In this document: positions 1 to 64,000 of the stretch, piece by piece
Layout: each line of letters starts with the position of its first letter
Position numbering within the stretch: position 1 is the stretch's first letter
Notes under the pieces: generated by a model
Databases searched by the model: none
What the model was told of the DNA's origin: nothing
What the model saw: only the letters and a program-made list of their open reading frames with translations
Translations under genes and position numbers: made by a program
From: Acidobacteriota bacterium
GTDB lineage: Bacteria; Acidobacteriota; Thermoanaerobaculia; Multivoradales; Multivoraceae
DNA length: 64,000 nucleotides
Direction of reading: 5' to 3'
NCBI GenBank assembly: GCA_026708285.1
Contig: JAPOVF010000270.1
Location: forward strand, 94 to 64,093

Positions 1-734
1 TCGCCCAAGCCGTCCGGATCGAGTTGCCCGATGTCACCGCCGCCGACGTGCGAGCGGCGATCGACCGCTGCTCGGATGCAGGCGGTGCCAGCGGAAGCTT
101 CTGGGTTCTCGATCCGATCGACGGCACCAAGGGGTTCCTGCGCGGCGATCAGTACGCGATCGCCCTGGGCCTGATGGAGGACGGCGCGGTCGTCGGCGGC
201 GTGCTTGGTTGCCCGAACCTGCCTTCGGACGCCGGGCGGGGTTGCCTGTTCGTTGCCGCTCGTGGCCGGGGCGCCTGGGAATTGCCGTTCGACGAGAATC
301 AGGGGCCACCGCGGCGAATCGGGGTTTCCGCGGTGGTCGCATCGGCTGACGCGGCCTTCTGCGAGTCGGCCGAAGCGATGCACTCGGACCGTGATCGACA
401 CGCCAGGATTGCTCTGCGGCTTGGGGTGACGGCCCCTCCCGTGCGCATGGACAGCCAGTGCAAGTACGGGGCAATCGCGCGGGGCGATGCTTCGATCTAC
501 CTCCGGTTGCCGTCGTCCAGGACCTATCGGGAGAAGATCTGGGACCACGCGGCAGGCTTCATCGTGGTGTCCGAAGCCGGCGGCGCGGTGACGGACGCCT
601 ATGGGCGTAGTCTCGACTTCAGTCGGGGGCGGACCCTCGACGGGAATCGTGGGGTGGTGGCGACCAACGGCCGCCTTCACGGTGTGGTATTGGATGCGGC
701 GGCCGCGGTGCTGCCACGGAACCTGCAACTCTAA
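1..734 (+). CDS. cysQ: 3'(2'),5'-bisphosphate nucleotidase / inositol monophosphatase family, 5' end cut by window edge
   Basis: Frame of ORF 24..734 (TTG at 24) stays open back to nt 3. Motifs WVLDPIDGTKGF and WDHAAG are typical of the IMPase/HAL2-CysQ fold. N-terminal part appears to lie upstream of the window. Confidence 0.8.
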   Translation, partial: AQAVRIELPDVTAADVRAAIDRCSDAGGASGSFWVLDPIDGTKGFLRGDQYAIALGLMEDGAVVGGVLGCPNLPSDAGRGCLFVAARGRGAWELPFDENQGPPRRIGVSAVVASADAAFCESAEAMHSDRDRHARIALRLGVTAPPVRMDSQCKYGAIARGDASIYLRLPSSRTYREKIWDHAAGFIVVSEAGGAVTDAYGRSLDFSRGRTLDGNRGVVATNGRLHGVVLDAAAAVLPRNLQL

Positions 735-756
735 GACGGAGGTCTACCTCTTGGTT

Positions 757-1862
757 GTGAGCGAAACTCTGCTTGTCTGCGGCGGCGCCGGTTTCATCGG
801 CAGCAACTTCACGGCCAGCGTCCTGGCCGACGGTTCGTGTCGAGACAGCCGCGTTGTCGTGTTCGACAAGCTGACCTATGCCGGTAGTCTGCTCAACCTC
901 GGGGCGGTAGAGGACGATCCACGCTACCGGTTCGTGCATGGGGACATCGCCGATCGCGACGCGGTAGGGCGCGTCTTCGCCGAGTACCGGCCCTCCGCGG
1001 TAGTGAACTTCGCGGCCGAGAGTCATGTGGACCGCTCGATCGACAGTCCGGGCGACTTCATCCGCACGAACATCGTCGGCACCTTCGAACTTCTCGAAGC
1101 AGCCCGGATCGCGCTGAGCGGCGGTTCCGAAGAGGAGAGAGCCGCGTTCAGGTTCATCCATGTGTCGACCGACGAGGTCTTTGGCAGCCTCGGCGACGAA
1201 GGACGGTTCCACGAACAGACCCCCTACGATCCGAGCTCTCCGTACTCCGCGTCAAAGGCCGCCGCCGATCACCTCGTGCGGGCCTACTGGCGCACGTACG
1301 GTCTGCCGGCGATCGTGACCAACTGCTCGAACAACTACGGTCCGTACCAGTATCCGGAGAAGCTGATTCCGGTGATGATCCTGAACGCGGCCGAGGGACT
1401 CCCGCTGCCGGTCTACGGCGAGGGCAGGAACGTCAGGGACTGGCTGCACGTCGAGGATCACTGCACCGGTCTGCTCTCGGTGCTGAGACGTGGCGAACCC
1501 GGCCAGAGCTACAACCTGGGCGGCGACGAGGAACGAACGAACCTCGAAGTGGTGAAAGCTGTCTGTGCGGCGGTCGAGGCGGAGTTCCCGGCGGACCGGA
1601 ACACCGCGCTTGCCGCCAAGGGGATCGGGAGCTATCGGCAACTGGTGACCTTCGTCGAGGACCGACCGGGTCACGACCATCGCTACGCGATCGATGCCTC
1701 GAAGGTGCGGCGCGAACTGGAATGGACGCCGCGGCAGGACTTCGAGACCGGTTTGCGCGAGACGGTGCGCTGGTATCTGGACCACCGCGAGTGGTGCGAA
1801 GCGGTCGCCCTTGGAGCGTCCAGAACCCGGATGGGTACGCAGGCCCGCCTGACGGCGGTGAC

Positions 1863-1866
<4 letters not shown>
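757..1866 (+). CDS. rfbB: dTDP-glucose 4,6-dehydratase
   Basis: ORF 601..1866 trimmed to GTG 757 (GGAGG at 739-743; TTG 751 is an alternative) because the upstream part overlaps cys[11 protein letters not shown] Rossmann motif, [10 protein letters not shown] (YxxxK), [10 protein letters not shown]. Confidence 0.92.
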
Positions 1867-2746
<880 letters not shown>

Positions 2747-2750
<4 letters not shown>

Positions 2751-3313
2751 GCGCGCCGCCCAGGGTCCATCGGACCGGGTTGCCCCATGTGCTGATCGTG
2801 GAACCTGCGGTCTACCGGGACGGTCGGGGTTTCTTCCTCGAGAGCCATAACTCGTCCACGTTCGCGGTGTCCGGCGTGGAGAGGCCCTGGGTTCAGGACA
2901 ACCACTCGCGGTCCGGCCACGCGACGCTGCGGGGCCTCCACCTTCAGTGTCGCCGGCAACAGACGAAGCTCGTTCGCGTCACCCGGGGCGAGGTCTTCGA
3001 TGTCGCCGTGGATGTCCGGCGCGGCTCTCCGTCCTTCCTGGGCTGGACCGGCTGCGTCCTGTCGGAGGATAACTTCCGCCAGCTCTACATCCCTCGCGGT
3101 TTCGCCCACGGCTTCTGCGTGATCAGCGAGAGCGCCGAGGTGCAGTACAAGTGTGACGACTACTACGACCGGGACGACGAACTCTCGATTGCATGGGACG
3201 ACCCCCAGATCGGGATCGACTGGCCGGTCGAGGAGCCGCTGCTCTCGGACCGCGACCGGGCGGCGCCGACCATCGCGGGGTGTTTCGAGCAGCTGCCGAC
3301 GTTTTCGTATTGA
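2747..3313 (+). CDS. rfbC: dTDP-4-dehydrorhamnose 3,5-epimerase
   Basis: TTG 2747 overlaps the rfbA stop (TTGA). Sequence [12 protein letters not shown]...RGLHLQ...[18 protein letters not shown]...YDRDDE is RmlC cupin-like. Confidence 0.9.
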
Positions 3314-3362
3314 GTCGGGCGAGTTCTGACGGCGCGGCGGAAACCGGGCGCGGTCCAACTTC

Positions 3363-4724
3363 ATGAGTGCAGCACCGGAACGACTGGAGCCGCCGCCGGA
3401 TCAGGACGGCCTGAGAGCCGCCGACCACGAGCAGCTAGTGGCGCACGGCATTGGTGTCGAGGAGGCCAGGCGCCAACTGGCGTTTCTGCGCGATCCGCCG
3501 TCGAAGACGAAGCTCGTGCGTCCGGCCCGGATCGGCGACGGCATCCTCCCCCTGCCTCGAGGCGCCGAGGCCGGTCGCCTGGCCGGCGCCGGGCGATCCG
3601 CCGCGCGGGCGGGCCGGCTGATCCGGTTCGTCCCTGCCTCGGGGGCCGCATCGCGGCTGTTCGCGGAGCTTCGACGCGCCCAGGCCGGCGGCTTTGCTGC
3701 GACTGACCCGGTCCTGACCCGTTTCGAGAAGGCCCGGCGCCACCTTCCGTTCGACTGCGGTCCCTCCGAGCTGCTGGCCCGGTACGGCGATGCGCCCAAG
3801 GCCCTCATCCCGTTTCACCGCTACGCCGATGGCGAGCAGCGGACCGCGCTGGAGGAGCACCTTGTGGAGGGGGCCGCGCTGGTGGGCGGCAGGGGCTCCG
3901 CGGCGGCGCACTTCACGGTTGCCGCCAATCACCAGGAGGCCTTCGAGGAGCTCCTCGGCGATCGGCTGCCCGTACTCGAACGGCGGCTCGCGTGCCGATT
4001 CGACGTCACGCTCTCCCACCAGTCTCCGGCGACGGACAGCGTCGCGGTCGACGCGGATGGAGCGCCGTTCAGGATGGCGGATGTTCCCGAAGCGCGACTT
4101 CTGGTGCGGCCCGGTGGGCACGGCGCGCTGCTCGGCAACCTCCAGTCCCTGGCTGATCGGGGCTTCGAGTTGATCGCGGTGAAGAACATCGACAATGTGC
4201 AGCCCGAGCAGGCCCAGTGCGGGGCGGTTCGCTGCATGCGGATTCTGGCTGGAATGGCGAGGGAACTGGCGCGGCGCTCGGAGCGGCCGACCAGGATCTG
4301 TGGCGTCGTTCCCGCGGTCGGTACGGCCGGCGGGGGCCCCTTCTGGGTTCAGGAAACAGATGGCGAGGTGCGGCTTCAGATCGTCGAGACCTCCCAGCTC
4401 GACCTCGGGGACGGTGAACAGGCGGCGATTCTGGCCCGGTCGACGCACTTCAACCCGGTGTTCCTGGTCTGCGCGGCGCTTGCGCCCGGCGGTGGGGCGT
4501 ACCGGTTGGAGGACTACGTCGACAGGGACGCCAGCTTTGTCGTCCACAAGAGTCATGGCGGCCGGGAGCTGACCGCACTGGAACGTCCCGGTTTGTGGAA
4601 CGGATCGATGGCCGGCTGGGAAACGCGTTTCGTCGAGCTGCCGGGCGACGTGTACACACCGGTCAAGTCCGTGTTCGATCTCGCGGGAGCCGAGCACCAG
4701 TGCGCAGAAGGGGAGCTTCGATGA
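3363..4724 (+). CDS. DUF4301-like protein with UDP-sugar pyrophosphorylase-like motifs
   Basis: 453 aa ORF. N-terminal HGIGVEEARRQLAFLRDPPSKTKLVRPARIGDGI and RFVPASGAASRLF match my recollection of DUF4301 proteins. LVRPGGHGALL and AVKNIDNV resemble UDPGP-family motifs by eye. Confidence 0.65.
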   Translation: MSAAPERLEPPPDQDGLRAADHEQLVAHGIGVEEARRQLAFLRDPPSKTKLVRPARIGDGILPLPRGAEAGRLAGAGRSAARAGRLIRFVPASGAASRLFAELRRAQAGGFAATDPVLTRFEKARRHLPFDCGPSELLARYGDAPKALIPFHRYADGEQRTALEEHLVEGAALVGGRGSAAAHFTVAANHQEAFEELLGDRLPVLERRLACRFDVTLSHQSPATDSVAVDADGAPFRMADVPEARLLVRPGGHGALLGNLQSLADRGFELIAVKNIDNVQPEQAQCGAVRCMRILAGMARELARRSERPTRICGVVPAVGTAGGGPFWVQETDGEVRLQIVETSQLDLGDGEQAAILARSTHFNPVFLVCAALAPGGGAYRLEDYVDRDASFVVHKSHGGRELTALERPGLWNGSMAGWETRFVELPGDVYTPVKSVFDLAGAEHQCAEGELR

Positions 4725-5482
4725 GTGGAACGGAGAGTCAGGTCACCCTGCCGGAGGGGAGCGGCGTCACCGGTGGGAGGCCGGCGAAGGCCTCGAAGTT
4801 GCGGATTCTCGTGAGGGTGGCGGTCCTCGTCCTGGTGGTCGCCGCCCTGCTGCTGTTCGGCCGCCGGCTCGCTGCTTACCTGCCGGAGTTCACCGCCTGG
4901 GTCCACGGGCTCGGTGTGTGGGGACCGATCGTGTTCGTGCTGGGCTACGCGGTGGCGACCGTCGCCTTTGTTCCGGGCTCGTTGCTCACAGTCGCGGGCG
5001 GCGCGATCTTCGGTCTGGCCGAAGGTACCGCGCTTGTTTTCGTCGGAGCGTGCCTCGGGGCGACCGGAGCCTTCATCGCGTCCAGGTACTTCTTCCGCGG
5101 AGCGGTCGAGAAACGGGTCGCAGCGGAACCGCGCTTCGCCGCGATCGACCGGGCGGTGGGGCGCGAAGGGTTCAAGATCGTTCTGCTGTTGCGGCTGACG
5201 CCGATCGTCCCCTTCGTGTTGCTGAACTATGCCCTGGGGCTGACCAGGGTGAAGCTGGGGCACTACGCGGCCGCCTTCATCGGCATGCTCCCCGCGACCC
5301 TGCTGTACGTGTACTACGGGAAGGTGGTCGGCGATCTGGCGGAAATCGCTGCCGGCGTCGGCGACGAGCGGGGCTGGGGAACTCATGTGACCACGGCAAT
5401 CGGGCTGCTCGCCACGGTCGCGGTGATCGTGCTCGTCACCCGCATCGCACGCCGGGCGCTCAAGGAGGAGGTGGGAGAGTGA
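4721..5482 (+). CDS. TVP38/TMEM64 (DedA-related, SNARE-associated) family membrane protein
   Basis: ORF 4595..5482 trimmed to ATG 4721 (ATGA overlap with the preceding stop). Sequence VPGSLLTVAGGAIFG...GATGAFIASRYFFR...LLLRLTPIVPFVLLNYALGLT is typical of the family. Confidence 0.85.
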   Translation: MSGTESQVTLPEGSGVTGGRPAKASKLRILVRVAVLVLVVAALLLFGRRLAAYLPEFTAWVHGLGVWGPIVFVLGYAVATVAFVPGSLLTVAGGAIFGLAEGTALVFVGACLGATGAFIASRYFFRGAVEKRVAAEPRFAAIDRAVGREGFKIVLLLRLTPIVPFVLLNYALGLTRVKLGHYAAAFIGMLPATLLYVYYGKVVGDLAEIAAGVGDERGWGTHVTTAIGLLATVAVIVLVTRIARRALKEEVGE

Positions 5483-7005
5483 GCAGACCGGAGATGCTGG
5501 CGGAGGACCGGTACGACCAGGCGTTGACCGCCGTGGTGGCGCCCGCCGACTGGACGAACCCGGAACCCGACGACCGTTATCACGTGGTCGTGATCGGGGC
5601 GGGGACCGCCGGCCTCGTGACCGCGATCGCGAGCGCCGGTTTGGGTGCCCGGGTAGCCCTGATCGAGCGCCGGCTCATGGGTGGCGATTGCCTGAACTTC
5701 GGCTGCGTTCCGTCGAAGGGCGTGATCGCCGCGGCGAGGCGATGGCACGCCGGCCGCGCCGACACCGGGTTCGGAGCGCCAGGGGCGGATCGCGTGGGCG
5801 ACTTCGGCGTGGCGATGGAGCGGATGCGGCGGATCAGGGCTGCGATCAGCCAGGATGACGCGGCCGAGCGCTTCCGTGACGCCGGCGTCGATGTCTACCT
5901 CGGCGAAGGCAGATTCCTGTCCGATCGCGCGGTGTCGGTGACCGGCGTTGCCGGCGACCGGGAGCTCCGCTTCCGCCGGGCCGTGATCGCCACCGGAGCG
6001 CGTCCCCAGGCGCCGCCGATTCCCGGACTTGACCGCTCCGACTACCTGACCAACGAGACTGTCTTCTCGCTGACCGATCGGCCCGAGCGAATGGCCGTCA
6101 TCGGCGCCGGCCCGATCGGCTGCGAGTTGTCCCAGTCCTTCGCGCGACTCGGCAGCCGGGTGACGACGTTCGACATGCTGCCCGGCATCCTGCCGCGCGA
6201 GGACCCTGACGCCGCGGCTCTGGTCGAGCGGTCCCTGCGGCGGGACGGGGTCGAGTTCGCCCTCGGCGTGCGGATCGAGGAAGTCTCCTCGTCTGCCGCG
6301 GGTGTCCGGCTGGTTTACAAGGACAGCGACGGCGAGCGCCGGGAGACGATGAGCGACGAACTGCTGGTCGCAGTCGGGCGGGCGCCGAACGTCGAGAAGC
6401 TGGGTCTTGAGGAGATAGGTGTCCGCTACAACGCGGTCGGCATTACGGTCGACGCGAAGTTGCGGACGACGAATCCACGGATCTACGCCGCCGGCGATGT
6501 GACACCTGCGCCCAAGTTCACCCACCTTGCGGATGCCCATGCCGGTGTTGTCGTCCAGAACGCCCTGTTCTTCCCGAGCGCCCGGGCCGATCGGCTGGTC
6601 GTGCCGCGGTGTACCTACACGTCGCCGGAGGTGGCGCACGTCGGGCTGGACCGTCAGGAGGCGGAGCAGGGCGGGATCGACGTCGACGTGATCGACGTGC
6701 AGCTCGAGGAGAACCATCGCGCCCTGCTCGACGGCGAGGAGGACGGGTTTCTGCGGGTCCTGCTCCAGCGAGGCAGTGATCGGGTGCTTGGCGCCACGGT
6801 GGTTGCGACCGGGGCCGGCGATCTGATCGCGCCGCTCACGCTGGCGGTAACGCATCGGATGGGGCTTTCGAAGTTCACCTCGACGATCCTCCCGTATCCG
6901 ACCCAGGCGGAGGTGATCAAGAGGGCCGCGAACCAATGGCGCAGGACGAGGCTCAGTCCTGCCGTCAAACGGGTGTTCGCCCGCTGGTTCCGCCTGACCG
7001 GCTGA
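5479..7005 (+). CDS. FAD-dependent pyridine nucleotide-disulfide oxidoreductase (mercuric reductase / dihydrolipoamide dehydrogenase-like)
   Basis: ORF 4918..7005 trimmed to GTG 5479 (GTGA overlap, GGAGG at 5465-5469; ATG 5494 is an alternative). VVVIGAGTAGL (FAD), GGDCLNFGCVPSK (redox CxxxxC), AVIGAGPIGCE (NAD), C-terminal dimerisation region. Confidence 0.88.
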   Translation: MSRPEMLAEDRYDQALTAVVAPADWTNPEPDDRYHVVVIGAGTAGLVTAIASAGLGARVALIERRLMGGDCLNFGCVPSKGVIAAARRWHAGRADTGFGAPGADRVGDFGVAMERMRRIRAAISQDDAAERFRDAGVDVYLGEGRFLSDRAVSVTGVAGDRELRFRRAVIATGARPQAPPIPGLDRSDYLTNETVFSLTDRPERMAVIGAGPIGCELSQSFARLGSRVTTFDMLPGILPREDPDAAALVERSLRRDGVEFALGVRIEEVSSSAAGVRLVYKDSDGERRETMSDELLVAVGRAPNVEKLGLEEIGVRYNAVGITVDAKLRTTNPRIYAAGDVTPAPKFTHLADAHAGVVVQNALFFPSARADRLVVPRCTYTSPEVAHVGLDRQEAEQGGIDVDVIDVQLEENHRALLDGEEDGFLRVLLQRGSDRVLGATVVATGAGDLIAPLTLAVTHRMGLSKFTSTILPYPTQAEVIKRAANQWRRTRLSPAVKRVFARWFRLTG

Positions 7006-7021
7006 AGAGCTGGCGAGCCGC

Positions 7022-8305
7022 CTAGAGGTGGCGTCGTCGCGGCTTGCGCTGCCTTCGTCTCCGCCTGTGCCGCTTCGTGGTCCCGGTTGAAGGCGGGGAC
7101 GGAGCCGACTCGCCGACCTGCTGCCAGAATCCGAGCGACTTGGCGCCGCTGCCGGTGGCAGCCGAGAGCAGGCCGAAGAGTTCCAGGGCGGGACCGAACG
7201 CCTCCCGGCGGACCAGGTTGTGAGCCGTTCCGGGGCTGTGGTTCGGTTCGCACAACCGCTGGAATGTCTCCAGGGCGCCGGTGATCCGGACGCGCCGCCT
7301 GGCGGAGAGCGCGAAGCGGGTGCCGAAGTCGTCCACCACGTCGTCCACGAGTCGTCGGAGGCGCCGGCGCTGGACGGCTTTCCCGCCGGCTTCGAGCCGC
7401 TCCCTGCCAACGACGATCCGCGGTAGGAGCGACGTGGCAAGCATCACCGCTAGCGGCACGTCCGGACCGTTGTTGACGCGTTCGTCCAGCTGCTCGGCTA
7501 GTCGGGAGAAGCCGGCCGTCTCGGCCGCCGATCCCCGCGCTTCCTCGACCTCGGGCAGGACGATCGGCAGCAGCCCCGATCTCCGCATCCAGTCGAAAGC
7601 CGCCGCGCTCCGGCCGCTGGCGAGGAGTTGGATCAACTCTTCGATCAGGCGGTGCGGCGAGGCCTTGGCGATCTCCCGGCGGTGCTCGAAGGCAGACGAG
7701 AGAGTGCGGTCCTCGAGGTCGAACCCCAGGCGCGCGGCGAACTCGCATGCTCGCAGCATGCGCACCGGATCCTCCCGATAGCGGAGGTTGGGATCGCCGA
7801 TCACGCGGATCAGGCCGCGGTCGAGGTCCTCGAGGCCCTCGACATAGTCGACGACGGCGCGGTCGGAAGCCCGGTAGAGCAGGGCGTTGACGGTGAAGTC
7901 GCGGCGGAAGGCGTCCTGGCGAGGGGTGCCGTAGGTGTTGTCGCTGGTGACCAGGAGTTCACCCGGTGAACGGCGTTGATGCTCGGGATCGGGCGCGCCG
8001 CGGAACGTGGACACCTCGACGACTTCGTCGCTGAACAGGACGTGGACCAGGCGAAAGCGGCGTCCGATGATCCGCGAGTTGCGGAACAGGCGACGCACTT
8101 CCTCCGGCCGGGCGTCGGTGACGATGTCGTAGTCCTTCGGCCGCCGGTCGAGCAGCAGGTCCCGGACGCTGCCGCCGACCAGACAGGCGTTCCTGCCGGC
8201 CTGGCGGAGCCGGCCGAGGACCTTTCGGGCGCCGGCAGAGAGTCGACGTGAGGCGATCGGGTGCTTGGAGCGCGGCAGAACGGTGGCCGGGGCCGGCGCT
8301 TCCAT
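7022..8305 (-). CDS. pcnB: poly(A) polymerase / tRNA nucleotidyltransferase family (PcnB-like)
   Basis: ACLVGGSVRDLLLDRRPKDYDIVTDARPEEV...SRIIGRRFRLVHV...EVSTFRG...DAFRRDFTVNAL. Arg-rich C-terminal tail. Confidence 0.82.
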   Translation of the reverse strand: MEAPAPATVLPRSKHPIASRRLSAGARKVLGRLRQAGRNACLVGGSVRDLLLDRRPKDYDIVTDARPEEVRRLFRNSRIIGRRFRLVHVLFSDEVVEVSTFRGAPDPEHQRRSPGELLVTSDNTYGTPRQDAFRRDFTVNALLYRASDRAVVDYVEGLEDLDRGLIRVIGDPNLRYREDPVRMLRACEFAARLGFDLEDRTLSSAFEHRREIAKASPHRLIEELIQLLASGRSAAAFDWMRRSGLLPIVLPEVEEARGSAAETAGFSRLAEQLDERVNNGPDVPLAVMLATSLLPRIVVGRERLEAGGKAVQRRRLRRLVDDVVDDFGTRFALSARRRVRITGALETFQRLCEPNHSPGTAHNLVRREAFGPALELFGLLSAATGSGAKSLGFWQQVGESAPSPPSTGTTKRHRRRRRQRKPRRRHL

Positions 8306-8329
8306 CGGGTCAGGGTATCGCGATAGCCG

Positions 8330-9490
8330 ATGTGCCGGGTTCCCGGGCGGCTGCTAGGCTGCGCCGCCGTGGGTGCCCTGGACGGACTTCGGGTTCTCGA
8401 CCTGTCGCGGCTTGCGCCCGGGCCCTACTGCTCGATGCTGCTCGCGGACATGGGGGCGGACGTGCTGCGGGTCGACAACGCGGTGGGCGGTCCGGTGAGG
8501 TCCGGCGACATGCTGTCCCGGAACAAGCGCAGCATCGCGCTCAACCTGAAGACACCGGGAGGCCGGCGCATCCTCAAACAGCTCGCCGCGGACGCTGATG
8601 TCTTCCTCGAAGGCAACCGGCCGGGCGTGTGTGCTCGGTTGGGATGTGACTACGCGACGCTCGCTGCGCTCAACGCACGCCTGGTGTACTGCTCGCTCAC
8701 CGGCTACGGTCAAACCGGGCCGATGGCTCAGGCCGCCGGCCACGACGTGAACTACATCGCGCTCGCGGGCGTTCTGTCGCAGATCGGCAACGGCCGGGAA
8801 CCGCCTCTTCCGCCTCTCAACCTGGTCGCCGACTTCGGCGGCGGCGGCCTGATGGCGGCCTTCGGCATCCTCTGCGCCCTGTTCGAGCGGGAACGGTCCG
8901 GCCGGGGCCAGTACCTCGACGCGGCGATGATCGACGGGGCGGCCTCCCTGATGGCCGTTCACTTCGCGCAGAAGGGGGCCCGCTCGACGCCGGGCAGAGG
9001 CCTTCTCGGCGGCGGCGCCGCCTTCTACCGCTGCTACGAGTGCAAGTGCGGAGGCTACGTGTCGGTGGGCGCGATCGAACCGCAGTTCTTTGCCGCGCTG
9101 TGTGAGGGAACGGGTGTCGATGTCGCGCACGAGCAGATGGATACCGAACGCTGGCCGGCGCACATCGATGCGTTCCGGCGTGCCTTCCTGACCCGTAACC
9201 GGGACGAATGGACCGAGGTCTTCAGCCGGCTCGACGCCTGCGTCGCACCGGTGCTCGACCTCGACGAGGCACCGCGCCATGCGCACAACGTGGAGCGTGG
9301 CACGTTCCCGGTTGGCCCGGACGGAGAGATCCACATCGCGCCCGCGCCGCGACTGGAGCGGACGCCCGGTGACCTCCGCCGGCGCGAACCGCGGATGGGG
9401 GAACACACGGGAGAGGTCCTTCGTGGCCTCGGTTACGGCCCCGAGGAGATCGAAGGACTCGAACAGAATGGAGCGATCCTGAGAGCATGA
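8330..9490 (+). CDS. CoA-transferase family III (CaiB/BaiF, alpha-methylacyl-CoA racemase-like)
   Basis: LDGLRVLDLSRLAPGPYCSMLLADMGADVLRVD...NKRSIALNLK...DVFLEGNRPG...YCSLTGYGQTGP. Start could instead be in-frame GTG 8369. Confidence 0.85.
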   Translation: MCRVPGRLLGCAAVGALDGLRVLDLSRLAPGPYCSMLLADMGADVLRVDNAVGGPVRSGDMLSRNKRSIALNLKTPGGRRILKQLAADADVFLEGNRPGVCARLGCDYATLAALNARLVYCSLTGYGQTGPMAQAAGHDVNYIALAGVLSQIGNGREPPLPPLNLVADFGGGGLMAAFGILCALFERERSGRGQYLDAAMIDGAASLMAVHFAQKGARSTPGRGLLGGGAAFYRCYECKCGGYVSVGAIEPQFFAALCEGTGVDVAHEQMDTERWPAHIDAFRRAFLTRNRDEWTEVFSRLDACVAPVLDLDEAPRHAHNVERGTFPVGPDGEIHIAPAPRLERTPGDLRRREPRMGEHTGEVLRGLGYGPEEIEGLEQNGAILRA

Positions 9491-10008
9491 ACGACGCACC
9501 GACGCATAGCGAACCGCCTCCAGGCGGAGCGGGAAGGGTCTTCGAGGATTTCGAGGTCGGCCAGACCTTCCGCCATGCCCTGGGCCGGACGGTCACCGAG
9601 GGCGACAACGTCTGGTTGACGATGATCACCCTGAATCCGAACCCGATTCACTTCGACCGCGAGTACGCGGGTCAGACGGAGTGGGGGCGGCCCCTGGTCA
9701 ATTCCTGCTTCACCCTGTCCCTGGTCACCGCGCTGACCGTCGCCGACCTGTCCCAGAACGCGGTGAATCTGGGTTGGGACAGGGTCCGTCTGCCGCACCC
9801 GGTGTTCGAAGGCGACACGCTGTACGCCCAGAGCGAGGTCCTCTCAGTGCGCGAGTCGAAGTCGCGCCCGCACCAGGGCATCGTCGGCTTCCGAACCGTC
9901 GGCTACAACCAGGATGGCCGGGCGGTCATCACGTTCGACCGGACGATCCTCGTCTACCGCCGCGGCCATGTTCCGGCGAAGCCGGCCCGGCCGGAGCTTC
10001 GCGCGTAG
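9487..10008 (+). CDS. MaoC-like (R)-specific enoyl-CoA hydratase / dehydratase
   Basis: ATGA overlap with the CoA-transferase stop. FEDFEVGQTF...TVTEGDNVWLTMITLNPNPIHFD hot-dog fold signature. Confidence 0.82.
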   Translation: MNDAPTHSEPPPGGAGRVFEDFEVGQTFRHALGRTVTEGDNVWLTMITLNPNPIHFDREYAGQTEWGRPLVNSCFTLSLVTALTVADLSQNAVNLGWDRVRLPHPVFEGDTLYAQSEVLSVRESKSRPHQGIVGFRTVGYNQDGRAVITFDRTILVYRRGHVPAKPARPELRA

Positions 10009-10021
10009 GCGTTAGCTATAG

Positions 10022-11287
<1,266 letters not shown>

Positions 11288-11396
11288 AACGTCAGTCTCA
11301 CTTCGTGTGTTAGCCGCGGTTGGCCTTGTGCCGGGCCGCATTCGGCGCGGAGTGTAGCAGCCCGTTGGGGCGTTCCCGGGCCGCGCCGAGCAGCGT

Positions 11397-12081
11397 TTAC
11401 ACGCCTCGGGTTTCGGCTCCCCACAGGGTCTTGTGCAGTTGCGTCGAAACTCTTGCCGGAAGCCGGTCCTCGAGCACCCAGGCTGCAAGGTCGGCGGGTT
11501 CCAGGGCATCCCAGACGGGCGACAGGTGGACGGTGCAGCGGCGGTCGATCCGGTGTTTGCGGATCGCGTCGCGCGCCCACTCGTAGTCTCCCCGGTCGGC
11601 GAGCACGAGCTTCACCTCGTCGGTCGGACGCAGCGCGTCGATGTTCGGCCAGTGGTTGTTCGACGCCTCGCCACTGGCGGGGCACTTCAGATCGACGATC
11701 CGCCTTACCCGCGGATCGACTCCCGAGATGTCGAGCCCTCCGCCGGTCTCGAGGAGAACCTCCAGCCCCCGGTCGCACAGCGCGCTCATCAACGGATGAA
11801 CGCCGGGCTGGAGAAGCGGCTCGCCGCCCGTGACCTCCGCCAGCGGGCAGTCGAACGCCAGCACATCCGAGATGACGTCCTCGACCCGCATCCAGGAGCC
11901 TTCGTAGAAGCTGTACTCGGTATCGCACCAACTGCAACGCATCTGGCAGCCGGTCAGCCGCACGAGCACGCAGGGGCGGCCGGCGAAGGTCGATTCGCCC
12001 TGAATCGAGTAGAAGATCTCGTTGACCTTGAGCCGCTCCCTTGCGGGCAGTGCGGCGACCGCGTCGACCTGCCGCCGTCGA

Positions 12082-12098
<17 letters not shown>
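11397..12098 (-). CDS. queE: 7-carboxy-7-deazaguanine synthase (radical SAM)
   Basis: LKVNEIFYSIQGESTFAGRPCVLVRLTGCQMRCSWCDT (CxxxCxxC cluster). Start overlaps the acnA stop by 17 nt. Confidence 0.88.
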
Positions 12099-14811
<2,713 letters not shown>

Positions 14812-14889
14812 GTCCACAAGATAACCCAAAGCGGCGCGGGCGTCAGCGGCCGGCCGCAGCCACCGGGTACCGGCGTGTAGAGTCGCGCC

Positions 14890-15480
14890 ATGTCCGGACT
14901 GGATGATCTCGAGACGCCAAGTCTCCTGATCGCCATGCCCCAGGTTCTGGACCCGTTCTTCTTCCGGGCGGTCGTCCTGCTGGCGGCCCACGAGGAGGGC
15001 GGTGAGGGGGGAAGTCTCGGCTTTGTCGTCAATCGGCCGAGCCAACTCAAGGTCAATGAGGTGCTCCAGGAACTCGATATCGAGTGGCTCGGCGGTTCCG
15101 AAGCGACGGCGTTCGTCGGCGGCCCGGTGCAACCGGAAGTAGGTACGGTGCTTCTGTCCCTGGATGGCTCTGCCGGGCTGGAGGCGGACGGAATCACCCA
15201 GATTGCCCCGGGCGTGGGCGCCACGCAGAACATTCTCGCGCTGCGAACGCTGGCGCGCAGCGCTCCGGACCGCATGCGGCTCCTGCTCGGTCACGCCGGC
15301 TGGGCTCCGGGTCAGTTGATGCAGGAGGTCGGTCGCAGCGACTGGTTGACGGCGCCGGTTGCGGAGTCGATCGTGTTCTCGCCCGATCCGGGCGACGCCT
15401 GGTCGACGGCGCTCGCCTCCCTGGGAATCGATCCGGGGACCTTGCCGAGCTGGACCTCCGGCGACGGCGCGTCAAACTGA
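14890..15480 (+). CDS. YqgE/AlgH family protein (UPF0301)
   Basis: LLIAMPQVLDPFFFRAVVLLAAHEE...GFVVNRP...GGPVQPE...GHAGWAPGQLMQE is the family pattern. Confidence 0.85.
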   Translation: MSGLDDLETPSLLIAMPQVLDPFFFRAVVLLAAHEEGGEGGSLGFVVNRPSQLKVNEVLQELDIEWLGGSEATAFVGGPVQPEVGTVLLSLDGSAGLEADGITQIAPGVGATQNILALRTLARSAPDRMRLLLGHAGWAPGQLMQEVGRSDWLTAPVAESIVFSPDPGDAWSTALASLGIDPGTLPSWTSGDGASN

Positions 15481-15484
15481 CTCC

Positions 15485-15937
15485 CTAGCGGCCGGTCGAG
15501 CCGAAGCCGCCGTCGTTACGCTCTCCGGCAACCGGATGCACGCCGAGCGTGTCGTCGTCACGGAACGCGATCTCCGGTACCGCGGCGACCACCATCTGGG
15601 CCAGCCTTTCGCCGCGCTCGATCGTGATCGCGCGCCGGCCCAGGTTGACGAGCAGCAGTTTGACTTCGCCGCGGTAGTCGCTGTCGATCGTGCCGGGTGC
15701 GTTGAGTACGGTCAGGCCGCGGCGGAAGGCGAGCCCGCTACGGGGCCGGAGCTGGGCCTCGTGGCCGGGCGGAAGGCCGAGGATGAGACCGGTGGGAATC
15801 AGTGCGCGGGCGCCGGGTTCGATCCGGACCGCGGCCTCGGTGCCAGCCCGCAAATCGTAGCCAGCGCTTCCCGCCGAGGCGCGCTCGGGCGGTCCGGCGG
15901 AGTGTGGCAGCAGGCGGATGCCGACGGTGACAGTCAA
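15485..15937 (-). CDS. dut: dUTP diphosphatase
   Basis: C-terminal 150 codons of ORF 15485..16531. TTG 15937 overlaps the stop of the upstream pseudopilin gene (TTGA). SAGYDL, RSGLA, GTIDSDYRGE, FGSTG motifs. Confidence 0.88.
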   Translation of the reverse strand: MTVTVGIRLLPHSAGPPERASAGSAGYDLRAGTEAAVRIEPGARALIPTGLILGLPPGHEAQLRPRSGLAFRRGLTVLNAPGTIDSDYRGEVKLLLVNLGRRAITIERGERLAQMVVAAVPEIAFRDDDTLGVHPVAGERNDGGFGSTGR

Positions 15938-16671
15938 CGGCTGCGTTCCCGGTTGCGTTCTCCGGGTGCTGTGCCGTCCTGGACCTGTCCCTCCCCGAGC
16001 ACGCCGGGTGGGAACGGTTTGCCGATCCACGCACTGGTCAGACGCGGCGGCGGACGGCCCTCCGGGACGTTGCCGGGCCTGAGCTGGATCAGCTCGCTGG
16101 TGAAGTACCAGTTCTCCACGTCCTCCTGTCCATTGAACACCCTCATGGAAGGGCCGGGCGTGGCGCTGTAGACGCCCAGGATCGGTCCAACCGTCGGCCC
16201 TTCGCCCTCCTCCTCGTTCGGAGGCGGTACGGCGGTGAGCCCGCCGCCGGCGGCGCCACCCGTCGTGCCGGCGTTGGCTGGTCCGGCACTTCCCGTCCGG
16301 CGGTTCCCCTGCTGGCCCGCGTTGCCTGGAGTTCCCTGCATCAGCAGGCCCCAGCGACCCTCCTCGTCCATCGGATTGGGCCACAACTGCCGGATGACCC
16401 GTGGTTCGACCTCGATGAGTTCCTCGAGCGCCGTCGGCAGGCGGCCCTGGCGGACCCGGAAGAGGCGGATCGCCTCGGCGTACTGAAGCCCGCGGAAGAT
16501 CAGCTCCTCCTCCTTCTGCCGCTTGGCCCAACTGCTCCAGTAAGGCAGCGCCGCGGCGATCGCGATGTTCATCACCGTGATCAGCACGGCGAGCACAACG
16601 AGGTTGTAGCCGGCCTCGGAGGATCGGTCCGCGGGACAGGCGCCGCGGTTTGTCGGGTCACCAATCGGCAT
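15934..16671 (-). CDS. minor pseudopilin-like protein lacking Glu+5 (GspK-like trait), Gly/Pro-rich centre
   Basis: Hydrophobic prepilin-like N-terminus AG/YNLVVLAVLITVMNIAIAAAL, with Val where Glu5 is expected. Then KRQKEEELIFRGLQYAEAIRLF, paralogous to the two upstream pseudopilins. ATG 16671 chosen (16683 and 16716 also possible). Confidence 0.6.
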   Translation of the reverse strand: MPIGDPTNRGACPADRSSEAGYNLVVLAVLITVMNIAIAAALPYWSSWAKRQKEEELIFRGLQYAEAIRLFRVRQGRLPTALEELIEVEPRVIRQLWPNPMDEEGRWGLLMQGTPGNAGQQGNRRTGSAGPANAGTTGGAAGGGLTAVPPPNEEEGEGPTVGPILGVYSATPGPSMRVFNGQEDVENWYFTSELIQLRPGNVPEGRPPPRLTSAWIGKPFPPGVLGEGQVQDGTAPGERNRERSR

Positions 16672-17092
16672 AGGCGCTGCCATCCAGCGAGGTCTCCTCC
16701 GAACCGGAGTGGACATCCTCGATGCCGGGATCGCCGAAGGGCGAGAGATCGGTCTCGGCCCAGGGGTCCTCGTCGGAGAGGGCGGGGAACTCGGCGAAGA
16801 CCTCCACCCAGGTTTCGCTGGTGCGGGTGATCGGATCGAGTGGGATTGCGCGCAGGTACTCCTCTTCGACGAGCGCCTGGAGGCTCGGCGGGTAGTGCCC
16901 CTTGTCGGCGTAGTGCTGTTCGATGGCGTCGCGCATGACCCGGAGGTTCTGCTTCAGCGCCGCCTCCTGCGCCCGTCTGGGCGCGTTCTTCAGCAGGGGT
17001 ACCGCGACGGCGGCGAGGATGCCGATGATCGCCATGACGATGATCAGCTCCAGCAGGGACATGCCGCGCTGGCCCATGATTCTGCGATTCAT
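16658..17092 (-). CDS. gspG: type II secretion major pseudopilin GspG-like
   Basis: Prepilin leader and methylation motif MGQRG/MSLLELIIVMAIIGILAAVAVP. Then AQEAALKQNLRVMRDAIEQHYADKGHYPPSLQALVEEEYLRAIPLDPIT, which is GspG-like. Confidence 0.82.
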   Translation of the reverse strand: MNRRIMGQRGMSLLELIIVMAIIGILAAVAVPLLKNAPRRAQEAALKQNLRVMRDAIEQHYADKGHYPPSLQALVEEEYLRAIPLDPITRTSETWVEVFAEFPALSDEDPWAETDLSPFGDPGIEDVHSGSEETSLDGSAYADW

Positions 17093-17093
17093 G

Positions 17094-17573
17094 TCACCAC
17101 TCCCGGTATGGAACGCGATTCAGACCGACGCCTTCCGAGAGGGAGTAGACGTCGTAGACGTTCTCTCCACCCCAGTTCCTGTCGTCCGGTTCATCCTGGT
17201 AGCTCCTGAGTCCCCAGTCCGCCTCGCCGGTCATCGGGTCGACCGGAATGCGGCGCAGGAACCGGACCTCGCCGTCGGCCTGGCCGATCAACTGAACCGG
17301 CTCGATCAGGATCTCGAGTTCACTCGGATAGCCGTCGGTTCCGATCTCGATCGGAATCAGACCGACGTCGCTGTAGCGCTTGTGTTCGTCGATCGCGTTG
17401 CGCAGCGTGCGCAGGTGCGCCCGGAGTTCGGCCTCCTTGATCCGCTTGTTCGTGTAGACGGCGGTCGGCAGGGCGACCGCCGCCAGCGTCAGCATCACGG
17501 TGCACACGGTGACCAGTTCCACCAGCGTGTACCCGGCCCGTCGCCATCCGCGGTTCGGGACCAACGCCCTCAC
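17094..17573 (-). CDS. pseudopilin (prepilin-type N-terminal cleavage/methylation domain)
   Basis: RRAG/YTLVELVTVCTVMLTLAAVALP, followed by KEAELRAHLRTLRNAIDEHK. 4-nt overlap with the secretin stop. Confidence 0.72.
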   Translation of the reverse strand: MRALVPNRGWRRAGYTLVELVTVCTVMLTLAAVALPTAVYTNKRIKEAELRAHLRTLRNAIDEHKRYSDVGLIPIEIGTDGYPSELEILIEPVQLIGQADGEVRFLRRIPVDPMTGEADWGLRSYQDEPDDRNWGGENVYDVYSLSEGVGLNRVPYREW

Positions 17574-19960
17574 GCCACCGTCTCCGGTCCCCGGTCGGGT
17601 GGCTCGGCATCCTGGATCAGGATTTCCAGGGGGGCAACGGTCGGCAAGGGCAGCGCTTCGAGTTCGGGGCCCTTTGGCTTCGCCCGCTCGACCGCGATCG
17701 TGGCCTGCCCCGGGCGCACGGCCCGGACCTCGAGAGCCAGCAGGTGGCCCCGGCCGGCCACTCCCGCCCGATCGCCCAGCCGGCTCAGGCCGACGATGAC
17801 CGTGCCGGGTGTCGAATCATCCGTCATCAGGGAAACCTCGCTCTGATCTCCCAGGAAGGTCCCGCCGCGGACGGCGGTCACCTCGATCCGCTCGGGGTCG
17901 TACCGCAGCCGCAGAGGCAGGTGGGAGAGCGGAGTTCGGGCCCTGATATCCAGTCGCGCCTCGAAGCTGTCGCCGACCGTCGCGCGCAGCGCCTGGGGCG
18001 CGAAGGACAGCTCGATCTCGGCGTTGGCGCCCGGGGACGATGGCTGGAGTTGAGCGAGGACGATCGCCGGGGGATGGCCGAGCAGGCCGGCGTTCCTGAA
18101 CGAACCGTCCGGCGGCGGGACGAGTTCGACGCCCAGGGGAGGTTCGTCTTCGCCCTCGCCGCCGCCTTCGGGTTCCGCGTCGCGCAGGCCCGGCGGCAGG
18201 CGCTCCTCCAGTTGCTGCCGCGTGTCGTCGTTCGACTCCTGTGGCTCGTCGAACGGGCCGTCGATCCCGGAGTCGATGCGCGGACTCGAGCCTCTGAAGA
18301 CGACGTTCTGCTCCGTGCCGACCCAGATCGGCGCCAGGTCCTCTTCGGTGATGTCCGCCCGGCGGATGATGTGCGGCGTCAGCGTGAGCACGATGTCCGT
18401 GCGCGTGTTGTCGCTCGATCTCCTGGAGAAGAGGCGGCCCAGCACCGGGATCTCGGACAGGCCGGGGATCCCGTCCTGGGTGTTCCGCTCCTCCGTGCGG
18501 ATGAGCCCGGCGAGGAAGTTCGTTTCGCCGTCGCGGAGGCGGATGCTGGTCGTGATGTTGCGGCTGCCGATGATCGGCTGGTCGCCGATCTGGCCGCTCA
18601 CGTTGCTGACCTCGATGTCGAGGTCCAGCGACACCTCTTCGTTGTGGTGGACGCGGGGTGTGATGTCCACCTGGATGCCCACGTTCTGGTACTGGTACGA
18701 GGTGATGGGCACGACGTTGCTGCCCGCGGTGTTCGCCGTGTTGAAGCTCGTCACCGGGATCGGGACCCGGTCGCCGATCGAGAACGAACTCTCCTCTCCT
18801 TCGGTGATCCGCACCTGAGGCTTGGCCAGCGTCTGCGCGTCGGTCGATCTCTTCACGAAATCGAACAGGAAGCCGGGAACGGTCAGCACCCAGTTGTTCT
18901 GGTTCAGCGACTCGACGTCCGACATCCTGAGTGGCACGTCCTCGCCGCCGATGTCGAGGCTGATGCCGAGGGTGTTCGAGTCGAGCGACAGGCCGAGATC
19001 CTGAAGCTTGGACGTGTTGATCTGCAGCAGTTCCACGTCGATGACCACTTCGGCCTTCGCCTTGTCGGCCTGCTCGATGATGCGCTCCGCGACCTTGACC
19101 TTCTCGACGCTGTCGAGCATGACGATCGCGTTCAGCCGCTCGTTGGCGGCGATGAACCGGGTGGCCAGCAGGCTGCGCAGGACGGTCATCACGTCCTTCA
19201 CGTCCGCGTTGGAGAGAAAGAAGGTCTGGATGATCCGATCTTCGTACTGCTGGCGGTTCGCCGGCGTGTTCTGGAGGATCATGATCGTCTGCTCGTCGAG
19301 CACCTTGTAGAAGTGCCCCAGGCTCTGCATCAGGATCTCCAGGCCTTCGAGCGCGGTCACCTCGCGCAGCTCGATCGGGCTGGCGATCTGCGCGTCTCGC
19401 AGGCGGGGATCGAACACGACATTGAAGCCGAACGCCTGCCCCATCGCCCGGTAGATCTCCATGAAGGTCGCGTTCGGGAAGTCGAAGGTGATCGGTTCGT
19501 CGGAGCGCGGACTCAAGACCGGCGGCATCGGTTCGGCGCCGCGGCCCTCTTCCTTGAGCTGGGAGATGGTTCTCGGGCCAAGGCCGCTGCTCTCGATCCG
19601 GGTCCGGATCTTCTCCAGTTCGGTGAGGGCGTACTGGTTCGTCGGGTCGAGCTGCACGGCGCGCTGCATCTCCAGCAGCGCGTCGCGGTCACGGCCGGCC
19701 TCCTGCAGCTTCCTGCCCTGCTCGAAGTGGGCATGGGCGGCCTGGGTCTTGGCGCGCAGCAGACCGGCCCGGTAGCGGAGATCCGAAGGATCGGCGGCGA
19801 CCAGTTCCATGTAGCGGAGGACGGCCGTGTCCCAGTCGCCCGCGAATTCGGCGTGTTGGGCTTCGCGGAAGCTCCGGTAGCCGCTGCAGGAGGCAAAGAC
19901 CACCAGAGCCAGGAGAGCCAGCGCCAGGGAGCGCAGCCGTTGTCCGTTTCGTTGTGCCAT
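17570..19960 (-). CDS. secretin (GspD/PilQ family) with lipobox+TPR-like N-terminus and cohesin-like C-terminus
   Basis: LVVFASC lipobox-like signal. TPR-like helices in about residues 30-125. Secretin_N-like repeats (TFFLSNADVKDVMTVLRSLL...). Secretin core ending IPVLGRLFSRRSSDNTRTDIVLTLTPHII. Then an acidic linker and a beta-rich tail (VGDSFEARLDIRA...LRLRYDPERIEVTAV...GHLLALEVRAV). Confidence 0.85.
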   Translation of the reverse strand: MAQRNGQRLRSLALALLALVVFASCSGYRSFREAQHAEFAGDWDTAVLRYMELVAADPSDLRYRAGLLRAKTQAAHAHFEQGRKLQEAGRDRDALLEMQRAVQLDPTNQYALTELEKIRTRIESSGLGPRTISQLKEEGRGAEPMPPVLSPRSDEPITFDFPNATFMEIYRAMGQAFGFNVVFDPRLRDAQIASPIELREVTALEGLEILMQSLGHFYKVLDEQTIMILQNTPANRQQYEDRIIQTFFLSNADVKDVMTVLRSLLATRFIAANERLNAIVMLDSVEKVKVAERIIEQADKAKAEVVIDVELLQINTSKLQDLGLSLDSNTLGISLDIGGEDVPLRMSDVESLNQNNWVLTVPGFLFDFVKRSTDAQTLAKPQVRITEGEESSFSIGDRVPIPVTSFNTANTAGSNVVPITSYQYQNVGIQVDITPRVHHNEEVSLDLDIEVSNVSGQIGDQPIIGSRNITTSIRLRDGETNFLAGLIRTEERNTQDGIPGLSEIPVLGRLFSRRSSDNTRTDIVLTLTPHIIRRADITEEDLAPIWVGTEQNVVFRGSSPRIDSGIDGPFDEPQESNDDTRQQLEERLPPGLRDAEPEGGGEGEDEPPLGVELVPPPDGSFRNAGLLGHPPAIVLAQLQPSSPGANAEIELSFAPQALRATVGDSFEARLDIRARTPLSHLPLRLRYDPERIEVTAVRGGTFLGDQSEVSLMTDDSTPGTVIVGLSRLGDRAGVAGRGHLLALEVRAVRPGQATIAVERAKPKGPELEALPLPTVAPLEILIQDAEPPDRGPETVA

Positions 19961-19972
19961 GTCCTCTGATCC

Positions 19973-20560
19973 TCAGCCGTTCGGTCGACCACCTATCGCC
20001 AGTCGCACCGCGGGTTCGTCGGGAAAGCCGACGAACAGCAGGTCGACCGACTCGTAGCCGATCCGATGTACTTGAAACCGGTCCTTGACCAGGTCGCCCG
20101 TCAGCGCGTTGTAGATCGCGGAGCCGTCCGAGAACACGGCGACCGGATCGTCGTCGCGTCCCATTGTCCCGAGGTAGACGATGTCGACGGCGGGAGGCCG
20201 AGGGCCGATCGGCGTCGGCGCCGGCGGCCTCGGTCTCTCCGGCACGACGGGCTGAACGGCGATCGGCTTGGGCTCCGGAACCGTCGCTACGGGAACGGCT
20301 CGGTCCGGCGCCGGCCGGCTGGCGAACGACCAGGGGTCGCGGGTCGCCGTGACATCCAGCGGCGTTTCGTCCAGGATGTGAGCGGCCAGTTCCACCACCT
20401 CGATCGTGGCGGATTGCAGATCCGCGTGGGTAGTGCGGGTGAAGCCGGGTCCGCCGCCGAAGGACGGCAGATAGCGCCAGGCGGCGATCACGGCGACGAC
20501 TGCGAGCAGTACCAGCAGCAGGGGCCGCGGTCGGTTTGATCGGGCTTCGGCGGCGCTCAT
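19973..20560 (-). CDS. PilP / GspC-HR-like inner-membrane-anchored assembly protein
   Basis: N-terminal anchor LLLVLLAVVAVIAAW, Pro-rich linker, C-terminal beta domain IVYLGTMGRDDDPVAVFSDGSAIYNALTGDLVKDRFQVHRIGYESVDL. Position is directly upstream of the secretin. Confidence 0.5.
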   Translation of the reverse strand: MSAAEARSNRPRPLLLVLLAVVAVIAAWRYLPSFGGGPGFTRTTHADLQSATIEVVELAAHILDETPLDVTATRDPWSFASRPAPDRAVPVATVPEPKPIAVQPVVPERPRPPAPTPIGPRPPAVDIVYLGTMGRDDDPVAVFSDGSAIYNALTGDLVKDRFQVHRIGYESVDLLFVGFPDEPAVRLAIGGRPNG

Positions 20561-21135
20561 GCTCCCGCCTCCTGACCTGAGGGTCTGGCCTCACCGACGG
20601 AGAACAGGGTCGACAGACGCAGATCGATGCGCAGGTTGGGAGTCGCTTCGCTCAGGCTGATCGATTCGAGAGCGACGAACGTGTCGGTCATCTCGAGTTC
20701 GTTGATCAGCCGCCGCAACTGCGTGTAGTTCCCTTCGATGGTGAACACCAGCGACTTCTCGACCAGCCCGTACTGCTCCAGTTGCTCCTCGGGGTAGGAG
20801 ATGGAACCCGGGTGGAGTCCGGAGCGGTCGGCGAGTTCCTTGACCTCGCGAATGAGATCGGTCAGCCGTTCCCGCTCGGTGGCGAAGCCATCGCGGTAGA
20901 GGCTCTCCACGCGGTCGCGGGTCGCCTCGACCGTCGCCACCTGGCCCTCGCGGCGGGCCACCTCCTGGGTCGCGCGGGTGCGCAGGTTTCCTACGTCGGC
21001 GATCTCGTCCTCGAGGGCCTCGAAGCGCCCGGCGTAGACCCCGCGGTACGTCGAGAGCAGGCCCGCGTTGACCACGCACAGGCCCACTCCGACCCAGAAC
21101 CAGATGCGCAGGCGCCATATCCGCCGCCGGCTCAT
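20557..21135 (-). CDS. PilO / GspM-like assembly protein
   Basis: Single N-terminal TM (IWFWVGVGLCVVNAGLL), coiled-coil segment, C-terminal alpha/beta domain. ATGA overlaps on both sides. Call rests on architecture and position. Confidence 0.5.
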   Translation of the reverse strand: MSRRRIWRLRIWFWVGVGLCVVNAGLLSTYRGVYAGRFEALEDEIADVGNLRTRATQEVARREGQVATVEATRDRVESLYRDGFATERERLTDLIREVKELADRSGLHPGSISYPEEQLEQYGLVEKSLVFTIEGNYTQLRRLINELEMTDTFVALESISLSEATPNLRIDLRLSTLFSVGEARPSGQEAGA

Positions 21136-21806
21136 GGCTGGTTCTCCATTGGCGCCGCCTGCTCTCCGGCGGCCGCGGTGTCCGCGGCGGCCTCCGGCTC
21201 GCCCGGGGCGGATCCCGGCGTGTAGGCGACGGCGATCGAGAAGTCGACGGGACCCGTGTCTTCCCTGCTTTCGTGCCGTAGTTTCGGGTCGTGGAACGAC
21301 AGGTGAGCGAACAGGGCGTCCATCAGGGACAGGAGCGCCTCATCGTCCTGGGCTTCGCCGCTGATGTCGAGCATCACGCGCGTGGCGGCGTCGGGGCCCG
21401 GCTCGGTCCGGCGCCTGCGGCTCCTCTCACTCGGCTGCGGCGCGAGGCTGCGCAGCCGCGTGTTCCATGGCAGCACCTGCTCGATGTCGGTGAAGAGCTG
21501 CCCCCACGGGAACCGTCGATCCGCGATGCGCTCGTTCAGGAACGCCACCTCGCGGTTCTGGGAAGCTACGTCGAGACGCGCGAGCTGCGAACCCAAGCGG
21601 TCGAGTTCGGCGCGATCGACGGCAAGCTGCTGCCGGAGTTCGGCGAGTTCGGTGCGAGCGTCGGCCGAGCCGGTGAGGTAACCCCAGTACAGCACCGCGT
21701 TGAGGGCCAGAAGGGCCATCCCGAGCGTCCAGAGAAGCGCCGTCAGGCGCCGCCAGGGACGGCGGTTGACGAATGGACGGGCGGCCAGGTCGACCCCGGT
21801 CTTCAT
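21132..21806 (-). CDS. PilN-like assembly protein
   Basis: N-terminus VDLAARPFVNRRPWRR followed by a TM (LLWTLGMALLALNAVLYW) and a coiled coil, the PilN layout. ATGA overlaps on both sides. Confidence 0.55.
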   Translation of the reverse strand: MKTGVDLAARPFVNRRPWRRLTALLWTLGMALLALNAVLYWGYLTGSADARTELAELRQQLAVDRAELDRLGSQLARLDVASQNREVAFLNERIADRRFPWGQLFTDIEQVLPWNTRLRSLAPQPSERSRRRRTEPGPDAATRVMLDISGEAQDDEALLSLMDALFAHLSFHDPKLRHESREDTGPVDFSIAVAYTPGSAPGEPEAAADTAAAGEQAAPMENQP

Positions 21807-22778
21807 GTCCTCACCGTCAGCGAGGCGCCGAGCATCGGCAGCGCCTGCTCTACGTCGATGTCGAGGGTTTCGGCGCCGGAGCCGAAGACTCCGTTGCCGT
21901 CGAGAATCCGGGCGGGCAGTTCCAGTCCGTCTTCGAGCCGCTCGCGCCAGATGCCGCGGCTCTCCTCCGGGGCCAGCATCAGGGCGGTTCCGGGCAGAGT
22001 TCCGTCGTCGCCGAAGATCTCTCGCTCCTCGACGAAGCTCCTGGTCAGTCGCAGGTCGCGCACCGCCAGGCTTGAAGCGACGGAAGGCGGGAGGTTCGGG
22101 TCGATGCTCTTGTACCGGAACAGGGCCGGACCCTCCTCCGAGCGCGCGAGCAGGGAGTAGCCGTCACGATGCGCGACAAGGAGCAGGAAGGCGTCCGAGT
22201 CGCCGTGGATCCGGGAAATGCCGTTGGCAGCGCTCAGGCTCTCGTTCGTGACCGCACCGATGTGGACTCCGGCGCCCCTGAACGAACCTTCGATCTGGGC
22301 CAGGACGTGCTCGATGCCGAACCCGATCAGGAAGCGGGCGGAGCCGTTGCCCGCGGCGCCAGCCCGCTTGCCGCGCACACGGAGTTCCTCGACCCGGAAC
22401 GGCACCTGCTTTCGGAGCTTGAACCGCAGCGCCTCTTCCCGCCGTTGCGGCTTCGTGGGGACCTCTTCGAGTTCGGCGAAGGTCAGCCGGAGCCAGCGGT
22501 CCGGGAGAACCAGGGCGGCAGCGGTCACCGGGCTTCCGATGGCTGTGTCGGCGGCTTGCTGCAGCTCCGAGACGACCTCATGGAACTGAGCTGGCTCTCG
22601 TAGCGGTCCCCCCAGGGCGCCTTCCTGGAAGGTGTCGGCGGGAAGCTGCCGCCGCCTCACCGCCACCAGTTCCGGGACGGATCCGTCCCGGCGGAGGAAG
22701 TGGGCCAGGACGAGCTCGCGCTCGTCGAGCAGGAACACCGACGCCGGCCCCCGAGGGTCGTCGAGGCCGACCAGGCGT

Positions 22779-24463
<1,685 letters not shown>

Positions 24464-24464
<1 letters not shown>

Positions 24465-25705
24465 CAGCCTTGGACCTGTCCGAGCACGCTGAACAGAGGC
24501 AGATACATGGAGAGAACGAGCAGCGCGATCGTGAAGCCCATCACGACCAGCATCACCGGCTCGATCAGGGAGAGCAGGCGCTCGGTGCGGGTCTCGACGT
24601 CCTCGTCCAGAAAGTCGGAGACGCTGTTCACCATCTCGTCCAGCGCTCCGGTCGCTTCACCGACCTTGACCATGTCGATCGCGAGATCGGTGAACGCCTC
24701 GGATTCCTCGAGTGCCACATGGAAGGCAGCGCCCTCTCGAATCCGCGGGCCAAGAGCCGACGCGCGGCGGTGGAGGAATCGGTTCGTGACCGCGGAGGTC
24801 GCAGTGTCAAGCGCAGCGGCCAGCGGCAGTCCGCCGTGCAGCAGGGTGGCCAGGGAACGGCAGAACTCGGACAGCGCGAAGCGGTGGAGGATCGGTCCGA
24901 TGATCGGCAGCCGCAGCTTCAGACCGTCGACGACGGCGCCCAGGCGACCGCTGCGTCCAACCCTCCAGGCGGCCCAGACGGCGATGATCGCCGCTGCGAC
25001 CAGGAGCAGTGTGGTCGGGTTGCGCAACAGCGCCGACAGGCCGAGCAGCATCTGCGTGATCCAGGGCAGGTCGAGGTCGAGAGCCTGGTAGAACTCCTCG
25101 AAGCGTGGCATGACGAAGAACATCATCACGGCCACGATGCCGACCGACAGGCAGACCAGCAGCGCCGGGTAGAACAGCGCGCTGACGACGCGCTTGCGTG
25201 AACTGGTGACCAGTTTGAGTTGACGGACGTAACGGCGGATCACCTGCTCCAGGCCGCCGCTCTGCTCGCCGGCCTTGAGCATCGACGCGTAGATCGGCGG
25301 GAACGCCCCGCCGGCCTCGGCGAATGCGTCGGAAAGCTCGGCGCCGCTCTCGACCCGGTCCTTGATCTCGGCCAGCGCTTCCCTGAACGCGGTGTTGCGC
25401 TGCCGCTCGTGCATCAGCTCCAGGCATTGGAGCAGGGGCAGTCCGGCGCCGAGGAGGCCGGCCATCTGCTGATTGAAGACGAGGAAATCGGGGCCGGGGA
25501 TCGCCTTGCGCGAGCTGCCCTGTCCGCTCGCGGAGGCGGACCCCAGCAGCGATCCCAGCATGTGCTGCAGGCCGCGGCGTCTGATCTCGAAGACATGGAG
25601 CCCGCGACGCTCGATCTCGCGCCGCGCGCTCCTCAGATCGGGAGCCTCGTGAATCTGCTCGACGATGCGACCGTCGGCAGTGCCGAGCCGGCAGACGAAC
25701 TGCAT
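24464..25705 (-). CDS. gspF: type II secretion / type IV pilus platform protein (GspF/PilC family)
   Basis: 413 aa with two repeated GspF-type domains and three TM segments. Stop shares 1 nt with the gspE start (TGATG). Confidence 0.88.
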
Positions 25706-25718
25706 GACCGGGATCGCC

Positions 25719-26438
25719 CTACTCGCCCGCGCTCAGGTCGTCTTCCTGAGGTGGGCTGACGGTGACCGCGACGACCAGTCCGCTGTCGGCCGAGTCGCGG
25801 GACGAAATCGCCAGAACGAGGGGCTTGCCGACCCAGACGTTCACGTGGCCGTTGAAGATCCGCTCGCCCAGGCTGTCTCCGCGGCTGCGGTCGACCTCCA
25901 CGCCGTAGAGCTTGAGCCGGCGGTCGAGCAGCACGGTGCCGACCCGGAAGCCGATCCGGAACTCGGTACCGATATCGAAACGCACGTCCTCGCCTTCCAT
26001 GGCCTCGAACCGCCCCTCGCCGAGCTGCCGGTAGCTCGTGAAGGCCAGCCAATCGCCCAGTTCGTCGATGAGTTGGGCCGGCAACTCGGAACGCGGGTCG
26101 CCCTGGCCGCGGCGCGACGCCTCGAGAATGAAGATGTGCAACTCGACCTGACGGCGCGGGTGGTCGAAGTCACGGAGCAAGGCGAGCAGGTGCTCCAGAA
26201 CGCTGCGCGCGTCCCGCAGCACCAGCGTGTTCGTCGCGCGTTGCAGTTCGATCGTGCCGTGCGGCGACATCTCGCCCTGCATCCACTCCAGGGCGTCGTC
26301 GGCGCGCTGATGCTGGAGCGTGAACGCGTGGCGGACCTGGGTCTCGGCCTCCTGCTGCGCGGCCCCCGCCGCCGAGAGCAGTAGCGGAAGGATGACGGCG
26401 AGGGCGACGCGCGTACTCGCGGAAGCAGCCGCCGTCAT
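25719..26438 (-). CDS. secreted protein with one secretin-N-like domain and a short beta-rich tail (mini-secretin-like)
   Basis: Signal peptide VALAVILPLLLSAAGAAQQ. Sequence HAFTLQHQRADDALEWMQGEMSPHGTIELQRATNTLVLRDARSVLEHLLALLRDFDHPRRQVELHIFILEAS looks like a Secretin_N/NolW module. About 120 aa follow. Confidence 0.6.
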   Translation of the reverse strand: MTAAASASTRVALAVILPLLLSAAGAAQQEAETQVRHAFTLQHQRADDALEWMQGEMSPHGTIELQRATNTLVLRDARSVLEHLLALLRDFDHPRRQVELHIFILEASRRGQGDPRSELPAQLIDELGDWLAFTSYRQLGEGRFEAMEGEDVRFDIGTEFRIGFRVGTVLLDRRLKLYGVEVDRSRGDSLGERIFNGHVNVWVGKPLVLAISSRDSADSGLVVAVTVSPPQEDDLSAGE

Positions 26439-27001
26439 GGTGCGATTTCCGTGACGACCAGGACCATGTCGAGCTTGGAGTCGATGCCGTTCCCCGGGAA
26501 CTGGAAGACGCCCATCGGCTCGTCGCCGAGCGGTTCGACGAGCGGGGCCATGGCGATATGGGGTGAGAGACTCAGTTCGGAGTCCACGACGTCGCCGGGC
26601 GACGGCGTGGTCTCCGGCCAGAGCAGGAAGCCCAGGCCGAACGCCGCCGCCGCGGCGCCTGCCGCAAGGACCGACGCGACGGGGACCCGTCGGCGAGCGG
26701 TGCGGGCCGCCCTGAGCCGCCGTTCGGTGGCGCGCCCGTCGAGTTCGAGCCGGACCCGCCTGCGGAGTTCATCGACCTCCCGTGCCGTGTCGGCGCGGTC
26801 ATGAACGCCGGCGAAAGCACCGCTCATGAGGAGCAGCGGATCGACCTGGAGCGAAACCGCGCGGCAATGCGCGCAGTCCTCCCGGTGCCGCAGGGCATCT
26901 GCCCAGGCCCGGTCGATGGCCGTGGCGCCGATCTCAGGGCCCTGTTCGGCGTGCTCGCGCTCGCGCGCGAGAGCGGCCCAGTCCGGGCAGGCGGTCGTCA
27001 T
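26435..27001 (-). CDS. zinc-binding anti-sigma factor (ZAS, zf-HC2), single-pass membrane protein
   Basis: HREDCAHC matches HxxxCxxC. TM segment VASVLAAGAAAAAFGLGFLLW. ATGA overlaps with the sigma factor upstream and the next gene downstream. Confidence 0.78.
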   Translation of the reverse strand: MTTACPDWAALAREREHAEQGPEIGATAIDRAWADALRHREDCAHCRAVSLQVDPLLLMSGAFAGVHDRADTAREVDELRRRVRLELDGRATERRLRAARTARRRVPVASVLAAGAAAAAFGLGFLLWPETTPSPGDVVDSELSLSPHIAMAPLVEPLGDEPMGVFQFPGNGIDSKLDMVLVVTEIAP

Positions 27002-27708
27002 GAGCGATCCTCAATCCCGGTGTGCTTCACCCGGGCGTTTTGGGCGTATTCGGGATACCGCTTCCGCAACTCCTTGCGGAGTTGCCGGCGGCTGTTGAAC
27101 AGGTGGTTGCGGACGGTGGACGGGCGAATGCCGAGAATGCGGGCGATCTCCTTGCCCTTCAGCCCTTCCATTTCGCGCAGTACGAAGACCGCGCGCTGCT
27201 TCTCGCTCAGCGTCGACGCCAACTCGTGAAACACGGTCTGGATCTCCTGTTCGGACAGGTTCTCGAGTTGGCGCGCGAAGGCTTCGCCGCGCTGGTGCTC
27301 GTGCTGCAACTGGAAGCTCTGCAGCGAGCGGATGCGGGACGCCCGTGACCGCAGGTGGTCGATCGCGAGGTTGGAGACGATGCGGTAGATCCAGGTGTTC
27401 GGGCTGTAGCGCTGGTCGAAGCGGTGGCGCGAATCCCAGATGCGCAGGAAAGCGATCTGGACGATGTCGCGTGCGTCCTCCCGGTCGCCTACCATGCTGG
27501 TCGCCAGGTGCAGCAGATGTGATGCCTTGCGGCGCATCAACTCGTCGAGCGCGAGTTCGTCATCGCGGCGCATGCCCGCCAGGAGTTCGACGTCGGCCGC
27601 CTCGGACCACTCCACCCTGCGCTGACGTTGCGAGTAGGCAATCGTCAGACCGCTGCGTGGAGGATCTTCGCGTGGCGGTTCCATGCGGATGGCTTGCGCG
27701 GATCTCAT
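26998..27708 (-). CDS. ECF-type RNA polymerase sigma-70 family factor
   Basis: ORF 26998..28023 trimmed to ATG 27708 (27684 is an alternative). Region 2: DARDIVQIAFLRIWDSRHRFD...NTWIYRIVSNLAIDHLR. Region 4: QRAVFVLREMEGLKGKEIARILGIRPSTVRNHLFNSRRQLR. Confidence 0.88.
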   Translation of the reverse strand: MRSAQAIRMEPPREDPPRSGLTIAYSQRQRRVEWSEAADVELLAGMRRDDELALDELMRRKASHLLHLATSMVGDREDARDIVQIAFLRIWDSRHRFDQRYSPNTWIYRIVSNLAIDHLRSRASRIRSLQSFQLQHEHQRGEAFARQLENLSEQEIQTVFHELASTLSEKQRAVFVLREMEGLKGKEIARILGIRPSTVRNHLFNSRRQLRKELRKRYPEYAQNARVKHTGIEDRS

Positions 27709-27863
27709 GCCTCGCTGTTGATACGGAGGCCCGGGGCAAAGCGTCCAAAGACTGCGCTGCCAGGAACCTGGAACGCTCACCGCCCGGCGGCCACGACGGC
27801 TGGAGACGGCCGAATTATACTCCCCGACAGGTGCGGCCGCTGACCAGCCGGCTCGTCTGAAGC

Positions 27864-29147
27864 ATGTGGTTCCTGTACCAGCTCGCGATGGCGGCAGGGT
27901 TGGGCCTGGCGGCGCCGGTGCTGCTGGCCCGGCGCGGTCGCCACTATCTGGCGACCCTTCCGGCCCGGCTCGGCCACCTGCCGGCGGCTCGGGGACAGCG
28001 GCCGCTGTGGCTTCACGCCGCATCGGTCGGCGAGGCCGGTGTGGCGGCGACCTTCGCGCGGGCGCTGCCGGCGGGACTCGACCTGCTGGTGACCACGGTC
28101 ACGCCGACCGGCCAGGCGGCGGCGAAGAAACTGTTCGACCCTTTGGCCGAAGCCGGGCGCAGCGTCGTCGTCACCTATCTGCCATTCGACTTCGACCCAC
28201 TGGTTTCCCGGTTTCTGGAGCGCTACGGGCCACGGGCTCTGGTGCTGTTCGAGAGTGAGCTCTGGCCCTTCGTGCTGAGGAGTTGCCGCCGGCGCGGGAT
28301 TCCGGTGGCGGTGCTCAACGCGCGCGTCAGCGACCGTAGCTTCGCCCGCATGAGACGAGCCGGCGGCCTGGGCCGGCGGGCGCTGCTCGATCCGGTCCAG
28401 CGCTTCGGTGCCCAGAGCCCGCAGGACGAGGATCGACTGCGGAGTCTTGGCGCTTCGGACGGAGCCGTGTCCTTGACCGGCAACCTGAAGTTCGACACGC
28501 CGGAGCCGGCGCCGGTCGCCGGCCTGGAGCGGACGTTGCGGGAACTCGCGGGAGGGCGGCCCGTCCTGGTCGCCGGCTCGACGATGCCGGGCGAAGAGCC
28601 AATCGTCCTGGACGCCTTCGAACGGCTGGACCACGAGGCCCTGCTGGTTCTGGCGCCCCGGCATCCGGAGCGTTTCGACGAGGTGTGGCGAGAGATCGAG
28701 GGCAGGTCTCTGGGGGCGTTCCGGCGGAGCGCGTTCCCCCCGGAAGGGTCGGGCGCGCCGTGGCGGGAATCCACGTCTCGGGTCGTGCTGCTCGACTCCC
28801 TCGGCGAACTCGCCTCCATCTACCGGCTGGCGGCCGCCGCGTTCATCGGCGGCTCCCTGGTGCCCACCGGCGGCCACAATCCGATCGAGGCGGCGCGCTT
28901 CGGCGTGCCGGTCCTCGTCGGCCCGTCGATGGAGAACTTCCGGCGCATCGCGCGGGACTTCGAGGCCGAGGGCGGCCTGACCGTGACCGGCGACGGCGAG
29001 GCATTGAGCCGCGCCTGGAGGCGCTTCCTGGATCGACCGGACGAGGCAGCGGAACAGGGCCGGCTCGGCCGAGCGATCGTCAACCGCAACCGCGGCGCGG
29101 TCGAGCGGTCGGTCGAACTCCTGAGTGGACTGGTCGACCTGGCTTGA
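27864..29147 (+). CDS. waaA: 3-deoxy-D-manno-octulosonic acid (Kdo) transferase
   Basis: PLWLHAASVGEAGVA...TTVTPTG, C-terminal GGSLVPTGGHNPIEAARFGVPVLVGP. Confidence 0.9.
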   Translation: MWFLYQLAMAAGLGLAAPVLLARRGRHYLATLPARLGHLPAARGQRPLWLHAASVGEAGVAATFARALPAGLDLLVTTVTPTGQAAAKKLFDPLAEAGRSVVVTYLPFDFDPLVSRFLERYGPRALVLFESELWPFVLRSCRRRGIPVAVLNARVSDRSFARMRRAGGLGRRALLDPVQRFGAQSPQDEDRLRSLGASDGAVSLTGNLKFDTPEPAPVAGLERTLRELAGGRPVLVAGSTMPGEEPIVLDAFERLDHEALLVLAPRHPERFDEVWREIEGRSLGAFRRSAFPPEGSGAPWRESTSRVVLLDSLGELASIYRLAAAAFIGGSLVPTGGHNPIEAARFGVPVLVGPSMENFRRIARDFEAEGGLTVTGDGEALSRAWRRFLDRPDEAAEQGRLGRAIVNRNRGAVERSVELLSGLVDLA

Positions 29148-30133
29148 ACTCTGTGCGCAGTCCCTGGCAGCGGTTCTACGGTTGGGCGCACGCCCGGCGC
29201 CGGCGCTACTGGGCGACCCGTTCCGAGAGCCTGGCGCGGCCTGTGGTGAGCATCGGCAACCTGCACTGGGGCGGCAGCGGCAAGACGCCGACGGTGATCG
29301 CCGCGGCGCGGGGGCTCCAGGCCGGGGGACGGAGGGTGGCTGTCCTCTCGCGCGGCTACCGCCGGCGGGGCCGGACACCACTCCTGGTCAGCCTGGGTGA
29401 CGGTGTGTTGGCGACGGTGAAGGAAGCCGGCGACGAGCCGGTGATGATCGCCGAACAGGCGCCGGGCGTGGTCGTGACGGTCGGTGCAGACCGCCGGGCG
29501 GCTGCCGCCCTGACGCTCGACCGGGAGCCCGGAATCGACGTCTTCCTGCTCGACGACGGCTTCTCCCATCTACGGGTGCGCCGGGACGTCGAGGTCCTGA
29601 CCTTCCCGGCCGACGACCCCTTCGGCGGCGGTCTGCTGCTGCCCGGCGGTCGCTTGCGCGAACCTCTGGGCACGGCGCGCCTCGCCGACGCCGCGGTGAT
29701 CACCGGCCTCGAAGCCGGCGCCGAACCGCCGGCCGACTTCGAGCCGACCCTGCGCCGGCATGGTTTCGCCGGCCGTGTGTTCACGTCGACGCTTGAGGCC
29801 GAACTGGCGGGCGGTCCGCCACCGGACCGGCCCCTGCTCGTCACGGGCGTTGCCCGCCCCGAGCGCGTCGCCCGCACCGCGGCCGCGGCCGGCCTGGAAT
29901 GCGTGCACCACCTCCGTTTCCCCGATCACCACGGCTACCCGCCGCGTTCCCTCCGCGCCATCGAAGCCGCATGCGTTCGCCACCGCTGCAAAGCCGTCGT
30001 CACGACGTCCAAGGACGCGGTCAAGCTGCGCGAGCGGTTGCCCGGCGGTGCTCCGCCTATGCTCGTGTTGAGAGTCGAGGCGCGGATCGACGTCGGCTTC
30101 CGGTCCTGGCTAGCGGGCCGGCTGGACGGCTGA
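29144..30133 (+). CDS. lpxK: tetraacyldisaccharide 4'-kinase
   Basis: ORF 28685..30133 trimmed to TTG 29144 (TTGA overlap with the waaA stop). PVVSIGNLHWGGSGKTP P-loop, LSRGYRR, DEPVMIA, LLDDGFSH. Confidence 0.88.
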   Translation: MNSVRSPWQRFYGWAHARRRRYWATRSESLARPVVSIGNLHWGGSGKTPTVIAAARGLQAGGRRVAVLSRGYRRRGRTPLLVSLGDGVLATVKEAGDEPVMIAEQAPGVVVTVGADRRAAAALTLDREPGIDVFLLDDGFSHLRVRRDVEVLTFPADDPFGGGLLLPGGRLREPLGTARLADAAVITGLEAGAEPPADFEPTLRRHGFAGRVFTSTLEAELAGGPPPDRPLLVTGVARPERVARTAAAAGLECVHHLRFPDHHGYPPRSLRAIEAACVRHRCKAVVTTSKDAVKLRERLPGGAPPMLVLRVEARIDVGFRSWLAGRLDG

Positions 30134-30135
30134 GC

Positions 30136-31545
30136 TCAGGCGAACGACCGGCCGCCGATCACGGCCCAGATGATCCACAGGATCGCGACCGGGCAGACGA
30201 AGCGCAGCAGGACGTCGCGCCAGATGAAGTACCACCGGCTCACGTCGCCATGGCCATCGGCCAGCGCTTCGCGGGACTTGCGGCGGCTCAGGAACCAGCC
30301 GACGAAGATCGCCAGCGTCAAGCCGCCGAGGGGCAGGATCCAGTTCGAGACGGTGTAGTCCATCGTGTCGAAGAAACCGGCGGTGCGCTCGCCCAGGGGC
30401 GCCCAGGACGAGAAGCCGGTGACGGCGCCCAGGGAGAGGGCCGAAGGGATGCCGAAGAGGAAGACGGCGCCGCCGGAGAGCAGGCTGGCCTTTCGCCGGC
30501 TCAGGCCTCGCCGGTCGATCAGGTAGGCGGCGACGACCTCGAGCAGGGAGATGGTCGAGGTCAGCGCCGCGAAGCCGACCAGCAGGTAGAACAACGGCGC
30601 CAGGACGACGCCGAGCGGCATGTCGTAGAACATCTGCGGCAGGGTCGTGAACAGGATCGTCGCGCTCTTGCCGAACGTCCCGGCGCGTTCCGCGCCGTCA
30701 ACGCTGAAGATGATGGAGAACATGACGATGCACGCCATCAGGGCCACCAGGGTGTCGAGCAGGGTGATCGCGGCGGCGCTCCTCGGGATCGACTGTCTCG
30801 ACCTCATGTACGAGCCGTAGGTGATCATCGCTCCCATGCCCACGGAGAGGGTGAAGAAGGCATGGCCGACCGCCTCCAGCAGGCCGTCGGCGGTGACCGG
30901 GCCGACATGGAACAGGAAGCGGATCGCCTCGCCGAAGCCCGGGCTCCAGAACGAGTTGACGACCAGCAGGATGAGGATGCCACCGAGCACCGGCATCAGC
31001 GTCTTGGCCACCCGTTCGATTCCGCCCTGCACGCCCAGGGCGACGACGCCGACCGTCACGGCCATGAACAGGGCGTGGAAGCCGACTTGGAGCGGCCCGT
31101 TGCCGAGGAAGGCGCCGAACGAGTCGCCGAGCGTCTGTCCGCCGGTGTCGAAGCCGCGAAACGACCAACTCAGACACTGGCCGAAGTAGTACACGGTCCA
31201 GCCGGCGATCAGCGCGTAGTACGACAGGAGGACGAAGCTGCCGAGCGTTCCCAGGGCGCCAACCGCGCCCCAGGCCCGGCCTCCGACCGCGCCCTTCGCT
31301 GCCTCCACGAACGCGCCGACCGGGCTTTGACGGGTGCTCCGTCCGATGACCAGCTCCGCCATCATGATCGGCAGGCCGATCAGCGCGATCGCGACCAGGT
31401 AGACGAGAACGAAGGAACCGCCGTCGTTGGCGTAGGTGATGTAGGGGAACTTCCAGATGTTGCCGAGGCCGATCGCGGAGCCGACGGCGGCGAAGATGAA
31501 CCCGAGTTGACCGAACCTGCCGCGTCCGCTGGAGCCGTTTGCCAC
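30136..31545 (-). CDS. sodium-dependent transporter, neurotransmitter:sodium symporter (SNF/NSS) family
   Basis: GTG 31545 preceded by GGGAGG. GFIFAAVGSAIGLGNIWKFPYITYANDGGSFVLVYL, multi-TM throughout. Confidence 0.9.
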   Translation of the reverse strand: MANGSSGRGRFGQLGFIFAAVGSAIGLGNIWKFPYITYANDGGSFVLVYLVAIALIGLPIMMAELVIGRSTRQSPVGAFVEAAKGAVGGRAWGAVGALGTLGSFVLLSYYALIAGWTVYYFGQCLSWSFRGFDTGGQTLGDSFGAFLGNGPLQVGFHALFMAVTVGVVALGVQGGIERVAKTLMPVLGGILILLVVNSFWSPGFGEAIRFLFHVGPVTADGLLEAVGHAFFTLSVGMGAMITYGSYMRSRQSIPRSAAAITLLDTLVALMACIVMFSIIFSVDGAERAGTFGKSATILFTTLPQMFYDMPLGVVLAPLFYLLVGFAALTSTISLLEVVAAYLIDRRGLSRRKASLLSGGAVFLFGIPSALSLGAVTGFSSWAPLGERTAGFFDTMDYTVSNWILPLGGLTLAIFVGWFLSRRKSREALADGHGDVSRWYFIWRDVLLRFVCPVAILWIIWAVIGGRSFA

Positions 31546-31626
31546 GCTAGTTCCCTCCCGGTAGGCGTCGTGCCGTCATGCCGGCACCGGCTAGCTAGCG
31601 TAGCGGAGTGGAGACGGCGACTTGTC

Positions 31627-34600
31627 TCAGTGGCCTGAGGCGGGCGCCGCAACCGGGCTGAACGGCGTCTCCGGGCCGACGACCCGGGTCAGCCACTCGG
31701 TACGGTAGGCGTCGAGTTCCGGTGTTCGAGGATAGGCCTCGCCCGGCGCGAACGGGTAGCCGGACATCGCTCGGAACGGCAGAGGCAGGTTGCTGTCCGC
31801 CTTCCAGGTGTTGCGGTCGGCGTCCTTGTCCCAGCCGAAGCTCTCGAGAAACACGGTGCGGACATGGCCCGGCGCCGGCGGCGGCAGCTCGCGGGCGTCG
31901 AAGAGGATCCGGATCTCGTCGCCTGGGCCGATCACGACCTGGTGGTCGTCGACCTCGGCGAGTAGCTCCCGGACGTCGCCGAAGCGGGTGTACCGGCCCG
32001 GGAAGGGAAGCCACGGGGACTCGGTGCTCGTGCGCTGGTAGTCGAACAGGTGCGGGCCGTTGGGTGCGGGCCTTGTCGGGGCGGAAAACCCCCGGTAGGC
32101 GAGTTCCGCCGATGCGGCGTCGAGGCGGGCCTGCACGACGATGTCCACGCCGTCCGGTCCGCTCATGTCCGTGCTCCAGGCCACCCTGTCCCAGTGCAGC
32201 CAGCGGGTGGTGACGATGCGCAGCCTCGTGGCGTCCGCGGGCAGTGGCGGCGTGTCGACGACCATCGTCTTCGTCTTGCCGGGCGGGAAGCCCATCGGAT
32301 CGAGCAGCGTCTGCCAGCCGGCGCCCGTTTCGACTTCGAGCCGGGTCATGACCATTTCCAGGTCGCCGTGCTCCACCGCCTGGGCGATCGCGAGATTCAG
32401 GCTAGCGTCGGCAGGGAACACCCAGCCGTCCAGCCAGAGCCGCACCGGCTTCCCGGGCGCCTCGCCGAGGTCGAAGGTGAAGGTCCAGGGCCTGGCCGTG
32501 TGACCCTGGTAGCGCGAGCGCTCGTAACCGTCGGCGTAGACCTCATCGCGGGCCCGGACGCGCTCCGTCACGTCGCGGCCACGGCCGTCGGTGGCCTGGA
32601 CCACCGGGCGGACGCCGGCGCTAGCAACCACCTCGTCGGCGGGGCGGCCGACGTGTCCCCGGCCCGGAACGACACGGAGGTTGCTCGCGACTTCCACGCC
32701 TTCGCGGTAGTCGACCACCCACAGCCGCACGCGGTCGATGTAGGCGGCCTCCCACAGCTCCTCCGTGATCCGCAGGTCGTAGAACCCGTCCCGGGTCCGG
32801 GCGCCATCCACCCTCACCAGCTCGTCCGGGTCGTAGCCGTTCCAGACGCCGTCGGCGAGCGGCATGCCGAGCGGCGCGCCCCACAGCAGGTCGGTGACGA
32901 AGGTGATCTTCTCGCCGTCCCAGGTGTAGAGGAAGGGACAACTGCCCTTGAGCACCTGCTCCTCGACGATCGTCATGTTCTGGCCGGGCTCGAGGCGGTT
33001 CTGCGGCACGCCGTTGGCCCACACGACGCGGATCAGATCGGCCTTCCTGCGGTTGCCGAGGCCGATGTGGGTGACCGGCCGGTCGACCTCGATGTACTGG
33101 TAGGCGCGCTCCGACTTGACTTCGATCGTCGTACCGCGGCCGAAGACGTTGTTCTTCTGATTCCCGATGTCGAGGCCGACCAGACGAACCCGGAGCCAGT
33201 TGTTCCCGGAGCCGTTCAGGTTCTCGATCCGGTAGAGGCCGGAGGCACCGGCGGCGACCAGATCCTGGTCGCCGTCATCGTCCAGATCCTCGGCACGCAC
33301 CGCTGAGATCCCGGCGTCGCGGGGCAGTCCGAGGACCTGGGCGAGCTGGAACTCGAGCGCCTCCGGTCCCGACGCGGAGGTCTGGGTCAGCACCCGCAGC
33401 TCGCCATCGGCGACGAGGGCGAGATCGCGGCGGCCGTCGTTGTCGGCATCGAGCAGTGTAAGGTCGGTGGCGCCGGCAGGCAGGCCGATCGACTCCGGCG
33501 TCAGCGGGAAGGGGGCGAGCGCACCGTTCCCGGCGGCCCTCAGGATGATCGTGGAGGCGCCGGCCAGCACGAACTCCGGAATTCCGTCGCGGTCGAGGTC
33601 GGCGGTGCGGACGACGCGCACCGGGGTCCCGGTCGCGAGCGGGGATCCGGAGTCGTCTCCGAGCAGCCGTCCCACGAGCCTGCCCAGCAGGTTTCCCTCG
33701 GGTGCAGGAGGCGTCCGTTCGGCGAAACGGCCCTGGCGCAGGTTGTCCAGCCACAGCACGCCGGCGTCGTGGGCCAGCAGCAGATCCGTGTCGCCGTCCC
33801 GGTCGGCGTCGGTGGCCTGGAGGTGATGGAACCCTCGCGGCTCGACTTCGGGCAGCGCCCGCCGGCCCAGCGCCTCGAGCGGGCCCTCGAACACCCCCTC
33901 GCCGGACACGTTCCGCAGCAGATCGGGCCCGCGGCCGGTTCGCGCCACCGCGAGGTCGAGATCGCCGTCGCTGTCGAAGTCGATCAGGTCGGCTGCGTCC
34001 ACGCCGAACGGCTGCGCCAGGAAGCGGTCGCCGGCGTCGCCGAACCGGGGGGTGTCGGCGGAGGTATCGACCTGCCAGACGGCGAGAGGATCGCCCACCG
34101 CGACCAGGTCGAGGTGCCGGTCGTTGTCGGCGTCGCCGGCGACCAGCAGTCGGGCGTTCGTTTCCGGAGCCGTGCCGGACGCCGCGAGGCCGGCAGAGGC
34201 GCGCCGCAACTGAAGCCGCGAGAGTGAAGTCTCCGAGCCATCCTCTGTGGCCGCCCACGCGATGTCGGGCCGGTCGTCGCCGTCGAAATCCGCGACTTCG
34301 AGCGCTCGCCCGCTAGCGGGTGCGTTGTCAATCCGGCTGGCTTGGAAACGGACCGGCAGCGCTGGCCCGAAGTCCTCGATCGGCGACTCGTCCACGAAAC
34401 GCTCCACGGGAATGCCCTGGATGTTCGTGAAGATCTCGGCCTGGCTGCTTGTCCAGGCGGCGGTCCCCTTCATGACGTTCGTGACTCGCCGGGCAGGACT
34501 CCGGGCGCTGTCGAGGTTGTCCGCTTCCAGTGCGTCAAGGACCTCCTTGACCACCCGCTCCGCGATCGGCTGCGCCTGCCAGATCAGCTCCCGTACGCGG

Positions 34601-35169
34601 AGGTAGTCATCGCTCGCGCGGCCGCGGTCGCCGTCTCCGAGGGCGGCCTCTCCGCTCACCAGCAGAACGACGAGATTGTCTGGCCGCAGGCGCCTCAGCC
34701 GGTCGACCGCGATCCGCCGATCGGCTTCGGCCTCTGGTCCGCTCATGATGTCCGCGTGCCGGAACAGGGCGTACTGCGTCTCGGGGTCGTCGGGCGCGGC
34801 GCGGGCGGCCCGACGGTAGGCCACCAGCGCCTCTTCGTTGCGGCTTGTCCACTGCAGGATCTCGGCGCGGATCAGCAGCAGGTCGGCCCTGTTGCCGCCC
34901 AGTTCCAGGGCGCGGTCGATCGCGGCGAGCGCCGCGTCCTTCCGGTCCTGCCGCAGCAGCGCGACGGCCAGGTTGGCGTGACCGAGCGGCTCGTCGGGCA
35001 CAAGCTCGATGAGTTCCCGGTAGGTGCTCTCGGCTTCGGCCTCGCGCTCGTTCTCGAGTTGCGCGTAACCGATCCCGTGCAGCCGCACCTGTTCCCGGGC
35101 CGGTTGGGCGCACGCCGCGGCCGGAGTGAGGGCGGCGAGGAGGAGAAGGGCGGGGAGTATCCGGGTCAT
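31627..35169 (-). CDS. secreted TPR + FG-GAP/VCBS repeat + ASPIC/UnbV (CRTAC1-like) protein with long uncharacterised C-terminal region
   Basis: Signal peptide LLLLAALTPAAACAQ. TPR-like N-terminus. At least 7 DxDxDGxxD repeats (ADFDGDDRPDIAWA, IDFDSDGDLDLAVA, TDADRDGDTDLLLA, AEDLDDDGDQDLVAAG...). NNWLRVRLVG...GRGTTIEVKS...HIGLG...IRVVWANG is UnbV_ASPIC-like. Confidence 0.85.
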   Translation of the reverse strand: MTRILPALLLLAALTPAAACAQPAREQVRLHGIGYAQLENEREAEAESTYRELIELVPDEPLGHANLAVALLRQDRKDAALAAIDRALELGGNRADLLLIRAEILQWTSRNEEALVAYRRAARAAPDDPETQYALFRHADIMSGPEAEADRRIAVDRLRRLRPDNLVVLLVSGEAALGDGDRGRASDDYLRVRELIWQAQPIAERVVKEVLDALEADNLDSARSPARRVTNVMKGTAAWTSSQAEIFTNIQGIPVERFVDESPIEDFGPALPVRFQASRIDNAPASGRALEVADFDGDDRPDIAWAATEDGSETSLSRLQLRRASAGLAASGTAPETNARLLVAGDADNDRHLDLVAVGDPLAVWQVDTSADTPRFGDAGDRFLAQPFGVDAADLIDFDSDGDLDLAVARTGRGPDLLRNVSGEGVFEGPLEALGRRALPEVEPRGFHHLQATDADRDGDTDLLLAHDAGVLWLDNLRQGRFAERTPPAPEGNLLGRLVGRLLGDDSGSPLATGTPVRVVRTADLDRDGIPEFVLAGASTIILRAAGNGALAPFPLTPESIGLPAGATDLTLLDADNDGRRDLALVADGELRVLTQTSASGPEALEFQLAQVLGLPRDAGISAVRAEDLDDDGDQDLVAAGASGLYRIENLNGSGNNWLRVRLVGLDIGNQKNNVFGRGTTIEVKSERAYQYIEVDRPVTHIGLGNRRKADLIRVVWANGVPQNRLEPGQNMTIVEEQVLKGSCPFLYTWDGEKITFVTDLLWGAPLGMPLADGVWNGYDPDELVRVDGARTRDGFYDLRITEELWEAAYIDRVRLWVVDYREGVEVASNLRVVPGRGHVGRPADEVVASAGVRPVVQATDGRGRDVTERVRARDEVYADGYERSRYQGHTARPWTFTFDLGEAPGKPVRLWLDGWVFPADASLNLAIAQAVEHGDLEMVMTRLEVETGAGWQTLLDPMGFPPGKTKTMVVDTPPLPADATRLRIVTTRWLHWDRVAWSTDMSGPDGVDIVVQARLDAASAELAYRGFSAPTRPAPNGPHLFDYQRTSTESPWLPFPGRYTRFGDVRELLAEVDDHQVVIGPGDEIRILFDARELPPPAPGHVRTVFLESFGWDKDADRNTWKADSNLPLPFRAMSGYPFAPGEAYPRTPELDAYRTEWLTRVVGPETPFSPVAAPASGH

Positions 35170-35235
35170 CGCTCGCGGCGACAGTTCGTGCGGGAAAACG
35201 ACATCCTACGACTCGACACTAGAGTAGTCGCCGCC

Positions 35236-37911
35236 GTGACCGCCAAGCGCCTCTTCCTGATCGACGGGTATTCGACGATTTTCCGGGCCTTCTACGCGAT
35301 CCGGGGATTGTCGACGTCGGCTGGCGAGCCGACCAACGCGATCTACGGCTTCATCAACATGCTGCGCAAGCTGCTGCGGGAGGAAGAGCCGCCGCTGCTC
35401 GGGATCGCGCTGGACGTGGGGCGGGCCACCGTGCGCACCGAGGCGTACGCGGAGTACAAGGCGAACCGGGCGCCGATGCCGGAGGATCTGCGGGCGCAGA
35501 TGCCGGCGATTCGACGGGCGATCGAGGCCTTCCGCATCCCGATCCTCGAACTGGAGCGCTACGAGGCGGACGACGTGCTCGGGACCCTGGGGAAGAAGGC
35601 GCAGGAGGCCGGCTACGACGTAACGATCGTCAGCGCGGACAAGGACCTGTTTCAACTGGTGAGCGACCGGGTGTCGCTGCTCCATACCGGTCGTGAAAAG
35701 ACCTACGACCCGGCCCTGGTCGAGCTGGACTTCGGGGTGCCGCCCGGGCAGGTGGTCGACGTCCTCGCCCTGGTCGGCGACAAGGTGGACAACGTGCCTG
35801 GCGTGCCCGGGATCGGCCAGAAGGGCGCGCAGACGCTGATCCGGGAGTACGGCGACCTCCAGGCTCTACTCGAGGCGGCGCCCGAGCTGAGGCGGAAGGC
35901 CTACCGGGAGGGCCTCGAGCAGCACGCCGACCAGGCCCTGCTGTCGAAGGAGCTGGTCACGATCCACACCGATCTCGACGTTCCCTTCGATGCCAAGGCC
36001 TTGAGGATGGAGGCGCCGGACTACGAGGCGTTGGCGGAGCTGTGCCGCGAGTTCGAGTTCTGGAGCCTGCTCAAGGAACTCGAGAGCGAGAGCGGCGGCC
36101 CCGAGATCGAGCCGGCGGTCATCCTGGAGTCCGTCGAAGCGTTCGAGGAGGCGGCAGAGGATCTGGACCGCCGCATCTCGGTCGGCGTCGTCTTCCGGCG
36201 CGGCGGCGAACCGGTGGGGCTGTCGTTCGCGCCAGTCGGAGGTGCCGGCGGCGGGGACGAGGACGGGACGATCGGCCGGGCCGTCTTCGCGGACTTCGGG
36301 ATTCCCGGGATGCGGGAAGCCGTGGCGGCGACGCTGCGGGCGTGGCTCGCCGATCCTGGCCTTGAGCTGATCGGACACGATCTGAAGGAAGTCGTCCGGC
36401 TCTGTCCGCACGGGGAGGGTCGTCCGCGGGTGGCCGCGCGTCTCGTCGACACGATGCTGATGGCCTACCTGATTCACTCCGCCGTGCGGAGCTTCGGACT
36501 GGCGGCCGTCTCCCTCGACCGCCTCTTCTACAAGGCGACGACGCCGGCGGACGCGGGATTGGGAGATCAGGCGGCGGCGCTCGGCGACGACCCGGGTCTC
36601 GGCGTCTACGCGGCCGAACAGGCGGTGCTGCCCGCCCTGATCCTGGAGGCGATCGCTTCCCAGTGGGGAGAGTCGCCCGGGGCGCGCGAGGTCTACGAGA
36701 AGATCGAGGCGCCTCTGCTGCCGGTGCTCGCGGCGATGGAGGAGGAGGGCATCGAGCTCGACGCCGGCGTGCTGGCGGAGATGTCGCGGCGCCTCGAACT
36801 GGACAGCGGCGACCTCGCCGAGGAGATCTTCGACCTCGCGGGCGAGCGGTTCAACATCCAGTCACCGGCCCAGCTCGGCGTCATCCTGTTCGAGAAGCTC
36901 GGGCTGCCGGTGCTCGGCCGCACCCGCAAGACGAAGAAGTACTCCACCGGCGCGGACGTGCTGGAGCAGCTCGCGCAGCGCGGCTTCGACCTGCCGGCCA
37001 AGGTGCTCCAGTACCGGGAGCTGACGAAGCTCAAGTCGACCTACGTCGACGCGCTGCCGCACCTGGTGGCGGAGGACGGGCGCCTCCACACCCGCTACCA
37101 CCAGGCGGTGGCGGCCACCGGCCGGCTGTCCTCGCACGACCCGAACCTGCAGAACATCCCGATCCGCACCGACATCGGGCGCCAGGTGCGCCGCGCCTTC
37201 CGCTCACGAGAGGGCTACCTGCTCCTCGTCGCGGACTACAGCCAGATCGAGCTGCGGGTGCTCGCGCACATCTCGGGCGACGAGGCGTTGATCGACATCT
37301 TCCAGCACGGTGGCGACATCCATCGCTCGACCGCTGCCACCGTGTTCGGCGTGGCCCCTGCCCTGGTCACCGACGAGCAGCGGCGTGCCTCCAAGACGAT
37401 CAACTTCGGGATCATCTACGGCATGTCGGCGTTCGGCCTCGCCCGCGCCCTGGGCATTGCCCGCGGCGAGGCGCAGGCCTTCATCGACGCCTACTTCGAG
37501 CGCTTCCCCGGCGTGCGCACCTACACCGAACGAACGCTGGCCCAGGCGGAGGAGGAACTCCGCGTCGAGACGCTCTACGGCCGGGTCCGCTACCTGCCGG
37601 ACATCAAGAGCCGCAACCGCGCGGTGCGCGAGAACACGCGGCGGATGGCCGTCAACGCCCGCATCCAGGGCACGGCCGCCGATCTCCTGAAGCTGGCCAT
37701 GATCGCCGTCGACCGTCGGCTGCGGGCGGAACTCGGGGCGGCCCGGCTGCTGCTGACCGTCCACGACGAACTCGTGCTCGAGGCGCCGGCCGGCGCCATC
37801 GACGAACTGTCGGCCCTGGTCAGAGAGGAGATGGAGGGAGTAGCCGACCTGCGCGTGCCACTAGTCGTCGACATCGACTCGGGCCCCGACTGGTACGAAG
37901 CCAAGGCCTAG
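35236..37911 (+). CDS. polA: DNA polymerase I
   Basis: ORF 34342..37911 trimmed to GTG 35236 (VTAKRLFLIDGYSTIFRAFYA, 5'-nuclease N-terminus). The upstream part is antisense to the FG-GAP gene. Motif A LLVADYSQIELRVLAH, motif B RRASKTINFGIIYG, motif C VHDELVLE. Confidence 0.93.
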   Translation: MTAKRLFLIDGYSTIFRAFYAIRGLSTSAGEPTNAIYGFINMLRKLLREEEPPLLGIALDVGRATVRTEAYAEYKANRAPMPEDLRAQMPAIRRAIEAFRIPILELERYEADDVLGTLGKKAQEAGYDVTIVSADKDLFQLVSDRVSLLHTGREKTYDPALVELDFGVPPGQVVDVLALVGDKVDNVPGVPGIGQKGAQTLIREYGDLQALLEAAPELRRKAYREGLEQHADQALLSKELVTIHTDLDVPFDAKALRMEAPDYEALAELCREFEFWSLLKELESESGGPEIEPAVILESVEAFEEAAEDLDRRISVGVVFRRGGEPVGLSFAPVGGAGGGDEDGTIGRAVFADFGIPGMREAVAATLRAWLADPGLELIGHDLKEVVRLCPHGEGRPRVAARLVDTMLMAYLIHSAVRSFGLAAVSLDRLFYKATTPADAGLGDQAAALGDDPGLGVYAAEQAVLPALILEAIASQWGESPGAREVYEKIEAPLLPVLAAMEEEGIELDAGVLAEMSRRLELDSGDLAEEIFDLAGERFNIQSPAQLGVILFEKLGLPVLGRTRKTKKYSTGADVLEQLAQRGFDLPAKVLQYRELTKLKSTYVDALPHLVAEDGRLHTRYHQAVAATGRLSSHDPNLQNIPIRTDIGRQVRRAFRSREGYLLLVADYSQIELRVLAHISGDEALIDIFQHGGDIHRSTAATVFGVAPALVTDEQRRASKTINFGIIYGMSAFGLARALGIARGEAQAFIDAYFERFPGVRTYTERTLAQAEEELRVETLYGRVRYLPDIKSRNRAVRENTRRMAVNARIQGTAADLLKLAMIAVDRRLRAELGAARLLLTVHDELVLEAPAGAIDELSALVREEMEGVADLRVPLVVDIDSGPDWYEAKA

Positions 37912-37941
37912 AAGGAAGCCGGGTGCAGCAGGTGTCGGTGC

Positions 37942-37977
37942 GCCGGCCTTCTGGCCGGCATCCCGCCGAAGGCGGGA
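37942..37977. terminator. two adjacent GC-rich hairpins between convergent polA and the LLM oxidoreductase gene
   Basis: GCCGGCC-TTCT-GGCCGGC (37942-37959) and TCCCGCC-GAA-GGCGGGA (37961-37977), both perfect 7-bp stems. No clear U-tract, so the terminator function is inferred from position only. Confidence 0.45.
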
Positions 37978-37993
37978 GTTCCGGGACTCTCTC

Positions 37994-39022
37994 CTAGCCG
38001 TCCTGCAGCGCCGGAATCACCTGCTCCCCATACGCCGCGAGCGTCCCTTCCTTGTCGTCGTGCATCAGGTAGACGGCGAAGTGGTCGACACCCAGGGACC
38101 GCAGTTCCCGCAGCTTCTCGATGTGGGCCTCCGCCGGCCCGAGCACGCACAGCCGGTCGACGATGCCGTCGGGCACGAACTCCGTGTCCGGGTTGCCGCT
38201 GCGGCCGTGGTGAGAGTAGTCGTACCCCTGACGCTGGCGGATGTACTCGGCGAGCACGTGGGGCACCTTCGAGTCGTCCTCGCCGTATCGCATGACGAGG
38301 TCGTGGATGTGGTTGCCGACCATACCGCCGAACCAGCGCAACTGGTCCCGCTGGTGCGCCAGCTCGTCGCCGACGTAGGCCGGCGCCACCACACAGACGG
38401 TGATCGCATCCGGGTCGCGCCCCTCGTCCTCGGCGGCGTCGCGCACCGCCTGGAGCGTCCACTCCAGGATCTTCGGGTCCGCCAGTTGCAGCACGAAGCC
38501 GTCGGCGTGGCGACCGACCACGTCCAGCGCCTTCGGGCCGTACGCCGCGAACCACACGGGCAACTCGGCGCCGCTCTCTTCGCGCCAGGGGATCCGCACC
38601 ATCGTGCCGCCCAGGTCCGCCTCGCGGCCCGCGAACAGCGCCCGGATGACGTTCATCGCGCTCACCGAGGCCGCCAGCGACTCGGGCCGCCGGCCGATGT
38701 AACGCAGCGCCGAGTCTCCCCGCCCCATCGCGCAGAGGGTGCGTCCCGGGAACATGGAGTCCAGAGTCGCAAACAGCGAACCCAGCACCGTGATGTCCCT
38801 CGTGCCCGGGTTCGTCACCATCGGTCCGACTCCCATCCGCTCCGTCCTCGCCAGGATCTGCGAGAAGATGACGAACGGTTCCGGCCACAGGACGTGCGAA
38901 TCGAAGAGCCAGCACTGGTCGAATCCGCGGCCCTCGGCGATGACCGCGAGGTCGACCACGCGGGAGATCGGCGGGTCGGGTTGAAGAACCACACCGAAGG
39001 ACATCTGGTCAGTGCGGGTCAT
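37994..39022 (-). CDS. LLM-class (luciferase-like) flavin/F420-dependent oxidoreductase
   Basis: AAGGAG 7 nt upstream of ATG 39022. FGVVLQPDPP...AEGRGFDQCWLFDSHVLW...MVTNPGTRD...GRGDSA...LRELRSLGVDHFAVY is a TIM-barrel LLM pattern. Confidence 0.72.
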   Translation of the reverse strand: MTRTDQMSFGVVLQPDPPISRVVDLAVIAEGRGFDQCWLFDSHVLWPEPFVIFSQILARTERMGVGPMVTNPGTRDITVLGSLFATLDSMFPGRTLCAMGRGDSALRYIGRRPESLAASVSAMNVIRALFAGREADLGGTMVRIPWREESGAELPVWFAAYGPKALDVVGRHADGFVLQLADPKILEWTLQAVRDAAEDEGRDPDAITVCVVAPAYVGDELAHQRDQLRWFGGMVGNHIHDLVMRYGEDDSKVPHVLAEYIRQRQGYDYSHHGRSGNPDTEFVPDGIVDRLCVLGPAEAHIEKLRELRSLGVDHFAVYLMHDDKEGTLAAYGEQVIPALQDG

Positions 39023-39073
39023 GGTCTTGCTCCTTTCCCGAGGCAGGTCGGGGCAGGTTAGCAGCGAGCGTGG

Positions 39074-41020
39074 CTAACCCCGCGGCCGCAGCACCCGCCG
39101 CCGATCCCCCTCCCGGCGCGTCAGCCGCTGGCGGTCCAGGTGCTCCAGCAGGGGAATCGCCCACTTGCGGGTGAGGCCGAAGCGGTCCTTGAACTCGGCG
39201 ACGGTGAAGGTGTCCCAGCCGGTGGCGAGCAGGTCGGCCTGGAACCGCTCCAGGGAGCTGTAGGCCAGCACGAGACCGTTCGGAAGGCGGGCCAGACGGC
39301 CGCGCTCGACGAGGTAGCGGAGCACGCCGTCGAACAACTGGGGCTTGGCGCCGAGGGTGCGGCAGAGTTCCTCGGGGGAGCCGGGGGCGAGCCCCTGCTT
39401 CTCGAACCCCTCGACGATGTCCTGGGCGAGCTTCGACTCCGCGCCGGTCAGTTCGCCGGTGCGGCCGGGCAGGGTGACGAGGTCGCCGTCGACCGTCACC
39501 GCCCGGTCGGAATCTCCCTGGCTTGCCCAGTCGAGGTAGGCGGGGGCGAGATCGACCGCGCGGGCGCCGAGCAGGCGCCGGACGAGTTCGGCCTTGGGCA
39601 TGCCGCGGGACAGGCGATCGGCGGCGAAGTGCGCCTCGACCAGCCGCCGGGCGCGACGCGACACGCTGCGCACGGTGCCGGCGGTGACGAAGCGCTCGGG
39701 TCCCGCTTCGAGTAGCAGGCCCTCCCTGGCGGCGTCGGTCAGCACGCTCGCGGCGTCGCCGCGGACGACTCCCAGGCGCAAGGCGAGTTCGGAGGTCGCA
39801 AGGCCGGCCTCCCGGCCATCGGCGGTCCACTGCACGGCGGCCGAGGTGGTGTCCTTGCCGAGCGCCTCGATCGTCGTTCCGAGGGCCTTGCCGCGTCTGT
39901 GCCTCCAGGCCGGGTCCAGCACCTCGCCGCCGCCGAGCGTTGTCTGGGGAGACGGCCGGCGGATCACGAAACGGTCGCCGCGAATCGCCACCAGCGGCTC
40001 CTCCAGGCGGATCTCCGCGATGGCCTCTCCGCCCGGCTCGAGGCCCTCGGGGGACAGCGGTCGCAGCCTGCCGACCCGCTGGGCCGCCATCACGTGCAGC
40101 CGCACGGAGCAAATGCCCTGGAGCGGTTCGGGCGCGGACTCGAGCAGCCGGCAGCGGACGAGCAGGGAGGACGTGGCCCGGTACACGCCGGGAACCGTCA
40201 GTTCGCAGCCTCGGGCAACGTCTTCCAGGCCGACGCCGACCAGTTGCAGCGAGGTGCGTTCGCCGGCCTGCGCCCGTTCACGGCTTTCTCCGTGAACTTC
40301 GATGCTGCGCACACGAGCGCTTGTGCCGGACGGCAGAACGTCGAGTTCGTCGCCGGCCGCGATGGTTCCCCTGGCCAGTGTGCCGGTGACCAGCACACCG
40401 AGTCCCTGGAGCTGGAAGGCGCGGTCGATCGGCAGGCGGGCCGGCAGCCTGCTGTGCCGGTCGAGCGGCGCCGCTTCGCGTGCGAGGTCCACCAGGGTCT
40501 TGCGAAGCCGCTCGAGTCCCTCGCCGGTTTCGGCCGACACCGGCAGGATGGGTGCCTCGGCGAAGGGAGTGTCGGCCAGCGTCTCCTCCAGCTCCAGCTG
40601 CGCCAGCTCCAGCAGATCGGCTGGCACCAGATCGGTCTTCGAGAGCACCGCGACGCCGGCTGGAATCCGGAGCAGCGAGCAGATCGCGAGATGCTCCAGG
40701 GTCTGAGGCATGACTCCTTCGTCCGCGGCCACGACCAGGACCATCATCTGGATGCCGCCCAGGCCCGCGAGCGCGTTGCGCACGAAACGCTCGTGGCCCG
40801 GCACATCGACGAAGCCGATCTGCCAGCCGTCCTCCTGCATCGACGCGAAGCCGAGATCGATCGTGATGCCGCGCCGCTTCTCTTCCTCCCAGCGGTCGCA
40901 GTCGACGCCGGTCAGGGCCTCAACGAGCCGCGTCTTGCCGTGGTCGACGTGGCCGGCAGTGCCGACGACGAACCGCCTCACGCCGTTCGCTTCATTTGCC
41001 GCGCCCGGAATCGATGCCAT
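39074..41020 (-). CDS. selB: selenocysteine-specific translation elongation factor
   Basis: [21 protein letters not shown]...[10 protein letters not shown]...DVPGHERF. C-terminal winged-helix region ...[35 protein letters not shown] 41020 overlaps the upstream stop by 29 nt; GTG 40981 is an alternative start. Confidence 0.85.
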
Positions 41021-42362
41021 AGGCGCGGAGCTTGCGGTACAGGTGGCGCCGGTCGATCCCGAGGTCCCGGGCGGTCTGGGAGACGTTGCCGCCGGCAGCG
41101 ATCAGCCGGCGCTCGATGTAGAGCCGCTCGAAGGCCTCGCGCGCCTCCTTGAGTGACGCGTAGTCGTCTTCGATTGGGGCGACCACGCCCTTGCCGCGGA
41201 TCCGGGGCGGCAGATCCGCGAGGCCGACCGCTTTCCCGGGCGCCATGATCATCAGCCGCTCGGTCAGGTTGCGGAGTTCACGCACGTTGCCCGGCCAGGA
41301 GTAGGCGACCAGGCGCTCAAGCGCCGCCGCGCCGACGGCCTTGGGGCGGCGTCCGGCCTCGGCGGCGAAGCGCTTCATGAAATGGTCGACGAGCGCCGGG
41401 ATGTCCTCGTGCCGCTCACGCAGGGCGGGCACGTGGAGCGGGATCACCGCCAGCCGGAAGTAGAGATCCTCGCGGAAGCGCCCGGCCGGCAGCTCGTCTC
41501 CCTCCAGGTCCTTGTTCGTCGCCGCCAGCACCCGGACGTCGACATCGATCGGATCGCTGCCGCCCACCCGCTCGAACCGCTGCTCTTCGAGCACCCGCAG
41601 GACCTTGGCCTGCGTGGCGAGCGACATGTCCGCGATCTCGTCGAGGAACAGAGTGCCCCCGTCGGCCTGTTCAAAGCGTCCGCGGCGGTTGCCGGATGCC
41701 CCGGTGAAGGCGCCCTTGACGTGCCCGAAGAGTTCGCTCTCGATCAGTTCTTCGGGGATCGCGGCGCAGTTCACCTCGACGAAGGCGCGGCTGCTGCGCC
41801 GCGAGAGACTGTGCACGCGGCGAGCGACGAGCTCCTTGCCGGTCCCGTTTTCGCCGGTGATCAGGATGCGGCTCTCGGCTCGGGCGGCAAGCTCGAGATC
41901 GCTGCCCAGTTTGCGCATCGGCTCGGAATCGCCGATCAGATGCCGTTCCGGTTCGAGCCGGTTGGAGAGTTCCTTTACTTCCTGCTCGAGCCGGTAGCGC
42001 TCGAGCGCGTTCTCGACCGAAACCACAACCCGGTTCAGTGCCAGGGGCTTCTCCAGGAAGTCGTGGGCGCCGATGCGCATCGCCTTGACCGCCGTGTCGA
42101 TGTTGCCGTGGCCGGAGATGACGATGACCGGTGTCGTGAAGCGTCCATCACGGAGTTCCGAGAGCAGCTCCAGGCCGTCGCGGTCGGGCAGCCACACGTC
42201 GAGCAGGACGAGATCGAACTCGTCGCTCGACATCAAGGCGCGTCCGCTGACTCCGTCCGCGGCGGTGGTGACCGAGTAACCCTCGTCCTCGAGGATCCCT
42301 CGCAGGGTCTGCCGGATGCCGGCCTCGTCGTCGACGACCAGAATGCGGGCCTTGCTCGTCAT
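40992..42362 (-). CDS. ntrX: sigma-54-dependent response regulator (REC-AAA+-HTH, NtrC/NtrX family)
   Basis: C-terminal 456 codons of ORF 40992..44372, from ATG 42362 ([13 protein letters not shown]). GENGTGKE Walker A, canonical GAFTGA ([10 protein letters not shown]), Fis-type [25 protein letters not shown]. Symbol assigned from adjacency to the ntrY-like kinase. Confidence 0.82.
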
Positions 42363-42385
42363 GGAACAGCTGCCGGTCCGAAAGG

Positions 42386-44617
42386 CTACTGCGGCAGCTC
42401 GATCGAGAACGTCGTGCCGCGTGGCTGGTTGTCCTCGACCCGGATCGAGCCGTTGTGGTCGCTGACGATGCGCTGGACGATGGCCAGACCGAGTCCGGAG
42501 CCCCTTCCCTTGGTCGAGAAGTAGGGCAGGAACAGCTTCTCGCGTGCCGCCTTCGGGACGCCGCTTCCCGTGTCGCTGACGGAGAGGTCGAAGACGCCGT
42601 TGCTGCGGCCGGCGCGGACCGTGACCTGGCCTGGCGGAGTGGTGGCAGCGATCGCGTTGTCCAGCAGGTTGACCAGGGCGGAGCGCATCTGGTCGGCGTC
42701 GAGCTTGACGTGCAGACCGTCCTCCCCGGCTTCGATTTGAGCCTCGACCTCGACGCCCGGTTTCAGCTCGCGGTAGAGATCGACCGTTTCGCCGATGAGC
42801 CGCTCGACGTCGACGTCGCGGGGCTGGGGCCGGCGCATGCGCGCGTAGCGGGCGAACTCGTCGACCAGGTTCAGCATGTTGCCGACCTCCCGCACGATGA
42901 CGGAAGACCCTTCCTCGACCGCGGCATCCAGGCTCCTGTCCCTGTTCCTGGACTTGCGGAGCATGCGTTCCGCGGCGAGCTTGATCGGCGTCAGCGGGTT
43001 CTTGATCTCGTGCGCGATGCGCCGGGCCGCTTCGGTCCAGGTGGCGGCCTTCTGGGCGTCGAGCAGAGCGGTGAGATCCTCGATCACGATGACGTGGCCA
43101 AGCAGTTCGAAGCCGCCGGCTCCGCTCGGGGCGCGCAGCGGACTGGTCTTCACCTCCAGCGTCTTCCAGTCGTCCTTGCCGCCGAGGCTGACTTCCCGGC
43201 GCGCCGGCGTGGTTTGCGGGCGCCGACGCCTGCGTGTGGCGTCGGGCAGGTCGGCGAACACGGCTTCGATTCCGCGGTCGGGCAGCAGTTCGCCCAGAGC
43301 TTCCGGGGGCGAGCCGGCGAGTACAGTGTCGGGGGCCAGCCCCAGCATCTCGAGGGCGGCCCGGTTGCAGGTCAGGATCCTGCCGTCGCGATCGAGCGAC
43401 AGGACGCCGGCGGGGCCGCTCTCGAGCACCGCCTCGATCCGCGCGCGCTCGGCGTCCAGACGGCGATTCGTGGCGACCAGATCGCGGTTCGAGTCCTCGA
43501 GCGCGTCGGTCATCCGGTTGAACGAGTCGACGAGCACCTGCACCTCGTCGTCGGCGGCGGCCTCGACGCGGTGTTGCAGGTCGCCGCCCGCGATGCGCCG
43601 GGTACCGGCGGCCAGGGCCTCGATCGGTCCGGTCACCCGGCCGGCCACGTAGAGGCCGACCCAGCAGGAAACGAGGAGGATGCACAGGGTGACGGTCAGG
43701 AACAGGAGCCAGTACGCGGCCCGTATCTCGTCCCGCTGGGCGTGCAGTTGCCGGCGCGACTGGTAGGCGCCGATCAGGGTTTCCGTGTTGCCGGCCAGTT
43801 CGGCATCGAGCAGCCTCCCGGCGACCGCTACGGTGGGTTCGTCGCCGCCGTCGGTCGCCGCCGCACCCAGGATCAGGCGCTCTTCCTTTCCGGAGACCTG
43901 GTCGACCGCGCGGGCGGCGCCGGTGCGGATCGCTTCCAGCAGCATGCCGCGGGTTGGTTCGGGCATTTCCGACAGGGTCTGGGGGTTGACCGTCGCGTGG
44001 ACGAAGGTCGTGTCGCGGTAGACGGCGAGGTAGTCCAGGTCGGCCGACGACAGCGTCTCGCCAAGGGCACGCGACAGGCTGCCGCGGCCGCGCGGATCCT
44101 CCAGGTCGAGATCGGCCGTTTCGCTGAGTAAGCGTTCCGCGTCGCGCAGCAACTGGTCCTGGTGGGTGGACGTGAGGGCCTGGGAGACCTGGTTCGCCGG
44201 TTCCAGCAGATCGTCGATGTCGGTGCGGAACATGCGGTCGATCGAGCCCTGCAGCAGTTCGGTCGCGTAGAGGAACAGGACCAGTCCCGGAAGCAGCGAC
44301 AGCCCGATGTAGGTGAGGATCAGCTTGGTGCGAAATTTGGCCCCGAGACGCTGCCGCCGCCGCTCGATCCACAGCTTGGTCAGGTTGCGGACGAGGACGA
44401 ACGCGACGATCAGGATCAGCACCACGTTCAGGTTGCGCAGCGCGAATAGGAGGATGCTGTTGTTGAGCGCCGCGGGATCGATCTCGCGCCCGCGCTGAAG
44501 CGCGTAGTAGCCGGCCGTCGGTACCGCGAGAGCGAGTACCAGAAGCCAGACGAGGAACCGGTTGCTCTTGATCAGCTCTCGCAGGGAGCGCGGGGGGGTG
44601 CCCTGGGTCGTGGTCAT
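42386..44617 (-). CDS. ntrY: NtrY-like sensor histidine kinase (multi-TM, HAMP, PAS, HisKA, HATPase)
   Basis: Four N-terminal TM segments. H-box RRIAHEIKNPLTPIKLAAERM, as in NtrY. N, G1 and G2 boxes (LLDNAI, DTGSGV, GSGLGL). Confidence 0.85.
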   Translation of the reverse strand: MTTTQGTPPRSLRELIKSNRFLVWLLVLALAVPTAGYYALQRGREIDPAALNNSILLFALRNLNVVLILIVAFVLVRNLTKLWIERRRQRLGAKFRTKLILTYIGLSLLPGLVLFLYATELLQGSIDRMFRTDIDDLLEPANQVSQALTSTHQDQLLRDAERLLSETADLDLEDPRGRGSLSRALGETLSSADLDYLAVYRDTTFVHATVNPQTLSEMPEPTRGMLLEAIRTGAARAVDQVSGKEERLILGAAATDGGDEPTVAVAGRLLDAELAGNTETLIGAYQSRRQLHAQRDEIRAAYWLLFLTVTLCILLVSCWVGLYVAGRVTGPIEALAAGTRRIAGGDLQHRVEAAADDEVQVLVDSFNRMTDALEDSNRDLVATNRRLDAERARIEAVLESGPAGVLSLDRDGRILTCNRAALEMLGLAPDTVLAGSPPEALGELLPDRGIEAVFADLPDATRRRRRPQTTPARREVSLGGKDDWKTLEVKTSPLRAPSGAGGFELLGHVIVIEDLTALLDAQKAATWTEAARRIAHEIKNPLTPIKLAAERMLRKSRNRDRSLDAAVEEGSSVIVREVGNMLNLVDEFARYARMRRPQPRDVDVERLIGETVDLYRELKPGVEVEAQIEAGEDGLHVKLDADQMRSALVNLLDNAIAATTPPGQVTVRAGRSNGVFDLSVSDTGSGVPKAAREKLFLPYFSTKGRGSGLGLAIVQRIVSDHNGSIRVEDNQPRGTTFSIELPQ

Positions 44618-44618
44618 C

Positions 44619-45233
44619 TCACTTGGCCCCCGTGTCCCGGACCGATCGCCGGAACGGAGGGAAGGGTGGGGTCTTGACCCAGGCCGTATGTACCCGATCG
44701 GGGATCAGGCCGAGACGGGTCCGTGACCGCAGTTCCGCGCGCACGCGGAGGACGAAACGACCCGCCCGGTCGTCCTCGATCTCGATCGACGGCAGCTCCT
44801 CGAAGACCGTCAACGCCCGCTCGAGGTCGGCGGCCGAGGTGACGACGCGGCTGGCGTAGAGTTCGCCGTCGCGCCTGAAGTTGACCTGGTACTCCCGGGT
44901 GAGGGCGTTGTACATCGCCACGACCTGCAGCCGGGTCGCGCCGACGCGCTGGTCGAACCACCGGCGGCGTAGCCTCTGGACCTCGATGTCGTACGTGAAG
45001 CCGGTCGGTAGACCGCTTTCGATCTTCTCCCAGGTCCGTTCGTCCAGGGCGCGGTCGAGGCGGAAGCTGACCAGGAGCGCCGAACCGTCGCGGACGACGG
45101 AAAGGGCGGCGATGCCGGCCTTGCGGCTTCGGTTGGAACCTTCTCGTGGGGGCTGGGCCGCGAGTATGTCGGCGCCCAGGACGCTCGACAGGCTGAGCGC
45201 GCAGATCAGCCGCCCCGCCCACGGGACTCTCAT
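44619..45233 (-). CDS. secreted protein, DUF4390-like by position upstream of ntrY
   Basis: Signal peptide LICALSLSSVLGADILAAQ, about 200 aa, stop 1 nt before the ntrY start. DUF4390 naming is from my recollection of the DUF4390-ntrY-ntrX neighbourhood and is unverified. Confidence 0.5.
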   Translation of the reverse strand: MRVPWAGRLICALSLSSVLGADILAAQPPREGSNRSRKAGIAALSVVRDGSALLVSFRLDRALDERTWEKIESGLPTGFTYDIEVQRLRRRWFDQRVGATRLQVVAMYNALTREYQVNFRRDGELYASRVVTSAADLERALTVFEELPSIEIEDDRAGRFVLRVRAELRSRTRLGLIPDRVHTAWVKTPPFPPFRRSVRDTGAK

Positions 45234-45275
45234 GGGGGCGACACTACCAGCCCCGGTGGGCTGCCGTCGGCTGCG

Positions 45276-46280
45276 CTACTGCGGCGGACCGGCCAGAACC
45301 GGCGCCCAGGCCGAGGGCTCCTTCGGATCGAGAGGCAGGTCCGCTTGCGGCGGCAGCTCTTCCCCGACCATCCAGGTCCAGCACTGCGGATTCGCGACCA
45401 ACTCCTTGAGCAGCTCGTAGTGAAGCAGGTGGCCGCCGCGCAGGATCTCGAAGTGGCCCCAGATCGGTGCGCCCAGCAGGGTGAAGTCGCCGATCGCATC
45501 GAGTGCCTTGTGACGCACCGGCTCGTCGGCGAAGCGCAGGTCGGTGTTCACCGCTCCCTTGTCGTCGAACACGATGCAGTTGTCGACGGAGCCGCCAAGA
45601 CCCAGTCCGGCCCGCTGCATCTTCTCGACATCCACCTGACGGCAGAACGTTCGTGCCGGCGCGAGGTCGCGCTCGAAGCTGGCCCGATCGACTTCCATCT
45701 GCAGCCGTTGCCGTCCGACGGCGCAGCCCGGGAAATCGATCGTGTAGTCGAGGCGCAGTCCCGGGTAAGGGGAAGCGCGGAGCCACTTGTCGCCGCGCTT
45801 GAACTCGAGCACCGAGGTCATCGCCACGATCCGCCGGTCGGCGTTCTGCCGGCGAATCCCGGCCGCCTGCAGGAGCAGCAGGTAGGGCATCGCCGAACCG
45901 TCCAGGATCGGCACTTCGGGGCCGTCCATCTCCACGACCAGATTATCGATGCCGAGGGCGTAGACCGCGGCGAGCAGATGCTCCACGGTCGACACGGTGA
46001 CATCGTCGCGGCCGAGTGTCGTTGCCAGCTCGAGGGAACTGACGTCCTTGAGGTCCGCCCGGACCTCGACGCTGCCGGCATCCGTGCGGCGGAACCGGAT
46101 CCCGCTGCCGGCCGGTGCCGGTAGGATCCGCAGGTTGGTTTCCTTGCCGGTGTGGATGCCCACTCCCGAGATGGCGGTGGGCCGGCGGATCGTCTGCTGG
46201 CGGAAAAGACGGTCGCGGGTGCCGTCGGATCGGAAGGAACGGCCTGGATTCCCGTTCGCTCCATTGGCGCTCCTACCCAT
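45276..46280 (-). CDS. lpxC: UDP-3-O-acyl-N-acetylglucosamine deacetylase
   Basis: QQTIRRPTAISGVGIHTGKETNLRILPAPAGSGIRFRRTD...STVEHLLAAVYALGIDN...EPVRHKALDAIGDF. About 25 aa N-terminal and 40 aa C-terminal extensions relative to the E. coli layout I recall. Confidence 0.88.
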   Translation of the reverse strand: MGRSANGANGNPGRSFRSDGTRDRLFRQQTIRRPTAISGVGIHTGKETNLRILPAPAGSGIRFRRTDAGSVEVRADLKDVSSLELATTLGRDDVTVSTVEHLLAAVYALGIDNLVVEMDGPEVPILDGSAMPYLLLLQAAGIRRQNADRRIVAMTSVLEFKRGDKWLRASPYPGLRLDYTIDFPGCAVGRQRLQMEVDRASFERDLAPARTFCRQVDVEKMQRAGLGLGGSVDNCIVFDDKGAVNTDLRFADEPVRHKALDAIGDFTLLGAPIWGHFEILRGGHLLHYELLKELVANPQCWTWMVGEELPPQADLPLDPKEPSAWAPVLAGPPQ

Positions 46281-46553
46281 CGGCGGGTTGACTGAGCAGG
46301 GATCGTGCCAGCCGCTTCGAGTACCGGTGCGGCCTGTTCAAGTTCCCATGATTTCAAGGGTTTCTCTGGCTCTTCGCCATCGGCCTGTTCCCCTTGCGGC
46401 TGGTTCCTGCGGCCGGGACTGTGGCGCGTTTGCCACACATCTGTGGCGCCTCGACCGCACGGCTGCGGTTCGTCGCAGGGGTAGACTCCGGCAAGCGTCA
46501 AGCGGCAGTCCGTGGACCCGGGTGCCGCGCGAGATGCCTGGGGATGAACACGC

Positions 46554-47087
46554 ATGGCCAAGCGCACCAACCGACACTCCCCGGCGGGCAGCCGGCCTCT
46601 GGCGGTGAATCGAAAGGCGAGGCGGCAGTACCGGGTGCTGGAGCGCATCGAGGCAGGCATCGAACTCCTGGGCACTGAGGTCAAGTCGATTCGCGGCGGC
46701 AAGATCCAGTTGCGGGACAGCTACGTCGCCTTCCGGAACCACGAGGCCTGGCTGGTGGACGCTCACATCTCGGCCTACAGTCACGGCAACCGGGAGAACC
46801 ACGAGCTGGAACGGCCGCGGCGGCTGCTCCTGAACCGGCGCGAGATCGACCGTCTCTTCGGGCGCACCCGCGACCGGGGCCTGACGGTGGTTCCGCTTTC
46901 CGTCTACCTGAAGGCAAACTGGATCAAGGTCGAGCTGGCTCTTGCCGAGGGCAGGAAGTTGCACGACAAGCGGCAGCGCGAGCGCGAGAGGACCCTCGAT
47001 CGGGAGGCCCGCGAAGTGTTCCGCGGGCGGCGGCGGATGCGCGCCGGCTCTTCCGGGCAGGGGAAGTCCGGGGAGCGCGGCCCGTGA
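46554..47087 (+). CDS. smpB: SsrA-binding protein
   Basis: [40 protein letters not shown]...[13 protein letters not shown]...[12 protein letters not shown]. Confidence 0.92.
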
Positions 47088-49930
47088 GCGGCAAGAAGAT
47101 CGTCGTTCGGGGCGCCCGCGAGCACAACCTGAAGAACATCACGGTCGAGATCCCGCGCGACCAACTGGTCGTGGTCACGGGCGTGTCGGGCTCCGGCAAG
47201 TCCTCGCTCGCCTTCGACACGTTGTTCGCCGAAGGGCAGCGCCGGTACGTCGAGTCGCTCTCGGCCTACGCCCGCCAGTTCCTGCACCAGGTCGAGAAGC
47301 CGGACGTCGAGTCGATCGAGGGTCTGTCGCCGGCGATTTCGATCGAGCAGAAGTCGGTGTCGCGCAACCCCCGGTCAACCGTCGGCACGGTCACCGAGAT
47401 CCAGGACTACCTGCGGCTGCTGTACGCCTCCGTGGGCGTACCTCACTGCCCGGAGTGCGGCAAGGAGATCCGGCCCCAGACCGTGCAGCAGATGGTGGAT
47501 CGGGTTGCCGCGCTGCCGGAGGGCACGCGCCTGCTGCTTCTCGCTCCCTACGTCCGGGGCAAGAAGGGCGAGTACCGCCGCCAGCTCGAGCAGATGGTCC
47601 GCGAGGGCTTTCTGCGCGCCCGCATCGACGGCGAACTCGTCGAACTCTCGGGGGATCTGCCGGCGCTGGACAAGAACAGGAAGCACACGATCGAAATCGT
47701 GGTCGACCGGCTGGTCACGCGACCCGGGATCGAACAGCGGTTGGCCTCCTCCTTCGAGACCGCGCTCGAGGTGGGGCGCGGGTTGCTCATCGTGGCGCCC
47801 CAGGGTCTGCCCGAGGAAACGATGTCCCAGCACTACGCCTGCGCCGACTGCGGCTCCAGCCTGGCGGAGATCTCCCCGCGCCTGTTCTCGTTCAACAGTC
47901 CCTACGGCGCCTGCCCCGAGTGCGGCGGCCTGGGCTCTTCGATGGCCGTGGACGAAGAGCGGATCCTCGACGATCCGCGCAGGTCGATCAAGGCAGGCGT
48001 GCTACGGCCCTTCCCGACGACTTCCAGTTCGTGGCGATTGCGGATGCTCAGGACGGTGGCGGCTGAGCTCGGCTTCGACCTCTCGACCCCCTGGTGCGAG
48101 TTGTCGGAGGAGGCGCGGCAGGTCGTGCTCTACGGCTCGGGCAGCCGGGAGATCGCGTTCGAGATCAAGGGGCGGCGGTCCTCCTACCAGTGGCGGGGGC
48201 GTTATGAGGGCGTGGTGCCGATGCTGACGCGGCGCCACTCCGACACGGCGTCGCCCGGTGTGCGGGCCGAGATCGAGAAGTACATGTCGGTCCGGACCTG
48301 CGGCTCGTGCGCGGGCCGCAGGCTACGCCCCGAGGCGCTGGCGGTGACCGTCGCCGGCCGTTCGATCGACGACCTGACCTCGATGCCGATCGGCGACCTG
48401 CGGCGGGTGGTCGGCGGTCTGGGGCTGACCACGAAGGAGCGGCAGATCGCGGGCAAGATCCTGCAGGAGGTGGAAGATCGGCTGACGTTCCTCGAGGACG
48501 TCGGGCTCGGTTACCTCCATCTGGACCGGACTTCGGGGACTCTCTCCGGAGGAGAAAGCCAGCGGATCCGGCTGGCCACCCAGATCGGCAGCAAGCTGCA
48601 GGGCGTGCTCTACGTGCTGGACGAACCCTCGATCGGCCTGCACCAGCGGGACAACGCGAAGCTGCTCAGAACGCTCAAGGGAATGCGCGACCTCGGCAAC
48701 TCGGTCCTGCTGGTCGAACACGACGAGGAAACGATGCGCGAGGCGGACTGGATCGTCGACCTGGGGCCGCGAGCCGGCGAGCACGGTGGCGAAGTGGTGG
48801 CGGAAGGGCCGCTCGCCGAGGTCGAGCAGGCGCAGGGCTCGCTCACCGCGTCCTACCTGCGTGGAGAGTCGGAGGTGCCGGTGCCTGAGGGACGGCGGCC
48901 GGGCAACGGGAGCTGGCTCGGCATTCGCGGCGCCCGCCAGAACAACCTGGTCGACCTCGACGTGGACCTGCCGCTGGGATGCTTCATTCTGGTCACCGGG
49001 GTGTCGGGCTCCGGCAAGAGCAGCCTGGTCAACGAGGTTCTCTACAAGGCGCTGGCAAGGGCCTTCTACCGCGCCGCCGACGCGCCCGGAGACCATGACC
49101 GGATCGAGGGCCTGGAGCATCTCGACAAGGTGATCGCGATCGACCAGAGCCCGATCGGCCGGACGCCGCGCTCGAACCCGGCGACGTACACGAACGTCTT
49201 TACGCCGATTCGCACCCTGATGGCGAAGACCACGGAGGCGCGAGCGCGCGGCTACAAACCGGGCCGGTTCAGCTTCAACGTGAAGGGCGGACGCTGCGAG
49301 GCTTGCGCCGGCGATGGCCAGAACAAGATCGAGATGCACTTTCTGCCCGACGTCTACGTCACCTGCGACATCTGCGGCGGCCTGCGCTACGACCGGGAGA
49401 CCCTTCAGGTCCGCTACAAGGACAAGAACATCGCGGACATTCTGGCGATGAGCGTGGAGAACGCGCGGAGCTTCTTCGCCAACATCCCGGCCATCGACCG
49501 CATCCTCTCGACGCTGGACGAAGTGGGACTTGGGTACATCCGGCTCGGCCAGCCCGCGACCACGCTCTCGGGCGGCGAGGCGCAGCGGGTGAAGCTGGCG
49601 ACCGAACTCTCGAAAAGGGCAACCGGACGCAGTCTTTACCTGCTCGACGAGCCCACCACGGGTCTCCACTTCGACGACGTGCGGCGCCTCGTTGCCCTGC
49701 TGCAACGACTCGTCGACCGGGGCAACACGGTGCTGGTCGTGGAGCACAATCTGGACGTGATCAAGAATGCGGACTGGATCGTCGACCTGGGGCCGGAGGG
49801 CGGTGCCGGTGGAGGCCGGGTCGTGGCGGCAGGGACCCCGGAGCAGGTCGCGACCTCCGCCGAAAGTCACACCGGGGCTTTCCTGCGCCGGGTGCTGGCG
49901 GCGCGAACCCCGGTGCGAAGGGCGAGCTGA
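47084..49930 (+). CDS. uvrA: excinuclease ABC subunit A
   Basis: GTG 47084 overlaps the smpB stop (GTGA). [40 protein letters not shown], zinc modules CxxC, second [10 protein letters not shown], two LSGGE signatures. Confidence 0.95.
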
Positions 49931-49948
49931 GGAGGGCCGGGGGGAAGC

Positions 49949-51442
49949 GTGGCCGCCTCGAGCCCATCCTCGGATCTGGCCGGTCGCAGGCAACGCCTGC
50001 AACTCGAGACGCTGTACGACCTGGTCGTGGCGCTCTACTCTCACGAGTCGGAGCAGGGTCTGCTCGACGACCTGTTGCAGCGAGTGTGCGCGGCGGTCGA
50101 TCCGGCGGCCGCGGCCGCGGTGACCCGGGACCGCTTCGGCGTCGCCCGCGCCGCCGCGACGGTGGGCTTCGGCAGCCGTCCGCCGTCCGCCGAGACTCTT
50201 CTTGCCGGTCCCCTGTGGCACGACCTGCTTTCCCGGGACGAAACCGTGGCCCGTAGCGACGGAAAGCTGGCGGACCGCGAGTTTCGCTCCCTGGTGGCGG
50301 CGCCGCTCAAGTCGCGCGACGCCCTGCTCGGCTTCGTGGCGGTGCTCGACAAGGAGGCGCGCGGCGCCGGCGCGTCAGGGTTCAGCGAAGGCGACCGGCG
50401 CTTTCTTCGATCGGTCGCTGCGCTGGCCGGTGTCGCGCTGGACGGTCTGCGCCAGGTCGAACGTCTGGTCACCTCGCGCGAGCGTCTGGCGGAGGAGAAC
50501 AAGCTCCTCAAGGAACGCCTGGATGACCTCGCGGAGGTCGGGGGGCAGCGGATCGTGGCCTACGCGCCGGCCATGCGGCGCATCCTGGAGGTCCTCGACC
50601 GGGTCGCGCCTCGCAGCGTCAGCGTCCTGCTGCGGGGCGAGAGCGGCACCGGGAAGGAACTGATGGCGGCGCTCCTGCACGGGCGTTCGGAACGCTCCGG
50701 ACCCCTGGTGGCGGTCAACTGCGCCGCCCTTCCGGAGAGCTTGCTCGAGAGCGAGCTGTTCGGTATCGAGGGCGGCGTGGCCACCGGCGTGCGGGCGCGC
50801 CTGGGCCGCTTCGAACTGGCCGACCGCGGCACGCTCTTCCTCGACGAAGTGGCCGATCTCGATGTCGCTTCGCAGGTCAAGCTGCTGCGCGCGCTCCAGG
50901 AGCGCGAGATCGTCCGCGTCGGCGGGCACCAGGCGATCCCGGTCGATACCCGTGTCGTCGCGGCGACCCACCAACCCCTGGAGCAGCTCGTGGCCGAGGG
51001 TAGCTTCCGGGAGGACCTGTACTACCGCCTGAAGGGGATCAGCGTCGAGTTGCCGCCGCTGCGCGAGCGGCGCCGGGACATCCCGCATCTCGTCCGGCAT
51101 TTCACGGAGCGCTTCTGCGACCGCGAGGCGGTCGAGCCGCCCCAGTTTGACCGCGGCGCCCTGAACCTGCTCCTGGCGCACGACTATCCCGGCAATGTCC
51201 GTGAACTTCAGAACATCGTCGAGGGAGCTGTCTCCCTGGCCGACGGCGTCGTCGACGCGTCGCTGATTCAGTCGTTGATCGGAGGTGGGGACTCTGGCCC
51301 ACAGGGTCCCGAACCGCTCGATCTGGAGACCGTCAAGCGCCGCCATGTGCGGAGGGTGATCCGCATGACCGGGGGCAACAAGAGCGCCGCGGCGAAACTG
51401 CTTGGCGTGCACCGCCGGACGCTGTCGCGCGGCCGCTTCTGA
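49949..51442 (+). CDS. GAF-domain bacterial enhancer-binding protein (AAA+ / Fis HTH) with a degenerate GAFTGA loop
   Basis: GTG 49949. GAF-like N-terminus (LLGFVAVLDKE...). GESGTGKE Walker A, TLFLDEV Walker B, GNVRELQN. The loop reads ELFGIEGGVATGV instead of GAFTGA. C-terminal HTH GGNKSAAAKLLGVHRRTL. Confidence 0.85.
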   Translation: MAASSPSSDLAGRRQRLQLETLYDLVVALYSHESEQGLLDDLLQRVCAAVDPAAAAAVTRDRFGVARAAATVGFGSRPPSAETLLAGPLWHDLLSRDETVARSDGKLADREFRSLVAAPLKSRDALLGFVAVLDKEARGAGASGFSEGDRRFLRSVAALAGVALDGLRQVERLVTSRERLAEENKLLKERLDDLAEVGGQRIVAYAPAMRRILEVLDRVAPRSVSVLLRGESGTGKELMAALLHGRSERSGPLVAVNCAALPESLLESELFGIEGGVATGVRARLGRFELADRGTLFLDEVADLDVASQVKLLRALQEREIVRVGGHQAIPVDTRVVAATHQPLEQLVAEGSFREDLYYRLKGISVELPPLRERRRDIPHLVRHFTERFCDREAVEPPQFDRGALNLLLAHDYPGNVRELQNIVEGAVSLADGVVDASLIQSLIGGGDSGPQGPEPLDLETVKRRHVRRVIRMTGGNKSAAAKLLGVHRRTLSRGRF

Positions 51443-51676
51443 TCCCTCCGCCAGCGGCGAGACGCGATCGGGGCATCTTGCCCCAATAAGAGCCATAATG
51501 TCCCGATCGTGGGTCAGGTATGGCTTCTTGTCGGACTCCAACCGACCGCGAGGGTCGATTCGGCCTCCCGTTGGGACATGTTGCCGCGCCCCGAGCTCCG
51601 GGTCGGTTCGCCCCCGTCTCGCGGAAAGCCCTGTCAGGCCTCAAATCCTGGCTCCAGCGGCCCGCCGCCCCCATGT

Positions 51677-51692
51677 TGGCAGCGGACTTGCT
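51677..51692 (+). promoter_or_regulatory. sigma-54 (-24/-12) type promoter candidate
   Basis: TGGCAG-CGGAC-TTGCT compared with consensus TGGCAC-N5-TTGCW. GG and GC elements have correct spacing. Lies in a 283-nt intergenic gap, 34 nt upstream of ATG 51726, which has AGGGAGG at 51711-51717. Confidence 0.6.
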
Positions 51693-51725
51693 CGTGGGAA
51701 GGGAAATCGAAGGGAGGTCGGCGTG

Positions 51726-51944
51726 ATGGTAGGGTCGCAGTTCAGTTTTTTGGACCGTGGAGGCGCTGCCGCGTCTGCCTCCGGGGCGGGGGTTCTGTCC
51801 AGTTTCCTGGACTGGGTCTTCACTTCGGTTCCGGCCGGCGTGTTCTGGTCTTCTGCGGTTGTCGCGAGTTTCGTATGGTTTCTGCTGAACGATCAAGTGC
51901 ATCCCGCGGTGATCTACTGTCTGAAGCTGTTTCTAACCGCCTAG
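51726..51944 (+). CDS. small (72 aa) predicted membrane protein, no recognised family
   Basis: Strong SD (AGGGAGG, 8-nt spacer) and ATG. One hydrophobic helix VFWSSAVVASFVWFLL. Many T-ending codons (agt, ttt, tct, gtt, cat, tgt), unlike the GC3-rich neighbours. It is the 3' part of track ORF 51402..51944. Confidence 0.5.
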   Translation: MVGSQFSFLDRGGAAASASGAGVLSSFLDWVFTSVPAGVFWSSAVVASFVWFLLNDQVHPAVIYCLKLFLTA

Positions 51945-51987
51945 CGGCGCCGGCACCGTCGCCCCGGCGCGCTCCGCTTGTTCCTCC

Positions 51988-52431
51988 ATGTCTGAGTTCG
52001 GGGTACTCGAAGAGACCCATCTGACGTTCAGGCTCGCGCCTGACATGGAGCTCAAGGCGCGTGCGAGCGCCTGCGCGGTGGCGAAGTCCATACGGATGAG
52101 CACCGACAAGGTCGAGGAAGTGGGCATGGCGGTCGTCGAGGCGTGCATCAACGCGATCGAACACAGCGGGGCCGCAGACGGCAAGCTGCATCTCGAGTTG
52201 GCGGTGCTGGGGCCGGCGGAAGCCGACGATCCGCGGGTGCTGCGGATCACGATCCAGGACCAGGGAGTTGGATTCGATCCCGCCAAGGTGGTACAACCGA
52301 GAATCGAAGACAACCTCAGGTCCATCCGCAAGCGGGGATGGGGCTTGAGGATCATCGAGGGCTTGATGGACGAGGTGAACGTGCTTTCCGGTGAGGGCGG
52401 CACATCGGTCGTCATGTCGAAGGCGCGCTGA
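51988..52431 (+). CDS. anti-sigma regulatory factor / serine protein kinase (RsbW/SpoIIAB-like, HATPase_c_2)
   Basis: N-box VVEACINAIEH, G1 IQDQGVGFD, G2 RKRGWGLRII. 147 aa. Confidence 0.8.
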   Translation: MSEFGVLEETHLTFRLAPDMELKARASACAVAKSIRMSTDKVEEVGMAVVEACINAIEHSGAADGKLHLELAVLGPAEADDPRVLRITIQDQGVGFDPAKVVQPRIEDNLRSIRKRGWGLRIIEGLMDEVNVLSGEGGTSVVMSKAR

Positions 52432-52460
52432 CGAATGCGCGAGGGAGTTGGATCGGGTCG

Positions 52461-52820
52461 ATGACCGAGGGTCTGAAGTTGGACGTGGAACGCCGCCCGG
52501 ATTTGGCGGTCATCTACACGGACGGTTACATCAACAACCAGGGGGGCGAGGAGATCGCCGAGGCCGCCTACGCCCTGCTGGACGACGGCTACCGATCGCT
52601 CCTGCTCAACCTCCAGGGCACGAAGATCGTCAACTCGATCGGCATCTCGATCCTGATCGAGATCATCGAGAAGATGCTCGAGGTGAAGGGGCGTCTGGCG
52701 TTCTGCAACCTCACGCCGACGATCGATAAGACGTTCCACATCATGGGTCTGGCCCAGTACGCGACGATCTATCCCGACGAGCAGGCGGCTGTCAGTGAGC
52801 TCCAGTCGGGCGCGTCCTGA
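52461..52820 (+). CDS. STAS-domain anti-sigma-factor antagonist (RsbV/SpoIIAA-like)
   Basis: 119 aa. LLLNLQGTKIVNSIGISILIE holds the conserved phosphorylatable Ser context ([DN]SxG). C-terminal FHIMGL. Confidence 0.78.
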   Translation: MTEGLKLDVERRPDLAVIYTDGYINNQGGEEIAEAAYALLDDGYRSLLLNLQGTKIVNSIGISILIEIIEKMLEVKGRLAFCNLTPTIDKTFHIMGLAQYATIYPDEQAAVSELQSGAS

Positions 52821-54435
52821 CTCTCCAGCCAGCCGGCCCGCGGGTGTCGGCGAACTCTGGCGCCTGGCGGCGTCGGCGGACATCACGGAGTGGGAGAGCG
52901 GTGCGGTCCAGACGCGGCTGGTAAGGCAGTGGTGCCGGGAGCATGGATTGGCCGGCGCCCAGATCTACCGCCGGGACGGGGGACCGGTCGCTTCCTGGGG
53001 CGTTCTCGGTAAGGAAGAGACCCGTCTGGAGCACGACCTGGTCCTCTACTACGCCCTCGACGACGAGGCCGGCGGCAGCGGCGCGAGCGCCGGCCGCGAA
53101 GCCACCGTGCCGCCCGTGGGAACCGAACTCGCAGGTATCCTGGCTGTTGGCCTGCGGCTGCGCGAGCTGGCGGACGAACTGAAGGACCGGAAGTTCCACG
53201 ACAACTACAACGTGGTCACGCTGCAGGCGGTCTACGATGTCGGACTGGCGATCGCCTCGACCCTGAACCTGGAGGAGTTGACCGAGGAGATCCTGCTCCG
53301 CGCCGTGTCGCTGCTCGACGCCCGGCGCGGCGCCTTCTACCTGCGGGACGCGGAAGGCAGGCTGGCGCTGGCCGGAACGATCGGCGGCGGCGCGCGTGAG
53401 GTGATCGATGCGCCCCCGGCCACGAGCTCCGACGGAGCCGCCCTCGAGGAAGCGGCGGTGGGCGTCATTCCGGCCGCCGAGCACTCCCTCGCCGTGCCGA
53501 TCGAAGGCGACGGCGGCAGCGGCAACGTCGGCCTGCTGGTGGTCGCCGACAAGGAGAGCCGAACCGGAATCGGGCCCTTCGCGGCCCCGGACCGCCGGGC
53601 GCTCTCCCTGTTCGCGAACCAGGCGGCCATCGCGCTGACCAACGCGAACCTCCATCGCCAGGCCCTCGAGAAGGAGCGGCTCGAGCGCGAGGTGGAACTC
53701 GCGGCCGAGATTCAACAGGGCATCCTGCCGTCCGACATGCCGAGCGTCGGCTGCTTCGAGACCGTGGGCTGGAGCCGGCCCTCGCGCCAGGTCGGGGGCG
53801 ACTACTACGGCTCGTTGCAGTTCGCCGGTTCACGCCGCGGGATGGTGGTCGCCGATGTCACCGGCAAGGGGATGCCGGCGGCCCTCCTCGTCTCGACCCT
53901 GGACTCGGCGCTACGCCTGCTGATCGACGACGCGCGTCCCGGCCGGCAAAGCGCCCCCGTGGAGGTCTCGGCCGAGCTCGTGGAGCGGCTCAACAAGCAC
54001 ATCGTCGAGTCGAGCGCGCCGAATCGCTTCATCACCCTGATCCTGGTGGAGGTCGATCCGGAGAACCGCTCCGTGCGCTACGTCAACGCGGGACACAACC
54101 CGGGGCTACTGGTGCGTCGCGGCGGCGAAGTGACGCCGCTTGGCGCGAGCGGCTTGCCGCTTGGACTCCTGCCCAGTGCGACGTACCGGGTCGATGCGGT
54201 GGAGATGGAACCGGGCGACCTGGTCTGTCTCTACAGCGACGGCATCACCGAGTGCGAGTCGACGGCGGATGAAGAGTACGGGCAGGAGCGCCTCGAGACG
54301 TTCCTGCGGGAACGGCGCGACCGGCCGCTGTCCGAGATCGTCCGGGCCATCGACGAAGAGGTCAGCCGTTTCGGGGCCGGTCTGCCGCAGGGGGACGATC
54401 AGACGGTCGTGCTGATCCGCTGCCGGGCACCCTAG
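52795..54435 (+). CDS. GAF-domain PP2C (SpoIIE/RsbU-type) serine phosphatase
   Basis: GTG 52795 overlaps the STAS gene by 26 nt. GAF-like segment (LLRAVSLLDARRGAFYLRD...). PP2C motifs VGGDYYG, VVADVTGKGMPAALL, YVNAGHNP, CLYSDGITE, DDQTVVLIR. Confidence 0.85.
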   Translation: MSSSRARPDSPASRPAGVGELWRLAASADITEWESGAVQTRLVRQWCREHGLAGAQIYRRDGGPVASWGVLGKEETRLEHDLVLYYALDDEAGGSGASAGREATVPPVGTELAGILAVGLRLRELADELKDRKFHDNYNVVTLQAVYDVGLAIASTLNLEELTEEILLRAVSLLDARRGAFYLRDAEGRLALAGTIGGGAREVIDAPPATSSDGAALEEAAVGVIPAAEHSLAVPIEGDGGSGNVGLLVVADKESRTGIGPFAAPDRRALSLFANQAAIALTNANLHRQALEKERLEREVELAAEIQQGILPSDMPSVGCFETVGWSRPSRQVGGDYYGSLQFAGSRRGMVVADVTGKGMPAALLVSTLDSALRLLIDDARPGRQSAPVEVSAELVERLNKHIVESSAPNRFITLILVEVDPENRSVRYVNAGHNPGLLVRRGGEVTPLGASGLPLGLLPSATYRVDAVEMEPGDLVCLYSDGITECESTADEEYGQERLETFLRERRDRPLSEIVRAIDEEVSRFGAGLPQGDDQTVVLIRCRAP

Positions 54436-55187
54436 GGGAAGTTCGGGTTCTCCCCCTCGGGGTCGTCCTGCGCGCGGCCTGTCATGGGAACGAAGCGCAC
54501 GACATCGACCTGCCGTCGGACCAGGCCGTCGGCGGTCTTCCGGATCACGACCAGATCCTGGAGGGTTCGCCCGACCGGGGCCACCAGGACGCCGTTCACC
54601 TTGAGTTGCTCGATCAGGGGCGGGGGAACCTCGGAGGGCGCCGCGGAGACCAGAATGCCGTCGAACGGAGCCTCCTCCGGCCAGCCCCGGTAGCCGTCGC
54701 CCACGCGCACCTCCACGTTGCCGTAGCCCAGTTCGTCCAGCACGGTCCTCGCCCGCTCGGCCAGGTCATCAATGATCTCAATCGTGTACACCCGGCTGGC
54801 AAGATGCGCCAGGACGGCCGTCGTATACCCCGAACCGGTACCGATTTCGAGTAGTTTCTCGTCGCCTTCGAGTTCCAGCAGGTCGGCCATCAGAGCCACG
54901 AGGTAGGGCTGCGACACGGTCTGGCCCGACCCGATCTGCAGCGGTTCGTCGCGGTACGCCTCGTCACGCAGCGCTTCGGGCACGAACTCGTGACGAGGCA
55001 CCGTCTCCAGGGCGCCCAACAGCCTCGGCTCCTGGATCCCGCGGCCACGAATCTGTTCGTCGACCATCACCCTGCGCTCCAGGGCGTAGGAGTCGTCAAC
55101 TGGACTCGGCTGCGCCGCGATTCCGAGGGGAGTACACAGACAAGCGGCGGCGGCAACGGTCCACGTTCCTTGCATGACCCCTTGCAT
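54432..55187 (-). CDS. pcm: protein-L-isoaspartate O-methyltransferase with signal-peptide-like N-terminus
   Basis: VPRHEFVP...QTVSQPYLVALM...LEIGTGSGYTTAVLA...PFDGILVSAA. Two candidate ATGs (55187, 55175) are created by a 12-nt tandem duplication. Its stop overlaps the rsbU-like stop within CTAG (54432-54435). Confidence 0.88.
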   Translation of the reverse strand: MQGVMQGTWTVAAAACLCTPLGIAAQPSPVDDSYALERRVMVDEQIRGRGIQEPRLLGALETVPRHEFVPEALRDEAYRDEPLQIGSGQTVSQPYLVALMADLLELEGDEKLLEIGTGSGYTTAVLAHLASRVYTIEIIDDLAERARTVLDELGYGNVEVRVGDGYRGWPEEAPFDGILVSAAPSEVPPPLIEQLKVNGVLVAPVGRTLQDLVVIRKTADGLVRRQVDVVRFVPMTGRAQDDPEGENPNFP

Positions 55188-55191
55188 GACC
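55168..55191. repeat. perfect tandem duplication of a 12-nt unit (ccttgcatgacc x2, then ccTTa)
   Basis: Read directly at 55168-55179 and 55180-55191. On the minus strand it encodes MQGV-MQG at the pcm 5' end. Confidence 0.9.
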
Positions 55192-55211
55192 CCTTATGAT
55201 AGGCAAATCCC

Positions 55212-56618
55212 GTGCCGGATCGTCGATCGCCGAGACGAGTTGCTGGACGCGGGTCTGCCCGGAGCCGGGCGAAGCGGCGCCAGGGCGGCGGCGAGCAGGC
55301 CGGGCCTCGCCTCCGGTCCCTGAACCGGGTCAAGGAGGAGATCGTCGCGGCGGTCAATCGGTCACCGGCCGACGACACCGAGATCCTGTGGCTAGAGAGC
55401 AGGCGGTGCCGAACCGGGTTGCGGGTTCGGGATCTGGACAGCTACAGGCGACGGTCCCGTCAGGTCATGGTCAGGGTCCGCGACGGGCGCCGGGCGGGGG
55501 CTCACCGCACCGGTGGCGGCCAGGCCGGCGAACTCGACGGTCCGGTCCGGCTGGCGATGGCGGCGTCGCGCGTCTCCGCTCCCGAGTCGCTGCCCTCGTT
55601 GCCCGACGGGAACGAACCGCCGCTTCCCTCGGTCTGCGCCCAGGATCCGGCTCTGGTCCGGCTCCACGCGGATGCCGCACGGCGCCTGCTGATGGCGGCA
55701 CTTGGCGACGACGAAGCGGCGATTGTCGAGTGGACCATTGGACAGGCCGCGGTCGCCAATAGCCGCGGTCTGGTGCGCGGCCAGCGGGCAACCGCGATCC
55801 AGGTCGAGGTGCGAAGCGGCGACGGCCCCGGCGCTGGCTTCGTCCGCCACGCCGCCCGCTCGGTCGACCAACTGGATCTCGACCGGCTTGTGGAGACCGC
55901 CCGAGAGCGCAGGGCGCCGGGCGGAGACGCCGCACCGCCGCCGGACGGCGCGAGCGTGGTCCTCGCTCCCGAGGCGACTCTCGATCTGCTGGAACTCCTG
56001 AACCTCTACGCCTTCTCCTCGCGCTCGATCGTGGAGGGGCAGTCCTTCCTGCTCCAGCACACAGGCGTGCAGGTCTTCGACCGCGGGCTCCACCTCGTGG
56101 ACGACGGCAGTTGCGAACGCGGCCTGCCGTTCCCGTTCGACCTGGAGGGGCGGACGAAGACGGCCGTTGAGCTCGTGTCGGCTGGCGTGCCCAGGACGCC
56201 GGCGCTCGACACCGCAACCGCGGCGCGCGTCGGCCTCGAGCCGACATGCCATTGCACCGGGGGCGAAGAGGCCTACCCGTTGAACCTGTTCCTCGGCGAG
56301 GGAGAGCGAGGCGACCGCGCCCTGTTCGAGATCGCGGACGGGGGCGTCTGGATCGGTCGGCTGGACGATGTCGAGTGCTTCGACCCCGGGCGCATGCGGG
56401 TTCGGGCGAGGGCGCGCGGCGTCCGCCGGATCCGCGATGGCCGCCTTGGCGAACCGGTGGTCGACCTGGTCTGGGAGGACAGTCTTCTACGGGTGCTGTC
56501 CAACCTTCTGGCGATCGGGGCGAACTGCTACTCCAGAACCTCGCGGGACGGTTTCCTGGGCGGAACGACGGCGCCCGCGGTGGCCGTCAGCGACGTGGAC
56601 GGCCTCGCTCCTGCCTGA
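55212..56618 (+). CDS. TldD/PmbA-family metallopeptidase-related protein
   Basis: GTG 55212. Arg-rich N-terminus, then PmbA/TldD-like layout: ...VVLAPEATLDLLELL...VEGQSFL...GLPFPFDLEGR...GGVWIGRLDDVECFDP...TAPAVAVSDV. N-terminal boundary uncertain. Confidence 0.6.
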   Translation: MPDRRSPRRVAGRGSARSRAKRRQGGGEQAGPRLRSLNRVKEEIVAAVNRSPADDTEILWLESRRCRTGLRVRDLDSYRRRSRQVMVRVRDGRRAGAHRTGGGQAGELDGPVRLAMAASRVSAPESLPSLPDGNEPPLPSVCAQDPALVRLHADAARRLLMAALGDDEAAIVEWTIGQAAVANSRGLVRGQRATAIQVEVRSGDGPGAGFVRHAARSVDQLDLDRLVETARERRAPGGDAAPPPDGASVVLAPEATLDLLELLNLYAFSSRSIVEGQSFLLQHTGVQVFDRGLHLVDDGSCERGLPFPFDLEGRTKTAVELVSAGVPRTPALDTATAARVGLEPTCHCTGGEEAYPLNLFLGEGERGDRALFEIADGGVWIGRLDDVECFDPGRMRVRARARGVRRIRDGRLGEPVVDLVWEDSLLRVLSNLLAIGANCYSRTSRDGFLGGTTAPAVAVSDVDGLAPA

Positions 56619-56644
56619 GGCCGCCGCGACGGTCGCGGGCGGGA

Positions 56645-56720
56645 TGGTGGAGCAGAAGGGACTTGAACCCTCGACCCCCACGTTGCGAACGTGGTGCTCT
56701 CCCAGCTGAGCTACTGCCCC
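56645..56720 (-). tRNA. tRNA-Ala (anticodon CGC), CCA encoded
   Basis: The reverse complement reads GGGGCAGTAGCTCAGCTGGGAGAGCACCACGTTCGCAACGTGGGGGTCGAGGGTTCAAGTCCCTTCTGCTCCACCA. Cloverleaf folds by hand. G3:U70 alanine identity pair. Anticodon loop is TT-CGC-AA. Confidence 0.93.
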
Positions 56721-56852
56721 ACACGCGCCCGCCAAGCTCGGGGGCGGCGCATTGTAGCAGCGACAGGTGTATGATGGGCGAGCGTGGCAGCGGTACCGCA
56801 TCCGGCGGTGTCGATTCGTCGTAACTGACTGATTACCAAGAAGAAAGCTGAC

Positions 56853-57242
56853 ATGACCAAGGCGAAGAAGAGTGAAAGCGATGGCGACGGCGGCAACGTG
56901 ACTTCGATGGATCTGGCTCGCGAGGCGGTTGCCGAGGGTGTGGAGAAGGCGCGCTCGGCGGTTAGCCAGCGCGTCGGTACGGCGCGCGAGCGGATGCGTG
57001 ACTCGAAGCTCTCGGAACGGGTCAAGAAGGCCTCGGGCCGGGCCGGCGAGGCCGCTCGCGAGGGCTACGGGGTCGCCAAGGAGAAGCTCGGAACCGGCTA
57101 CGAGCGGGCGCGCAAGGATCTGGACCAACTGGTTGGCGACGTGAACGTGTACGTCCGGGACAACCCCGGCCGCGCGGTGCTGATCGCTGCCGGCGTGGGC
57201 TTCGTACTGGGGTTCCTCCTGCGCCGTGACCGCCGCGCCTGA
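56853..57242 (+). CDS. ElaB/YqjD/DUF883-family membrane-anchored stress protein
   Basis: Lys/Glu/Arg-rich helical body. C-terminal YVRDNPGRAVLIAAGVGFVLGFLLRR anchor typical of DUF883. Confidence 0.75.
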   Translation: MTKAKKSESDGDGGNVTSMDLAREAVAEGVEKARSAVSQRVGTARERMRDSKLSERVKKASGRAGEAAREGYGVAKEKLGTGYERARKDLDQLVGDVNVYVRDNPGRAVLIAAGVGFVLGFLLRRDRRA

Positions 57243-57456
57243 ACAGCCCGCGATCGAGGACCGGATCGTCGGGAGTCTGACGCCCGGTCTCGACTGGATG
57301 TCCCTGGTCCGGACCTATCCCCTCGCGTCGGTCACGGTGGCCGCCTCGATCGGTTTCCTGATCGGCCGCGCCCGCGGACGGGAGATCATGGGAATCCTCG
57401 GCGACCTCGCCGGTGAGCGGGTCGACGAGAGCGTGCGAAGCTTCCTCGTCCGCTAG
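57226..57456 (+). CDS. small hypothetical membrane protein
   Basis: GTG 57226 overlaps the ElaB-like gene by 17 nt. Segment YPLASVTVAASIGFLIGRARG resembles the DUF883 anchor. Coding status inferred from position only. Confidence 0.4.
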   Translation: MTAAPEQPAIEDRIVGSLTPGLDWMSLVRTYPLASVTVAASIGFLIGRARGREIMGILGDLAGERVDESVRSFLVR

Positions 57457-57495
57457 CGACACCCCGGTTCCCGGGTCTTAAGGACCGGTCAAGCG

Positions 57496-58308
57496 GTGCG
57501 CCGCCTGCTGCATGTCTCCGATATCCACTTCGGGCCGCCTCACTACGAGCCGGCGGCCGCCGGAGTGGAAGCGCTGGTCAGGGAGAGACGACCCGATCTG
57601 ATCGTCGTATCGGGCGACCTCACCCAGCGCGCCAAGGCTTGTCAGTTCCGGCAGGCTCGCCGCTTTCTCGAGGGCCTGGGGCGCCCCTTTCTGGCTGTGC
57701 CGGGCAACCACGACGTGCCCATGTACCGGTTCTGGGAACGGCTCTTCGATCGCTACGGTGCGTGGCGCCGGCACTTCAGCGCGGTCCTGGAGCCGTACTT
57801 CGTGGACGATGAGATGGAGGTCGTCGGCTTCAACACGGCGTTCAACCTGACGATCGACAACGGACGCTTCACCGGCAGCCAGCTGGCTGGCGCAGGCCGA
57901 CGGTTCCGTGCGGGTGGCTCCCGCTCGGGTCACGCCCCGGTGCGGATCGCGGTTGCTCATCATCCGCTGGCGGCCCTGCCTGAACTGATGGGCTGGCGCA
58001 CGGCGCGCCGAAGCGACGAGGCCCTGGCGGCGTTTGCCGCGGCGGGCGTCGACCTGGTGCTGTCCGGCCACGTTCACGTCGCCGCCCTGGGTAAGGCGCC
58101 GGGTTGCGCGCGGCGGCTGTGGCTGGTGCACAGCGGCACGTCCACCTCCGGGCGCGGTCGGGGCGCCGAGCAGGGCAGGAACAGTTGCAACTGGATCACG
58201 CTGGACGCGGGACCGGCGGGGCGAACGGCGCAAGTCGAGCAATTGGTCTGGTCGGAGGATCTCGGCCTCTTCGAGGTCGACTCGGTTCACGACTGCGAGC
58301 TGGCGTGA
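57496..58308 (+). CDS. calcineurin-like metallophosphoesterase
   Basis: LLHVSDIHFG, VVSGDLTQ, VPGNHD, VAHHP, SGHVH motifs in the canonical order. Confidence 0.85.
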   Translation: MRRLLHVSDIHFGPPHYEPAAAGVEALVRERRPDLIVVSGDLTQRAKACQFRQARRFLEGLGRPFLAVPGNHDVPMYRFWERLFDRYGAWRRHFSAVLEPYFVDDEMEVVGFNTAFNLTIDNGRFTGSQLAGAGRRFRAGGSRSGHAPVRIAVAHHPLAALPELMGWRTARRSDEALAAFAAAGVDLVLSGHVHVAALGKAPGCARRLWLVHSGTSTSGRGRGAEQGRNSCNWITLDAGPAGRTAQVEQLVWSEDLGLFEVDSVHDCELA

Positions 58309-59591
58309 CGACGATCGATCTCTCGGTGTTCGACGGGGTAACCGCCCGGGCCGAGATTCTTGACAACGGTCTCGCTGTCGTTCTGCTTCCCCACGCGGGC
58401 GCCGAATCGGTCGTCACGGTCGTCTGCTACCGCGCCGGCAGCCGCGACGAGAACCCGGACGAAGCGGGTCTCGCGCACTTCCTGGAGCACATGATGTTCA
58501 AGGGGTCGGTGCTCTACCCGCCGGGAGCGATCGACAGCTTGACTCAGCGTCTCGGCGGGACGAACAACGCCTTCACGTCGCACGACGTCAGTGCCTACCA
58601 CTTCCAGTTCGAGCGCCGCCGCCTTGACGAGGCGCTCAGGATCGAGGCGGATCGGATGCGGGGCTTGAGCCTGCTTCCGGAGGAGGTCGAGAGCGAGCGC
58701 GAGGTGATCCTCGAGGAGATCCGGATGGTCGAGGACGATCCATGGGACGCCCTGGAGCAGGCGGTGGCCCGGCGCCTCTTCGGCGGTCATCCCTACGCTC
58801 GCCCGGTGCTGGGGACGAGGCGGAGCCTGCGCGGGCTGGATGCCGCGGCCCTTCGTTCGTTTCACGGCCGCCACTACCACCCTGGTCGAGCGGTTCTGGT
58901 GGTGGCCGGAGGTTTGCCGGCCGACGCGATGGGCCGGGTCGAGGCGGCCCTGGGAAACGGCGCACCGGATGGCTCGATGTCAGACGGCCACCCCCGCCGC
59001 GAACTCGATCCGCCGGCGGCAGTCGGGGGGTCGGATCGCCGCGTGGAGCTGCGCCGTGGCGAGATGGCGCGTCTTCTGGTCGCGCATCCCGCGCCCGCCG
59101 TCGACGATCCGCTGTCCGTCCACCTTCGTCTCGCCCTCACTGTCCTCGCCAGTGGACGGGCGAGTCGTATTCAGCGGGAACTGGTCGAAGAGAATCCGCT
59201 GGCGCTCTGGGCGGCCGGTGCGGTCAGCGGTCACAGCCTCGGAGGCATGTCGACGCTGACGGCGGAGGCGGCGCCGGGGGTTGAGCCGGCCCGGCTCGAG
59301 GCCGAGGTGTGCTCGCGGGTCGACGTCCTGGCCGCGAGCCCGCCGTCGACCGTGGAACTCGAGCGGGCGAAGCGCGTGTTGTTCGCCGACTGGGTCTTCC
59401 TGCACGAACGGATCGCGGAACGGGCCTTGTCGGCCGCTCTCGAACACGCTCTCTTCTTCCCGGGATTTACCCGCGGGTCGTACGAGGCGTTGGCTCGCGC
59501 CACCGCCGCGGACGTCTCCGACGCCTGTGCGGCCTGGCTGTCCCCGGCGACCCGGATCGTCGGCTGGTCGTTGCCCGCCGGGACCCGGTGA
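58305..59591 (+). CDS. M16-family zinc peptidase (active-site-bearing subunit)
   Basis: ORF 58104..59591 trimmed to GTG 58305 (GTGA overlap). GLAHFLEHMMFKGS contains HxxEH. Downstream EREVILEE. Confidence 0.85.
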   Translation: MTTIDLSVFDGVTARAEILDNGLAVVLLPHAGAESVVTVVCYRAGSRDENPDEAGLAHFLEHMMFKGSVLYPPGAIDSLTQRLGGTNNAFTSHDVSAYHFQFERRRLDEALRIEADRMRGLSLLPEEVESEREVILEEIRMVEDDPWDALEQAVARRLFGGHPYARPVLGTRRSLRGLDAAALRSFHGRHYHPGRAVLVVAGGLPADAMGRVEAALGNGAPDGSMSDGHPRRELDPPAAVGGSDRRVELRRGEMARLLVAHPAPAVDDPLSVHLRLALTVLASGRASRIQRELVEENPLALWAAGAVSGHSLGGMSTLTAEAAPGVEPARLEAEVCSRVDVLAASPPSTVELERAKRVLFADWVFLHERIAERALSAALEHALFFPGFTRGSYEALARATAADVSDACAAWLSPATRIVGWSLPAGTR

Positions 59592-60862
59592 CGTTGGAGC
59601 GCGAGCCCTCACGCCTCGACCTGTGGTCCGGCAGGCTGCGCCTGGCCGCGCTGCGCGTGCCGGACTCCGGCGTCGTGGCGGCGCGGGCCTGGCTGCGCGG
59701 CGGCGCCCGTGTCGATCCTTCGCCCGGGCTGGCGCTTCTTTGCGGCCGCATGCTGGTCGAGGGCACAGCCCGCCGAACCTGGCGCGAGATCGCCGAACAG
59801 GCCGAAGCGCGCGGCGTGTCGCTGAACGGCTTCGCGAGCGCCGAGGTCCACGGCCTCTCGATCGACGCCCTGCCTGACGATGCGGGTCTGGCGCTTGAGT
59901 GGCTGGCCGAGCTGGTGCTCGACCCCGGTTTCGATCGGGAGCGGTTCGAACTGCTCCGCGACCAGACCCTGGGTGAACTCCGCAGTCTCGCGGATCGCCC
60001 CGAAGTCGTTACCGGCTGGACCTTCCGGGATCAGCTCTACCACCCGCATCCGCTCGCCTCGCCGAGTCAGGGTACGAGCGAGTCGCTGGCCGCCCTGACG
60101 CCGGAGGGCTGCATGCGGTTTCACGGCGATGCGCTGGCGCGGGGCGGTGTGGTCGCGGTGGCGGGCGACATCGACGAGGACGCGGTGCTGGCGGACCTGG
60201 AGCGCTTCTTCGGAGGCTCGGCCAAGGGCGCCATCGGTACCGTCGAACCGCCGGCGCCGCGCGGCCGCAGCGCGAAGCGGATCGAGATCGTCACCGGCTC
60301 CCGCGAGCAGGCGCACGTGTACGCGGGACACTTCACCGTGGACCGCCGGCATCCCGATCTGCCGGAGCTGCGCGCGCTCGGCATCCTGCTCGGATCCGAC
60401 GGTCTGGCGGGACGGATCCCCCATCGCGTTCGCGAACGGGAGGGTCTGGCGTACGCGACTCACGTCGACGTGCTGGCCGGGGCCGGCAGCGATCCAGGCG
60501 CCCTCTCGGTCTACCTCGGAACCCACCCGAATCATGTCGAGCGCGGGCTCGAACTGGTGCGCGAAGCGCTCCGGGAAGTGCTGGAGCGGCCCCCCGAAGC
60601 GGCCGTCCTCGAAGCGTGCAGGACCGGCATGTTCGGTCGTGAGCCCTTCCTGACAGAGACCGCGGGCCTGTGGGCCGGCCTGCTCGTCGATGGGCTCTTC
60701 TTCGACCTGCCGAGTTACCGGCGCTCGTGGCGGCTCGAACGGATCGCGCGGCTCAGCCCGGACGGTGTCTTCCAGGCGGCTCGGCGGCACCTGAAGCCGG
60801 AGCGGATGCTCGTGACGGTGGGAGTGCCCGGCCAGGGAGACCCGCGAAACGCCGCTCGATAG
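59588..60862 (+). CDS. M16-family peptidase homologue lacking the HxxEH motif (probable non-catalytic partner)
   Basis: ORF 59309..60862 trimmed to GTG 59588 (GTGA overlap). M16 fold-like spacing, but the motif position reads GLALLCGRMLVEGT. Confidence 0.75.
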   Translation: MTLEREPSRLDLWSGRLRLAALRVPDSGVVAARAWLRGGARVDPSPGLALLCGRMLVEGTARRTWREIAEQAEARGVSLNGFASAEVHGLSIDALPDDAGLALEWLAELVLDPGFDRERFELLRDQTLGELRSLADRPEVVTGWTFRDQLYHPHPLASPSQGTSESLAALTPEGCMRFHGDALARGGVVAVAGDIDEDAVLADLERFFGGSAKGAIGTVEPPAPRGRSAKRIEIVTGSREQAHVYAGHFTVDRRHPDLPELRALGILLGSDGLAGRIPHRVREREGLAYATHVDVLAGAGSDPGALSVYLGTHPNHVERGLELVREALREVLERPPEAAVLEACRTGMFGREPFLTETAGLWAGLLVDGLFFDLPSYRRSWRLERIARLSPDGVFQAARRHLKPERMLVTVGVPGQGDPRNAAR

Positions 60863-60880
60863 ATCTCGACAGATCTCGAC
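60861..60880. repeat. perfect tandem decamer agatctcgac x2
   Basis: Read directly. Lies in the 22-nt gap between the convergent stops of the M16 gene (60862) and the cache-domain gene (60885). Each unit contains the AGATCT palindrome. Confidence 0.9.
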
Positions 60881-60884
60881 CGGG

Positions 60885-62618
60885 TCAGAAAGGCTCGCAG
60901 CTCAGCGCCGTGGTGTCGATCAACGCGGGTCCCAGCCCTTCATCGATGTTGTAGGGCGCCTCGGCGTCACCGAAGTCGACCCGCACCCGATGAGCAAGGT
61001 CCGTCGCGCTCGCGATCAGAACCCAGTAGTGGCCGTTGATCTCGCAGCCGTCCAGCACCTTCACCAGCACCTCCCAGTTCGACGACTCGAAGAAGGTGAA
61101 GAGTCCCGAGTCCGCTGCCTGGTAGTCGCCGGAGCTCACAGCCGACGCCGCACGCTCAGCGCCCTGCAGAGTGAACGAGGCGGTCACATCGGCGTGCCGC
61201 AGGTCGTGCGCTGCTCCGACGTCCAGAATGTCCGCCGCCTCGGGCGGCGATTCGGGTGCCGGCACATCCTCGCAGCGGAACGCGCCGATGTCCGCCTGAG
61301 CGCGGGACGGCGCGCCGCCGGCGGACCGGTAGACCTTGGAAGGGCCGCCCGCGGCATCGATGGAGAACTCGTAGCTGACATCCGTCGCGGCCGCGGAGAA
61401 CACCCACCAGTGATCGTTCACCCCGCAGCCGTTCAGCACCTTCACCAGCACCTCCCAGTTCTCTCGGTCGAAGAAGGTGAACAGGCCCGAGTCGGTCGAG
61501 GCCCCGCCCATCTCCACCGGAGACATCGCATTCTCCTCGCCGTCCACGAGGTACGCGCCGCTCACCCTGAACGTGTCGCCGTGCAGGCAGAGACTGCTCG
61601 AGTCGTCTTCGCAGACGCTCGACAGGGGTTCTCGGGGGAGATAGATGCCGGAACCGATCACGGCCCGCTGCTCCGAGTTGGGCACCGGGAAGCTCACCGC
61701 GTAACCGAGTTTTGGCGAACCGGTGTCCTCGTCTCCCTCGACGGTGGGGTCGTCGTAGTAGTACTCCAGGAACTTCCTACCCTCGCGCCGCGCACCTCCG
61801 ATCAGCTCCTCGGCGAACCTCACCCCGTTGATGTCCGTCCTCGTCATGTCCGTGGGCGTGCCTTCGACATCGGGCCTGGTTGCGTGAAACAGGATGATGC
61901 CCGAGCCACTCACGACCCACAGGTAGATGGAACCGGACTTCCAGTCTCCTCCTTCCAGCCGGAAGGCGTTTCTGATCCCGACCAAGGCGCTGTAGCCTTC
62001 CGATCGGACGGCTTCGCGGTACACCTTGACCGCTTCCTCAACGAAGGTGATGAGTGTCTCGCGGTCCTTGACCTGCGACGCGGTGACGGCCGGTTTCGGC
62101 AGATGAGTCGCGGGCTTGTCCGGTACATGGGAGACGTCCTGCGACCAACCGCCGACCAGCGTGAATCGTCTTCCGGTGATTCCGGAGATGTACTCGACGG
62201 CGTACGCAGTTCTTGGCTCCCCGTCGTGGTACTCGACGAAACCGCCACCTCGGGCGCCGGCCGCCAGGAGCTCCTGGACGACCTTCTTCCCGTTGTCGTC
62301 CTCGACATCGATCAGGTTCTTGTTCTCCGCGGTGCGATCGCCCCCGTGGATGAACGGCTCACCGCTCTGGAGGAAGATGATGAGGAACATCGACCCCGAT
62401 TTCAGGGGCCCCTCCTGTTTCAGCCGATCCCTGAGCCTTGCGCCCTCGTCTACATTCGTAATCGCCTCGAACTCCGCCTTCGCCCCTTCGACGAAGGCCT
62501 TGAGGGTCTCACGGTCCTTGACCTGGTCGGCAGTCGTCCTGGCCTCGGCAACCCCGCTCGCCAACGTGAGTAGCGCCAGAGCGGTGAGCGCCAGCGTTCC
62601 TATGCGGTTCGATCCCAT
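60885..62618 (-). CDS. secreted protein: two sCache_2-like domains plus two copies of an unnamed Cys-containing C-terminal module
   Basis: ORF 60885..63551 trimmed to ATG 62618 (AAGGAG 6 nt upstream; ATG 62633 is an alternative). Signal peptide LALTALALLTLASGVAEA. Two segments resembling single-Cache (ETLKAFVEGAKAEF...GSMFLIIFLQSGEPFIHG... and ETLITFVEEAVKVY...GSIYLWVV...GSGIYL). Duplicated SGLFTFF..NWEVLVKVL[ND]GC...H.WV...ATD modules. Confidence 0.8.
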   Translation of the reverse strand: MGSNRIGTLALTALALLTLASGVAEARTTADQVKDRETLKAFVEGAKAEFEAITNVDEGARLRDRLKQEGPLKSGSMFLIIFLQSGEPFIHGGDRTAENKNLIDVEDDNGKKVVQELLAAGARGGGFVEYHDGEPRTAYAVEYISGITGRRFTLVGGWSQDVSHVPDKPATHLPKPAVTASQVKDRETLITFVEEAVKVYREAVRSEGYSALVGIRNAFRLEGGDWKSGSIYLWVVSGSGIILFHATRPDVEGTPTDMTRTDINGVRFAEELIGGARREGRKFLEYYYDDPTVEGDEDTGSPKLGYAVSFPVPNSEQRAVIGSGIYLPREPLSSVCEDDSSSLCLHGDTFRVSGAYLVDGEENAMSPVEMGGASTDSGLFTFFDRENWEVLVKVLNGCGVNDHWWVFSAAATDVSYEFSIDAAGGPSKVYRSAGGAPSRAQADIGAFRCEDVPAPESPPEAADILDVGAAHDLRHADVTASFTLQGAERAASAVSSGDYQAADSGLFTFFESSNWEVLVKVLDGCEINGHYWVLIASATDLAHRVRVDFGDAEAPYNIDEGLGPALIDTTALSCEPF

Positions 62619-62651
62619 CGGGCTCTCCTTCATGGCATTGTAGGTCACGAG

Positions 62652-63773
62652 ATGACGAGAGCGCTGAGGACGGTCCTGTACAGGTGTCACGTGGAATCGG
62701 GGGCTCGTTTCGGGCCGTACGCCGGCTACGAGATGCCGATTCAGTATCAGGGAGTGCTCGCCGAGCACCGCGCGGTGCGGGAACGCGCCGGCATGTTCGA
62801 TGTCTCCCACATGGGGGAGATCAGCGTGCGGGGTCCCCGTGCCCTGTCCCTGCTGCAGGGGTTGACGCCGAACAACGTGGACGCGCTCGCGCCCGGACGT
62901 GCCCACTACAGCGCCCTCCTGACCGCGCGAGGCACCTTCATCGACGATCTCCTGGTCTATCGCCTGGGCGAGGAGGACTTCCTCCTCGTGGTCAACGCCG
63001 CCTCCCGCGCGCGCGACCTGGAATTGGTCCAGGCGGCGGCGCAGGTGGAGGAGGACGTCCGCGTCGATGACCTTTCCGGCGAGACGGCGCTGATCGCGGT
63101 GCAGGGCCCGGAGGCGGCCGGGATCGTGGCGGACGTCGTCGGCTCCGAGGCGTCGGAACTCCGCTACTACTCCTTCCTCCAGCAGGCGTCGGAGGGCCGG
63201 CTGGTGTCCCGGACCGGCTACACCGGCGAGGACGGGTTCGAGATCTATACCCCGAACGAGAGCGCGGAGACGCTGTGGCTGGAACTGCTGGAGCGGGGCG
63301 GCGACCGCGGTCTGGTGCCGGCCGGACTGGGCGCCAGGGACACGCTGCGGCTGGAAGCCGGGATGATGCTCTGCGGCCAGGACATCGATGAGACGACGAC
63401 GCCGATCGAGGCGGGGCTGTCGTGGATGGTCAAGTGGAAGAAGGGCGACTTCGTGGGTCGCGAGGCGCTGGCGCGCCAGCGTCAGGGCGGTTGCCGCCAC
63501 CGACTCGTCGGGTTCGAAGTCGTTGGCCGCGGCATCGCCCGCCACGGCCACCGTCTGACGGTCAGTGACCGGCCGGGCTGCGCCGGGCCTGTGACCAGCG
63601 GCGCCTTCGCGCCGACCCTGGGACGGGCGATCGGCATCGCGCGAGTGGACTGTGGCGACGGCGACGTCCCCGAACCCGGTGCCGCCGCTTCGGTGGAGGT
63701 TCGCGGCAGGGAGATCGCCTGCCGTATCGTCAAGCTACCCTTTTACCTTCGCCCCAAGACCAGTGGAGGTTGA
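62652..63773 (+). CDS. gcvT: glycine cleavage system aminomethyltransferase (T protein)
   Basis: LYRCHVESGARFGPYAGYEMPIQYQGVLAEHRAVRERAGMFDVSHMGEI...GYTGEDGFEI...ARDTLRLEAGM. Confidence 0.93.
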   Translation: MTRALRTVLYRCHVESGARFGPYAGYEMPIQYQGVLAEHRAVRERAGMFDVSHMGEISVRGPRALSLLQGLTPNNVDALAPGRAHYSALLTARGTFIDDLLVYRLGEEDFLLVVNAASRARDLELVQAAAQVEEDVRVDDLSGETALIAVQGPEAAGIVADVVGSEASELRYYSFLQQASEGRLVSRTGYTGEDGFEIYTPNESAETLWLELLERGGDRGLVPAGLGARDTLRLEAGMMLCGQDIDETTTPIEAGLSWMVKWKKGDFVGREALARQRQGGCRHRLVGFEVVGRGIARHGHRLTVSDRPGCAGPVTSGAFAPTLGRAIGIARVDCGDGDVPEPGAAASVEVRGREIACRIVKLPFYLRPKTSGG

Positions 63774-63781
63774 CCGCTTCG

Positions 63782-64000
63782 ATGATTCCCGACGACCGCC
63801 TGTACACGGAGCAGCACGAATGGCTCAAGCTGGAGGACGGCGAGGCCGTGCTCGGCATCACGGACTTTGCCCAGCAGGAACTCGGCGACGTCGTGTTCGT
63901 CGAGATGCCGGCGGCGGGCCAGGCATTTGAGGCCGGCTTCGAGATCGGCGCCATCGAATCGGTCAAGGCGGTCGCCGAGATCTACACGCCGGTCGGCGGA
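63782..64000 (+). CDS. gcvH: glycine cleavage system H protein, 3' end cut by window edge
   Basis: Not in the ORF track because it runs off the edge. ATG 63782. MIPDDRLYTEQHEWLKLEDGEAVLGITDFAQQELGDVVFVEMP...IESVKAV contains the lipoyl-lysine motif. Confidence 0.88.
   Translation, partial: MIPDDRLYTEQHEWLKLEDGEAVLGITDFAQQELGDVVFVEMPAAGQAFEAGFEIGAIESVKAVAEIYTPVGG

Follow-up and report, generated by a model that had tools for sequence, protein, structure and literature searches.

A type IV filament gene cluster in Thermoanaerobaculia headed by an ECF sigma factor, an anti-sigma factor and a mini-secretin

A chain of genes that starts with an ECF sigma factor and an anti-sigma factor and continues with parts of a secretion or pilus machine raises two questions: which kind of machine is encoded, and is it controlled by the sigma factor at its head? 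We analysed such a chain in a stretch of 64,000 nt (the window) from an uncultured Acidobacteriota bacterium of the class Thermoanaerobaculia. It comprises 14 minus-strand genes (15485-27708), all of which are present as open reading frames and are identical in an independent public gene call for the same contig. From the upstream end, the features are:

27714..27750, minus strand: candidate ECF-type promoter TTGGAC-N17-CGTAT, from a position weight matrix (PWM) of diverged orthologous upstream regions
26998..27708, minus strand: ECF (group 4) sigma factor, 236 aa (Pfam Sigma70_r2 64 bits, r4_2 60.5 bits)
26435..27001, minus strand: single-pass anti-sigma factor with an invariant zinc (ZAS-type) motif; ATGA overlap with the sigma gene
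25719..26438, minus strand: mini-secretin, 239 aa (Pfam Secretin_N 26 bits, weak; fold and profile matches to secretins)
24464..25705, minus strand: inner-membrane platform protein, GspF/PilC family (Pfam T2SSF 192 bits)
22779..24464, minus strand: assembly ATPase, GspE/PilB family (Pfam T2SSE 434 bits, plus MshEN)
21803..22810, minus strand: PilM-like cytoplasmic actin-like protein (profile against PDB; GTG start, conserved 32-nt overlap with the ATPase gene)
21132..21806, minus strand: PilN-like bitopic protein, between PilM and PilO (Pfam PilN 19.4 bits, below the cut-off)
20557..21135, minus strand: PilO/GspM-like bitopic protein (profile against M. xanthus PilO, 7e-8)
19973..20560, minus strand: PilP/GspC-like protein (AF2 model, Foldseek)
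17570..19960, minus strand: secretin, 796 aa (Pfam Secretin 142 bits, Secretin_N 36.5 bits)
17094..17573, minus strand: pilin-like pp1 (N_methyl motif, weak in Pfam; TIGR01710 GspG E = 3e-5)
16658..17092, minus strand: pilin-like pp2, GspG-like (N_methyl 29 bits, weak; TIGR01710 GspG 44.7, cut-off 88.85)
15934..16683, minus strand: pilin-like pp3 (from alignment; start at 16716, 16683 or 16671)
15485..15937, minus strand: dUTPase (dut), a housekeeping gene (Pfam dUTPase 88.5 bits; NF001862 164, cut-off 103)

Coupling and conservation of the gene chain

Successive genes in the chain overlap or are separated by at most 13 nt. Five junctions are ATGA overlaps (sigma/anti-sigma, anti-sigma/mini-secretin, PilM/N, N/O and O/P), pp3 and dut share a 4-nt TTGA with TTG as the dut start, GspF and GspE overlap by 1 nt (TGATG) and GspE and PilM by 32 nt; the remaining spacings include gaps of 13, 12 and 1 nt. 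The original prediction had listed these overlaps correctly but omitted a 4-nt GTGA overlap between secretin and pp1, and its 14-nt overlap between pp2 and pp3 is one option, with 26 or 59 nt resulting from other in-frame ATGs (16671, 16683 and 16716, respectively, for the three lengths). Neither a sigma-70-like promoter nor a minus-strand terminator was found inside the chain on its coding strand. We infer that the chain is a single, co-transcribed operon.

The full chain is kept in about 25 related loci of Thermoanaerobaculia (Acidobacteriota), where the sigma gene occupies the same position, and was found again on three additional contigs. Gene order is the same and the junctions are mostly the same in about 25 genomes, at protein identities of only 24-94%. 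As order and most junctions recur in so many diverged genomes, the arrangement is not due to chance, and the tight coupling that had been predicted is confirmed. The 32-nt GspE/PilM overlap is repeated in about 17 loci, and dut adjoins pp3 in most sigma-bearing loci.

The type of machine

The mixed list of T2SS and type IV pilus parts given in the original prediction is recovered by Pfam, NCBIfam, PDB-profile and Foldseek matches. PilM, PilN, PilO and a protein with a PilP/GspC-HR fold resemble the T4aP. The PilM-like protein has no Pfam match, and its profile hits Thermus PilM (3e-29) and M. xanthus PilM (3e-22) in the PDB. An orthologue of the PilN-like protein in a relative (L065) exceeds the Pfam PilN cut-off (32.9 bits). 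Pfam PilO and NCBIfam GspM matches of the PilO/GspM-like protein are weak. For the PilP/GspC-like protein no sequence-level match was obtained, Pfam included. In this protein a transmembrane helix at the N terminus is followed by a proline-rich linker and, at the C terminus, an HR-type beta domain; a PDZ domain is missing. The modelled domain (residues 128-188, pLDDT >90) best matches the GspC HR domain 3oss_C (TM 0.80, rmsd 1.9 A), followed by PilP (2lc4, 2y4y).

The platform, the secretin and the three GspG-like pilins lean towards the T2SS. The platform protein scores higher with TIGR02120 GspF (305, cut-off 424) than with PilC (251), and the secretin higher with GspD (159) than with PilQ (99), each under its own cut-off. 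The secretin has an invariant lipobox cysteine (Cys25, 34 orthologues), N-terminal TPR repeats, an N-domain, the secretin core (residues 370-533) and a C-terminal extension of about 260 aa that is weakly cohesin-like (cohesin E = 0.027). Among the pilins, pp1 and pp2 are paralogues along their full length (30-38% identity over about 157 aa at every locus). The profile of pp2 matches GspG 5wda (1.9e-12) including the globular part, and pp2 is the strongest candidate for the principal subunit of the filament. The third protein, pp3, which pp2 matches over about 85 aa, has no Pfam hit, resembles pilins in the N-terminal helix only, lacks Glu5 (G|YNLVV) and contains a low-complexity insert. The ATPase, which carries an MshEN-type N-domain and a CxxC...CxxC motif, scores nearly equally with GspE (551) and PilB (542), each under its own cut-off.

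PilM together with PilN, PilO and PilP are homologous to GspL, GspM and the GspC HR domain, respectively. The label of a hybrid machine is thus overstated and largely semantic, even though the parts list is indeed mixed. We conclude that the machine is a type IV filament (TFF) system fitting neither classical family. Outside Proteobacteria, systems that match neither scheme are widespread and have been described as "generic" TFF systems (PMC6668835).

Such a machine could build a true surface pilus that serves adhesion, motility or biofilm formation, with the ECF module timing piliation. The PilM, PilN, PilO and PilP proteins are of T4aP type and separate, with no fused GspL, and the ATPase matches Geobacter PilB (423 bits) better than V. 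cholerae EpsE (369 bits) in the PDB. Furthermore, Terriglobia have an orthologous ATPase/platform/PilMNO block (ATPase identity 62-64%) beside three tandem PilA-type pilins, a pilGHI-like ABC transporter and PilD, so the subtype may build true pili in some lineages. However, one relative (L027) has a canonical PilB nearby that shares only 41-42% identity with the cluster ATPase, and another (L008) has a nearby PilT, likewise distinct from that ATPase; in these two the cluster is a second TFF system alongside a T4aP. PilT, PilY1 and a minor-pilin set are all missing from the cluster, and the PilQ signature is absent from the secretin (TIGR02515 99, cut-off 284). The three pilins are short, cysteine-free and GspG-like, and pp1 and pp2 are conserved from end to end across classes (mean column identity 46%), which is unlike surface-exposed pilins. 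We therefore regard a surface pilus as rather unlikely here; secretion is most probably the function.

As predicted, the window contains no prepilin peptidase and no PilT; a minor-pseudopilin set is missing too. A crude motif scan of the 64 kb detected no further pilin or T2SSE-type ATPase and no A24 peptidase. Neither a tip complex of the GspH/I/J/K kind nor a candidate gene for a cargo was found.

The regulatory head

The predicted start of the chain with an ECF sigma factor and an HxxxCxxC anti-sigma factor holds. The sigma factor scores 108 bits with TIGR02937 (sigma70-ECF, cut-off 42.9), and the anti-sigma motif Cys5...His39-x3-Cys43-x2-Cys46 is invariant in 15 orthologues. The anti-sigma copy in the window has no Pfam and no PDB sequence match, but all six of its deep-branch positional orthologues pass Pfam zf-HC2 (25-33 bits, cut-off 22.2). 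Its transmembrane helix (about residues 108-127) is followed by a short tail in the periplasm, whose C-terminal motif is conserved.

The third gene had been described as a secretin-N mini-protein. It does contain a Secretin_N domain, yet it is a truncated secretin paralogue and the third member of a regulatory triad. A signal peptide and one secretin N-domain are followed by an all-beta domain of about 130 aa similar to the first part of the secretin core. The profile of the mini-secretin matches secretin N-domains only, and for the AF2 model (pLDDT 82) the top 33 Foldseek matches are all secretins (E about 1e-8), and hhalign pairs it with residues 237-401 of the cluster's own secretin (probability 90.6%). 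The family comprises 168 clusters of about 220-290 aa.

Another reading is that the machine is a DNA-uptake (competence) pilus of the Thermus/HofQ type. HofQ is among the best NCBIfam matches of the mini-secretin N-domain, the pilins are short, PilMNO and a secretin are laid out as in Thermus, and a nucleotide-metabolism gene, dut, is co-located. The HofQ similarity is limited to the generic N-domain (31 bits, cut-off 554), genes for ComEA, ComEC and DprA are missing from the window, and no functional link between dut and competence is known. We consider a competence machine very improbable.

The core machine cluster is spread over Acidobacteriota classes without the sigma pair, while the three-gene head is found only in a Thermoanaerobaculia subclade. 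Thus, relatives within this subclade have the sigma/anti-sigma pair and those outside it lack it. The mini-secretin occurs wherever the pair occurs and is missing from other classes that keep the machine; it travels with the pair and not with the machine.

Proposed control of the machine by the sigma factor

A search for an ECF-type promoter between 27709 and 27863 had been suggested, and we detected a candidate at 27714-27750. Its -35 element TTGGAC(G) (27742-27748) and -10 element C-CGTAT-C (27720-27726) are separated by a 17-nt spacer. With a PWM score of 20.1, compared to 12.9 for the runner-up, it is the sole such site in the window. At least 20 loci have the bipartite motif, with its fixed spacer, ahead of the sigma gene, all matches of at least 18.7 in 1.33 Mb of related loci are upstream of that gene, and in an alignment of 12 genomes the invariant positions are confined to T[AG]GAC and CGTA. 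The sigma factor probably binds this motif. Transcription is predicted to start about 6 nt ahead of the ATG at 27708, which would leave the mRNA with almost no leader.

As the window has one copy, control of the machine would rely on read-through. In relatives with an intergenic gap before the ATPase gene, further copies were seen there: at 13-46 nt upstream of gspE with scores of 15-17 in three loci (L005, L006, L018; chance expectation about 0.002), and weaker ones in three others (L010, L012, L014). Single loci also have weaker copies before the mini-secretin and pp1 genes. The copies before gspE suggest that the sigma factor drives the machine and, with the promoter, support the sigma-dependent expression of the original prediction.

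Alternatively, the triad could be a general envelope-stress or secretin-stress module that regulates itself alone, or else a regulon elsewhere, and is just a neighbour of a machine with its own constitutive promoters in upstream coding sequence. Other Acidobacteriota classes run the machine without the triad, the triad always adjoins the LPS-core genes kdtA and lpxK, and many relatives have gaps between anti-sigma and mini-secretin (13-98 nt) and between gspF and gspE (30-109 nt) that could house other promoters. The housekeeping gene dut, joined to the 3' end by an overlap, has to be expressed constitutively, and one portion of the chain or more must therefore be crossed by some constitutive transcription. 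This argues against transcription that is purely inducible; the machine had been predicted to be inducible by an envelope signal. Constitutive transcription may come from a conserved AGTATAAT that lies about 70 nt upstream of the ECF-type promoter. On the other hand, the triad is contiguous and on the same strand with gspF in all of at least 25 loci (junctions of -4, -4 and +13 nt in the window), terminator-like sites are missing from the coding strand, and the gspF-gspE gaps of several relatives hold the sigma factor's own motif far beyond chance. An independent stress module is thus improbable.

Our preferred reading, held with moderate confidence, is that the operon encodes a compact, Acidobacteriota-specific subtype of TFF machine with a sigma-controlled regulatory head, most probably secretory. 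In this Thermoanaerobaculia lineage the machine would have acquired a dedicated three-gene head. The sigma factor would recognise its own promoter, TTGGAC-N17-CGTAT, and transcription would continue across the genes for the mini-secretin, the platform, the ATPase, PilMNOP, the secretin and the three GspG-like pilins, because each downstream junction is an overlap or a short gap and no terminator intervenes. The membrane-spanning zinc-motif anti-sigma factor would hold back the sigma factor until its own short periplasmic tail, for which the co-inherited periplasmic mini-secretin is the likeliest partner or input, receives an envelope signal. A short periplasmic pseudopilus would then most probably push folded proteins through the lipidated secretin in a T2SS-like manner, with the prepilin peptidase supplied from elsewhere in the genome.

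An ECF/anti-sigma pair directly before the apparatus genes had been considered foreign to classical proteobacterial gsp and pil operons; in P. aeruginosa, however, the pair of vreAIR-hxc already lies directly beside a T2SS and controls it (PMC2729926), which is a precedent for the operon studied here. The machine type itself is already known, and the new part is the regulatory head of sigma factor, anti-sigma factor and mini-secretin.

Gene chain and chromosomal setting

We read the region, with moderate confidence, as an operon autoregulated by an ECF sigma factor, which encodes an Acidobacteriota-type type IV filament (TFF) machine of probably T2SS-like function under a lineage-specific control module. 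This module, here called the triad, consists of the ECF sigma factor, an anti-sigma factor and a small secretin-related protein (mini-secretin). The original prediction holds for the gene chain and its sigma-headed arrangement and is partly supported in its interpretation: its description of the machine as a hybrid goes too far, and its premise that such an arrangement lacks precedent does not hold.

The 14 minus-strand open reading frames of the operon are real, and the same set is present in independent public gene calls. In the public records, half of the cluster, including the secretin, is annotated as "hypothetical". The 4-nt overlaps in the chain comprise five ATGA, one GTGA (secretin/pp1) and one TTGA (pp3/dut), where pp1, pp2 and pp3 are the three pilin-like genes. 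The gspF/gspE junction is a 1-nt TGATG overlap, and three junctions are short gaps (13, 12 and 1 nt). The ATGA, TTGA, TGATG and 32-nt overlaps had been recognized originally; the GTGA overlap between the secretin gene and pp1 had been missed. For pp3, three in-frame ATGs are candidate starts, so that its overlap with pp2 measures 14, 26 or 59 nt. The 32-nt overlap between gspE and pilM (22779-22810) extends from the pilM GTG start to the ATPase stop and is exactly -32 in about 17 diverged loci, which points to constraint on a coupling element or to conservation of the PilM N-terminus. In a consensus scan whose overall matches were at chance level, no sigma-70-like promoter and no coding-strand terminator were found inside the chain.

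The window has a G+C content of 65-72%. Its closest relatives are Acidobacteriota MAGs of the class Thermoanaerobaculia, labelled "Candidatus Multivorans", "Holophagales bacterium" or "Thermoanaerobaculia bacterium" in their records, whose ATPases are 93-94% identical to that of the window. Since the neighbours of the cluster are housekeeping genes (aconitase, algH, kdtA, lpxK, polA, selB, lpxC, smpB and uvrA), we conclude that it resides in the core chromosome and not in a mobile island. Two further features of the window were recorded:

31627-35169 (-), a 1180-aa protein with TPR and FG-GAP repeats, 4 kb upstream of the operon and a neighbour on other contigs as well
56648-56720 (-), one tRNA gene, the sole Rfam match in the window

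The TPR and FG-GAP protein, with its integrin-like repeats, could be a cargo candidate.

A filament machine outside the T2SS and T4aP definitions

None of the cluster components reaches an equivalog cut-off of T2SS or T4aP. At the family level, the platform matches Pfam T2SSF (192 bits), the ATPase matches T2SSE (434 bits) as well as MshEN, and the secretin matches Secretin (142 bits). The subfamily models for these three components are compared below; for the secretin, GspD is the best-scoring model, far under its cut-off. When compared to solved structures, the ATPase scores 423 bits against Geobacter PilB and 369 bits against Vibrio EpsE.

Scores of three machine components against T2SS and T4aP subfamily models (cut-offs in brackets).
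Component; T2SS model; T4aP model
Platform; TIGR02120 GspF, 305 (424); PilC, 251
ATPase; TIGR02533 GspE, 551 (630); TIGR02538 PilB, 542 (675)
Secretin; TIGR02517 GspD, 159 (351); TIGR02515 PilQ, 99 (284)

The alignment subcomplex is of the PilM-PilN-PilO-PilP kind found in T4aP. With profiles built from orthologues, the PilM-like protein matches PilM of Thermus, Myxococcus and Pseudomonas (3e-29 to 1e-15) and the PilO-like protein matches M. xanthus PilO (7e-8); the latter scores 27.7 bits with the GspM model (cut-off 60). PilN is weak in the window (19 bits), and a Terriglobia orthologue passes the Pfam threshold. The PilN-like gene is enlarged in three related loci (L008:12581-13777, L018:12506-14074 and L004:8636-9670), where it encodes 344-522 aa compared to 224 aa in the window. 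The PilP-like protein has no match at the sequence level, including searches of the PDB. In its AlphaFold2 (AF2) model, a proline-rich linker lies between a transmembrane helix and a C-terminal beta domain that is modelled with confidence; the best structural matches in Foldseek are the HR domain of GspC (3oss_C, TM 0.80, rmsd 1.9 A) and PilP. Overall, matches to the PilP/HR fold have TM values of 0.62-0.80, and a PDZ domain is absent.

The pilin-like genes resemble GspG. Past its N-terminal helix, pp2 is GspG-like, scoring 44.7 with TIGR01710 (cut-off 88.85); its profile matches GspG 5wda at 1.9e-12 and, weakly, GspG globular domains. While pp1 is a full-length paralogue of pp2, pp3 is a further paralogue with a low-complexity insert. 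The latter lacks Glu5 like GspK, yet the GspK domain is absent. The last gene of the chain, dut, was clearly identified by HMM.

Of the classical Gsp set, GspE and GspF are matched at the family level. The only pilin-like genes are three mutual paralogues, none of which reaches the models of GspH, I, J or K, and GspL, GspM and a GspC with HR plus PDZ or coiled coil are missing, with separate PilM and PilN standing in for GspL. Model searches and a crude motif scan revealed no GspH-K set, PilT, PilA or prepilin peptidase in the 64-kb window. The machine shares with the T4aP of M. xanthus and T. thermophilus (PDB 3jc8 and 2ych) the order PilM, PilN, PilO, PilP-fold protein and secretin after ATPase and platform. 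In contrast to these systems, however, the window contains no second ATPase, no PilA-type major pilin and no minor pilin/PilY1 set, and its pilins are GspG-like. Furthermore, the PilP-like protein has a transmembrane helix and not a lipid as its membrane anchor, and the secretin (17570-19960), unusual in its architecture, carries a lipobox and N-terminal TPR repeats in place of the AMIN domains of T4aP secretins. The lipobox cysteine, Cys25, does not vary across 34 orthologues, and a C-terminal extension of about 260 aa is rich in proline and glutamate and ends in a weakly cohesin-like domain. The N-terminal TPR region is possibly a fused pilotin-like module; when compared to the pilotins PilF, PilW and Tgl, it gave generic TPR matches only. 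The designation as a T2SS/T4P hybrid fits the HMM labels but overstates the biology, because PilM plus PilN, PilO and PilP are homologous to GspL, GspM and the HR domain of GspC, respectively.

The ATPase forms one family across the classes of Acidobacteriota, with 62-67% identity between classes that tracks taxonomy, and every tested member of this type is equally ambiguous between PilB and GspE. In Vicinamibacteria and Thermoanaerobaculia, the block of ATPase, platform and PilMNO is followed by PilP, secretin and pp1-pp3. In a Terriglobia locus (L065:2803-21362), the orthologous block lies amid a pilus-type locus, flanked by three tandem 169-aa PilA-like pilins, a pilGHI-like ABC transporter, an A24 prepilin peptidase (PilD) and a PAS histidine kinase. 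The identity of the ATPases across classes, together with this pilA/pilD locus, raised the possibility that the cluster is simply the T4aP of this organism. This explanation is weakened by two related loci. About 9 kb upstream of the cluster, L027:3-1121 (-) encodes a canonical T4aP PilB, of which a 373-aa fragment scores 549 bits; its identity to the cluster ATPase and to the Terriglobia orthologue is only 41-42%. At about the same distance, L008:403-1605 (+) encodes PilT (427 bits compared to a cut-off of 319). A separate T4aP system is therefore present in the class. Given these canonical proteins and the component scores under the cut-offs, we take the cluster to be a TFF subtype of its own, typical of the phylum and present alongside T4aP.

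Among described machines, the survey by Denise et al. 2019 covers "generic" and T2SS-like TFF systems outside Proteobacteria, examples being the Cytophaga/Bacteroidetes "T2SS", whose branch falls within T4aP, and a chlamydial T2SS without GspLM and minor pseudopilins (PMC6668835). Similar to the generic systems, the machine is encoded in a single locus with ATPase, platform, secretin and pilins, fails the strict definitions of both T2SS and T4aP and has a mixed resemblance. In the main text of that survey, we found no head of ECF sigma, anti-sigma or mini-secretin, nor does the survey treat this exact subtype of Acidobacteriota, a word that appears in its tree legends only (PMC6668835).

The regulatory head and its predicted promoter

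Across a large subclade of Thermoanaerobaculia, tblastn synteny places the sigma, anti-sigma and mini-secretin genes 5' of gspF on the same strand at each locus, and kdtA-lpxK is always divergent upstream of sigma. Where tblastn had missed the anti-sigma or the mini-secretin, both were found by reading the open reading frames. The pattern of triad and machine is repeated on three further contigs. Machines without the triad occur in other classes as well as in some Thermoanaerobaculia (loci L028, L029 and L032-34). The originally described sigma/anti-sigma neighbourhood is conserved inside the subclade and not outside it.

The sigma factor has the architecture of ECF group 4, with only sigma2 and sigma4 domains (Pfam r2 and r4_2) and a TIGR02937 score of 108 bits (cut-off 42.9). 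The anti-sigma gene overlaps the sigma gene by 4 nt. In its product, Cys5, His39, Cys43 and Cys46 are invariant, the last three forming the HxxxCxxC zinc motif of the N-terminal domain; the protein crosses the membrane with a single helix and has a short tail in the periplasm. The window copy has no Pfam match above threshold, its zf-HC2 score included, and no PDB sequence match, whereas six of six positional orthologues from deep branches pass zf-HC2. By its motif and its coupling to the sigma gene, it is a putative ZAS class I anti-sigma factor. The end of its tail (region 26435-26600) carries a conserved motif of about 30 aa, ..ARVYQL....VVMVVDE.LD[VIL]-COOH, that resembles two beta strands and shows more divergence within the clade to which the window belongs. 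This motif may be a docking or protease-recognition element.

Among the regions upstream of sigma in diverged genomes, only T(A/G)GAC(G) and CGTA(T) are shared, separated by a fixed 17-nt unconserved spacer; these blocks lie 9-15 nt before the sigma start codon. The core T[AG]GAC-N17-CGTA is shared without change by 12 diverged genomes and has the classical shape of ECF promoters such as that of sigmaW, TGAAAC-N16-CGTA. We built a weight matrix from eleven diverged sites. The window contains two candidate promoter elements:

27714-27750, predicted ECF-type autoregulatory promoter (matrix score 20.1)
27814-27821 (-), AGTATAAT, a perfectly conserved element between the divergent kdtA and sigma genes, some 70 nt upstream of the predicted ECF promoter

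The first site lies within 27709-27863, the interval that the original prediction had named for a search for an ECF-type promoter. The second-best score in the 64 kb, with both strands counted, is 12.9. Across 1.33 Mb of related loci, all matches of at least 18.7 are located upstream of a sigma gene. By sequence, a conserved -35 ending in AC and a -10 with CGT thus point to an autoregulatory ECF promoter.

In relatives with gspF-gspE gaps of 46-109 nt, a second, weaker copy of the promoter lies inside the gap, scoring 15.3-17.4 in L005, L006 and L018 and 8-13.5 in L010, L012 and L014. About 5 unrelated matches of at least 15 occur in 2.7 Mb of scanned sequence; on this basis, about 0.002 such matches are expected in the gaps of the first three loci, and three are observed. 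Furthermore, of nine in-cluster matches of at least 11, six are found in short intergenic gaps, each with a cluster gene directly downstream, and one more directly follows the sigma gene in L031. We regard the gap copies as the strongest available evidence that the sigma factor would transcribe machine genes directly. As the window has no gspF-gspE gap, the sigma factor would here reach the machine genes by read-through from its own promoter. Matches were also seen in two loci without an adjacent sigma gene, before gspF (L041:8464-8500, 15.8) and before pilM (L043:11642-11678, 17.3). These could be due to chance or to a sigma factor encoded elsewhere.

The dut gene is found in the same place in most sigma-bearing loci. 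Because it is a housekeeping gene and overlap-coupled to pp3, some constitutive transcription must exist. The AGTATAAT element contains the only TATAAT hexamer in the 64-kb window (68% G+C), and most relatives with the sigma gene have it at the corresponding site. As a housekeeping -10, it could serve the sigma operon or, in the plus-strand reading TATACT, the divergent kdtA-lpxK.

The mini-secretin and ECF-linked machines in other bacteria

The third gene of the triad (25719..26438, minus strand) was originally described as a secretin-N mini-protein. The Secretin_N domain is indeed present, but structure and profile matches extend into the secretin core. The AF2 model (pLDDT 82) has secretins as its top 33 Foldseek matches, with E of about 1e-8. 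In a profile comparison with the secretin of the same cluster, it aligns to the last N-domain and the start of the secretin core (probability 90.6%). An exhaustive HMM search yielded 168 clusters at 50% identity (E<=1e-30), all of which are about 220-290 aa long; mini-secretins thus form a distinct family. Every named member among the word-index homologues is labelled "hypothetical protein". Since the mini-secretin co-occurs with the sigma pair and not with the machine, we infer that it belongs to the regulatory module.

The closest functional analogue of the operon is PUMA3 of P. aeruginosa, where vreA, vreI and vreR directly precede the Hxc T2SS genes, which they induce (PMC2729926). VreI is an ECF sigma, VreR its anti-sigma and VreA a periplasmic protein with a signalling domain related to TonB transducers and secretin N-termini (PMC2729926). 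The original premise that apparatus genes headed by an ECF/anti-sigma pair are not known in Proteobacteria is removed by vreAIR-hxc (PMC2729926). Both arrangements place an ECF sigma, a membrane anti-sigma and a small periplasmic protein related to secretin or TonB-transducer N-termini directly beside a machine cluster. The Hxc secretin is also lipidated (a liposecretin). However, VreR is of the FecR type with a large periplasmic domain, whereas the window anti-sigma, of the zf-HC2 (ZAS) type, has some 60 aa in its tail. VreA has an STN/TonB-transducer domain, whereas the window accessory is a truncated secretin with Secretin_N and part of the core; neither the anti-sigma nor the mini-secretin has a FecR or STN match in Pfam. 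Hxc has the full classical Gsp set, whereas the window machine combines PilMNOP with just three GspG-like pilins. The two systems come from different phyla, and they probably arose independently.

The pair itself resembles RsrA/SigR, RslA/SigL and ChrR/SigE in its two-domain ECF sigma and its overlapping downstream HxxxCxxC anti-sigma gene. Likewise shared with ECF/ZAS pairs and sigmaW-type promoters is the predicted autoregulatory promoter, in which the -35 ends in AC and the -10 is CGTA. In contrast to known ZAS pairs, the window anti-sigma falls below the sequence threshold and has a longer C-to-H spacing, and the pair is linked to a filament machine rather than to an oxidative or envelope-stress regulon, with the mini-secretin as a third conserved partner. 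In HrpL (ECF32), an ECF sigma is also tied to a secretin-containing machine, the T3SS, by conserved context and regulon (PMC7826278); HrpL differs in this type of machine, in having no cognate anti-sigma in cis and in being controlled by enhancer-binding proteins. The main text of the ECF reclassification names no T2SS- or T4P-linked group, only the T3SS-linked ECF32 (PMC7826278). Our literature search found no paper that ties Acidobacteria or Thermoanaerobaculia, an ECF sigma and a T2SS or T4P together, and no publication on this Acidobacteriota arrangement.

A rather unlikely idea is that the mini-secretin and the periplasmic tail of the anti-sigma act as an assembly or occupancy checkpoint of the machine and so close a self-sensing feedback loop. 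Through the truncated secretin paralogue, the zinc-motif anti-sigma would learn what state the outer-membrane secretin or the envelope is in; it would then release the ECF sigma, and the whole machine would be transcribed. Such a checkpoint would be a conceptual parallel to FlgM/sigma-28 of flagella or to VreA-VreR-VreI, but made from a secretin fragment. If the mini-secretin is not the signal input, what is left is an ordinary though well-supported example of an adjacent operon under the control of an ECF sigma. If it is, this would be a new coupling of envelope state to the synthesis of a secretion machine, and a new family of "sensor secretins" with about 170 protein clusters.

TFF machines outside Proteobacteria are poorly characterized, and what is gained here is a defined Acidobacteriota subtype. 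The predicted promoter and its regulator are a possible switch for the machine in a heterologous host, and the ECF sigma, the ZAS anti-sigma and the truncated secretin together constitute a candidate three-part signalling module.

Follow-up and report, generated by a model that had tools for sequence, protein, structure and literature searches.

A predicted lipoprotein secretin with a C-terminal cohesin module, and a candidate dockerin partner, in Ca. Multivorans-type Thermoanaerobaculia

In the solved secretins of type II secretion systems (T2SS), type III secretion systems (T3SS) and type IV pili (T4P), the C-terminus (S-domain) lies on the periplasmic face of the outer membrane and is bound there by inner-leaflet pilotins. 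How type II secretion recognizes folded cargo is a long-standing question, and we know of no linear or modular signal for it. Cohesins outside cellulosomes whose partners are unknown occur widely. The liposecretin HxcQ of Pseudomonas aeruginosa carries an N-terminal lipid anchor that substitutes for a separate pilotin (Viarre et al. 2009, cited in PMC12475490). Orphan cohesin-like and dockerin-like modules are noted for a Gram-negative bacterium in one paper (PMC2386152). In Omnitrophota, an uncultured lineage, T2SS-like loci adjoin giant dockerin-type genes; this is a neighbourhood link, and that preprint reports no fusion of a secretin to a cohesin (bioRxiv 10.1101/2023.11.21.568195).

The gene studied here lies in a 64,000-nucleotide stretch of DNA (the window) from a Ca. 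Multivorans-type Thermoanaerobaculia genome, an uncultured acidobacterium. It occupies 17570..19960 on the minus strand, exactly where the earlier note had placed it, and encodes 796 amino acids. Pfam, AlphaFold2 (AF2) and Foldseek bear out the tripartite architecture proposed in that note, with an N-terminal lipobox and TPR region, a secretin part and a C-terminal cohesin. The secretin-cohesin fusion is largely limited to the order of these bacteria, and we found no description of it in the literature on secretins or GspD with cohesin or dockerin, or on Ca. Multivorans.

The precursor begins with a signal peptide (19886..19960, minus strand, as are all window features below) that runs through the lipobox VFAS to the predicted lipidated residue, Cys25. 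As had been claimed from the sequence, ALLALVVFASC matches a PROSITE-type lipoprotein pattern, and the strict pattern is kept in 115 of 121 orthologous family members. At least four of the six that do not fit have an evident Cys near the lipobox, and the starts of the last two appear to be mis-called. The residue at +2 after the Cys is S, T, A or G, and never Asp. The next 100 residues or so (precursor residues ~26-125; 19586..19885) form a predicted short TPR bundle. Pfam TPR_2 matches the isolated N-terminus at E=3e-5, under the gathering score, and TPR_14 is likewise sub-threshold, while precomputed TPR matches are present on many orthologues. AF2 models five helices over mature residues 1-100 (pLDDT 83-96), corresponding to two TPR hairpins and a capping helix, and Foldseek with this model retrieved generic TPR arrays, such as 1na0 (E 2.5e-4).

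The TPR assignment thus stands, but the accompanying term "pilotin-like" was overstated. As predicted for this secretin, the T4P pilotins PilF, PilW and Tgl have TPR repeats behind a lipid anchor, and they are associated with secretins. However, they are separate outer-membrane lipoproteins with about six TPRs, whereas here only two repeats and a cap, five helices in all, are fused to the secretin itself. None of the top 50 Foldseek matches of the N-terminal model was a PilF/PilW/Tgl-type pilotin; the TPR matches were to generic TPR proteins, and no specific similarity to pilotins was found. "Pilotin-like" is an analogy, not family membership. The likeness to HxcQ lies in the N-terminal lipoprotein signal with a lipobox Cys, present here by pattern match. 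To our knowledge, HxcQ has neither a TPR bundle nor a cohesin; the secretin of the window adds both, with a predicted lipidation and a hypothetical pilotin independence. Self-piloting is likewise only an analogy, drawn from the conserved lipobox and the HxcQ precedent. The predicted lipid anchor with its TPR bundle would represent a further natural variant among pilotin-less secretins.

A disordered linker (residues ~126-156; 19493..19585; AF2 pLDDT <50 at mature residues 102-121) connects the TPR bundle to an N0-type domain (residues ~157-230; 19271..19492). AF2 gives the N0 fold as beta-alpha-beta-beta-alpha-beta-beta at pLDDT ~83, and Foldseek matches the region to MxiD N0-N1 (6rwk). An N1-type Secretin_N domain (PF03958, E 5.6e-9, 36.5 bits, above cutoff; residues 245-303; 19052..19228) and the secretin pore domain (PF00263, E 1.8e-41, 142 bits versus a cutoff of 27.5; residues 370-533; 18362..18853) follow. 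Secretin_N and the secretin core had both been called correctly, but the Secretin_N "repeats" of the earlier note reduce to a single domain in Pfam. The top NCBIfam match is GspD (TIGR02517), at 159.4 bits below the equivalog cutoff of 351.35 and aligning well only in region 363-535; PilQ (TIGR02515) reaches 98.8 bits against 284.35. The protein shares with GspD and PilQ the N0, Secretin_N and pore domains and an operon with GspE/PilB, GspF/PilC, PilM/N/O-like proteins and GspG-like pseudopilins. It differs from them in the N-terminal lipobox and TPR bundle, the one detected Secretin_N, the absence of AMIN domains (none in Pfam), which many PilQ members have, and a long acidic linker plus cohesin in place of the helical S-domain.

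Judged by gene content, the secretin gene is part of a syntenic T2SS/T4P-like (type IV filament) operon. It contains genes for a GspE/PilB-type assembly ATPase (22779..24464; PF00437 E 3.9e-130; TIGR02533 551 bits and TIGR02538 542 bits, both sub-cutoff) and a GspF/PilC-type platform protein (24464..25705; PF00482, E 4.9e-57). A small protein with a single Secretin_N-like domain (25719..26438; PF03958 E 9.3e-6, 26.2 bits, just sub-cutoff) is a possible GspC/PilP-like connector. PilM-like, PilN and PilO/GspM-like genes, together with an uncharacterized ORF of 195 amino acids, make up a putative alignment subcomplex (19973..22810), recognized from weak PilN and PilO matches and a GspM_XpsM match; its synteny held in all relatives checked. 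Three GspG-like pseudopilin genes occupy 15934..17573. Two have N_methyl, TIGR01710 or TIGR02532 matches, and the third (15934-16716), which has no family match, was called from position and synteny.

Beyond the pore domain lie a conserved post-secretin segment (RRADITEEDLAPIWVGTEQNVVFRG...) and an acidic/Pro-rich linker (residues 534-645; 18026..18361). The linker is present in the translation as first described; it is ~110 residues long, and its first ~40 residues are conserved among the orthologues read. The C-terminal module itself (residues ~646-785) spans about 17606-18025, near the 17670-18015 estimated by eye, and is followed by a short acidic/Pro tail and the stop codon (17570..17605). 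On its own, the window copy scores 16.8-16.9 bits against PF00963, where the gathering score is 24.1, which is insufficient for a cohesin call. The question is settled by the orthologues and the fold. PF00963 matches 36 of 39 orthologous domains at E<=0.01 (best 1.9e-10), and many orthologues carry the precomputed annotation. A profile of the domain searched against PDB sequences hits essentially cohesins only. AF2 models the module with pLDDT 94.8 and pTM 0.86 as a nine-stranded jelly-roll, and all top 50 Foldseek matches in the PDB are cohesins, among them 6kgd_A (TM 0.83, rmsd 2.0, E 1.3e-10). The cohesins of C. thermocellum OlpC/OlpA, C. acetobutylicum CohA2 and Archaeoglobus fulgidus 2xdh share this jelly-roll at TM 0.77-0.83. 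By its model, then, the C-terminal module is a genuine cohesin fold, in agreement with the original reading.

The earlier note had proposed a search of the genome for dockerin-like or other cohesin-binding partners. One candidate emerged. The 4.99-Mb genome has a single dockerin above cutoff, on a GDSL/SGNH esterase (contig C242, 388 aa; GDSL PF13472 2.7e-27; C-terminal dockerin 5.4e-7) with a signal peptide that predicts Sec export; SPase-I-type signal peptides are kept in the orthologues with a readable N-terminus. The nearest solved relatives of its catalytic domain are small SGNH esterases, including P. aeruginosa TesA (4jgg), which we take to be periplasmic, and the carboxylesterase 7c29; no known peptidoglycan O-acetylesterase was seen among them. 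With Pfam, the secretin tail is the sole cohesin-like match in the genome. A second, paralogous cohesin resides on a lipoprotein of 176 amino acids encoded away from the operon (G000 C194:1618-2148), and its orthologues keep the lipobox. Absent from the earlier note, this small lipoprotein is at least as good a candidate for the dockerin's receptor as the secretin cohesin. NCBIfam gave no match for the esterase or the small cohesin. The esterase gene is unlinked to the secretion operon, and the flanks of the two genes (ychF; def/cysS) are uninformative.

Like known cellulosomal and non-cellulosomal pairs, the candidate partner ends in a canonical dockerin with a duplicated Ca2+ loop. In contrast to those pairs, the setting is a Gram-negative envelope with no scaffoldin and no carbohydrate-active enzymes. 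Per genome there is a single dockerin beside two cohesins, one of these on a secretion pore and the other on a small lipoprotein. With one dockerin, on the esterase, and two single-cohesin proteins, the genome does not encode a cellulosome. The Omnitrophota loci are alike in associating a T2SS/T4P-like machine with dockerin-bearing proteins in an uncultured lineage; here, by contrast, the receptor is built into the secretin, and the dockerin is borne by an esterase that is small and encoded at an unlinked site.

We followed the three parts, secretin cohesin, small cohesin and esterase-dockerin, through 70 genomes, 57 from the family and 13 more from the same order. Because Pfam also finds dockerin-like repeats in giant proteins and in genomes of the class that have no cohesin, a dockerin match alone is not specific; it was rejected as a class-level marker and the esterase-dockerin orthologue was used instead. 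All three parts are present in 50/57 family genomes, and none in three. Two have only the secretin cohesin and dockerin, and two only the secretin cohesin; one of the latter is a fragmented assembly. In the other, G032, the secretin cohesin persists beside a decaying esterase-dockerin that is down to fragments, and the small cohesin is gone. The dockerin may therefore rely more on the cohesin of the small lipoprotein than on that of the secretin. Of the 13 further genomes of the order, 11 carry one or more dockerins beside both cohesins. In G161 the small cohesin and the dockerin are present but the secretin has no cohesin, and G175 lacks all three parts, though its congener G096 has them. No genome of the 70 has the esterase-dockerin without any cohesin, and the esterase-dockerin is missing in all four that lack both cohesins. 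The presence of the candidate partner thus follows the cohesins across relatives.

A single ancestral loss does not account for this co-absence. In the secretin gene tree, on which the test of independence was made and where the cohesin-less rows sit on long branches (0.22-0.25), a 100/99 branch parts L049 from L050/L095. An AU test rejected a single clade for the three cohesin-less family genomes (p=0.00012). G175 belongs to another family, and the triple loss is counted as three or more independent events. General gene loss is a partial confounder, since three of the four genomes with co-loss have the smallest sizes in their genus (3.7-3.9 Mb); G175, at 5.2 Mb, is not a reduced genome. In the cohesin-less secretins the cohesin is cleanly excised, and the post-secretin segment and linker are retained at 58-76% identity. 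Pseudogene or frameshift origins were rejected, since no trace of the cohesin is left in any reading frame and each ORF stops cleanly past the linker. The operon is whole and syntenic in the three same-genus cohesin-less genomes, those of the four with flanks. Clean excision with the linker kept and the operon intact indicates that the module is an accessory tied to the esterase and not to the core machine. Loss of the cohesin leaves the TPR bundle and every machine gene in place, so these are not its obligate partners; the TPR bundle, unchanged in secretins without the cohesin, was rejected as its intramolecular partner.

The joint loss of sockets and plug suggests plug-and-socket delivery of a cargo enzyme to the type II-like machine. 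Our preferred reading, which we hold tentatively and at somewhat short of an even chance, is that the two cohesins and the dockerin form a three-part module by which a single exported esterase is docked at the secretin, probably on the periplasmic side. G161, with a dockerin but a cohesin-less secretin, G032, with the reverse, and the lack of linkage between esterase gene and operon weigh against it. The secretin would be made as a lipoprotein with a lipid anchor, short TPR bundle, flexible linker, N0, N1 and pore domain, and the acidic/Pro tether of ~110 residues beyond the pore would carry the cohesin, one of two receptors for the sole dockerin protein, the other being the small cohesin lipoprotein. 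Twelve to 15 (12-15) tethered cohesins could hang as a ring around the periplasmic vestibule and capture the Ca2+-folded dockerin of the Sec-exported esterase. The enzyme would then be held at the machine entrance, for secretion or for hand-over to the lipoprotein cohesin. Domain order, cohesin fold, unique dockerin, second cohesin and phyletic co-dependence are read from the genomes and models; physical binding, the periplasmic location and the esterase as cargo of the machine are what we infer. A bolder version, in which the dockerin is an explicit secretion or docking tag in a modular, transferable address system with its receptor in the pore and the lipoprotein cohesin as a second station, we consider unlikely.

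Much of the same evidence could be read without secretion. The esterase may be an unsecreted, periplasmic SGNH enzyme, a TesA-like lysophospholipase/esterase or a cell-wall/lipid deacylase, retained at the envelope by the cohesin of the lipoprotein and those ringing the secretin, for instance for local lipid or peptidoglycan remodelling near the pore. The expected periplasmic C-terminus of the secretin, the small SGNH relatives of the esterase, its unlinked gene and the persistence of the operon without the module all fit such a resident scaffold. However, retention and secretion are equally compatible with the present data, the lack of a match to known peptidoglycan O-acetylesterases counts against it, and it leaves unexplained why a secretin among envelope proteins should carry the receptor; we regard it as unlikely. 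Rather unlikely, in our view, is that the cohesin fold binds a ligand other than the dockerin (a machine component, peptidoglycan or neighbouring protomers) or is purely structural, with co-loss reflecting shared ecology or gene loss. G032 and G161, each with one side of the pair intact and the other broken or absent, agree with this, as do the wide occurrence of partnerless cohesins outside cellulosomes and the orphan modules noted for a Gram-negative bacterium (PMC2386152). Against it stand the three or more independent triple losses and the presence in each genome of exactly one dockerin for two paralogous cohesins; in addition, the TPR bundle and the machine genes all survive the loss of the cohesin.

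The possibility nearest to the earlier note's wording is that the tail extends to the cell surface, where its cohesin would present the secreted esterase outside the outer membrane, like the anchoring cohesins OlpA/OlpC of cellulosomal bacteria. The best structural matches do include these surface-anchoring cohesins (4dh2, 3ul4), and the long flexible linker with a second, lipid-anchored cohesin recalls cell-surface display systems. Yet the C-terminus of solved T2SS, T3SS and T4P secretins is periplasmic, and the translated linker has no visible transmembrane or surface-export feature. We find surface display quite improbable; given this topology, docking is more likely periplasmic than at the cell surface. 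The proposal of tethering "at the outer membrane" was therefore ambiguous: a candidate partner does exist, but the cell surface is the less likely place for it.

Taken together, these bacteria have a secretin fitted with a well-understood protein-protein socket, in a genome where only one protein, an exported enzyme, bears the matching plug. If the binding is true, the system would offer a clean model of how cargo docks at a secretin, testable and potentially portable, and would take cohesin-dockerin biology beyond Gram-positive cellulosomes into the Gram-negative envelope. If the address-system reading is also true, T2SS-type cargo would have in the dockerin its first recognition signal that is both defined and portable.

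The secretin ORF lies exactly where the earlier note had placed it (17570-19960, minus strand) and encodes 796 aa, with a single Secretin_N domain at residues 245-303 (Pfam, E 5.6e-9) and the secretin pore domain at residues 370-533 (E 1.8e-41). It sits within a minus-strand operon. Its head (26435-28023) is formed by a sigma factor of ECF type (Sigma70_r2/r4, Sigma70_ECF) and, downstream, a small ORF that, by position, is a putative anti-sigma factor; this start to the operon suggests envelope-stress-type regulation of the secretion machine. Next is a 239-aa protein (25719-26438), a possible GspC/PilP-like connector, whose single Secretin_N-like domain falls narrowly below cutoff at 26.2 bits. 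GspF, GspE/PilB, PilM-, PilN- and PilO/GspM-like proteins, a 195-aa ORF, the secretin and three GspG-like pseudopilins follow, and dut (dUTPase; 15485-15940) comes directly after the last pseudopilin gene. Both dut and the 239-aa protein, the latter between the anti-sigma gene and gspF, are syntenic in all relatives checked. NCBIfam equivalog scores for GspD, PilQ, GspE and PilB are all under cutoff, and therefore we call this a T2SS/T4P-like type IV filament machine, not a canonical T2SS.

A search of 5.8 billion proteins, counting scored candidates with E <= 1e-5, returned at least 4,085 secretin relatives. We examined the best 120 of these thousands, all full-length or nearly so and, wherever a source is named, from Acidobacteriota; counts below use 121 members. 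The C-terminal module, judged cohesin-like by eye in the earlier note, is present in 117 of them. From the window sequence alone this could not be proven, because the sole Pfam match of the last 150 residues, Cohesin, reaches 16.8 bits where the cutoff is 24.1. Among 39 non-redundant copies, however, 36 match PF00963 (best 1.9e-10), and their alignment profile retrieves essentially only cohesins from PDB sequences (3l8q, 1.3e-5; 2xdh, 0.0034). The AlphaFold2 model of that alignment is all-beta (pLDDT 94.8, pTM 0.86), and its top 50 Foldseek PDB matches are all cohesins (best 6kgd_A, TM 0.83, rmsd 2.0 A, E 1.3e-10), including the non-cellulosomal Archaeoglobus cohesin 2xdh. The C-terminal module thus has a genuine cohesin fold, which bears out the by-eye reading.

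At the other end of the protein, the signal peptide ends in ALLALVVFAS-C, which matches the PROSITE-type lipoprotein pattern, as the earlier note had it. The strict pattern is found in 115/121 family members, at least four of the six others have an obvious near-lipobox Cys, and the residue at +2 after the Cys is S, T, A or G. The TPR-like, pilotin-like description of the N-terminus held only in its first half. TPR matches are weak in the full ORF and under gathering score in the isolated segment (E 3e-5), but an AF2 model of mature residues 1-221 predicts five helices over residues 1-100 (pLDDT 83-96), corresponding to two TPR hairpins and a capping helix, then a disordered stretch (102-121) and an N0-type domain whose Foldseek match is MxiD N0-N1. 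The bundle matches generic TPR arrays (1na0, E 2.5e-4), and no PilF/PilW/Tgl-type pilotin appears among the top 50 Foldseek matches. The TPR is therefore real, though short and generic, and its likeness to pilotins is no more than an analogy. The liposecretin HxcQ, known as the exception to the dependence on pilotins (Viarre et al. 2009, cited in PMC12475490), makes self-piloting plausible by comparison. Separately, residues 7-118 (19622-19942, minus strand) align to the N-terminus of TraC (NF040658, E 2.9e-9), a myxobacterial outer-membrane-exchange lipoprotein; the alignment hints at a lipoprotein-TPR head module common to both proteins in two phyla.

The earlier note had proposed looking for a dockerin partner in the genome. 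The window's own genome (4.99 Mb, 93.6% complete) contains a single Pfam dockerin above cutoff, and one candidate emerged. This is a 388-aa GDSL/SGNH esterase (contig C242, locus L001:514-1680) with a signal peptide, a PF13472 domain (2.7e-27), a middle region of ~100 aa that is beta-rich by eye, and a C-terminal dockerin (5.4e-7). It is conserved in single copy across the family at ~396-410 aa, and SPase-I-type signal peptides are kept in orthologues with a readable N-terminus. The secretin tail is the only Pfam cohesin-like match in this genome; our cohesin profile added a second cohesin, a paralogue carried by a 176-aa lipoprotein between def and cysS (contig C194:1618-2148, locus L015; hhalign probability 98%, E 1.7e-13), which Pfam and NCBIfam do not match. 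It consists of an ...LGLAAC lipobox, a Gly/Ser/Pro stalk and one cohesin domain, occurs once per genome in most genomes of the order, and keeps its lipobox in orthologues.

Scoring secretin cohesin, small cohesin and esterase-dockerin in 57 genomes of the same GTDB family, we found all three in 50 (one of them, G056, through a divergent orthologue that a protein search recovered), only the small cohesin missing in two (G006, G007), only the secretin cohesin present in two (G032; G010, a 1,390-contig assembly) and none in three (G035, G038, G046). Among 13 further genomes of the order, 11 have both cohesins and at least one dockerin, with a full-length esterase-dockerin orthologue verified in six and a Pfam dockerin in a 400-470-aa frame only in five. 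G161 has the small cohesin and the esterase-dockerin but no secretin cohesin, its secretin ORF stopping after the linker while the contig runs on for 1.9 kb. G175, which at 5.2 Mb cannot be called reduced, lacks everything, although its congener G096 has all three parts. The four genomes that have neither cohesin all lack the esterase-dockerin, and none of the 57 plus 13 genomes has it without any cohesin. In G032 it survives as two short fragments (residues 229-277 and 361-386; C1:2637034-2637258, loci L102 and L106) and looks like a decaying pseudogene, the small cohesin being lost and the secretin cohesin kept. In other parts of the class, genomes with no cohesin also contain dockerin-like repeats, as do giant proteins; the repeats in 1,900-2,100-aa open frames of another family of the order (G096 C1:1199001-1204810; G175 C1:3770194-3770349) are unrelated to the esterase.

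A single loss event for L049, L050 and L095, the cohesin-less secretin loci of three same-genus genomes, was rejected. L049 is split from the other two by a 100/99 branch in the secretin-core tree, and an AU test rejects one clade (p=0.00012) on a gene tree in which the cohesin-less rows are long branches. Because G175 belongs to another family, joint loss of all three parts occurred on no fewer than three occasions; G032 (L030) adds a partial event, in another sub-clade. Where a secretin lacks the cohesin, the excision is clean and leaves the linker in place, and the whole operon is intact and syntenic in the three same-genus genomes, the sole ones with flanks fetched. Given this pattern and the repeated joint loss, the cohesin is an accessory tied to the esterase and small cohesin, not to the machine's core function. 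The same three genomes, at 3.7-3.9 Mb the smallest of their genus and three of the four with co-loss, have secretins on terminal branches of 0.22-0.25 against a median of 0.02, about ten times longer, which may reflect selection on the pore that is relaxed or altered.

Established structures show the secretin S-domain, at the C-terminus, on the periplasmic side of the outer membrane, where pilotins of the inner leaflet bind it. With the C-terminus expected on that side, a 12-15-mer would surround its periplasmic vestibule with one cohesin per protomer, each on an acidic/Pro tether of ~110 residues. There the cohesins may bind the esterase, which is exported by Sec, through its Ca2+-folded dockerin and so gather it at the secretion machine, the lipoprotein cohesin serving as a second station; this is our preferred reading, put forward tentatively, at somewhat less than an even chance. 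The esterase might instead reside in the periplasm, held on a scaffold at the envelope; this is unlikely, although the solved structures closest to it are those of small SGNH esterases, TesA among them. Another partner or a structural role for the secretin cohesin draws some support from G032 and G161 and is rather unlikely. Display of the esterase on the cell surface, by a tail that extends that far, seems quite improbable.

The fusion and the small cohesin occur largely within the window's order; elsewhere in the class there are three weak matches only, in distant secretins. Database pipelines already annotate the domains: many relatives at ~50% identity come with precomputed Pfam matches to Cohesin, TPR, Secretin_N and Secretin, and NCBI names one a "cohesin domain-containing protein". 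We found no description in the literature of a secretin-cohesin fusion or of a cohesin-dockerin link to type II secretion; among the nearest published items are orphan cohesin-like and dockerin-like modules in Saccharophagus degradans (PMC2386152) and T2SS-like loci that neighbour giant dockerin-type genes in Omnitrophota (bioRxiv 10.1101/2023.11.21.568195). All parts are of known kinds; their combination, and the use it implies, are new.
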